In this document: positions 1 to 49,985 of the stretch, one piece after another | Layout of the letters: each line of letters begins with the position of its first letter | Numbering within the stretch: position 1 is the stretch's first letter | Assembly: GCA_003990765.1 (NCBI GenBank) | Contig: RBNJ01000028.1 | Coordinates: 1-49,985, forward strand | DNA from: Jimgerdemannia flammicorona | Taxonomy: Eukaryota | Length of the DNA: 49,985 nucleotides | Direction of reading: 5' to 3' | Made by a program: the position numbers and the translations under genes | The notes under the pieces: model-generated | What the model saw: only the letters and a program-made list of their open reading frames with translations | Database searches by the model: none | What the model was told of the DNA's origin: nothing

Positions 1-360
1 CCTTGACTGTAAGGGTTGACTTGATTTTCTCAAATAGGATCTGAGCTATGCAGAAACCTATGGGGATCTTGAAGGGTGTCCAACTATGGTTTCGGATGAG
101 GACAATAATTTCGCCTGTATAATCCTCGTCAATGACTCCTCCTTCTACTGAGAGTCCTTTCAATGCTAGGCTGCTGCGACAGCATATTCTTCCAACATGT
201 CCTTCAGGAATTTGGATGCTGATTCCTGTGTAGACTTGCTTGACTTCTTGGTTGGAGACTGTAGCTTCTTCGGCTGCATACAGGTCATATCCAGCTGCTT
301 TTTGACTTCCTTTGGTTGGGGCCTTAGCAGTTTGTCTTAACTTGACAAAGTCTAGTATTC
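1..360 (-). pseudogene. dut: dUTPase domain of family A element, in frame with gag nucleocapsid
   Basis: Manual translation: LDFVKLRQTAKAPTKGSQKAAGYDLYAAEE...TGISIQIPEGHVGRICCRSSLALKGLSVEGGVIDEDYTGEIIVLIRN...GFCIAQILFEK, i.e. trimeric dUTPase motifs I-IV. Motif V lies beyond the window edge but is seen in the copy at ~17705. Confidence 0.93.
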
Positions 361-2340
361 TGGTGGTCAGGTTGTTGAGGTGGTGCAGAGTAGTAACAGT
401 TGCTCATGTTGCTGTTCGGGGCTTCCGGTTGGGGCAGGCACTGGCCATGTGTCCTGTCTTTCGGCAATAGAAGCATGCTCTGCTTCTTTGAAGTTCATTC
501 CTTTCTCCTTCAGTTAGTTTCTTGAAGGTACTCGGCTGGGTGGGTTCATGATTTCTGGGTGTCCAAGAGGTGGATGTGGAGGGAGCTCAGGATGCTTCAT
601 GCTTGGGTTCTTCTTTCTTGGTCCAAGTCTTTTCCTTGTTATTGAATTGTCTTTGGGGCAGGATTGGTCCAGCTGTTAGGATTCGCTTGACCATAGTCTT
701 GATTCTTGCCAGGCACCATTGTTGGTGGTCACATCCAACTGGGCGGCCTTGTTCTCGGATTTTTCTAGTAAGCCATTCAGGCAGTGCATCGAATAAATGG
801 TCTGCTCTTGTATCATTTCGTGCTTCATCATTGGCAATATATCCTAGGCCAACGGTGTTCAGGAGTGACTCGAGTTTTGTACAGAAGGTTTCGAATTCTT
901 CTTTGCCATGTACATCGAATTTGAGGTTGCAGAGTTTTACTCGAGATTCGGCGATCATTGTTTCACTGCGGTATTGAGCAATCATGAGTTGTTTGAGTCC
1001 AGGGGCTGCAGGATGGGCTCTGTATCCTGGGGCATTGTTTGCTGCATTCTGAGCAACTACTGCAGGTCGGGTGTCCCATGTAAGGGGTTTTTCAGGAAGG
1101 GTTCGCCACCATTCTTCGGCAGGTCCTCAGAAGAATGTAACAACTCAGCGGACATAGGCTGTGGTGGTAGCAAAGAGTTGTTCCAGAGTGTGGTCTTGAT
1201 TATTTGTCAGAATGCGGTCAGCAACTCGCTCATTGGTCCATTGATTGGCTTCGAAGTTGGTGTCAATTACACTAATGAAGTTGGACTTCTTGTACAGTAC
1301 CATTGAAGGTAGGTAGGCTCAGATTTTTTGTAGGTCAGGTCTGTTCGGCTAAGGCAGTAATGGTTGCTGCCATTATAGCTACTTGGGCTGTGAGGTCTAG
1401 AATCTGTTAGTTTGCCATGTTGTTTACTGGAGGTGGTTGGACTACTGGTAGTGGTGTTACTGGTACTACTTGAGGTACTGGTGCAGAGTGTGAGGGTGTT
1501 CTTTGGGTCTGTGTAAGTTGCTGGAGTAATAGCTATGGGTCTGGGTGAGGGCTTGATAAATAGCTGTTTGTTGCTGTGTCGGTGTATTCTGGCCTGATGG
1601 AGGTGCATCTCCTTCGGTGGTGTATCTGGGATCGAATTCAATGAGATACTCCTCCTCCTCTTCCATTTGGTCCCCATGTAATTGGGTTTGCTCGGCGTCA
1701 AAGTAGACAGAATCAGTTATATATCTGATTTCAGACGGACTTAATTCAAAGTCAAGTTCAGGTTCGGTATTGGTTTCAGATTCAGGTAGGGTTGTAGTAG
1801 GGCCTGCTTCAGGTTCGGGGTCAGGTAGTTGATGAAGGGTTTCTCTTGCTTCTTCCTTAAGAATATGTCGGGCCTTGCTGTTCTGGAATCAGTAGTATAA
1901 CGCAGTCTTGGTCCTGGTACAATGAAAGTCAGTAGAGTTAAGCCACTTGGCTACAGAGGCTTGGGCTTTGTGAGGAACTAAGGCTAGAAAGACTGCTGCT
2001 GGTTGTCCTAGGTTGCTTGGATTTGTAGAGCTGACAAAACTCTTGTTGAGAAGAGTAAAGAAGGCTTCTATAAGATCTTCTTCGTCTTGACTTGCTGGGT
2101 GTAGTGCAAGGAGTTCGGTGAATAGGGTTTCGCCTATTTGCTGATTTAATTGGAGTACTTCTTTTTTTGAGTGAAGTTTGTCCCACTTGTTGCAGGTGTG
2201 GAGGTCAAATTGTCCTTGTACGTCAGGTTCAATTCTCTCCAGATTGTCAGATGGTTCAGGATAAATTCCAGTTCAGAGGTTGGGCTTTATACCAACTTGT
2301 AGGAATTCTCAGAAGGGTTTGTAACTGGGTGAGGAAGCAT
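361..2340 (-). pseudogene. gag: Gag-like polyprotein of family A with C-terminal zinc knuckle, interrupted by point-mutation stops
   Basis: Probable ATG at 2338-2340, just past the PBS. Track ORFs 1466..1666 and 587..985 are pieces of it. CFYCRKTGHMASAC knuckle at ~434-476. The stops examined are TGA/TAA consistent with CGA/CAA C-to-T changes. Confidence 0.8.
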
Positions 2341-2365
2341 CTTGAAGTGGAACTTGGATTGTAAA

Positions 2366-2377
2366 CCGCTGCTACCA
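2366..2377 (-). promoter_or_regulatory. Primer binding site TGGTAGCAGCGG (probably initiator tRNA-Met)
   Basis: 3 nt after the LTR terminal CA on the minus strand. Starts with TGG (complement of tRNA CCA) and resembles the complement of eukaryotic tRNAi-Met 3' ends. Decayed versions at 21316-21326 and 31542-31553. Confidence 0.8.
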
Positions 2378-2858
2378 AGTTGTAAGAGGGTTGCTTTTTA
2401 GGGTAACTGTTACATAGTTCTGGAAGGGTTTTCTGGAAGTTCTGGATATTCTGAAAGACCGTTTTCTTATGGTCAAGATCAATTTCATATGGGGTACGTC
2501 CTCTACGCTTATTGATTTCAAGTTCGGGTTGACGTCTCAACCAAAGTCCTTTTTCGGACTAGTTCTGGATGTTCAGGATTTTCCGTATTTCAGGAAGTTC
2601 AAGAAACTAAGACCAGCTTAGTTGAATTGTCGTATCGCTGCAGACAATACCCAATTAGGAAATTTCGTGATGGGGTTAGGAGTAGGACCTAATGGGGAGC
2701 GGATTTACTTAAGAGTGGTTTGTAGGTTATTAAATAGGTTTATTCACTATTCATGATATTGCTATACTAGGAGTAGTTGTGTGAAGGGATATTGTGGGGA
2801 GTATTCAGGAATGTTCTGGTGTGTTCGAGTCTGAGATTCTGAGGTCTGGGGGAGGGGG

Positions 2859-2866
2859 TATTTATA
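2859..2866 (-). promoter_or_regulatory. TATA box of the LTR (TATAAATA)
   Basis: Conserved in the other LTR copies (~10907, ~21821, and 31032 on plus). TGAGTCA at 2986-2992 lies upstream. Confidence 0.6.
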
Positions 2867-3055
2867 CTAGTGAGGGGCTATCTGGACTATGCTAGATATG
2901 GATGTAGCACTAAGTGCCTTGCTGAGTCGGAATGCAGTCACGTAGTACAAGTGTGATCTGACATATCAAGAGATCGTCTGACTGCTGAGTCAGTTCACAG
3001 TCACATTGTACAAGGCTAATCTAACTATAATATGACTGCTAGGCTATTTATAGAT

Positions 3056-4153
3056 TTAGGCACTGTCTGAGTAGTCTTCGATGACATCACCATCGATTGC
3101 ATCATCTCTGATGAAGTAGTCATCTAGGAAGAGTGGTTCGTGGATTACTTCTCCTTGTTGGCTGAGGTAGTAATACATTGGGACTTCGTCTCCGTCCCAC
3201 AGGATAGCATCGTCTGTTTCGTATGCTGGATAAGGTGTTGGTGGGCGAAGGATGGGTGAACTGTCTTCGCTTTCATCGGATTCGCTGTCTGCGTACCTTC
3301 TATAGGTTACAGTACTATGAGTCACGGGGTTGTAGTAAGTTGGCGGCTGTAGTTCATATCGCTCGTATTCGGGTGGTGGAGTTGTTGGTTCGATCTCGAG
3401 GGTTGTCTGGAGGTACAGATTGTGTTCTCCAGTCTCTTCATTGTAATTGAAGTAATCAGGGGTGAATGCAGGTTGGTATTCATGCCAGTGATCATTGTCC
3501 CAATAAGTCTTGTATGTATTTATGAACTATTGTAAGTTCATTGGCAATGTTGGTGGTGTGATCAGGGTTGGCAGGGATCCTTGGCTTGAGGTCATGTCGG
3601 CGTCAGAGGGATCATTGTCTTCTGCTTCATCTTCGTTGAAGTGGATTATATCATAGATGTCCTTCATGGTATAACCGACTTGAGGCATTTGCAGGATGTG
3701 ATCATTGGGGTGCGGGAAGGTTCTGTCTGTGGTTTCAACATACTCGAGGTACTTGTGGTTGAGTTCTTGTATCATGTCATTGATTTGGCCATAGGACAGG
3801 GTAGCAACCATTTCGCTGGTAGTAACTCGGAGGCAGGGAATAAAGGTGCTATACTCATAAAAGAGTTCTCGGTGTTTGCGGGGGTTGAGCTTCTGGTGTT
3901 GAGACAACTGGGTAATGTCTGTGTCGTGGTAGTGTTCAACCATATCTTCTAGGAGGCGGCCGATCTGGTAGTAGCTTGAGATTTGTCCGATCCGGTGGGC
4001 CTCATTAAGCATGTTTAGGGCATTCCATCAGGCTTCCATGAAATAGAGGGGAGCTAGGCTATGGATGTTCATGAGGGGTAGAGGGGGTGTGGCCCAGTTG
4101 ACAATGGCATTCCAAATGTCAGCGTGGATGCGGTTATAGATCTCGGTGGTCAT
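3056..4153 (-). pseudogene. LTR(U3)-encoded accessory ORF of unknown function, ~365 codons, acidic C-terminus
   Basis: ATG at 4151-4153 (MTTEIYNRIHADIWNAIVNW...). Track ORFs 4028..4492, 3527..4012 and 3056..3325 are all in one frame, broken only by TGA (4028-4030) and TAG (3527-3529). The TGA codon is CAA in the 10416-12457 LTR, implying ancestral CGA. Confidence 0.7.
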
Positions 4154-4223
4154 GTTTGTGTATATTGGAAGTTGTGGTTGTTGTTTATTTTGGTTCTCTG
4201 TTTCGACGTATCTTGTTGCTTGG

Positions 4224-4329
4224 TATATATACATTTTGTCCTGATTGGTAAGATTCCATTTGTATGAATCTTGTGTTCCGTGACTTTGTGTTGACTCAGC
4301 TTTGTGCGCTGTGACTTCAGTTTGACTCA
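4224..4329 (-). promoter_or_regulatory. Putative second promoter inside U3: two TGACTCA sites plus TATATATA upstream of the U3 ORF
   Basis: TGACTCA at 4292-4298 and 4323-4329, TATATATA at 4224-4231, ATG at 4153. Confidence 0.45.
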
Positions 4330-4589
4330 GCTTCATGAACAGGCAGGTGATTTCTAGATTTGTTTGGAGGTCACGTGTGATTTCAGTGGCTTGTCCAGAG
4401 GGTGATGTGTGATTTCGGTGGCTTGGAGGTTGTGCACTTACAGGTCCTGTATCAGTGAAGTCAGGAAAATCTGCCAACAGAAATACAAGCAAGATGCTGC
4501 CAAAGCAAAAATAAAAGCTGAAGAAGATGACCAGTCCCCAGAACTTTATGCTGACAGGATGATGAAGAGGAACAAGAATCAGACATCAC

Positions 4590-5000
4590 CCTCAAGGTCA
4601 AGAAGTTTTACCCCAAAGCCAAGATCCCAGAATACAAGACTGAAGAAGCCATAGGAATAGACCTTGCCAGCATTCAAGATGCTACTCTCAAACCACAGAC
4701 CACTACTCTACTTGGTACTGGAATTGGAGTCAAACTGCCAGAGAACCATGTCAGAATTATCAAGACCAGGAGCAGTCTGGCCAAGAGAAAAATCTAAGTT
4801 AAAGGAGGAGTAATTGACCCTGATTACACTGGTGAAATCTTCCTCATAGTCAGAAATCACAACCACATCACCCTGTTTGAAGTCAAGAAGTATGACAGGA
4901 TTGGCCAGAAGCTGATCCATGAAATCAAGAAACCCAAGATCATTGAAGCCATCAAACTCATCAAGACCAAGAGAGGAGAATAAGGCTTTGGATCTACTAG
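4590..5000 (+). pseudogene. dut: dUTPase domain of element C, directly upstream of RT
   Basis: KAKIPEYKTEEAIGIDLAS...GTGIGVKLPENHVRIIKTRSSLAK...GGVIDPDYTGEI...DRIGQ...RGE*GFGST: all five dUTPase motifs. Confidence 0.9.
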
Positions 5001-5099
5001 AAGAGGAGCCTATGCTGCCACCAAGATTACTGAACTTGAGCATAAGAAAGACAAGGACCAGAACAAGAATATATATACCATTGGAGAAAACTTTTTTTA

Positions 5100-7760
5100 G
5101 AGGAACAACCTCTCAAGATCCTGCACCAGAATGAAGGAGTACTTACTACAGACTTCAGAGATATCCATAATCAAGAACCTAAGTACTATCATGAAGTTGA
5201 CACTGGTGATACTAAGCCCATCTACCAGAAAGCCAGACTCATACCACCTGCCTACAGAGAGTGGCTGCAAACAGAACTCAAGGAAATGGAAGAAGCTGAG
5301 ATCATCAAGCAAGCTATCAGCCCCTGGGCTTCACCCATTATCCTCACCCCAAAGAAAGGAAGTAAGCCTGGAGAGTTTGTGACAAGACTCTGTATTGACT
5401 ATAGGAAGCTCAATGCCATCACCAAGAAGGATAGGCAGCCCTTGCCAAATATTCAAGAAATCCTTACCATCCTTGGAAGCGAAGCCAAATACTACACCAC
5501 TCTGGATCTATTCTCAGGCTTCTATCAGTTTGGTCTCACTCAAGATGCCAGTGAGAAATCAGCCTTCATCACATCTGATGCCACCTATATCTATCTGTGA
5601 ATACCATTTGGAATGTGCAATGCCCCAGCAAGTTTTCAGCAAATGATGAACAGAGTCTTCAGCAACAAGATTGGAAAATGGCTCTTTGTCTATGTTGATG
5701 ATGTAATCATCTTCAGCAAAACATCATGGGAACATGTCAATCACATATAGCTAGCCCTCAAGAAGCTCAAGGAGCATGGCCTCTATATCAAGCCCAAGAA
5801 ATGCAAGTTTGTAGCTCAGGAAATCGCCTATCTAGGACACCTCATTAACCAGACTGGAATCCATACAGACCCTATGAAGATTGAGGCTATTGAAGCCTAC
5901 CCAAGACCCAGAACAATTACAGAAGTCCATGCCTTCCTTGGACTGGCCAGCTACTACAGAAGATTCATCAAAGGATATTCCAATATTGCAGCACCTATCT
6001 ATGAGCTACTGAAGAAGGAGACCAAATTCGAATGAACCAAGGAGTGCTAAGAAACCTTCAATGAACTCATGACCAGGTTGACCCAAGCGCCCATCCTCAG
6101 AAGACCAGATTGGAATCTAGAATTCATCCTACAGATAGATGTGAGTGCTATAGGACTTGGGGCAGTCCTAGCTCAGAAGAAAGATGGACATGAATATGTC
6201 ATCTCCTATATAAGCTAAGATATCCATGAAGTAGAACAGAACTACAAGTTATGTAAGCTCGAATGCTTAGCAGTAGTCTGGGTAGTAGATAAGTTCCACT
6301 ACTACCTAGCTGGGAAACACTTCACCATTCAAACAGACCACTTTGCTCTTGCCTGGCTATTCCACACTCTAATCCCCAAAGGAATATATACCAGATGGAT
6401 CTACAGGCTGCAAGAATATGACTGTACTGTCAAGCACCACTCAGGAAGAACCAACACCAATGCTGATGCACTCTCAAGGATACCCTGAAATACTCCCATC
6501 AAGACTATTCAACATAAATAAGGAGCTATACTATAGATTAATCAGCTACCTTGGGCAGCAGAAGATGCTCAACCACCTCAAACCCTGGACAATCACCATC
6601 ATCAACTGGACTTAGAAACAGTTTGAACTAGACAACACTACACTCAGAAAAGGAGAAAAGCTAGTAATACCCAAATACAAGAAGTATCAAGTAATGAAGG
6701 AAGTATATGAGCAAGAACTCCTAGGAGAAACCAACACATATGATAAGGCAAGAAGAAACATGTAGTGGTCCAAGATGGAAGAAGACCTGTGCCAATTTGT
6801 CATAGGGTGTAACAAGTATCAAAAACAGAAACAAGATCAGTAAGACCAGGTACCCAGGTCATCAAGAATTGAGCCTATCCCCTTCTACTACATTGCAATG
6901 GATATCATTGGGCCACTACCAGTAATACTATCAGGAAACCACTATATTATAGTTATTGTAGACCTCTTCACCAAATGGATAGAGGCAGGAGCATTACAAG
7001 AAGCCAATGCCCTCTCTATAGCCGACTTCCTGTACTGAGAAATCATCTGCCACTACAAGACACCAAAGCAAATCACAACAGACAGCAGAACAGAATTTGT
7101 CAATGGATACTATAAGATAATGTATCAGAAATACAAAATCCAGCACATCAAGACCACTGCATACTACTCTCAAGGAAATGGACAGACAGAGAGAACCAAT
7201 AAGATCCTCAAGAACATCCTAGCAAAGATCTCAGAGACATATGAGAATTGGGATAACTATCTTCCAACTGCCCTCTCTGTCCTACGAGACATATGATCAC
7301 AGAGCACACACTTTACCCCAAGAGAGCTGCTCTTCAGAGAAGAAGATTCTGATGGAATCTCAGCTACAAATCTAGACCTAACTTGGAGTTAGGTTGATGC
7401 AGAAATCCAGAGACTACACCAAATCACAAAGAAGGCTGAAGATTATATCACCAAGTCACAAGTGCTGATAAGAAAGAATGCAGAAAAGAATCACAAGACC
7501 CTAGAACCCATCCGAATCAGAGAAAAGGTTCTACTATATTGAAATATAGTAGAAGCCTTATGGTTGCAAAACTGGAGCCCAAATGGGAAGGACCCTTCTA
7601 TATGCAAGATATCAAGGGAACCACCTTCTGGCTTAGAAAAATCTCAGGGACCATACTGCCTACCATAGTATATAGGAACTGACTCAAGAAGTACCACAAG
7701 CCTATACAAGAGAAGCAAAATGTGATGACTGCCCATGAGGTTCTAGTCTGCGAATCATAA
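5100..7760 (+). pseudogene. pol: pol (RT, RNase H, integrase) of element C with multiple stops
   Basis: Track ORF 5286..5600 is the RT N-terminal part. The rest is readable through stop codons to TAA at 7758-7760. Confidence 0.9.
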
Positions 7761-7764
7761 CAGC

Positions 7765-9149
7765 ATGTCCCATGATCAGCAGGCTATCTGTCTGGACCAT
7801 TCTCTAAGAGATATGGCACTGGCAACTACTCATCCATGAGACTTTCAAAGTTAGAGGAGTTCGAACTAGCAACTGATTGGTCAAGATCAGAATCAGGCCC
7901 TTGCTCTATATGAAGGGAGCAACTCTTCACCATTACACCAAAATATAAAGGGAAGACACCAGTCCATAAATACCACTTTTTGATCCCTTGCCAGAGGTTA
8001 TGAGATTAGCAAATTTTTCAGAACAGAACTAAGGAATAAGGACACTCAGGAAGATCCTTATTCAGAAGGAAGATGTAATGGTGACCTCAGAATGATAACA
8101 TCAGCACAGGAGACAGCCTTTCCTTGCAAGCCACCAGATCAGAGTACAAGAAGATCATATGGTATATGAGATGAGCAATGATGACCAACTGTGAGTCATT
8201 ATGATCACAGTACAAGTATCCTGAAGAATATAAAAGAAGGATCAAGGAACCACAGTAGTAGCAACCAATAAGAACTACCAATCCCAAAATAGCTCAAAGA
8301 CTTACTACAAATGAAATGCCTGCTGTCTGCTAAACCTCAAGGTCAAGGAATCACCAAGGCATCTCAGTTGAGGAAAGGATGTTCTAAGACATCAGAAGAG
8401 CCATGAGGATCCACTCAAAAAGGACTCTTAGTGTTAACCTGGGTACTTCAGATCTCTATCACTTTATCCTCTACCACTGTGAAATGGAAACAAGGATCAC
8501 TATTGCTACTGAATGCCTCCAAATATGGCAGGAGTACAAAATAGGAAACCTCCTCTGCCAGGAGTTCCCACAGGCCAGCACTCAAGAGCTACAAGATGCC
8601 ACTCCTATGGATATATGTGAAACAAGGACAGCTAAGAAGATCCATCAGATCTTCAGGCATGTACCATGGTCAATCCCTAACTTGGAGTATGTTAAAGTCT
8701 CAGATTTCAGAGACCTGTCATCCTGCCATATCAATGCACTAGAAGCCAGAGTGGCTATAGAAGCCCAGTCCACTATCACCCTCAATAGTGATAAAGTAGA
8801 AGACTTCTGGCACTCTATCCTCCAAGACAACCCAGACCAATTCCTGCAAGGATTGATCTCAGTATTCCAAGGCCCAAGCATCTGGATTAGATCTCCCCAA
8901 GACCCTACATTTGTCCCCTATTTTGTAGAAGAGAACCTCATAGACTAGAGAGCCCCAGACCTCCTCTCCACTGCTGAACATGATGACATCATTGGCAATG
9001 ATGTTATTCTATGTGACATTGAAGCATACAAAATATATGACATATATGAGATATGTGACCTACATGATGATGATGACAAATTTGTTGATCTCATCTCCTT
9101 CAGTGACAATGAGGATGAAGCCCTCATGATCCTAAACTTTCTGATCTAA
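7765..9149 (+). pseudogene. Extra ORF region 3' of integrase in element C, unknown function, acidic C-terminal tail
   Basis: ATG at 7765, 4 nt after the pol stop. The 181-aa open segment 8403..8948 continues in frame past a TAG to an acidic tail (DLHDDDDKFVDLISFSDNEDEAL). At least one frameshift lies upstream of 8403. Confidence 0.55.
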
Positions 9150-9399
9150 GTTCTTTGTTACACTGAATAATGTCAGTACTAGTATTCTGAGGTGAAACAA
9201 AATTATTCCAGCACCGGTATTCTGATGTAACACTGAATTATACTAGTATCCTGAACCTGTACAACCATCAGTGCTGACCCTGGAACTTAGTAGTTTTAGT
9301 TATTGGAATTTATATTTAGCTTTATATCTTATGAACTATTGAATTATTTTTTATATAAATATTCATCTTATTTTCTCTGAAATAAAGTCAGTCTTCTTA

Positions 9400-10415
9400 G
9401 TGCAATATACACACTTCCTTGTAAGCAATCTAAGAGATAACAAGACAGTTAAAGATAAGAAGTTTGAGGACTATAAGACCTTGAGAAGGCACTCCAATAA
9501 GACCTTGCTTATAACAAACTTGAGTTAGTCTAAGAGATATACCTTAAAGAGAATCTGGTGTATTTGAAGGACTCAGTGATCACTATGTGACAATATCTTA
9601 ATTGCTAAATAAGAAAGCTGATAATAATAATAAGCTTAAGGATGACAATCTCACTCCTAAAGAATTATAGAGTGGAACAAAGTAAGATATATCCCATCTA
9701 TATATTTTAGATCTGATATATATATTCAACCCAAGATAAGTAAGCATGTTTTTCTTGTAGATTCCAGTAAGGTGTATCAGCTATGGAATCCATATAAGTA
9801 GTATTAGTCATCTCATATAATGTATAGTTTAGAGAAAAAGAAAATAGCTCAGAATTCTATATAGAAGTACCAGTCAAAACCTCTACATCTACATCCCAGC
9901 CAGTATAAATACAGCAATCAGTATAACTATCATCTATCTCTCTAGTAGTCAATCATATTATCAACCGCTATACATACCTGAGTCAAGAATAATAGAGATC
10001 AAAGATAATGATATAAATTCTCCAATAATGATGAATTCTCTATAAAGGATAAATAAATGCAAAAGTACTCCAATGTTTACCATAAAACTTGTTCAGAACT
10101 AGAAAATTATTGTGATATATCAATAGACTATTAGTGACAATATATAGACAATGTGAGCTATGCTGAAGTATATGAATGTATATATATCATGACATCTTTC
10201 AATAAGTTAAGTATATATAATGAAGCTATAACTAATCCTGATGACAAGAAATAAAAATAAGTCATGAATGAGAAATATAATTCAATTATCAAGAATTATA
10301 TATGAGATCTGATATCTCTTTGGCCAAACTGTCAAGTAATTAGATCAAGATAGATATATAGGACAAAGTATAATACTAATGATAACATAAAGTAGTATAA
10401 AGCTTACTTCATTTC
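9400..10415 (+). mobile_element. Ty1/Copia pol remnant (integrase C-terminus and start of RT), left part
   Basis: LTPKEL*SG..DISHL and SKVYQLWNP motifs, then EAITNPD..K.VMNEKYNSIIKNYI*DLISL...VIRSR*IYRTKYN...YKAYFIS (decayed Copia RT start, normally YKARLVAKG). Confidence 0.8.
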
Positions 10416-12457
10416 TATAAGAGGGTTACTTATTAAGATAACTATTATGTAGTTCTGAAAGAGTTTTCTAGAAGTTCTGGATATTTTAAAAGACTGTTTT
10501 CTTTAGATCAAGATCAATTTTATATGGAGTATATCCTCTTTACTTATTGATTTCAAGATTGAATTAATCTCTCTACCAAAGTCCTTTTTTGGACTAGTTC
10601 TTGATATTTAGAATTTTCTGTATTTTAGGATATTTAAAAAACTAAGACTAGCTTAGTTGAATTTACATATTGCTGTAAACAATATCCAATTAGAAAATTT
10701 TATTAGAGGGTTAGGATTGGGACCTAATGGGGTATAGATTTACTTAAGTATAGGTTGTAGATTATTAAATAGATTTATTTGCTATTTATGATATTACTAT
10801 ACTAAGAGTAGTTTTATGAAGGGATATTGTGGAGAAGTATTTATGAGTTGAGTTTGGATTGTTCTTATCTATTTAAGTCTGAAATTCTGAAATCTGAATG
10901 AGGGGGTATTTATACTAATATAAGGTTATCTGGACTATATTAAATATAGATATGGTACTTAATGTCTTGCCGATTTTGAATATAGTAATATAGTATAAGT
11001 ATAAACTGATATATCAAGAGATTGCCTAACTACTGAGTCAGTATACAGTTATATCATATAAGGCTAATCTAACTATACTAATGACTGCTAGACTATTTAT
11101 AGATTTAGATACTATCTGGATAGTCTTTAATAATATCACTATTGATGATATCATCTCTGATAAAGTAGTTAGCTAGGAAGAGTGGTTCTCAGATTACTTC
11201 TCTTTATTTGCTGAGATAGTAATATATTGGGATCTCATCACTATCCCATAAGATAGCATCATCTATCTCATATGCTAGATATGGAGTTGGTAGATAAAAA
11301 AGAGATACATTATCTTTGCTTTCATCAGATTTGCTGTCTATATATCTTCTATAGGTTATAGTACTATATATTACTGGGTTATAATAAGCTAATATCTGTA
11401 CTTTATTTTGCTCATATTTGAGTAGTAAAGTTATTAGTTCAATCTCAAAAGTTGTCTGAAGATACAGGTTGTATTCTTCAGTCTCTTCATTATAGTTTTA
11501 GTAGTTAGAGATAAATGTGGGTTAGTACTTATATCAGTAATCATTATCCCAATAGGTTCTATAGGTAGTTATAAACTATTATAAGTTCATTAGTAAGATT
11601 GGTGGGGTAATCAGAGTTGGTAGAGATTTTTGACTAGAGGTCATATTGATACAGGAGGAATTATTATCTTCTGCTTCATTATTATCAAACTAGATTATAT
11701 TATAGATATTCTTTATATCATATCTAACTTGAGATATTTGCAGAATATGATCATTAGGGTATGGGAAAGTTCTGTCTGTAGTTTGAATATACTTAATATA
11801 CTTATGATTGAGTTTTTATACTATATTATTAATTTCACCATAGGACAGAGTGGTAACCATTTTAGTAGTAGTAACTTAGAGGTGGGAAATAAAGATACTG
11901 TACTTATAAAAGAATTCTTGATGTTTACAGGTAATGAGTTTCTGGTATTAAGATATCTGAGTATATCTGTATCATAGTAGTATTCAACTATATCTTCTAG
12001 GAGGTAACCAATCTGATAGTAGCTTTAGATTTGTCCAATTCAGTAGACTTTATTAAGTAGATTCAAAGTATTCCATTGAGATTACATGAAGTAGGGAGGT
12101 GCTAAGCTATGGATATTTATGAGGAGTAGAGAGGGTATGGCTCAGTTGACAATGGTATTCCAAATATCAGTACAGATGCAGTTATAGATCTTAGTGATAA
12201 TATTTATATATATATTTAAGAGTTATAGATTTGTTATGGTTCTCTATTTTGATATATTTGAGTATATAGAATATATGTATTTAGTCTTAATTGATAAGAT
12301 TCCATTTATGTAAATCTTGTTTTCTATAACTTTGAGTTAACTTAGCTTTATATTCTATGACATCAGTTTGACTCAGCTTTATGATCTTATATTTGATTTC
12401 TAGATTTGTTCAGAGAGTGATATGTGATTTCAGTAGCTTAGAGGTTGTTTGCTTATA
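10416..12457 (-). repeat. 3' LTR of copy B
   Basis: Colinear with 2381-4442. Termini decayed to TATAAG...CTTATA. Preceded on the minus strand by the PPT. Confidence 0.9.
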
Positions 12458-12471
12458 ACTCTCCCCTTCTT
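12458..12471 (-). promoter_or_regulatory. Polypurine tract (AAGAAGGGGAGAG)
   Basis: Purine run directly abutting the start of the 3' LTR on the minus strand. Confidence 0.85.
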
Positions 12472-12479
12472 AGATTTTG

Positions 12480-15400
12480 ATATCCTTGTCAAGGTCTTCT
12501 AATTTTGGTCTAGTGTTATTACACTATTTGAATAGTCAAAAGTTATAGTATAGTTACCTAATGCATTAGATTCATATGTTAGAGTTGTGTATTCAATGTT
12601 GTATACTAGAAGTAATTCTGATAACATTTACTACTGGAGAATTTCCTCTCAGAAATCTTCTTAAATATCTACATCTCATTTCTCATCAGTGATATAGAGA
12701 GAATAAGCTAGCTTTCAGTTTTGCTGTTTTTCTAGAGAGTTGGTATTCTTTTATCTTACTGAGTTCTTAATTTTGTTCATAATAATTATAAGTATACTGA
12801 ATGTTCAGAAGGGGTAATATATAGATAGATATTGGAGTATTTAGGTTTTAGTTGTTTAAGAATTATATTCTTGAACTAAGTTAGTAGTATTCTAGAGATT
12901 GGTCTTGGGTTCTTATATTGTATTTTAGATTGGATAATCTTTCTATTTGATAAGATATTCTGGATGGTTCTTGTGACCACATTTATTGAGGATCAGTTCA
13001 ACTTCATATTCTTCTTGGTCATTAATAATAATAGATATAGGCAGTTTTGCTATTTGTTTCAGGAAGAGCTCATCATCTTTTTCATTATATTACTTGAGAT
13101 ATTGAACATTGAAGACTGGGTGAATCTTAATAGTATCTGGTAGGCTCAATTTGTAGGATATTGGAGAGTCTTGAATGATAACTTTGAATAGTCTAATAAA
13201 TTTGCTGTTCAGCTTTAGAGATGGTCTATATTTGAGATTATCAACTCAGTGTCCTTAGATGTCTAGTAGAACTTTTTCTCCAATGTCAAAAGTTTCTTCT
13301 TGACAATACTAATTGATATACTGTAATTGTTGTTCTTGAGCTTAGGATAAATTCTTGATTGTAATCTGGATTAAGTTATGCATTTGGAGTAGGAATTCTT
13401 CAACTGTTTCGAAAGTAGAGAGTTCATTAGTAGTTCTGATGAGTATCAGAGAGGTATTCAGGTTTTGTCCTATATTGGCAAAGAAAAGAGTCATTTCAAG
13501 AGAGACTTGCTTGCTGTTATTATAGGCAAACTCAACTGTAGTAAGGTATTCATATCAATTATCTTGTCTATAGAAAATATAGTTCTTTGGCATTTGTTTT
13601 AGGGTTTAGTTCATTCTTTCTGTTTAATCATCATATTTAGAATAAAAGACTGTAGATAGTATAAGTTTTATTTCAAAGTATATATAAAGAGCTTTCCAAA
13701 AGTAGCTGATGAATTTCTGGTCTTAGTCACTAATAATGATCTTGAGAAGATCATGATAGTGGAAGATGTTATTTAACAAGAGTATAACAATATCTGGTCC
13801 TATTGTAATAGTAGTAGTTAGCACAAAGTAGGCTTATTTGCTGAGATAGTCCACAAAGACAATAATTGCATTCTTTCCATTCTTGGTTCAGAGTAGTTAT
13901 ACAATAAAGTCTATAAAGATTTATTCTCAATTAGTAGATAGTACTGGGATAGGATAGAGTAGGCTAGGTTTTGCTAGTGTTGAGAACTTATTGCATTGGC
14001 AGATATCATAAGAAGTGATATAGAACTTTAGCTGATCTATTGTATAGGACTAATTGAAGTTTTAGTAGATAACTTCATAGCATTTATCAAATTCTAAATA
14101 TCCAGCTATAGAGACATTATGACATTTGAATAGGATAGTCCTTCAGAGGTCTCAATTGTTAGAAATATACAATTGTTCTTATAGTAGATAATATTGTTCT
14201 TCAGTTAATATTGATAGTACTAGGTATACTTGTCAATATTATCACTGCTCAGGATTTCATAGAGTATTTGAGCTTCTTTATCATTAGTACTACTGTGATG
14301 ATTTGTTCTATAATAGAGTTGGTCACCAGGGTGAGAGTTTGAATAACTTCTTCAATTAGTAGTCTGGAAATTATATTGGAAACAATATTTTTCTTTCTAG
14401 GGTAATATTAGATTTCATAGTCAAAGTTAGTGAGAACTTTCATCTCTCCCTTTCTCTGCTACCTTACTGGTCACAATGGTTTGGTAGGCAATCTTCTGAG
14501 TCCACTTTCTACAATTATTATCCCCTCTACCTTGGGTTAGTTTGCTATACCTATTGCAGGTTAGTGGGAGGGAGGCAATGGTGATGAGTTGTCTCTGTAT
14601 TAGTGTCTGATTGGTGTCTTCTCCACTTTTTCACAGTTTCTGGTGCCTTCAGCTGTGTCTGTAGTAACCATTTTGGTGCAGCACTTTCTTTCTTTGAGTA
14701 TCACCAATAAGGTACTATCTTGGTATATCACAGGTTACATAGGAAGTTGGCTGACCTTGAGTATTAAGTGCTCAGTATAGGTTACCTACAGGTCCTTGGT
14801 GCCTGTAGTGGGGACCTCTGGCTTTGGTGAGCTTTCTGGCAAGTACAGTTCTAGTATATATGGCTGTTTTTCAGATGATGTCAGGATGAGAGGGGAGATG
14901 GCTATCACAGATAGGAGAAAGGGTGATTATGGTGAACCAGTAGGGTGCTAGGCTGGGGGCAGTTGTCAGGGCTGGGGCAGGTACTGCTTCAATGGGGCCT
15001 TTTGATTGGTGCTGAGTGGTTAGGTGGTACATATCACTCTCAGCTTCTTTTGGTGATTTGGTGGATTGGGCCCCAGTCATTGGTTAGGGTCAGGGAGCTC
15101 AAGGCTACCCATTTCAGGCATCTTGGCTGCCCTTAACTGGAACCAGGAACTGATATAGCAATGTGATTGAGACCCACAGGCTTGAGTAGTGGGGTATTGG
15201 GGGTCTTCTCCTGCCTCATATGTAAGTTCTTTACTCACCTTGACTGGGAGAACCAGGCCCTACCCACCATGATGTACTTTGATGGATATTTTTTCTTTGT
15301 CTATCATTCTCTTTAAGGTGGCAGGGGCTATTCTATTAGGCTCAGGTGTGGCCTTATATATACATTGGGGTCTCAGGCATGTATTTTCGGTCATTGGTGT

Positions 15401-18100
15401 ATGGCTGAGTTCTGCCTGGTGGTAGGGAGAGCATGGTATGCAGAATGAGATCTGGGCCAACAAAGACCCTACTGTACCTGGAATGGTCAAGCTACTGAAC
15501 AATAGCTAGTCTAGGTTAATGGGGGGATAGTGCTTGATAGATAGTAGGAGAGGGTTTTGGCCTATATAGTCTAGGTTCCCTTCCAATAAAAATCTGTGAG
15601 ACATTGAGTCCATTAAAAAAAAAAGTGAACTTTCATCCATCTGGCTTGCTTTTAAGAAAGGGTAGCCTGGGTCTTGATATTGACTAATGATTTGTAGTCT
15701 GTTCATATAGTAAAATATGCTTCTTCTAGATAAGGTTGCTATTTGATCAGAGTATTAATAATGGCTAACATTTCTATCTCATGAGTAGCATAGTTGATTT
15801 TGCCATCATTGAACTTTCAAGAATAGTAGACCATAGGGTATTCTTCTTGTATAAGTACTGCTCCAAGAGCTAGGTCAGAGGCATCAGTAGTAACTTCATA
15901 TAAGAGGACAGGGTTTACTACTTGAAGTACTGTAGTAGTTATATATTAGAGTATCTTTTAGTACTTGAAAGGCTATATCTCATTCAGGTCTCCAATTCAT
16001 GAGATTGTTGAAGTTTTTTTTTTTGTTTTGTAGTCTAGAGCTGTTCTTCTTTTTTGTTATACTTAGTTATTTGGGTGAGAGCAGTAGTGATCTTAGGAAA
16101 GTTTGCAACAAATTGTTAATAATAGTTTACTAGTCCTAAAAATAACTAGAGGTCTTTCAGCTTCTTAAGTATGAGCCATTCCTTTATTGTAGAGATTTTG
16201 CTTGGATCTACTTTAATTCTATTTAGAGTAATAATATGTCTAAGGAATTGAATTTTCTTCAGAAGGAATTCATATTTACTAAGTTTTACAAAGAGTCTAT
16301 TTTTTCGGAATTTCAGTAGTATTAGTTCAAGGTTTTGAGATATTTCTCTAGGGTTTTGCTAAAGACTAAGATGTTATTAATATAGATAATAACAAATTTA
16401 TCTAGATATAAATATAGATAAATTTATTAGTGTCTGAAAGATTGTAGGACTATTAGTTAAGTCAAAAGATATAACCAGAAACTTGAAGTGTCCATAGTGA
16501 GTTCAGAAGGTAGTTTTGTAGATATCTTCTTTTTTCATAACAATTTGTCAGTAACTATTTTACAGATCAAAGAGCTCACAAATTATGGATTGGTAGGTCT
16601 ATCGAATATTTTATTGATTTAGAATAATAGGCAATAGTTCTTAATGGTCTATTCATTGAGATCATGGTAATCAATAGATATTTGTAGGTCTTCTTCTTTC
16701 TTAACAACAAAGAGGACTAGTATACCATAGGGTGATATACTGGGTCTAATGAATCCTTGTTTAGAAGTTCATTGGTCACTTCTTAAGTGCATCAATTTCT
16801 CTCAGAGATATATAATAGATTGACTTGATGGCTGGCTTGGTATCTGGAATAGTTCTAATAGCATAGTCTACTGTTCATTTAGATTGTAGGCCTTTCAGAA
16901 GTTTCTTTGGTAATATGTCATGAAATTTCTAGAGTAAGGGTCTAATATAGCTCTCAATTTGGAAAAGTCTTCTTTATTGTTCTGTAGTTCTCCTTTGGAT
17001 GAGTGGATAGAGATAATAAAGAGAGGACATTTCTTGTATAATTTCTTATATTATAGCTTATTGATATAAGTGATCTTTAGTCCAGAGTTATTAGGACTAA
17101 GTGGCTCTTTTTTATGTTATATTTTAAAGTTGTGGTATCCTTTCTTAATGATCAGAGAATAGTTTACCCAATTGATCATAGGGTTCTCTTGTTTTAACCA
17201 TAGAGTTCTAAGGATGATTTCATTGTCAGAAGGTGGTACAATCTGACATATAATATATACTCAGTAGTCACCAATTCAGAAGGGTAGGTTGTAGACTTCC
17301 TTGCTAATAATATATAAGATTCTATCAGCTATAGTAACTACTTAAGTCTGTTATATCAGAGAGATCAGGACCTTGAGTCTGTTGGCTGTTTCTTCATCAA
17401 TAAAATTGTCTGAGATACTGCTGTCTATCATAATCTTAACAGGTGCTTGATTGATGAAAGCTTGGAGTATAAGTAGTTTGTCTGATCAAATGCTAGTGAT
17501 TTCAGTTATAAGAGTTCTCCTTCTATTAGTTCTCTTTTGGGCCAATTTATTGACCTAAAAGAAGCAATTGTTGATTATTCAAAAAGAGTACATTCTAATA
17601 CTATAGAGGCATTAGCCACTTGATATAAATTTATCTTTAATTTTCTTATAGAATTATTCTTCTTTACTCAAGGTAGATTGGGCTGGCATCTTATTTGATA
17701 AGCCAAAGCCCTTAGATCTTTGAATGATAGATAATAGTTCAGAGACTTTCTTGACTATCAGAGTTGACTCAATTTTTTTGAATAGTATCTGAGTCTGATA
17801 GAGATCTTGAATAGTATCCAACTATGGTTTCAGATGAGGACAATAAATTCACCTATGTAATCTTAATTGATGACTCCTCCTTCTACTGAGAGTCCTTTCA
17901 ATGCTTGGCTATTGCAATAGCATATTCTTTCAATATGTCTTTCAGAGATTTGAATGCTGATTCCTGTATGGACTTGCTTGACTTCTTAATTGAAAACTAT
18001 GACTTCTTTGACTATATATAGATAATATCTAGCTATCTTTTGACTTTCTTTGGTTAGGGCCTTAGCAGTTTGCCTTAACTTAATAAAGTCTACTACTTTG
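12480..18100 (-). pseudogene. pol: pol region of copy B: dUTPase (~17705-18095), aspartic protease (~17130-17470), RT (~16150-16900), RNase H, integrase, chromodomain (~12880-13020)
   Basis: QRSKGFG (dUTPase motif V). MIDSSISDNFID and ILRTLWLKQENPMINW (protease). FVIIYINNILVFS (decayed YIDD, ~16373-16384). DASDL.LGAVL (RNase H). DQEEYEVELIL...EYLIK*KDYP...*EPKTNL (chromodomain). Confidence 0.9.
14445..15624 (+). mobile_element. ~1.2 kb non-autonomous poly(A) retroposon, copy 1 (inserted in RNase H of copy B)
   Basis: AATAAA then an A tail at 15615-15624. TSD GAACTTTCATC at 14434-14444 and 15627-15637. Colinear with 18204-19397. Confidence 0.85.
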
Positions 18101-18203
18101 ATAGTAAGATAATTATTGAGGTAGTACAGAGTAGTAATAGTTACTTATGTTGCTATTTGGGGTTTTTAGTTGAAATAGGTACTGGTCTGATATTCAGTCT
18201 TTT

Positions 18204-19397
18204 CAAACAGCACCTTTCTCTGCTACCTTACCAGTCACAAGGTTTGGTAGGTGACCTTCCAAGTCCCCTTTCCCCTATTATTACCCCCTCTACCTCGGGT
18301 TGGTTTGCATGCCTGCAGGGGCATGGTGGGAGGAGGGCAATGGTGATGAGTTGCCCCTTTATCGGTGTCAGATCAGTGCTTCCTCCACTTTTTCATGGAT
18401 TCTGGTGCCTTCGGCTGCATCTGGAGTATAACCATTTTGGTGCGGCACCTTCTTCCTTTTGCCGTTGCCAACAAGGAGTTATCTTGGTGTGTCTCAGGCT
18501 ACATAGAGAGTCGGCCAACCTTGGGTGTCAAGTGCTCAGTATAGGTTATCTGCAGGTCCTCGGTGCCTGTGGTGGGGCCCTCTGGCTTTGGCAAGCTTCC
18601 CGGCGAGCGTGGTTCTGGCATAGGTGACTGTTTTTTGGGTGTTGTCAGGATGGGAGGGGAGATGGCCATCACAGATAGGAGGAAGGGTGATAACGGTGGA
18701 CCAGTAGGGTGCCAGGCTGGGGGCAGTCATCGGGACTGGGGCAGGTACTGCTTCAGTGGGGCCTTTTGATTGGTGCAGCACAGTTAGGTGGTAAGTATCA
18801 CTATCGGCTTTTTTTGGCAGTCAGCGGGGTTGGGCCCCAGTCGTCAGGGCGGGTCAGGAGGCCTGAGGCTATCTATTTCAGGCATCTTGGCTGCACTCAA
18901 CTGGAACCAGGAGCTGACACGGCAATATGATTGAGGCCTGCAGGCTTGAGTAGTGGGGTATTGGGGGTTTTCTCCTGCCTCATGTATAAGTCCTTTACTC
19001 ACCTCAACTGGGAGAACTACGCCCTACCCACCGTGTTGTACTTTGATGAGGGTTTTTCTTTGCTTGTCACTCTCTTTAGGGTGGTAGGGGCTATTCTATT
19101 CAGCTCGGGTGTGGCCTTGTATATATGTTGGATTCTCAGGCATACACTTTCAGTCGTTGGCATATGGTTGGGTTTCCCCTGATGGTAGGGAGAGCATGGT
19201 GCGCAGAATGAGGTGTGGGCCTATATTGGCCCTGCTGCGCCTGGCATAGTTGAGCTGCTGAACAATAGCTAGCCTAGGTTAATGGGGGGGCAGTGCTTGG
19301 TGGGTAGTGGGAGAGGGTTTTGGCATATATAGTCTAGGTTTCCTTCCAATAAAAATCCATGGGACATGAGTCCATTAAAAAAAAAAAAAAAAAAAAA
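18204..19397 (+). mobile_element. ~1.2 kb non-autonomous poly(A) retroposon, copy 2 (splits the CCHC knuckle of copy B)
   Basis: Perfect 15-bp TSD GATATTCAGTCTTTT (18189-18203, 19398-19412), AATAAA at ~19347, ~21-nt A tail. Confidence 0.88.
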
Positions 19398-19412
19398 GAT
19401 ATTCAGTCTTTT

Positions 19413-21290
19413 AGTAATAGAAGTAAGCTCCACTTCTTTGGAGTTCATTTCTTTCTCCTTCTGTGAGTTTCTTGAAGTACTTGGCTGAGTAGATTTAGGA
19501 TTTCATAGTATATATGAGATAAATATAAAGTGAGCTCAGGATACTTCATATTCAGATTCTTCTTTCTTAGTCTAAGTTCTTTCCTTATTATTGAATTGTC
19601 TTTGAGGCAGAATAGGTCTAGCTATTAGGATTTGCTTTACCATAGTCTTGATTCTTACTAGGTACTAATATTGGTAATTACTACTAACTGGGTGTTCTTT
19701 TTCTTAGATTATTCTTGTAAGCTATTCAGGTAGGATATCAATAAACGATCTGCTCTTACCATTCTATACTTAATCATTTGCAATATATCCTAGACCAACA
19801 GTGTTCAGGAGTGACTTGAGATTTATACAGAAGGTTTCAAATTTCTCTATTCTATATATATTAAATTTGAGGTTGCAGAATTTAACTCAAGATTCAGCAA
19901 ATATGGTTTAATTGCAGAATTGAGTAATCATGAGTTGTTTGAGTCCTGGGACTGCAGAATAGTTTCCATATCCTGAGACATTATTTGCTGTATTCTGGAT
20001 AACTACTATAGATTGGATATCCCATATAAGGGGTTTTTTAGAAAGGGTTTACCACTATTTTTTAACAGATTCTTTGAAGAATATAACAACTCAGTAGACA
20101 TAAGTTACAATAGCAGCAAAGTATTGTTCCAGAGTGTAGTCTTGATTGTTTGTCAGAAGACAGTCAGCAACTTGCTCATTGATCTATTGATTGGCTTTGA
20201 AATTAGTATCAACTACATTAATAAAGCTTTGGACTTCTTGTATAGTACTATTGAAGATAGATAGGCTCAGACATTTTGTTGGTCAAGCCTGTTCAGCTAA
20301 GGCAGTAATAGTTGTTGACATTATGACTACCTTGGCTGCGAGGTCTAGAATCTGTTGGTTTGCTATATTGTTTACTAGAGACAGTTAGACTACTGATATT
20401 ATAAGTTACTGATATGACTTAAGATATTAGTGCAGAGTGTGATGGTGTTCTTTGAGGTTGTACAAGTTGCTGAAGTAATAGTTATTGGTCTGGAGTAAGA
20501 GCTTAATAGATAGCTATCTGTTGCTATATAGATGTATTCTGTCCTGATAGAGGTATATCTCATTTAGTCGAGTATCTAGGATTGAATTTACTAAGATACT
20601 CTTCCTTCTCTTCAGTTTAGTCTCCGTATAATTGGATTTTCTCAGTGTCAAAGTAGACAGAATCAGTTATATATTGGATTTTGGATGAGCTTAATTCAAA
20701 ATCCAGTTCTGGTTCAGTATTGGGTTTGAATTCAGATAGAGCTATAGCAGGGTCTGCTTCTGGTTCAGTATCAGATTATTGATGAAGGATTTCTCTTACT
20801 TTTTCTTTAAGAATATGGTAGGCCTTGCAATTATGGAAACAGTAATATAAGATAGTCTTGATTCTTGTATGGTAAAAGTCAGTAGAGTTGAGTGACTTGG
20901 CTGTGAAGACTTGGGCTTTATTGGGAACTAAGATTAGAAAGCTAGCTACTGGTTATCCTAAGTCACTCAGATTTGTAGAGCTAACAAAACTCTTATTAAG
21001 AAAAGTAAAGAAGGCTTCTATAAGACCTTCTTTATCTTGATCTATAGAGTGTAGAGTAAGGAGTTCAGTATATAGAGTTTCACCTATCTGCTGATTTAAT
21101 TAGAGTACTTCTTTTTATTGATAAAGTCTGTCCCACTTATTATAGATATAGATGTCAAATTGTCCTAGTACATCAGGTTCAATTTTCTTCAGATTATCAG
21201 ATAGTTCAGAATAAATTCCAGTTCAGAGATTGGACTTTATAACAACTTGTAGAAATTCTCATAGAGATATATAGTGGAGTTAGGCAGTAT
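19413..21290 (-). pseudogene. gag: gag of copy B (heavily mutated)
   Basis: Colinear with ~465-2340. Confidence 0.8.
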
Positions 21291-21329
21291 CTTGAGGCAG
21301 AATTGGATTATAAACTACTGCTACCAAGT

Positions 21330-24300
21330 TATAAGAGGTTTACTTATTAGCATAACTGTTACATAGTTCTGGAAGAGTTTTCTGGAAGTTCTGGATATTC
21401 TGGAAGACTGTTTTCTTTAATTCAAGATCAATTTTATATAGAGTACATCCTTTATGCTTATTGATTTCAAGATTGGGTTGATATCTCAACTAAAGTCCTT
21501 TTTTGAACTTATTCTAGATATTCAGGATTTTCCATATTTCAGAAAGTTCAAAAAACTAAGACCAGCTTAGTTGAATTGATATATCACTATAGACAATATC
21601 TCATTAGGAAATTTTATAATATGGTTAGAAGTGGGACCTAATAGAGTGTGGATTTACTTAGGAGTAAGTTGTGGATTATTAAATAGATTTATTCACTATT
21701 TATAATATTACTATACTAGGAGTAGTTATATAAAGTAATATTGTAAAGAAGTGTTTAAGAGTTGTATTTGAATTGTTCTTATCTATTGAAGACTGAGATT
21801 CAGAGGTCTGGGGGAGGGAGTATTTATATTAATAGGAGACTATCTAGACTATATTAAATACAGATGTAGCACTTAGTGCCTTACTGAGTTAAAATATAGT
21901 TACATAGTACAAGTGTGAACTGACATATATTTCTCTAGTAACAATCAGATTACACAATCTTTGAAGATACTCACAATAATATTTTTAAAGAAAAGAGACT
22001 AGTAATATAGTAACTAATGAGCCTTCCAAGGTATGTACTGAGCAGAGTAACCTTAGCATATTCAACTGGCAATATGTAGAAAAGGACCCTAGCTTGGGGG
22101 GAAGTATGAGAGGTCTGCTGAGAGGAGGATATAGAAGGAGAGAGAGTAGGATTGGAGGGCAGAGGATAGAGAGAGCAAGCTTTGCTAATATAGTAAAGAG
22201 GGGTCAGCCAGTGAATAGACTAGAGGGCTGACTGAGGAAACATCAGGAGACAGTGAGAGATATGGCTGCTGCTAGAGGGCCAGGAGGGGCTCATTGGGGA
22301 TGTTGGGTGGAAGGGCTAGTAGTGTAGTGACTGGGAGTGTAACTGCTAATAGAGTGGTGACTGACAATCTGGAAAAACATCAAGATGTGATTGCTGATGG
22401 CATGGCTGAAAGGATGGGGCTTAGACAGATGGGAGATCTGGCAGATAGTATAACAGACCTGGCAGTGGCCCCATTACTCAAGAAGTTGATCTTAGAGTTT
22501 GTGATTACTTTATATTTCAGGAGTTTGGCAGTGACAGCGAAAATAGTATTGGGGCTGATTGCTAAGTAGGTGGCTAGAGTAGTATCTATAAAGTTCCTGA
22601 AGAAATTGGAAGGGGTGGAGATGAGCTTTGAGAAGGCAGAGCTATTAGAGAATGTACTGAAGACTAGGCTGACTATTGGAGAGATGTAAATTCTAATGGC
22701 ATACTGCTTGAGGTAGGACTCCAGAGTGGTGCAACTTCTGATAAAAGAGGTATCCATAGTGACTGTTGTGGAGATGAGGAGGAGAGTTGAAGAAGTCATG
22801 ACCAAGTATGGAGAGGTGATTGATGTTAGGATCTGAGTCTGAGAAGAGATCTCATTCACAACTGGGAATGTTAATGTCCAGATTTAGTTGATAGAGAGGG
22901 AAGCTACTGGGAAGGCCAGGGACTGGCCTTTGGTAATAGTATGGGGAACATTCTTGTATAAGATAACAAGAGTGAAGGAGAGTAAAGAGGAGGAAGAGGA
23001 TTTGTTAGAGGTACTAGAGGAGCTGAGTAGTATAGTAGAGTAGAGAGTAATGGCTTGAAAGATATATATAGAGTTGACACATTTGGAGATAGTGGATAAG
23101 AAACAGATCCACATAGATAAGAGGCTGTAGAAAAGGTCTCAAGGATACAAGAGGTAGAGAGAGCTGTTGGTGAATCTGGATAGCAAGGTAAAGAAGGATG
23201 CTGGTAGAATTGAGGTCATAGGGAGAGCCAAAGTGAGTGTCTGGATCAGCAAAGATAGAGGAAATGTGAAGAAGGGACCAGAAGTGAACAAGAAGATGAC
23301 TGGTAATGATCTATATGTGGATGATATATTTGAGATCTAGAAGGACTTCACAACTTCTACTCCACTTATTAGATGAGGTCTAGCTTCAAGAAGCAGGGTG
23401 ACAGAGGTTGTACATATGTGGGAGACCCAGTGAGAACACTTTGGAGTTTCTGAGATAGTGCAGGAGAGACAGATAGTAACAGCTAGCAAGAATGAACTGA
23501 TGGATGTCCAAGAGGAGAAGCTGTAAGTGTAGGGACTGATACCTCAATGCTGGATAGAGGAAGGCCAGTAACTCTAAGTGGAAAGGAGATGGGAAACCTA
23601 CTTTAGATGTGCTGGATGATGAACAACTTTGCAGTGGAGGAGTTGGGAGAGGTAGACCTGAGAGTAATAAGTGAATAGTATTGGACATAGATCCTATAGT
23701 GATAGAGTGGTAGAGACACTGAAGGCAAAGATTCTTGAAGTTTTTCTAGAAGAGGAAGGATATGGGATTGATAAGAAGAGGAAGGCCAACTGGTGGTTTC
23801 TGCTAGTAAGCAGACCACCTTCTATTGGGCAGAGCATCATGGGTTACAGCTCTGGCAGAAGGCCTGCCTGGAGTATTGTGAGGATTTCAAGAAGAAGAAT
23901 AGGGAACTTGTTGAACTACTGGTGGAATTGAAGACTAAGAGGATTAAAGAGGAGGTGGTGGCTACTGAACATAATCTAAACTTAGCTCAGGAGGAGATAA
24001 ACATAGAGCAGTAGAGAATATAATTGCTATTTCACAATATTCCTTATAAATAGTATAATTAACATTTTTTCTTTAAATATAAATAGGTTATAGAGTTCAT
24101 TCTAGCATTAAAAAAATTTTACTTTGCTTAAGGAATTGGAGGCTGATCTCTTTCTTTTGTAGGATTTCAGATATAAGAATGATTTAGATAGACTGGATAG
24201 ATAAAAGATTAGGGAGGTGAGGTGGTTTGGAAAGACAAGATTGGGATTCTGATCTAGAGAGATAGAGGGGAGATACAAGATATAAGAAGCTGGGGAGATA

Positions 24301-27300
24301 GACTAGTTTGGGGAAAGTGGATATAAACAGATTGGGAGCCAGTTACAGTGAGTTTCTGCTATTGTCCTTCTGTGAGGGTTGAGCATATAGATTGGGTGAA
24401 GGGTCTCCAAGAGAGTGAGGCCCTCATAGAGATAGAAGTAGATATGCTTAGAGGGGACTTTAATATAGTCGGAGATGTGCTGGTAGATAGAACTGATAGA
24501 GGGTGGAAGATAGAGAATAAGATTGGTGGTCTGGAGGCATAGGAGGAAGTAGAAAGGCTAAGTGCTCTAGTGTATGCTGGCAGGGAGTTTTGGGGTAATA
24601 GGAGGGTATATATGCATTGGGTAAGTGGTCTGGAGACAAGGATTGACTGGGGTTTAATGGCAAACTACTGGGGCTTGGGTGTTTAGAAGTCACTGAAGGC
24701 TGAGTAGTATCCATGGTCTGATTATTGAGGACTGCTAGGATAGGGACATTTTGGGGGAAGTGGGAATGGGCCTAGACATTGGTGTCTCAATTCCTCTATG
24801 TTGGATAATAAGATGTTTTGGGACAAGTGAGTAAAGGATATTCAGCAGAGGGTGGAAGGTTGAATATCACAAGGAGCCCTAGTTAGTGTCTAGTGGATAA
24901 GGATGAAAGAGGCTACTAGAGTCTACTGAAGTAAAACTGGTAAGATGACTGGAAGACAGATGAGGAAGAGGACAATGTGGGCTTCTGCTAGATTGGCTAA
25001 ACTTCTAGAAGATTGGGCTGATCTGTTGGCCCTGGAGAGGGTGGAGGACTGAAGACTATTGTGGGTAAAAATAGAGATTGGGGAGTTATAACAGATATTG
25101 TGGAAGGAGGAGGAGGTACAGGTGTAGTGGTTGACAGTATAGTTATGTTGGCAGGGACTGGAAGAATGGGAGAGACTCTCTAAGTATCTCACAAGGACCT
25201 TTCAGGCAAGGAGAGTAAAGCAGAGGTGAAAGGGAATACTAGATTCTGATGGTCAGCTAGTATATAATATATAAGATATTCTCAGATTATTGAAGGAGAG
25301 GTGGAGTAATTTGTAGAGTCAGGAGGAGAATGTCTATTGGCTACTAAAGTTTTGATATTTGGCTTATTAACTGGACTTCCTAGCCTGTGTGGTAAAGAGA
25401 CTGTTGAAACTGGCCAAGGGACTGAGAGAAGGAGTGAGATTAGCTGGGAAATCTAATCTTTACCAGTAGATAGAGGGGGTCCCAGACTGATTGACTTTCT
25501 GAAGAGACTGCACTATCTGAGAGCATAGTAGCTGAAGAGAGCTGTGGAGCTGTGAGAGAGTGGCTGAGTTCCTCTGATAAAGAAGGTCTGAGAGATAAAA
25601 TCCTTGCCAAGAGGCTTTATAGGGGATCTATTATTCTTGATTGTGCTTCAGAACAATGGATATATATAGTATAAAGACTTCTGCTAGGGGGTAGCAGATG
25701 GGGTGCACCATATTGGAATTCACTGGAGGAGAGCTAAAGGAGAGTTGTCTTGGTGCCTAGTAAAAAGATAAGATAGAGTACTATTGTAGAGCATCCCCCT
25801 AATTGATTTTGATATTGGTGATAGGCTCAAGTGCCTGAAGGGACTAGGAGAGGATTTATGGCCCAGTGGATAGTAGTTGGCTGAAATTGGGGAGGAGTGA
25901 GACTGGAATGGAGTCTGGGCCTATAGTGCTGAGATATAGTGATGGCTGCCACTGAAGTACTGAGTGGTCTGATGATATATACTACAGAGAAATGTTATAC
26001 TCAACTTTCACTCAGGCCATCTTATAGAGGGGAGTAGCTTTGACTGTGAGGAGTGCTACAATATAGGACAGAAAGGGGAATTTGTGCAGATATCAGAACA
26101 TTGGCTGGGAGAGTATAAGATACTTAGCAAATTTTTGCTAGCAGTTGGGGATCAATTGTATATTGAACATAGAGGGGATGGTAAGAGGGGTCAGTAGGAG
26201 AATTTGAGAGATACATTGGTGGGGGTGGGAAAGGAGTGGCTTACTATAGATTTGGTATTAGCTAATTGGATAGGGCTGATCAGTCACTAGTTGTTTATTT
26301 TTGAGGACAGAAGGTATTTGGGTTTAGAAGTATAGCTATTGAGATAGAAAGAGTTGATGGAGGACATTCTGACAGGCTGTTGGTTAGGTTGGAGTCTATA
26401 GGGTAGTCAGTGGTATCACTTAGTAGAGAAAATCTATAGGTAGAGTGATAGGAGGGTTGGAGTAGTGGGTGGTAGAGTAGTATTCAAACATAAAGGTATG
26501 GGGGGGGGCTTCCCTATGGAGATTGGATAGTGGGAGTATAACTATATCAATAGACTGATAATAAATAGTGAGTCCAAGTGACTACAAAAATTAAAAAAAA
26601 AAAATTAAAAAGTTTAACTGATATATCAGGAGATCATCTAACTGCTGAGTGAGTATATAGTCATATTATATGAGGCTAATCTAACTATATAAATGACTGC
26701 TAGGCTATCTATAAATTTAGATGCTGTCTGGGTAGTCTTTGATGATATCACTATCAATGATATCATCTCTAATAAATTAGTCATCTAGAAAGAGTGATTC
26801 TTAGATTACTTCTCCTTATTTACTGAGATAATAATACATTGAGACCTCATCACTATCCTACAGGATAGCATCATCTGTCTCAAATGTTAGATATGGAGTT
26901 GGTGGACAAAGAATGGGTATATTGTCTTTGCTTTCATTAGATTTGCTATCTACATACCTTCTATAAGATATGGCACTATATGTTGCCAGATTGCAATAAG
27001 CTGATAGCACTACTTCATATCACTCATACTCAGATAGTGGAGTTGTTGGTTTGATCTCAAGAGTTGTCTGAAGATATAGATTATATTCTCTGGTCTCTTT
27101 ATTATAGTTAAAATAGTCAGGAATAAACATTGGTTGATTCTCATACAAGTGATCATTATCTTAATAGTGTTTATAGGTAGTTATTAACTATTATAAGTTC
27201 ATCAGTAAGGTGAGCAGGATGATCAGAGTTAACAGAGATCCTTGGCTGGAGGTCATGTCAGTATCAGAGGGATCATGATCTTTTACTTCATCATTATCAA

Positions 27301-28068
27301 ACTGGATTATATTATCAACATCCTTTATATCATATCCAACTTAAGATATTTACAAGATATGGTCATTAGAGTATAGAAAGGTTCTGTCTGTAGTTTAAAC
27401 ATACTCAATATACTTGTGGTTGCAGTTTTGTACCATATCATTAATATGGCCATAGGATAGAGTGGTAATATTTTAGTAGTAGTAACTCAGAGACAGGGAA
27501 TAAAGATGCTGTACTCATAAAAGAGTTCTCAAATGAGTTTCTGATACTGAGACATCTGAGTAATATCTGTATTATAATAGTATTTGATTATATCTTCTAG
27601 GAGGTAGCCAATCTGGTAGTAGCTTGAGATTTATCTAATTTGGTAAGCTTTACTAAGTATGTTCAGGGCATTCTATCAGACTTCCACAAAGTAAAGAGGT
27701 GCTAGACTATAAATATTTATGAGGGGCAGAGGAAGTGTAGCTCAGTTGACAATGGCATTCCAAATATCACCATAGATGCAGTTGTAAATCTTGATAGTCA
27801 TATTTGTATATATATTCAAGAGTTATAGTTGTTTGTTTGGTTTGTTGTAGTTCTCCATTTTGATACATTTGAGTATATAGTATATATGTATTTGGTCTTG
27901 ATTAGTAAGATTCCATTCATATAAATCTTATATTCTATAACTTGAAGTTTATTCAGCTTTATACTTTGTAACTTCAGTTTGACTCAACTTTATGATCTTG
28001 AAAATAATTTCTGATTTTGTTCAGAGAGTGAGATGCAATTTTAGTAGTTTGGAGATTGAGGACTTATA
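21330..28068 (-). repeat. 5' LTR of copy B, interrupted by a LINE (LTR parts 21330-21928 and ~26610-28068)
   Basis: Colinear with 2381-4442 on both sides of the LINE. PBS remnant at 21316-21326. Confidence 0.88.
21929..26609 (+). mobile_element. L1/Tx1-type LINE copy 1 (ORF1, APE endonuclease, RT core deleted, C-terminal zinc finger, poly A)
   Basis: Homologous to 44351-49985. Deletion junction at ~25328. A-rich tail 26586-26610. Imperfect TSD AAGTGTGAACTGACATAT / AAGTTTAACTGATATAT. Confidence 0.88.
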
Positions 28069-28680
28069 GTTTCTAAGAGTTATTTGCAAGATTATAGCAT
28101 TGATTATAATGAAAAATTCTTATCAGTATTCAAGCTTACTTTGCTTAAAATACTTCTTACAATTGGTGCACTATATGATCTAGAAATCCATCTGATTGAT
28201 GTTAAGACAGTCTTTCTGAATAGTGATATATATATCAAACTATATATTTGTTAACCATAAGGATACTAACTAAATAATAACCAGAATGGTGAACTTATAT
28301 ATAAACTACATAAAGGATTATATAGTATTAAGCAAGCAGTACACCTATGAAATAAAAGGATTGACAAACATCTCTTTGACAACAGATTTAAGCATTGTAA
28401 CGTAAATAATTATATATACAGCTGATAGCATAGTATTCATTAGTACATATATGGGTTGATGATATCATCATTATAGCTAGTAAAAATAGGCTTAATAGAG
28501 TAAAGAAGACTCTATGCTGAGGATTCAAGATGACTGATATGGGCAATACATTCTTCTTTTTGAGAATATTAATAATATATAACAGAAATATATATGCCAT
28601 TTACCTCTTGAAAGTGATATATATTAAAGCCATCCTCAAATACTTCTATATATACTACCATAGAGGGTCAGAGGATAGTT
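28069..28680 (+). mobile_element. Ty1/Copia RT remnant, right part
   Basis: VSKSYLQDYSIDYNEKFLSV...YDLEIHLIDVKTVFLNSD...KLHKGLYSIKQA...WVDDII (~28452). Confidence 0.85.
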
Positions 28681-29427
28681 GACTTTTGTAAAGATTGGCT
28701 CATAGTAAATGGTATAGAGCTCAACTTCAAAAGTGTAGTTATGTTGGCCTGGCTGACTATACTATACTAATTGGAGGTAAAGCCATGCTCACAACCCCCC
28801 TCCTATATATACCTAGGTATACTATACACCAATAAAGAATTTGACTTTATTAGTCTTATATTGCAGAATATGACAAAGGTGAAATAAACTCTTGGATTCT
28901 ACTATATCCATAGTCTACTCTGGTTACCAATGGTCAAGTTGGCCATCATATACACTTTCATTAGATATTAGCTAGAGTATAGCCTTCTCCTTTTATACAC
29001 TCTCTGTTCAGCTACTACTATATAGCTTTAGATATTGAAGTATCCTGAGCAGGTCTTTAATAATGCTATTGCTTAGATGGTTGGATTTTCTGGCTGACCC
29101 CTGTTTGGCAGTTCAATCCTTGGCCTCTCTTCCTTTCTCCATTATATATTAGACCTCTGGTGTATATTCCAGGCCTATTTGGATTGGTGTAGCAAGTCTG
29201 GCAACAACTTCATCAGTCTCTTTAGTGAGTACTTTGTTATATATCCTCTGAGTTCTATTATTGATAAGTTCTGGCATTGAACATCCTGGCTTAATTTCCT
29301 TAACTAATACTGGGACCTTTATCTCCAGGTCTGCAAGACTCACTTGCTTTACTCCTTTCTTCAGTTCTTCTTTTGGGATCAATTACTACAGGAATAGACT
29401 TTCTTATTCCAGGACCTTATTCAGTAT

Positions 29428-29678
29428 TTGTACTCCTAATAAATCAAATCAAAGATCTAATTCAATTTGATTTGAATCAAATCAAAGATCTAATTCAATT
29501 TGATTTGAATCAAATCAAAGATCTAATTCAATTTGATTTGAATCAAATCAAAGCTTCAATTTGATTAAAAATTCAATTTGAAACCTCAATTTGATTCAAA
29601 ATTCAATTTGAACCCTCAATTTGATTCAAATTTGATTTGATTTGAATGACCCTCAATTTGATTTGTTTAGGAGCACTA
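29428..29678. mobile_element. hAT-type MITE with internal 33-bp tandem repeats
   Basis: TIRs TTGTACTCCTAATAAATC / reverse complement TAGTGCTCCTAAACAAATC. 8-bp TSD TTCAGTAT / TTTAGTAC (each one C-to-T change from TTCAGTAC). Three 33-bp units starting at ~29442. Confidence 0.75.
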
Positions 29679-30464
29679 TTTAGTACATTATACTCTATAG
29701 CTACTTACAGTCTTGGGGGGCTGATTGAGTCCTCATCTTTCTCTCCTATCTTATGTATTCTATACTTGCCAGACACTATAGCTACTTTGGCCAACTCTAT
29801 CCCTACTCTTGTGGAGATCAGTTCAATTATGATCATCTCTATAGATATGGTTTTCTTGATGGTTTTTATTTAGCCTTCTGAGGTAATTGAGGTTGTAAGT
29901 AACTTGACTGATTCACTGTTGATGAATAGTAAGAGAAACTTCATATCTATCCTCTTCATACTCTTTATGAGACTATCTACTATACTATTAATGCTATATA
30001 TAATTCTTGTGGCCATCTTGCAGTTGGATTCTGTTTGACTAAATTACAAAGATACTTGGGTGATTGAGCAATTATAATTTTCTTTATTTCTTTCTTTCTC
30101 TCATTAATCTCAGTTGGTTCCTTGTTATTGAGAGTATATTGAGATATATATCTCATATTAGCTACTTGATGTTTGGTTGTTGATATTGTTCTTGTAGTTG
30201 ATACTGAGCTTATGTATATTTTATTTTAGCTTCTCTCTTCTTGCTTTCTGTATTTTATTATCCTTATAGCTATAACTAAATAGTTTACCCAGCCCATCCA
30301 TAGGGTTATTATCTCTCTGGCCTTTTGTTTTGTTCTTCTTAGCTAGTTGTTTACTTCACTAATATCTTTTTACTTCTCTTATCTCAGGAGTCTTTATCAT
30401 TTATTACTCCAATATATCTCTTCTTCTCTATAATGAATAAAACTCTTACTTGAACCCTAACTCT

Positions 30465-33068
30465 AACCCTTGTATCTTCAGACTACTCTTGAGATCTAAC
30501 TGACAATCTTACCTCCTAAGAATGAGCAATATAAATTATAGTCCCTGGCTTACTATTACCCAGTAACTTATAGTATAATAAACTACTAAAGATATACCAA
30601 TAGCTAATCTAATAAAAGTAAAGACCATATATCTCTTCTTTACTAACTGATAATCTATCTAATATATAAGACAGATTATACTATCTTATTAAATAGTAAC
30701 ATAGTTCCTATATATTACTATATGAATAAACAGAAGGATATAATCTAAGAACTGCTCTTTCTAGATAACTTCTTAATCAGAGATAATATTATTAATAGTG
30801 ATCTAATTGAAGAATACTTAGATAATATCTAAATCTATAGATCTATAGATAGCTTGGTTGTTATTAGTATGGCTAGATTTGCCTTATCTTCCATAACTAT
30901 ATATTAACCATGCAGTCTCCTAACCTCTTGATATATTAGTTCATACTTATACTGCATGACTATACTCTAACTCATCAAAATACTAAGTACTATATCTATA
31001 TTTAATATAGTTCAGATAGTCTCCTATTAGTATAAATATCTGCTCTCTTAGACTTTAGCAATTCAGATAATAATAAACAAAAATAGACAAGAAGAGATCA
31101 GGATAGATAAGCAAATCCAGAATACTTCCTCACAATATTCCTTTATATATTACTTCTAGTATAGTAATATTATGAATAGAAAATAAAACTATTCAATAAC
31201 CCACAACTTAATCTTAAGTAAATCTATATTATATTAGTTTCTCCTCCTAACTAGATCTTGAAATTTTCTAATTAGGTATTGTCTACAGTAATATATCAAT
31301 TCAACTAAGCTGGTCTTAGTTTTATGAACTTTCTGAAATATGGAAAATTCTAAACATCCAGAATAAATCTAAAAAAGAGACTTTGGTTGAGTTATTAATC
31401 CAATCTTAAATTGAGAATATACTCTATATAAAACTTATTTTGATCTTAAGAAAATAGTTTTCTAAAATATCTAGAACTTTCAGAAAACCCTCCCAGAACT
31501 ATATATGTAATAGTACCCTAATAATATATTCTCTTCCAACTTAATAGCAGTAGTTTATAATCCAATTCTACTTTAAGATACTTTCTTATTTAGCTATAAA
31601 TCTCTACTATAATTTCTATAAGTTAATATTAAGTTCAACCACTGAACTAGAATTTATTCCAAATTATTTGATAATCTAGAGTAAATTGAACATAATATAT
31701 AAGAATAATTAGACCTCTGCACCTATAATAAGTGGGACAAGCTTTATATATATATAAAGAAGTATTCTAATTAAATCAGTTAATAGGTGAAACCTTATTC
31801 ACTGAACTTCAGCTTTACACTCTATAAGTTTAGATGAAAAAGGTCTTATAGAAGCCTTTCTTACTCTTCTCAATAAGAGTTTTATCAGCTTAATAATTTT
31901 GAGTGATCTAGGATAACTAGCAGCTATCTTCTTAGCTTAGTATCTCACAAAGTATAAGTCTCTATAGCCAAGTGGCTCAACTCTACTGACTACTAACATA
32001 TCAGAACCAAGACTGTCTTATATTACTATTTTCAGAATTATAAGACCTATTATAATCTTAAAAAGAAGCAAGAGTAATCTTTTATTAATAAACTAACCCT
32101 GAATCAGAAGCAGGCCTAGCTGTAGCCTTACTTGAATCTAAAGCTATCTCAGAAGCAGCTTTTGATATAAGTTAATCTAAAATCTGATATATAATTAATA
32201 TATCTACTTTGATACTAAATAAATCCAACTATATGAAAATCAAAGTAAAGTGGAGAGGGGTATCTTTCTGAGTTAAATTCTAGATATACTGATAAAGAAA
32301 ATATATCTGTCTAAGGAAAAAACACACCAACAGAATAATAGAGAGTTATTTATTAAGCCCTTATATCAGATCTATTATAGTTACTCTAGTAACTTTCACA
32401 GACTCAAAGAATACTATTACTCTCTATATCAGTATCTTAAGTATATCAGTAACCCCACTATCACTAATATAATCATCTCAAGTAAATAATATAGCAAACT
32501 AACAAATCTTAGACCTTATGATTCAGATAGTTATAATAATAGCAACTATTACTACTTTAGCTGAACAGATCTGATCAATAGAGAATCTGAGTCTATCTAT
32601 CTTCAATAATACTATATAAGAAGTCTAGAGCTTTATTAGTATAGTTGATACCAACTTTCAAGTCAACTAATGGACAAATGAATAAGTGGCTTATCATTTT
32701 TTAATAAATAATCAAGACCACACTATTGAATAACTCTTTATTACTACTATGACTTAAGTCAATTGAGTTGTTATATTCTTCTAATGATCTGCTGAAGAAT
32801 AGTGATAGCCTCTTCCTGAAAAATCTCTCATATAAGATATCTGATCTATAGTTATTATCTAAAATATAGCAAATAATACTCTTGAGTATAGATATTATCC
32901 AACAGCTCCTGGGCTCAAATAACTCCTAATTGCTCAATATTGTAGTAAAATTCTAATTGTCAAATCTTAAGTTAAACTTTATAACCTCAATTTTGATATA
33001 TATATCAAGAAGAAATTTAAAACCTTTTATACAAACTTGAGTTACTCCTGAATACTATTAGTCTAGGA
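30465..33068 (+). mobile_element. Third family A copy: partial 5' LTR (to 31538), decayed PBS, gag; truncated at the Penelope-like element
   Basis: Reverse-complement homology to ~845-3420. TATAAATA at 31032. CTCTTCCA-ACT-TAATAGCAGTAG at 31531-31553. Confidence 0.85.
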
Positions 33069-36000
33069 GTAGTAGGAGGGAGTGCAACAAGAGTCAAAGG
33101 ATAGCTGAAAGGACTGATAAAAGAGACAAAACCTGAGCCTTGGTTGAAGGAGAAGAAGATGGAGAGAAGATAAGATATATAGAAGTGAGAAATAAGAATA
33201 AACTAGAAATAGAGCAGAATTTGTATTAACTGTTTATTGCTATGTAAAAGATATAGTCTTTATATACAAAATATGACATTCCAAAAGAGAAGATACACTA
33301 TTAACCAATTTTGGAACTATATGATATTTAGAGATTAGAGAGAGCCAATCTCAGTTGCAGGATAAAAATCACAAACAAACAAATCTAAATCAAGATTATA
33401 AAACATCCACAGACCTCAGAGAGATAAGTATAAGTAAGGGGTGAGGTTAGGCAGAGTGAGCTATAGTAAGCCAGAGGTGAAGCCAAAGGCTGAAGGCAGT
33501 AGAGGGGAGTAGAGTAAAGACTGAGATCTTGGAGTAAACATGAGACTCTGAAAGAGACTAGGATGTTTTTTAATCTCAATTTGGATTGGTTTGTTTGTAA
33601 TTTTTATTCTGTAACTGAGATTGGCTCTCTCCTTATCACTGACTATTATGTAGTTTCTAATTTGGTTAACTCTGTATTATAGTACATCTTTTCTTTTAGG
33701 ACATTATATTTTATATATAAGGACTGTACTTTTGTAGAGCAATAAATGGCTGATATAAATTCCACTCTGTTCTTTATCAGTTCTTTATTACTAGCTTTCC
33801 ACATATCTTATCTTTCCTCTATCTTTTTCTCCTTTGACCAAGACTTGAGTTTTATTCCTCTCACTAGCCCTTCTGTCCCTCTTCTAGCTCCTATTATATA
33901 CTCTTCTACTACTGTTACTGCTTTTGCCTCTAGGGCCCCTGCTACTGATATAGCTATAGAAGATGCTCTTTCTGTTTCTCCCTCACTTACTTCTCCTCTG
34001 CTAACATCTCTTTTGATGTCTATGTATCTTCTGCTATCCTTGCTCTCTCTCTCAACCTTTTTATCTATTTCTTATACAGTTCTACTTAGTTCTCACCCTC
34101 TCCTCCAAAGAGACTCTCTGGCCATAAGGTCTGATACTCTGACAGGGTCTGCTCTAGGTCATCTGCCTTACCTCTATCAAAAAAAGTCTAAAAGAAGATA
34201 AAGACCTCTTCTTCTTAAACTTCCCCCCAGTTTAGTTCTCCCCCAGTATCTCAGTCTCTTCTTGGAATATATCATCACTTCTGATATACTCTGAGTAGTT
34301 TCTCATGTTATTTCTCTTTCATCTTTTCCAGTTGCTTATCCTAAACTTTCAGATTTATTCTTCTTCTAGAGCTCTTTTGACCTTTTCTTTTTCTTAGTCT
34401 AACTGCCCTCTTAATCTTTTTTAAACTTTTACACTCTTCTTAGGTCCTTGTTTTGTTTTTCCAGTAACTTGTTCTTAATTTCCCTTTGTTGACCCTGCTT
34501 GTCTTAAGTGTTTTCATTATGCTATTGATCTTGCCCTCTTCTTTGAAGGTCATGCAGAGTTGTTCTCTTACTATTATATTTCTAGCAAATAGGTCCCCTA
34601 CTCTCAATATTTCTTCATATTATATATTCTAAGATATGGTCTACTTACTAACCTAGAATGGATATACTCACTTTTATTTAGTTTCAGACCATACTGTATA
34701 TATATACTATACTTAAATCAATTAAGTAACTGCCTTCATACTTACTTATAGTTACTGATAAGAACTAAGGTTTTACTCTTATTTCTCAATTACTTTACCT
34801 TAGTAGCCTTACTGCTTACCTCTACACTATAGCCTATGAGCTATATACCCTTGGATTAAATAAGATACTCTTCTTTCTCTGGATTAATTTGACTTATATA
34901 GCCTTACTTTTGATTCTCCATCTATGCCTTCTGTTTTTTACTTCTTTCTGAACTCTTTCTCCTTATCAGATATTTATCTCCTGGTTTCCTATATCCTTCT
35001 TAAAGTTTACAAGCCTTCTTTGGCTTAGTATTTTATTATAGCTACTTTTGTTCATCTACTGCTAAGGTTTCAAAATAGTTGTCCTATTTCTTTCTCTTAT
35101 AGATAGCTTTTCTTCAGTACTGTCTTGGGTCTGAGTATACTATTCTTTGTAATACTCAGAAGCTTGCACTTCTCTATTTCACTATTATACCTATTTACTA
35201 TTTTTTCCATTTGGTCTCTGGTGATTTATCCTCTTCTATACTGCTATTTATTTTGAGAAGATTGTTGATTATCTTTACCTCTTAGGATTCATTATATTCT
35301 CTTTAGATTTCTTAGTTTCATTGGTCTCTATTATTGAGCTTATGTATCTCATCTATTACTCTAATTTTTTGAGTTAACTCTTAGCTCCTTTTATCAGATT
35401 TCTGATATTACTATGAGAATGAATTGTGCTCCCACTCTTGCAAACCTTATTGGTCTGGCTCATGAACTTTGTATACTATTTGATCCTTCTTTACCTCTGG
35501 CCATTATATTTTGGACTGGAGATATCTTCTTCTACTGATATATATATTGATAACTTTATTATCCTTACTATTATTGGTATTGATATTTCTAAGATATTTT
35601 ATAGTATCTATCCTTCTCATCATTCTATTATATAGGTGTGTAATATGACCAGTATTCTCATTTTGGACCTTTTTATTTCTCTTTCTCCTTTCTGAACTAT
35701 TGTTTATTTTAAATTCCCCCATTCCTAATTATTTTCTAACTACTGTTCCAACCATCCTCAGCATACACTTCATAAGTATATTTAATATCTTGCATTATGC
35801 TGTTTTTATTAATCTAACTAGATGTCTGCTGTCTAGGTTCTGGAGAACTTTATGAGTCATTGTCAGGATTATCTTATTTCTATTATTTGTAACCTGCTTG
35901 TCTCTATTGAATAGTCTGTTATTTGCTCCTCTATTCTCTCTTCCTCTTACCCCCCTTTCCTTCTCTACCCCCTTACTCCTTCTATACCCCCTTTTTATTC

Positions 36001-36318
36001 TCTCTTCCAATTCTTATTATACTATTTGATCAAGCTTACTGGGCCATACAATATCCTGATGCAGTCTTGCACTTTTCTCTTATATCCAACAGACTGTCAT
36101 CTTTTCCTCAGTGCTCTCTTATTACTTGTTTGTATCTTTCTTTTATTTCAATACTTATTCATTACTCTTTTTTGCATTTTCATTATCTTTGAGTTTCTCT
36201 GGCTCTACTACAGAAGATTAAAAAACATTCTGATCTCCTCCAGAGTCTCATACTTGCTCTGGTGTCTCATCTTCACTCTACTCCCCTCTGCTGTCTTCAG
36301 CCCCTCAGCTTCACCTCA
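33069..36318 (+). mobile_element. Penelope-like element (PLE) with inverted terminal repeat arrangement; decayed RT at ~34900-35800
   Basis: YILLKVYKPSLA (~34990; consensus Y.LPKVHKP), LVSGDLSS.YTAI (~35211), FYQISDITMRMNCAPTLANL (~35389), YIDNFII (~35544), ILDLFI, TIVYFK, SNHPQHT (~35747). 33069-33410 is the reverse complement of 33560-33910, and 33470-33577 is the reverse complement of 36213-36318. Confidence 0.8.
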
Positions 36319-38255
36319 GACGTGAAGAATCTACTATAGAAGAGAAAGGAGAATCCAAAGATGGAAATGATCCCAGAGTTAATCCCTGAATCAATCTAGT
36401 GGATGACAGGCCAGAGGACAATATGTGGACTATGAACACTGTCCCCATCACCATTGGAGCCATTGTAGGTGAAATCAAAGGATGCCCTATCTGTCTCAAG
36501 AGACAAAAGTGTCCAGAGCACTCCTCTAAAATCATTAGGACAAGGAATTTACCTGGCAGAGCCTGCCTCAAGTAGAGAAGGAAGAAGAAGAAATGCATAC
36601 ATATTTCAGAAACACCTGTAGCCAAAGCTGCAGAAGTATAAGCAATTTGGGGTCAAGAATCAACTGAGGAAGAAGAAACCCCTGAACAGGAGATTTCTGA
36701 ACAAGAAGCACCTGAAGAAGAAGTGGTCCCTGAACTCATTTCTTGGGATAACTCTCACTGGACACCATTTGTAGATAATGACCCTTGGAATATTAAAGGA
36801 GGATCCAGCATAATCCCCATTATTCCAAAGTAAGAAACTCATCAAGAAGAGCCTTCTTGCTAGGGAGATGTCTACATCAAATGGTCTTCTACTCTCCTCA
36901 GGACTACTGGTATCAGTGCCATCTACTGGACCAGTAAGAGAGACAAAGACTCTAAATATTGGAACCCCCAACCACAGTTGCACAGTCAACCACTTTCCAA
37001 GAAATTACTACTAAGTTGCAAAGCTGATTTAGAGGGCAAGGTCTCTTTATCTGAACAGAAGTATATCCCTTAGCCACCCTTCTGTCAACTTATGATCAAG
37101 ATAGATACTGATTCCTAAGACAACAAGAGATCAATAACTGGGAACAGCATTTCTGAGCAATGGGATATTATAACCATAGAAACACCTAGACTGCTGAGAC
37201 TGCAGACATCAGAACATTCACCTCAATTATGATGTTGTGATCAATACCTTGAAGAGAGGAGATAACAGAGGCCAGATTCAAAAAAAACCAGACTAAGAAG
37301 CCAGGAAGAAGGACTCTCAAGATCTATAATTTAGGAGAAGACATCCTAGCCCTCATTAGATATACAACTCACTAAGGATGGATAGAAGATACCACCAACT
37401 TTATGGAAGCCCTAGACCCTATATGAAATAGAGGAATTAATTATCTCTGAGACCCATCTACTTTAGCAAGATGACCACACCTCAACCACAGAGCCTAGAG
37501 GCTCTCTACTAGTGAAGCTTCAGCTCAAGAACAGCTCAAACTCAGTAAGAATATTGCTCAGTATGCCCTGCTACATCCCAAGGCCAAACCCCCAACCAAA
37601 GCTCATTAAGAAGATATAGGGTATGACCTTCACAGCCTGGAGGACAAACCCATCAAGCCAGGAAGATCAGAACTGGACTAACCATATAGCCACCCCAAGG
37701 AACTTATATTCAACTGACCTTAATGTCTGCACTTGCTAGACAAGGAATAACTATAGAAGAAGGAATCATTGACTCAGGATATATAGGTGAAATTAAGGTC
37801 ATCCTGTACATCAGTAGTATAGAATAATACTAAATTATAAGAGGACAGAAGATTGCCCAAGCAGTCTTCATGAAAGTCCAGACTCTGTAATTACAAGAAG
37901 TCTCTGAACTAACTGAAGGAACAAGACAAGTCAAAGAATTTGGAAGCTCAGATAAGAAGGAAGTACATCTTCTTTAGGTCTACTATCTGAAGAAGAATTT
38001 TTCCCTACAAATATACTACCAATTAGTCAAGCTGTACATGAATCTCATCCTGGAGCCTGGAGAGCAAACCATCTTCGAAATCTTTGCACCACCTAATCCC
38101 AGAAACCTCTTCTTCAAACTCAATAAAGATATCCCAAACCTGGACATAGAGGGATACATATTTCTTGACAAGATAAATCTAGTGTACTCCTGAGCAACTA
38201 ACCAAAGTTGGGAAACCATCATCTTCCCAAAAGGAACCATCATAGGACATCTGGT
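36319..38255 (+). mobile_element. Ty3/Gypsy element D, left part: long pre-RT spacer and dUTPase (~37560-37952)
   Basis: GYDLHSLEDKPIKPG...IEEGIIDSGYIGEIKVIL...RGQKIAQAVFMKV...TEGTRQVKEFGSSD, then NQSWETIIFPKGTIIGHL. Continues after the LINE at 43505. Confidence 0.78.
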
Positions 38256-41200
38256 TTAGACATCTTTCTCACCAGTAACATTCAGGTGACACAAGACTCA
38301 GGCAATACATTCTACAGTATTTTTGGTAAAAGGTGACTAGCAATATAGATAGTAATGAATATACTGGAGAATATATCAGCCAGGGGGGCAGCAGTGCCTT
38401 TGACTGGCAGTATGTAGGGAGGAGGAGAGGTGATGGTTTGGAGATGCCAGGGCCTTCTGTGGCTGGCCATGGTGCTGGTGGAGGAGGAAGAGGCAGATTG
38501 AGACAATATGGAGGGGAGAGGATGACCTTTGTAGACAAAGTCAAGATGGGGAGAATGGCTTCGGGTCTGGATAGTTGGCTGGGCCTGGGGAAGGCATCAG
38601 TGGTTACTGTTGAGGGACAGGAAGGGAACTCCATGGGAGAGTCAGGCGGTAGGAGAGAGGGGGGAGTAGGGACTGGAGATATGACTACTGATGGAGCTGT
38701 GACTAGAGATCTGGTAAAAAATCCAGATGTGACAGTGGTTGGTGGTTCAGGTCAGAGAGTGGGCACAAGGCCTGGAGACCTGGCAGATAGTGTGATGGAC
38801 ATGGTGTTGGTACCATTACTTATGAAATCAAGGTTGGAATTTGCCATCACATTGTGTTTCTATAGCTTAGTGGTGACTGCTAGGATGATCTTAGGGCTGG
38901 TAGCACAGGAGGCAAAGGAAGCAGCTTTGGTAAAGTTCTTGAAGAGGAAAGAAGAGATAAAGGTTGAGTTCAAGAAATAGGTAGTATTGTAGGCAGCCAT
39001 GGTGAAAGAGGTAATAGTGGACAGAGTGGTGATCTCTATGGTCAGATGCATATACTGGGACACCTGAGTGGTACAGTTGATGGTATTGGATCTTCCTACA
39101 GTATCAAGGGAGAGGGCCAGAGAGTTGATTGTGGAGGTGGTCAAGGAGTATGGGGAGATTATAGACATTGGGTTCAAAGTCTGAGAAGGTATAGAGCTCT
39201 GGACTGGTGATGTCAACATCTGGGTAAGGCTGGCTAGAAAGGAGAACATGGGGAAGATGAGAGACTGGCTGGTGACTCTGAAGTGGGGACTGGTGGAGTG
39301 CAAGGTCATGAGGGTGAAAGGGACTCCAGAAGAGGAGGAGGATTTGCTAAAGGCTCTTGAGGATCTGGCAGGAGTGGTCAAGAGGCGGAGTAGTACTCCT
39401 AATAAGTAAATTTAATCTGGATTGGATTCAGATTGATTCAGATTGAATCCCATCTGGATCAACTTGGATGGGATTCGAATCCCATCTAGATGGATTCGAA
39501 TCAACCATTGTTTTGATTTCCAAATTAGACAATGAAATGTTTACATCAATAACTCAATGAATAATCATCCAAATTTGATAATATTGGTGTCATTTGAGAG
39601 CCCTTAATAGGGCCTATCTAATGATACCAAGAACATTGAAATCCGATCATGTGTTGCTGAGTTATGAAGGAAACCATCTGAATCAATGATTTTGGAAATT
39701 CTTCAATTTACCAATTTTGGAAATTTTGTCAAATAGAATGTTTTCCTTAATATCTCGGCAACGCATAATCCGATTTTAATGTTTTTCATATCATTAGAAA
39801 GGCCTTGTTAAGGGATTTAAAATTACATCAAGATCATCAAATTTGGATGATTATTCATTGAGTTATTGATGTAAACATTTAATTGTCTAATTTGGAAATC
39901 AAAACAATGGTTGATTCGAATCCATCCGAATCCCATCTGGATTGACTTGTTTGGAGCACTAAGGAGGAGATTGGCTTGAAAGGAGTATGAAGCCAAGACA
40001 GTAGTGGAAATGGTAGATGGGAAGAGGATCAGAATGGACCCAGTGGCATGGGAGAAGATATAGAGGAGGCAAATCCAGAAGGAGGCTGGAGAAGTTGGGT
40101 GGTGGTGGGGCTAGCAGCAGCACAGTGGAAGGGAGACCAGGTTTACAAGAGAGTGCCTGGGTGGGGGAACATAGGATGGCCCAAGGTGGGGCCCAGGGTA
40201 GATCAAGGGAGGAGGGATAGGGCAGCATGGAGGCAGATGTAGAAATGAGTAAGAAATTATGCTCTCAGTAAGGTGTCCCAGGTGGGGTAGAGGGTGAGGA
40301 GGAACTACTGGATATACAAGAAGAGGAGAGGGATAAGTTAGTGAGAAGGAGCACTTTGGTGGACCCAGAGGTGGGGGTTGAACAGGTTGGCCAGGGTGCA
40401 GCAGAGGTGGTAGACAAGGAGAAGTGGCTGTGAAAGACTCTGGAGGGGGTAGCAGCAGAGGAGCTGCAGGGAGAGGACTTCTAGGTTATAGAAGAGAGGT
40501 ATTGAGACGAAATACTGCATGGGGAGAAGGTACCAAGGAAGGTTAGAAATGAGATTCTAGTGGTACTCTTGGAATCAGTTGAATATCAAGTGGATGATCA
40601 GAGAGAGGAGGAACTTTGGGTAATTGTGAATGAAAGGGCAGCATTCTTATAGAGATTGAGAAAGAGTGGAGAGTGGTCTGTACAGATTATTGGATGGAGA
40701 TGAAAGTGGTGGATGGGGTGAAATATCAAGAAATCTTAGAGGCATTGGATGCTCAAGCTATAGTGGAAGGTGACCTGGAAGTAGAGAGGTGCTTGAATCT
40801 GGCTAGGGATGAGATGAGCAAGGAATACTAAACTAGGTTCTCAAATTCAATCATTATTCAATATGAACAGTACAATCAGAATATTCTCTTTGAACATTAA
40901 TGGATTGAGAGGGGCAGCTTGGCAAAGGTACTTATTTGGTTGGCTCAGGGGATTGGATGCAAATCCCTTCTTACTGCAGGATATATGTTATGAGGTAGAT
41001 GTAGACTTACAGGATTGGACTAGAGAATGTCGGGGGGCAGCAGTATAGTCTGGACAAATGAGTATCCTAGTTCATCAGGGGATTGGGAAATTGACAACAT
41101 TGGACACTGGGGGAGTTGATTGGTGTGGAGAGTGTGGACAAGGTCGAGATAGAGCCCTTTGACTGTTGGGTCATGTTATTGCCCAGCAGAGAGGAGGGAA

Positions 41201-43504
41201 CAGGTAGATTGGATTAGAAATTTGAAAGAGGCTAGCATCATGAGTGAGGCAGGGATTGACTGCCTGGGGGGGGGATTTCAACATAGTATAAGATAATGTG
41301 GTGGACAGAACTGATGGTGGTAGAGGAATGAGGAGCTGAAGTGGCAGGGTGGATGATTGGATGGAGATTGAGCAGTTGAGTTCTTTGGTTGATTCAGAGA
41401 GACAGTTTTGGGAGGATCATTGAATTTATACTCACTTGGCAGCAGGGCTAGGCTCCAGAATCGACTGAATATTGATGGTGGAGTGATGGGGGGTAGATGT
41501 CTGGGCCATGCTAGAGTTGGTTTGGTGCCTATGGTCAGATCACTGGGGTCTGTTAGATGGGGGGAGGTTTGGGAGAAGTGGGGATGGGCCTGGACATTGG
41601 CGACTGAATTCCTCTTTGTTAGAGGATGGTGCTTTATAAGAGTAGGTCATTGGGAAAATTAGTAGCAGGGCCTGGTGATTGGGGATCGCTGGTGGAGGCT
41701 GAAATCAAGTGCTCAGGGGTACTGGAGGGAGGTAGAGAAAGGAAGAAGTATTCAGTAGTGGCAGAGAGTGCTATGGGCTTCCCAGCAATTGGTGGCACTC
41801 CTGGGGAGATGGGTGGAGGCATTAGAGAATTAGGAGGTGGCTGACTGGCATATTGTACAGATTTGAAAGGAAGTTGAGGAGCTTAAGGAAGTGATATGAA
41901 TGGAGGAAGAGCTTAAGTTGAAAGAGATGATGGCAAGACTGAGGTGGTAAGGGTTAGAGGAGAGTGACTGACCCACTAAGTTTTTATCATAGTTGCTATA
42001 AGTACAGAGAACTAAACAGTAGTGGGATGGTCTTTTGGATGAGGATAGAAAGATGGTAGTGGAGACTCTGATAATTCTGGAATTGCTAAGAACCTGATGG
42101 AAGGATCTATGGAGTGAGGAAGAAGGGGGTGAGAATGTCTTGAACATTGAAAGACAGTTGGAGAATTGGCATCCAGACCCAGCAATGGGCCTGGGAACTC
42201 TGGGGGACCCAGTGAGGAGGGAGGAAATTTGCAAGGTTTTGGCTTTGACAAGCAAGGGGATGGTGCCAGAAGAGAATGGGCTTCCCTAGGATTTTTGGAC
42301 AAAGATGGCTGGGGTGGAGGTGGTATTGGAGGAGATGATGGTGACAAAGGCAGGCTAGGCTTAGTGGACTTTACCAAACGTCTTCATTGCTTAAGAGCAT
42401 GGTGGCTGAAGAGGGTGAGCAAGTTGAGGGGCCAGGAGTGGGTACCACTCATGCAGAGAGAGTAAGAGGCCCAGTATTCCCCCTATGGAGCATCTGGTAA
42501 TCTGCTTGCAATAGTGGCCCTGGATGAGAGCAGGAGAATGTAGTATGGGGGCTTTTGGTGGTGGGTGGTGGATGGCATAAGGAGATTTGGACTTCAGTGG
42601 CAGGGTAGTGAGAGAGAGAAAGATTGGGGACTGCAGATGTGGAGATAAGACAGGCTATTACTGTGTGGTACTTTGGTAGAGAATTTCTGACTTGGCAATG
42701 GAATTGATTGTATGCAGGGCTTAGGGGGGGATCTTTGGCCTGAAGCATGGCAGAGGGTGGGAATTGATGAAGAGTGGAACTGAAATAGCCTTTGGCCTTG
42801 GAGCAAGCAGGTGATGTGGTGGCTTTCCCCTAAGTTTTGGGTGATATGGTAGTGGTTTCTAAGATAGAATGTGATGTTGAACTATCAGTCTAGGGACTTA
42901 GTGGTGGATGGTATATTTGAGTGTAAGGAATATATATATGTTAGACAGGAGGGGGGAGTGGTACAAATGCCTGAACATTGGCTTGGTGAGTGTGACATTC
43001 TTGGGGAGTTTTGGCACCATATTGGAGACCAGTTAGGGCTGCAAGCCCTGGTGAGGGGGGAAGGGAGGAGATTGGGGAGACCTCTGCCAAAGGCTAGTGG
43101 GCAGGGTTGGGGACAAATGACTGATCTTGGGTTGGGCTCTGGTAATTTGGGTTGGGCTGGCTGGACATTGATTATATATATCCAAGGATGGTCAGCAGGT
43201 TGGAGATAGGGCTAGGGTGGCCTAATAAGAATGGCTATTACTGGACATTTTGAATAGCTGGTGGAGAGGGTGGGGGGAGCTGATAGAGTTTGGTGAATCG
43301 TATTTGTCAGAAAAGTGGAGAGAGAATTCAGGTAGTGGGGGACTGGGTTATCCTCTGATAGAGAGAGATAGAGGATAGAGTAAGGGATCTGAGGGGTATC
43401 AGTTGAGGGGATGCAGGTGAAATTGTAGTATTATTTATAGATTGTAATGAAAGTAATAAATGGAAGTCTAAGTGACTTTAAAAAAAAAAAAAAAAAAAAT
43501 AAAA
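38256..43504 (+). mobile_element. L1/Tx1-type LINE copy 2 (ORF1 split by a MITE, APE, RT core deleted, poly A)
   Basis: ORF1 fragment 38333..38980, ORF2 start MNSTIRIFSLNINGLRG (40863), deletion junction at ~42343, A tail 43480-43504, 14-bp TSD ATAGGACATCTGGT (38242-38255)/ATAGGATATCTGGT (43505-43518). Confidence 0.9.
39391..39961. mobile_element. hAT-type MITE (571 bp) with a long internal fold-back
   Basis: TIRs TAGTACTCCTAATAAGT / reverse complement TAGTGCTCCAAACAAGT. 8-bp TSD AGGCGGAG / AGGAGGAG. Internal inverted arms 39489-~39675 and ~39742-39926. Confidence 0.85.
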
Positions 43505-44220
43505 ATAGGATATCTGGTGCATTTTCTCAATTAAACTCATAGAGAAGTTGATGAACTAAATTTATCAGAAAATGGCAAAAGGTCTCAGAAGAAAGGAAAG
43601 GCCTCTCTGTGATCCAGAAGATAGTGAATCCTTCTACCAATATTGGAGAAAATTGATACCTCAGTAATAGAAACAACTAGTGGAACTCCTCAATAAATAT
43701 CAAGATATCTTCACTACAGACTATGGCAACCTGCCATACAACCTATCATATAAACATAGTATAAATACAGGAAATGCAATACCCATCTGGCAGAAATCTT
43801 ACAGAATACCTCACCACCTAAAGATATTTGAAAAGGAGCACATTCAAGAACTCTTAGACAATAGAGTCATCTAACCCTCAACTAGCTCTTGGGCTAGCCC
43901 TATATTTATTGTACTAAAAAAAGGAGGATGGAGACTCTGTATAGACTACAGAAAACTCAATTCAGTTACTGAAAAAGATATCTATCCTTTGCCCAGAATT
44001 GATGACCTTTTGGATTAGTTATATGATGCCAGATACTTCAGTAGTATAGACCTTTTTACAGAATTCCATGAGACCCCCATAGACCCCAAAGACATTTAAA
44101 AGACTGCCTTCCTTGCTCTGGGAAAACTTTTTGAATACCTCTAAATGCTCTTTGGACTTTGCAATATACTTCCCACCTTTCAGAGAATGATGAATTCAGT
44201 CTATACCCCCCTGATTCACC
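43505..44220 (+). pseudogene. pol: Ty3/Gypsy element D, right part: RT N-terminal half, truncated before YXDD
   Basis: LLNKYQDIF...HSINTGNAIPIWQKSYRIP...[42 protein letters not shown]...MLFGLCN...FQRMMN. Confidence 0.88.
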
Positions 44221-44429
44221 ACTGCTACAGATAGGCTATATTCAATCTATAAATGAAATGTCCAAGCATTGATACAGATACAATTCTCCCTGAATGACAT
44301 AAAAAACATAAATTCTGCCACTTACTAGAGCATCATTAACTATCAGACCTTTCACCGGTAACATTCGGGTGACACAAACTTCAGGCAACACTTTCAACAT
44401 CGTTTTCAAGTCTTGGTGTTATTAACCTA

Positions 44430-46313
44430 GTGAGCAACACGCACTCTGGTGAGCGTACTGAACAGGGGGGCCCCAGTGCCTTTGACTGGCAGCATGTGGG
44501 GGGGGGTCAAGGTGCTGGTGTTGGTATACCGAGTGCTTCTTTGAGGGGACGCGGGGCCGGGAGTGGCAGCAGAGGAGGTGCAAGGCCACATGGAAAGGGG
44601 AGGATGACCTTCGCGGACAAGGTCAGGATGGGAAAACAGGCGACTGGGCTGGATGGCTGGCTGGAGCTAGGAAAGGCAACTGCCACCACGAGGGGCAAGG
44701 AGGCCTCTCCACTGGTGGGTCAGCGTAGGGGGGCTGGAGGAGTAGGGGCTGAGGAAGTGACTGCTGATGGCAGTGTGACGGGCAATCTGGAAAAAAATCC
44801 AGATGTGACGGCTGATGAGGGACCTGGACAGGGGTGTGGCATGAGGTCTGGTGACCTGGCTGATGGTGTGACGGGCCTGGTGGCAGCCCCGTTACTCAAG
44901 AAGTCTAGATCGGAATTCGCCGTTACACTGTGCTTCCGTGGCTTGGCGGTGACGGCGAAGATGGTGCTAGGGTTGCTGGCTAGTGAGGTGAAGGGTGCAG
45001 CCTCGGTCAAGTTCTTGAAGAAGCTGGAGGCAGTTGAGGTGGGGTTTGAAGAGGAAGGTTTGCTACTGAAGGCAGTGGAGAAGGGTGTGGTGGTTGGGGG
45101 GATTTCGGTACCAATGGCAAGGTGCATGTGCTGGGATCCCAGGGTAGTTTATCTGGTGATTGCGGATTTGCCGACAGTGAAGAAGGAACAGGCGAGGGAG
45201 CTGGTCACCGATGTGATGAAGGAGTATGGTGAGGTGGTCGATATTGGCTTTAGGGTTTGGGAGGGGACAGAGCTTTGGACAGGTGATGTGGACATCCGGC
45301 TGCAGTTGTTTGGGATGGAGAATACCGGGAAGGCCAAGGACTGGCCAGTGGCGCTGAAGTGGGGACCAGTGGAGTGCAAGGTGTCGCGAGTGAAGGGGTC
45401 AGCAGAAGATGAGGAGGACTTGCTGGAGGCGCTTGAGGACCTGGCGGGGGCGGTAGAGAGGAGGCGGAAGGCTTGGATGGCATATGAGGCTGGGACGGTA
45501 GTGGAGGTGATTGAGGGCAAGAAGGTGCAAATGGACAAGGTGCTCTGGGAGAAGGCGAAGGGACGACAGCTGCAGAAGGATTTGCTGGCCAGCTTGGATG
45601 GGGGTCCGAAGACAGGGGCTATGGCAGAGGGCACTGGAGCAAGTGCGAGCATCTGGGCAGGGCCTGGGAATCAGGAGGGAGAGGCAAAGGAGAACGGGGG
45701 TCAGGGGCCGGAGGGGGTGGTAGTGGACACGGCGATGGCAGATGATGATCGGGTCCAGTATGGTGTCCCCGAGGTGGGAGAGGGGGAGTTGGAGGATGTG
45801 TCGGAGGATGGTTGGGATGAGTCTGTGCAGACTGAGGAGAGGAAGGAGGGAGAGGAGGAATCGGTGCAGGCAGCGGAGGTAGTTGGGGGGGAGAAGTGGC
45901 TGGTGAGGGCACTGCAGAACGTGGCGGCTGAGGAACTGGGGGAGATTGATTTCAGGGTGATTAGTGAGGAATTCTGGGGGCGAGTGCTGAGGGGAGAGGA
46001 GGTTGTGCGAAAGTTGAGAGATGAGTTGATGGCTGCGCTTCTGGAGGCTGAGGAGTATGAGGTTACCGAGGTGAGGGAGGCGACTCTCTTGGGTATTGCC
46101 AATGAAAGGGCAGCATATCTGTGGGGGCCGCTGAAGGGACTGGCGAAGTGGCAAGTAGTGTGCGAGGAGCACCGGGTGACGATGGATATGGTGGATGGCG
46201 CGGACTGTGCGGAAATGTTGGCTGCTCTGAATGAACAGCAAAATGTCGAAGTTGAGATTGTGGCAGAACGCCACCTGGATCTGGCAGGAGAGGAAGTGAG
46301 CATGGAATTATAG
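44430..46313 (+). CDS. LINE ORF1 protein (probable tandem RRM-like region, acidic C-terminal half)
   Basis: 627 open codons. VYLVIADLP...MKEYGEVVDIGF...WTGDVDIRL resembles ORF1p RRMs. Position upstream of ORF2. Start uncertain (GTG at 44430, first ATG at 44604). Confidence 0.8.
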   Translation: MSNTHSGERTEQGGPSAFDWQHVGGGQGAGVGIPSASLRGRGAGSGSRGGARPHGKGRMTFADKVRMGKQATGLDGWLELGKATATTRGKEASPLVGQRRGAGGVGAEEVTADGSVTGNLEKNPDVTADEGPGQGCGMRSGDLADGVTGLVAAPLLKKSRSEFAVTLCFRGLAVTAKMVLGLLASEVKGAASVKFLKKLEAVEVGFEEEGLLLKAVEKGVVVGGISVPMARCMCWDPRVVYLVIADLPTVKKEQARELVTDVMKEYGEVVDIGFRVWEGTELWTGDVDIRLQLFGMENTGKAKDWPVALKWGPVECKVSRVKGSAEDEEDLLEALEDLAGAVERRRKAWMAYEAGTVVEVIEGKKVQMDKVLWEKAKGRQLQKDLLASLDGGPKTGAMAEGTGASASIWAGPGNQEGEAKENGGQGPEGVVVDTAMADDDRVQYGVPEVGEGELEDVSEDGWDESVQTEERKEGEEESVQAAEVVGGEKWLVRALQNVAAEELGEIDFRVISEEFWGRVLRGEEVVRKLRDELMAALLEAEEYEVTEVREATLLGIANERAAYLWGPLKGLAKWQVVCEEHRVTMDMVDGADCAEMLAALNEQQNVEVEIVAERHLDLAGEEVSMEL

Positions 46314-46347
46314 ATGCGGTGATATTATCACTCTCAAATACTTTGCT

Positions 46348-49300
46348 ATGAATAGTACAACCAACATTTTTTCTATGAACGTTAATGGGCTAAGGGGGAC
46401 TGGGAGGCGAGGTATGATTTTTGGATGGCTGAGGAAACTGGAGGCGGATCTCTTCTTACTTCAAGATGTATGGTGTGAGGGTGAGGAAGATAGCTTGGAA
46501 TGGACGAGGGAGTGGGGTGGGGGGGCAGTTTGGCAAGGCAAAGTGGGAATTCTGGTTAGGAAGGGGAAAGGGGACATTGCGGACACTGGACATTGGGGTA
46601 GTAGATTAGTGTGGGGGACATGGCAGCGGCCTGGATGGAACTCAATTGTGGTGGGATCTTGTTATTGCCCAGCTGAGAGGGGGACTCGAGTGGCATGGAT
46701 TGGAGATCTGCAGGATTCTGGGTGCTTGGCTGCAGCTGGGGTGGATTGTCTGGGGGGCGAATTTAATATGGTACGGGAGAGTAGGCTGGACAGAACGGAT
46801 GGGGGACGGGGTGTGGTTGGAAGGAGTGGGGGATTGGAGGATTGGGAAGAGGTGGAAAGACTCAGCTCACTGGTGGATGCCATGCGACTGCAGGATGGGG
46901 ACTGACATCTCTACACTCACTGGGTGGGTGGACTGGGCACAAGGATTGATTGGGTTCTGATGGCTGAGTGTTGGGGTAATGTGGTTTGGGAGACGATGGA
47001 GGTTGAGTGGTGCCCTTGGTCAGATCACTGGGGTATCCAGGGAGGAGGGAGGTTTGGTGGGAGTGGAGAGGGGCCAGGACATTGGCGTCTGAACTCTTCA
47101 TTGTTGGATGAGATGGACCTGTGGAATAATTGGGTGGTGGTGGTACGATCTAAGGTTCAGGATTGGAGGAGAGCTGGGATGAGGTTTGGAGACAGGTGGC
47201 GTAGACTGAAATCTGAGGCTCAGCAGTACTGGGGGGTAGTGGGGAAGGAGCGTGGTGCTCAGCGGAGGCGACAAGTCAGATGGGCATCTAGGAGGCTAGA
47301 AAGACTTCTGCTGAATTGGGCTGGTTTACTGGAGGAGGGGGAGGTTTTGGACTGGAGGGCTAAGCAGGCTAAGCTGGAAGTGGTGGAGCTGCAGGATGTG
47401 TTGAGAAAGGAGGAAGTAGTGCAGGCTCAGGCCTTGGCGGCGAGGCTCCGGTGGCAGGGATTGGAGGAAGGAGAAAGGCCCACAAGGTTTTTATCCTGTC
47501 TCCTTCTTGCTAGGGGGGTAAGGCACCAGTGGGAAGGAGTCCTGAATGATGAGAGGGAAATGGTTTTGGGTATGCAGGGGATTCTGGGCCAGCTGAGTGC
47601 CCACTGGAGTAACCTATGGAGTGAAGAGGAAGGAGGAGAGGTGGCACAGGACATTGAGCGACACCTGGAAGAGTGGCATCCGAATCCTGCTGCAGGGTTG
47701 GGGGACCTGGGCCAACCAGTTTTGGGAGAGGAGATCCTTCGGGTGCTGGCAACGACATCTCTGGGAACAGCACCCGGGGAGGATGGCTTGCCTTGGGACT
47801 TTTGGAAATGTATGGCATCCGTCGAGGAGGCACTGGAGGAGATGTCATTGATGTGTAATGAGGTCATAGGTACTGGGGAGTGGATTGGAGGGCAGTCGTT
47901 GGGGCTGGTGTCCCTGTTGTACAAAGACAAGGGGCGTAAGGAGGATTGGAAAAACTGGAGGCCAATTATGCTGCTGGATATGGACCGCAAACTGGTGACC
48001 AAAATTCTGGTGGCAAGGCTCCAGAGCATGGCGCAACGAGTGCTAGGAATGGAACAACGAGGCTTTGTAGGGGGCAGACTGATTCGGGATGGCACAGCTT
48101 GGGTTCATGGTGTTATTGAGGGAGCTCGGGCTGCAGGGGTGGATGGCTGCTTGGTATTCCTGGACCAGGAGAAGGCCTATGATAGGGTCCGGAGGGTATG
48201 GTTAGAGAAGGTACTGGAGCACATTGGGGTGCCGGTGGTCCTTTGTCGGTCACTTATTGGATTGTTGAAAGGGAGTAGGGCTGCGATTCTGGTGAATGGC
48301 CACAGAGGGGCTTCTTTTCCCTTGGGGAGGGGGGTGCCTCAGGGTGATCCATTGTCGCCTATCCTTTATGCCTTTGCCCTGGAGCCATTGTTGGATAGGA
48401 TCCGGCATAAGATTGGTGGACTGAATATCTTGGGTATCAATTGGAAGGTGGGGGCCTTCGCAGATGACATGGTGGTTGGGTTGGGCTTGGTGGCTGACGT
48501 GGCTATACTCAAGGAGACAGTTGAGTGGTATGAGTGGTGTTCTGGGGCAAAACTCAACTGGCACAAGTGTGAGACAATGGTCCTTGGGGAAGGGGTTGTA
48601 GGGGGGGATGTCATTGGAACAATTGTCCCGGCTGGAGGAGTGGTACGGTACTTGGGTATTTATTTCTCGGTGTATGGCTCCTTACTTCCCAAGGAGTGGT
48701 GGGAGCGCAAGCTGGTAGAATTGGGGAGGGTACTGACAAGTTGGGGTGGTAGACAGGTGTCACTGGCAGGAAGGGTAACTGTTCTGAATGTATATTGGAT
48801 GCCGAAACTTTGGTACCTGGGCTACCACTTAGACTTTCCTAAGTGGGTGGTTAAGAGGCTTCTCAAGATGGCCCGCTCTTGGCTCTGGACTGGATGCAAG
48901 AGTCAGATTGGTTGGGAGGTACTCGCACTTCCAGTGGATCGAGGGGGTCTGGGATTGGTGAACTTTCCGAAGAGGCTCCTCTGCTTAAGGGCATGGTGGT
49001 AGAAGAGAGCCAGCGAGCTGCGAGGAGGAGAATGGGTGCCCCTTATGCAGTGCTTATGGGAGACGAGGGTGTCGCCAAGGGGTGGCTCTGGGGATCTACT
49101 GTCCTTGGTGGCCTTGAATGGTAGCCAGAGGATGCGATACAAAGGATTCTGGTGGGGAGTGGTGGATGGAGCCCATCGCATTGGGATCCGTTGGCAAGGT
49201 ACTGAAGGGGATGAGGACTGGGGACTGGCGATGTGGAGGTGGGACAGGCTCTTATTGGGAGGGAATCTGGTCAAGGACTTCTGCTTAGGGGAGGGCATAG

Positions 49301-49985
49301 AGTGCCTTAGGGGTCTGGGGCAGGACCTCTGGCCGGAGACCTGGCAGGGGGCTGGGATCGGGGAGAGGTGGGACTAGGCAGGCATCTGGTCATGGATCAA
49401 GGTGGTTTCAAGATGGCTCCCGCCAAAATACTGGGTAGCATGGTAGAGGCTGTTGCGTCGGAATGTGATGCTAAACTTTAGGGCTGGTCATCTGGTGGAT
49501 GGCGGAGTCTTTGAGTGTGAGGAGTGTTTTAATGTAGGGCAGGAGGGAGGGGTGGCGCAGACCCCTGAACATTGGTTGGGGGAGTGCGAGAGTATGGAGG
49601 CATTTTGGAAGGTAGTTGGGGAGAGGCTGGGTGTGTCAGCGCCTGACCCTGAGGGGGGTGGGCAGTGGGCAGCACTGCAGTCGAGACTGGTGGGTGGGGT
49701 GGGGAATGAGTGGCTGACAGTTGGTTGGGCCATTGCAATTTGGGTAGGGCTTGCAGAACACTGGTGAAGTATCTTTGAGGGGGGCACCAGGGGGACCGTG
49801 CAAATGAGGGTTGTGCAGTGGGAGGAGCTGATGCTCGAGCTCTTCAAGGCATGGTGGATTGGTTGGGGCCCCAAGGGGGGGGGACGTAGGGGACTAGTCA
49901 GGAGGATTGTTGAGAAAAGTGGTGGGAGAGTTGTGGTGAGGGCGGATGGGGTGTCATTGGCAGGCACTATGGTGGGGGGGGGTCC
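46348..49985 (+). pseudogene. LINE ORF2: APE endonuclease, reverse transcriptase, C-terminal Cys/His zinc finger; five in-frame stops
   Basis: SMNVNGL, GGEFN, RIDW, SDH (APE). APGEDG, NWRPI, LDQEKAYDRV, GVPQGDPLSP, FADD (48457-48468), RYLG (RT). CEEC...EHWLGEC (zinc finger). Stops at 46903, 49000, 49375, 49444 and 49765. Confidence 0.93.

Follow-up and report, generated by a model that had tools for sequence, protein, structure and literature searches.

We consider it probable that the LTR of a retrotransposon of Jimgerdemannia flammicorona contains a genuine protein gene of 365 codons, carried in sense, wholly in U3 of a 2.06-kb LTR, and possibly arranged as a self-contained cassette. The pattern of substitutions in this ORF shows that it has been kept under purifying selection by the element lineage. 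Judged from its termini and domains, the host element is a chromovirus-like Ty3/Gypsy retrotransposon. The sequence analyzed, hereafter the window, comprises the 49,985 nucleotides at positions 1-49,985 (forward strand) of contig RBNJ01000028.1 in assembly GCA_003990765.1; the features discussed below are listed in Table 1.

Table 1. Features of the LTR-borne ORF and of the elements that carry it, in window coordinates
Feature	Position	Strand	Evidence and remarks
5' LTR of element A	2381..4442	minus	2,062 bp; TG..CA ends, PBS-like site after, repeats, junction contigs at 4442 and 2381
PBS-like TGGTAGCAGCGG	2366..2377	minus	3 nt past the LTR; identical site after LTR end 21330
LTR-borne ORF	3056..4153	minus	365 codons + TAA, sense to gag-pol; two stops in element A copy
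In-frame TGA, codon 42	4028..4030	minus	CAA in LTR 10416-12457, TGA in split copy, Arg in P0003
In-frame TAG, codon 209	3527..3529	minus	common to all three full window copies; Gln in P0002
Two TGAGTCA motifs, candidate upstream elements	4292..4329 (4329-4323, 4298-4292)	minus	within repeated AAGCTGAGTCAA unit
TATATATA, candidate ORF promoter	4224..4231	minus	78 nt before ATG, no ATG between; TATA-like in other copies
TATAAATA, taken as main element promoter	2859..2866	minus	sequence; invariant in 4/4 LTR copies
AATAAA, candidate poly(A) signal ending R	2739..2744	minus	sequence; kept in 4/4 copies
Interior of element A	2..2272	minus	gag-like frames 587-2272 (broken); dUTPase domain 2-403
3' LTR of element B	10416..12457	minus	GC 0.28, heavily C-to-T mutated; polypurine tract 12470-12459 before
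Interior of element B	12458..21329	minus	RVP_2 (weak), RT_RNaseH, SH3_Tf2-1, Chromo (sub-threshold), in order; gag/dUTPase part matches 2-2380
5' LTR of element B, two pieces	26616-28068 + 21330-21928 (span 21330..28068)	minus	4.7-kb insertion between; PBS-like site after 21330
Fourth LTR copy, inverted, truncated	30471..31520	plus	last ~105 ORF codons only; gag-like sequence on to 33068

The window holds four LTR copies, three of which cover the full ORF. The LTR limits proposed in the preliminary description proved correct, with the TG..CA ends, PBS-like site, polypurine tract and 5-bp target duplication all located. On the minus strand, the TG that opens the element A repeat is at 4442-4441 and the CA that closes it is at 2382-2381. 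The PBS-like TGGTAGCAGCGG lies 3 nt downstream of the 5' LTRs of both elements A and B; no tRNA gene was found within the window. The polypurine tract AGAAGGGGAGAG (12470-12459) is located one base ahead of the element B 3' LTR, and contigs of other copies aligned across position 4442 run into the reverse complement of this tract. The complete element B (10416-28068) is flanked by the 5-bp duplication, GAAAC (28073-28069) on one side and GAAAT (10415-10411) on the other, with a single C/T difference. The element A LTR is the least mutated copy (GC 0.44), and all four copies in the window are dead relics of RIP-like C-to-T hypermutation.

TG..CA direct LTRs with a target-site duplication of 4-6 bp, together with the PBS and the polypurine tract, fit a Ty3/Gypsy (Metaviridae) element. 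The interior of element A, which exits the window leftward, encodes a dUTPase domain (Pfam E=1e-31). In the interior of element B, with stops read through, Pfam matches to RVP_2 (E=0.0095), RT_RNaseH (1e-21) and SH3_Tf2-1 (7e-11) follow in order, whereas RVT_1 and rve gave no Pfam match in this heavily mutated copy. The Chromo match that follows SH3_Tf2-1 (E=5.5e-4) reaches 20.3 bits in the mutated copy against a Pfam cut-off of 25.1 bits. Of the chromovirus with a 2-kb LTR described previously, the Ty3/Gypsy assignment and the LTR length are supported; element B shows RT_RNaseH, SH3_Tf2-1 and Chromo in succession, the chromodomain itself staying below the Pfam cut-off. The arrangement resembles that of dUTPase-bearing fungal Gypsy elements from Postia placenta (PosPlaTy3), Phanerochaete and Tuber, with a dUTPase that separates gag from the remainder of pol and a chromodomain-like (here sub-threshold) tail of the integrase (PMC2864245, in part).

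Translation joins three ORF fragments of the element A LTR into one sense frame running from 4153 to 3056, as the preliminary description had read them. This frame begins 290 bp into the LTR, downstream of the polypurine tract, and its stop codon (3058-3056) precedes both TATAAATA boxes, the second of which is at 3052-3045, so that the mapped positions place the ORF wholly inside the LTR and upstream of these boxes, also as initially described. The ORF occurs in both LTRs of the complete element B; counting the fourth copy, where it is partial, it was seen in all four LTRs of the window, in agreement with the earlier claim of homologous sequence in each of them, and in thousands of aligned contigs. 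The frame is open farther upstream in the element A copy, to 4585, but we rejected this extension, which crosses the LTR border into a neighboring element; moreover, the homolog P0003 starts at the 4153 Met, and indels at 4164, 4166 and 4184 break the extended frame in other copies.

A protein search among 1,835,955,588 representatives yielded three matches at E<=0.001, of which two, P0003 and P0002, both metagenomic, are convincing. P0003 (128 aa) is 90% identical over residues 1-128, shares the start Met and has Arg at the TGA; 8 of its 13 differences from the window copy correspond to single C-to-T or G-to-A changes in the latter. P0002 (247 aa) is 63% identical over residues 115-364 (158/250 identical, 206/250 positive), with two in-frame gaps of 2 residues, has Gln at the TAG and ends one residue from the stop of the ORF. 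The third match, P0004 (E=1.4e-5), consists of six short repeat matches to a repeat protein and was taken as spurious. The ‘near’ and ‘shorter’ protein searches gave one match each, among 426 and 26 candidates, respectively, and no relatives were found in scans of metagenome_contigs and viral_contigs. P0002 and P0003 are fragments encoded on ~1-kb contigs, known here as protein sequences alone, and may come from other copies in the same or a sister genome.

These homologs bear on the two stops that interrupt the ORF. The TGA had been traced to an ancestral CGA, and the CAA in one LTR and the Arg of P0003 agree; it is a product of C-to-T hypermutation (CGA->TGA). For the TAG, a genuine or read-through stop had been suggested. 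We rejected programmed read-through as unnecessary given the Gln of P0002 at this position, and the TAG is likely a C-to-T change of CAG. Apart from the CAA in one LTR, each stop is present in every usable window copy, and no variants at the TAG or the TGA appear among the 40 listed of 375 variant places in contigs of four sequencing runs; both stops may be common in the wider population.

Evidence of coding function also comes from substitutions. Copy A differs from the inferred common ancestor of the element B copies at 52/24/103 sites in codon positions 1/2/3, against 85/54/85 between the two B LTRs, which differ by post-insertion decay only (p=2.8e-4). C-to-T target sites are spread 101/50/96 over the three codon positions and, therefore, do not explain the position-3 skew. 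Transversions alone gave 4/4/13 compared with 14/9/8 in the decay control (Fisher p=0.02); downstream of the TAG, the counts (23/14/43 compared with 35/25/38) point in the same direction without reaching significance (p=0.13). The dN/dS check proposed in the preliminary description gave a Nei-Gojobori value of 0.16 in frame, compared with 0.91 and 1.86 for the two remaining frames; because the decay control is itself at 0.31, the in-frame value amounts to just a two-fold drop.

Indels and simulations point the same way. No indels separate lineages A and B within the 1,098-bp ORF, compared with six in the remaining 964 bp of the LTR. In the four sequencing runs, the ORF is spared by seven of nine indel places, three of which fall 11-31 nt upstream of the ATG; the two places inside it, one +1 and one -1, belong to a single contig and are separated by 3 nt. 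Of the 23 variant places listed for the ORF, 14 affect the third codon position, and 13 leave the amino acid unchanged. Sequences made to drift neutrally to 63% identity acquired a mean of 4.2-5.0 stops, with a probability of no stop of 0.002-0.011, and their fraction of positives was at most 0.79 in 1000 runs compared with the observed 0.82. The homologs, the codon-position skew, the indel-free ORF, dN/dS and the simulation jointly support the protein-coding ORF claimed at the outset. That the stretch is not a gene at all, being a chance open frame in an A/C-rich U3 or a conserved cis-regulatory region, is highly improbable. Such a stretch would fit the two stops and the failure to recognize a domain or a confident fold in the product, but not the three-base periodicity of substitutions or the exact coincidence of the indel-free zone with the ORF, and neutral drift reproduced an open, 63%-identical homolog in at most 1.1% of simulations.

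We also consider it decidedly unlikely that the ORF is a host gene, or a fragment of one, transduced into the LTR and hitchhiking there with a coding signature that dates from its time in the host genome and is not maintained for the element. LTR retrotransposons have been documented to capture genes (PMC7264820, in part), and P0002 and P0003 are known here as proteins. However, the position-3 skew separates two element lineages and hence developed inside the element, and the strand skew of the ORF (C>G, A>T) is the same as that of gag. In addition, no other relative was found among the 1.84 billion representatives, and the presence of the ORF in all window LTR copies and in thousands of contigs is a pattern counted against capture in the review cited above, as far as the part considered here goes.

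Within the LTR, the ORF is embedded in what reads as a complete set of expression signals; the promoters, the poly(A) signal and the TGAGTCA elements were all assigned by motif, as was the U3/R boundary. The TGAGTCA motifs, the first of which is kept in both element B copies, are presumably AP-1/Gcn4-type sites. C-to-T decay leaves AT-only motifs untouched, and their conservation among the copies is therefore weakly informative. We hold the chances to be about even that each LTR is a self-contained transcription unit. In such a unit, the two TGAGTCA motifs and the TATA box, all within 220 bp of the U3 start, would drive transcription through a 78-nt ATG-free leader and the ORF to the element's own poly(A) signal, ~310 nt beyond the stop, and the predicted mRNA of ~1.5 kb would be made from 5', 3' and solo LTRs alike. 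Given that the polypurine tract lies upstream of the ORF, the ORF is part of the LTR; reverse transcription would place the gene into both LTRs at each insertion, and it would remain in solo LTRs.

The window contains a second, unrelated element, element C (8074-10415; pol ~30-35% identical), with the same layout: a polypurine tract-like sequence, TG, TATAAAAG, a conserved ORF ~80 nt later, and then AGTATAAATAC and AATAAA. The element C ORF has seven metagenomic homologs and encodes a product with an acidic tail; AlphaFold2 modeling from the 7-row alignment of this family gave a pLDDT of 38.8. We rejected homology between the two ORF families: BLASTP and tblastn found none, and hhalign gave a probability of 1.1%, limited to an 18-column motif. 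The tails of these two unrelated proteins have in common the motif RDD-x-I-x-x-D-V/L-I, through which both might dock onto a single host factor.

Two other modes of expression have to be weighed against an autonomous LTR cassette. A real gene might be expressed in the retroviral manner, as the 3'-terminal gene of the genomic RNA, either from a subgenomic mRNA produced by splicing or through internal initiation, as in MMTV sag. The location of the ORF on the genomic RNA, between pol and the polypurine tract on one side and R on the other, is indeed that of sense accessory ORFs (aORFs) of retrotransposons (PMC7264820, in part) and of sag and nef, and the upstream TATA is a motif only. We nevertheless regard this mode as unlikely: the TATA at -78, the two TGAGTCA sites and the ATG-free leader directly precede the ORF, unrelated element C has the same arrangement, with TATAAAAG 80 nt before the ORF Met, and splicing would require an intron of ~8 kb, which would be unusual if the host is, as presumed, a fungus, since fungal introns are short.

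Alternatively, the whole element could be transcribed from the upstream TATA (~4200), with R of ~1.5 kb and the ORF as the first cistron, similar to ORF0 of Ogre or Retrosat2 folded into the LTR. The upstream TATA and TGAGTCA motifs are located where a U3 promoter would be, were U3 ~220 bp long, and ORFs upstream of gag are known (PMC3485330, in part). This arrangement is quite unlikely in our assessment. Farther down, a conventional U3/R/U5 is formed by two TATAAATA boxes and an AATAAA that comes after them at 115 nt, and the AGTATAAATAC...AATAAA module recurs in element C; moreover, for gag to be translated, ribosomes would have to reinitiate once past the 365 codons of the ORF and a further stretch of over 600 nt.

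Contig depth, which cannot rank parts of the LTR, was very high at 2443-2847 and low over the ORF in run X10 (guessed to be RNA), and summed depth was lower over the ORF than over R-U5 in all four runs, with the same restriction on its reading. Run X10 has no contig depth in bins 3172-3495 and 4225-4600, and its depth pattern is only a lead for transcript-end mapping.

The ORF product is very acidic (63 D+E and 17 K+R, net charge near -46), which argues against direct DNA binding. Acidic transcriptional activators, with VP16- or Gcn4-type activation domains and a role such as that of foamy-virus Tas, combine acidic with bulky hydrophobic or aromatic residues in a tail poor in K/R. Residues 301-365, where an acidic/aromatic tract had been pointed out, have this composition, with 17 D+E, 2 K+R and 10 F/W/Y among 65 residues. 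The statement that the protein matches nothing recognized also held: Pfam detected no domain in the ORF pieces, P0002 or P0003; a PDB profile search found no relative at E<=1 beyond a chance-level match to SKA1 (E=0.12); Atlas returned no usable match for P0002, for which the model itself has a pLDDT of 0.39; and Rfam gave 0 matches. AlphaFold2 modeling from a 3-row alignment produced no confident fold (pLDDT 33.7), the low-confidence model showing ~140 N-terminal residues as helical and the acidic/aromatic tail as disordered. With no domain, PDB relative or confident fold, any proposed function derives from composition. The transactivator or anti-silencing role suggested at the outset is likewise conjectural. 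The product could be a regulatory adaptor with the tail as an acidic activation-type or host factor-binding module, by means of which it would raise or safeguard the activity of the main promoter, situated a short way downstream within the same LTR; that it acts in this way, through its acidic tail on the main LTR promoter, is a proposal we regard as doubtful.

Protein genes in or overlapping U3 are known from a few retroviruses, namely, MMTV sag (the ‘LTR ORF’), HIV nef and foamy-virus bel/bet. Similar to these, the present ORF is a sense U3 ORF and appears to serve an accessory function, not to encode an enzyme of replication, located at 4153-3056 upstream of TATAAATA (2866-2859) and AATAAA (2744-2739), with the U3/R boundary set by these motifs. 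It differs from them in showing no sequence or predicted structural similarity, in belonging to an env-less retrotransposon of an apparently fungal genome and in having an apparent TATA of its own in U3. The sequence, fold and type II membrane glycoprotein character of Sag are not found in the product, which has no Pfam family, no PDB relative and no sag-type transmembrane segment, being acidic and helical or disordered. Searches of the running text of openly accessible papers yielded no protein-coding ORF within the LTR of an LTR retrotransposon; within that scope, LTR-borne protein genes, known from a few retroviruses, were not found in print for retrotransposons. One figure legend of PMC2864245 marks an ‘add. 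ORF’ in some elements, the position of which could bear on this novelty.

The closest retrotransposon counterparts are the aORFs, including Grande gene23, those of RIRE2 and Retand, Boty brtn and env-like ORFs (PMC7264820, in part), and ORF0 of Retrosat2, RIRE3 and RIRE8 (PMC3485330, in part). In the parts of these sources considered here, such ORFs are extra, lineage-specific ORFs of unassigned function, present in all or most copies and without relatives outside the element, as is the LTR-borne ORF, which is conserved in copies and has only two relatives among the 1.84 billion representatives. Like the aORFs described in PMC7264820 (in part), it evolves faster than pol, and it is in sense and downstream of pol on the RNA, as in the aORF-3S class. 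In contrast to aORFs and ORF0, which are internal (either ahead of gag or in the stretch from pol to the 3' LTR; PMC7264820 and PMC3485330, both in part), it belongs to the LTR, 290 bp inside its border. Gene-like units with their own promoter inside an LTR, and hence two copies per insertion, are also found in Cassandra (5S rRNA-like), Helenus and Ajax (PMC10886601, in part), but these are Pol III small-RNA genes of non-autonomous elements, whereas here a 1.1-kb protein ORF resides in an element of autonomous type. In crapaud of Podospora, a fungal chromodomain Gypsy element under RIP, the LTR consists of a conserved half with TATA, R and U5 and a subfamily-variable U3 half (PMC10787394, in part). 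This variation is discussed as promoter and enhancer evolution, with no mention of an LTR ORF in the part of that paper considered here; in the present element, loosely ending contigs (3110 and 2385) suggest that comparable U3 variants may exist.

Taken together with element C, the layout suggests a possible, still tentative, generalization: a ‘U3 gene slot’ of fungal Gypsy elements, in which each LTR would be an autonomous cassette for an acidic accessory protein, doubled with every insertion, produced from solo LTRs as well and feeding back either on host silencing or on the main promoter of the LTR.

LTRs are regarded as regulatory DNA and nothing else, and are masked, with no gene calling, in annotation pipelines. 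A selected gene in the LTR means that two gene copies are delivered per insertion, and solo LTRs, usually counted as inert scars, could stay protein-producing loci. The length and U3 variability of fungal Gypsy LTRs may then reflect gene content and not enhancer turnover. The ORF product, without any known domain, represents a new protein family for characterization. Among retrotransposons, the LTR-borne ORF would correspond to the accessory genes that complex retroviruses encode in U3 and would offer a tractable system for the origin of U3 genes, for example, by movement of the polypurine tract upstream of a 3' aORF.

Self-comparison of the window revealed four copies of a ~2.05-kb repeat, in line with the homologous sequence that the preliminary description had noted in four LTRs. 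These copies belong largely to two minus-strand elements, element A and its complete sister copy, element B. The LTR limits proposed earlier from TG..CA termini, primer-binding site (PBS), polypurine tract and target-site duplication also held. On the minus strand, the element A LTR has TG at its start and CA at its end; the PBS-like site TGGTAGCAGCGG lies 3 bases beyond this LTR and is found again after 21330, and GAAAC and GAAAT border the element B unit (10416-28068) on its two sides. The borders were confirmed by contigs of four public runs on 2200-4600, which break at the same places: at 4442, contigs from other copies run into the polypurine tract in reverse complement, and at 2381, into unrelated flanks. 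In some contigs, the match to the TATA/R/U5 part or to the PBS side gives way to unlike sequence at 3110 or 2385, which hints at LTR subfamilies with different U3.

Positions of LTR copies, open reading frames and associated motifs in the window
Feature	Position	Strand	Remark
LTR copy 1	2381-4442	-	element A 5' LTR; interior runs past left window end
LTR copy 2	10416-12457	-	element B LTR, preceded by the polypurine tract AGAAGGGGAGAG
LTR copy 3	21330-21928 + 26616-28068	-	element B LTR, interrupted by 4.7-kb insertion
LTR copy 4	30471-31520		inverted, truncated
TGAGTCA, two copies	4329-4323 and 4298-4292	-	upstream of main ORF
TATATATA, TATA-type	4231-4224	-	78 nt 5' of main ORF ATG; no intervening ATG
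Main ORF, ATG to TAA (3058-3056)	4153-3056	-	365 codons, one frame; starts 290 bp into LTR
TATAAATA, TATA-type, two copies	3052-3045 and 2866-2859	-	downstream of main ORF
AATAAA	2744-2739	-	then about 360 bp to LTR end
AGAAGGAAGA, PPT-like	8064-8073	+	second element, after pol
TGTAAT, LTR-type start	8074	+	second element
TATAAAAG, TATA-type	8229-8236	+	80 nt upstream of second-element ORF
In-frame Met of second-element ORF	8316	+	
TAA, end of second-element ORF	9147-9149	+	
TATAAATA	9904-9911	+	second element
AATAAA	10052-10057	+	second element

To the left of 2381, element A carries a dUTPase domain (E=1e-31) and gag-like frames. With stops read through, the element B interior encodes, in order, RVP_2 (weak), RT_RNaseH (1e-21), SH3_Tf2-1 (7e-11) and Chromo (5.5e-4; 20.3 bits, under the 25.1-bit cut-off), which places both elements in Ty3/Gypsy; the element carrying the main ORF is very probably a chromovirus. 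The insertion dividing the element B 5' LTR (21929-26615) has a strong plus-strand G>C skew (0.42-0.50) and minus-strand frames of 92-167 aa without a Pfam match, and a 200-bp piece of it (24609-24808) is found again at 41427 and 46912. The AT-rich element B interior also contains direct 1.18-kb repeats (14449-15624 and 18213-19386; 81% identical, GC about 0.41-0.50), 3.76 kb apart with element B sequence between them. These repeats could represent a short element inserted twice, or solo LTRs. Farther along, a GC-rich (0.51-0.59) plus-strand retroelement at 44373-48999 has open frames of 646, 201 and 698 aa, the last with RVT_1 (E=1.7e-28); the 646-aa frame had no Pfam match and no LTR-type repeat was seen around the element, which is probably a non-LTR element. 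An older copy, 64-68% identical, lies upstream at 38381-43170.

The main ORF is broken by TGA at codon 42 and TAG at codon 209. Translation joined the three fragments described previously into one sense frame upstream of the main TATA box, the more distal TATAAATA. Judging by its motifs, from which the U3/R border is read, the U3/R/U5 arrangement is conventional, with the main ORF wholly in U3. Occurrence of this ORF within the LTR is confirmed. Retroviruses are known to carry genes in U3, for example, MMTV sag. Additional ORFs of LTR retrotransposons (PMC7264820) and ORF0 of Retrosat2 (PMC3485330) are described in the internal region, the latter upstream of gag, whereas the main ORF is inside the LTR. 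Other papers describe LTRs with small-RNA genes (Cassandra; PMC10886601), dUTPase-bearing fungal Gypsy elements (PMC2864245) and crapaud, a Gypsy element with a variable U3 (PMC10787394). In the running text of open-access papers, we found no protein-coding ORF inside a retrotransposon LTR.

Because the element B LTRs were identical at insertion, differences between them reflect decay only. The state of element B at insertion was inferred from both its LTRs and compared with element A, yielding 52/24/103 differences at codon positions 1/2/3, against 85/54/85 in the decay control, that is, the B 3' LTR versus the B 5' LTR (p=2.8e-4); the position-3 skew is unexplained by the distribution of C-to-T target sites in the main ORF (101/50/96). 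Transversions numbered 4/4/13 against 14/9/8 in the control (Fisher p=0.02). The dN/dS comparison suggested in the preliminary description gave 0.16 (Nei-Gojobori) in frame, against 0.91 and 1.86 when the frame was shifted; the decay control, at 0.31, gauges the lowering caused by transition bias alone. Upstream of the TAG, the counts were 29/10/60 against 50/29/47 (p=0.0012); downstream, the difference had the same sign but was not significant (23/14/43 against 35/25/38, p=0.13). Indels separating the A and B lineages numbered six in 964 non-ORF LTR bases and none in 1,098 ORF bases, and the three indels within the ORF each occur in only one of the B LTRs and hence arose after insertion. Seven of the nine indel places in the public runs are outside the main ORF, with three just 5' of the ATG (4164, 4166 and 4184); the two inside are +1 and -1, three bases apart on the same contig. 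Among the 40 of 375 variant places listed, 23 are in the main ORF (8/1/14 at positions 1/2/3; 13 synonymous). At the sequence level, these comparisons show that the main ORF evolved under protein-level constraint. It is very likely a real gene of the element, and that this stretch is not a gene is scarcely credible.

An exhaustive HMMER search of 1,835,955,588 representatives (cut-off E<=0.001) yielded three hits. The metagenomic protein P0003 (128 aa, 1,180-bp contig) is 90% identical to main ORF residues 1-128 and shares the start Met. The metagenomic protein P0002 (247 aa, 998-bp contig) ends one residue from the same stop; its alignment covers residues 115-364, has 158/250 identities and 206/250 positives, and contains two in-frame gaps of two residues each. 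In simulations of neutral drift, in which window codons 115-364 were drifted to 63% identity (1000 runs at each of two transition biases), 4.2-5.0 new stops arose on average, only 0.2-1.1% of the runs were stop-free, and positives never exceeded 0.79, against the observed 0.82. The third hit, P0004 (436 aa), is built of six tandem repeats and falls in a cluster of 18, with contigs as long as 138 kb; its weak match to residues 111-148 (E=1.4e-5) was taken as chance.

The heavy C-to-T mutation is RIP-like, with 62-68% of CpG, 48-57% of CpA, 31-41% of CpC and 13-22% of CpT sites mutated in copies B and D. GC falls to 0.26-0.31 in the hypermutated LTR copies (10416-12457, 21330-28068 and 30471-31520); the copy at 2381-4442 has hardly been affected, and neither has the element at 4443-9100. 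Even copy A, which at GC 0.44 is the best preserved, has decayed slightly: of its 13 differences from P0003, 8 (among them the TGA) are single C-to-T or G-to-A substitutions on the window side. The TGA is at a CpG, the most mutable context here, and an ancestral CGA, as previously proposed, explains why P0003 has Arg here and why the codon is TGA in A but TGA in one B LTR and CAA in the other. The TAG, a CpA hit if derived from CAG, is common to all three copies and so was either hit recurrently or already present in the A/B common ancestor. P0002 has Gln at this position, and the conservation of the C-terminal half in P0002 shows that, across the wider family, this half codes for protein. Neither stop position is among the 40 of 375 variant places listed, so both stops may be frequent among close copies.

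The 3' part of another Gypsy element, with pol about 30-35% identical to that of element B, lies between elements A and B (4443-10415, plus strand). Its 5' LTR is outside the window, and its conserved extra ORF is a candidate LTR-borne ORF. Seven metagenomic homologs of this ORF (57-87% identity) have Trp at its TAG in 7/7 cases and Gln at its TAA in both that reach that far. In its model (pLDDT 38.8), helices give way to an acidic tail that is disordered. Direct comparisons found no relatedness between the two ORFs apart from a short tail motif of the pattern RDD-x-I-x-x-D-V-I, which reads RDDAIDGDVI or RDDVIDDDLI in the main ORF family and, in the second, RDDVIDDVI or HDDIIGNDVI.

The main ORF belongs to the LTR and is duplicated into both LTRs; that it is a captured host gene hitch-hiking in the element is quite improbable. 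As anticipated for a protein described as unrecognizable with an acidic/aromatic end, no Pfam family, PDB relative or Atlas lead was found. The AlphaFold2 model (pLDDT 33.7) is helical up to residue 141, beyond which it shows little structure. The protein contains 63 D+E versus 17 K+R, and its last 65 residues include 17 D+E, 2 K+R and 10 aromatic residues. Acidic activation domains, like other acidic docking tails, typically have such a composition; we treat the tail as a lead to a possible activation or docking module.

The TATA and TGAGTCA module would drive a ~1.5-kb mRNA ending at the LTR poly(A) signal, and in genomic RNA the main ORF would be within the 3' untranslated part. Retrovirus-style expression via a spliced RNA is unlikely, and a very long R with the main ORF as first cistron is slightly less likely still. 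We regard it as plausible, at about even chances, that each LTR is expressed autonomously. Every LTR, even a solo one, would then act as an expression unit. The product would be a strongly acidic adaptor, unlikely itself to bind DNA, and our guess is that it would stimulate or shield the promoter lying downstream of the ORF.
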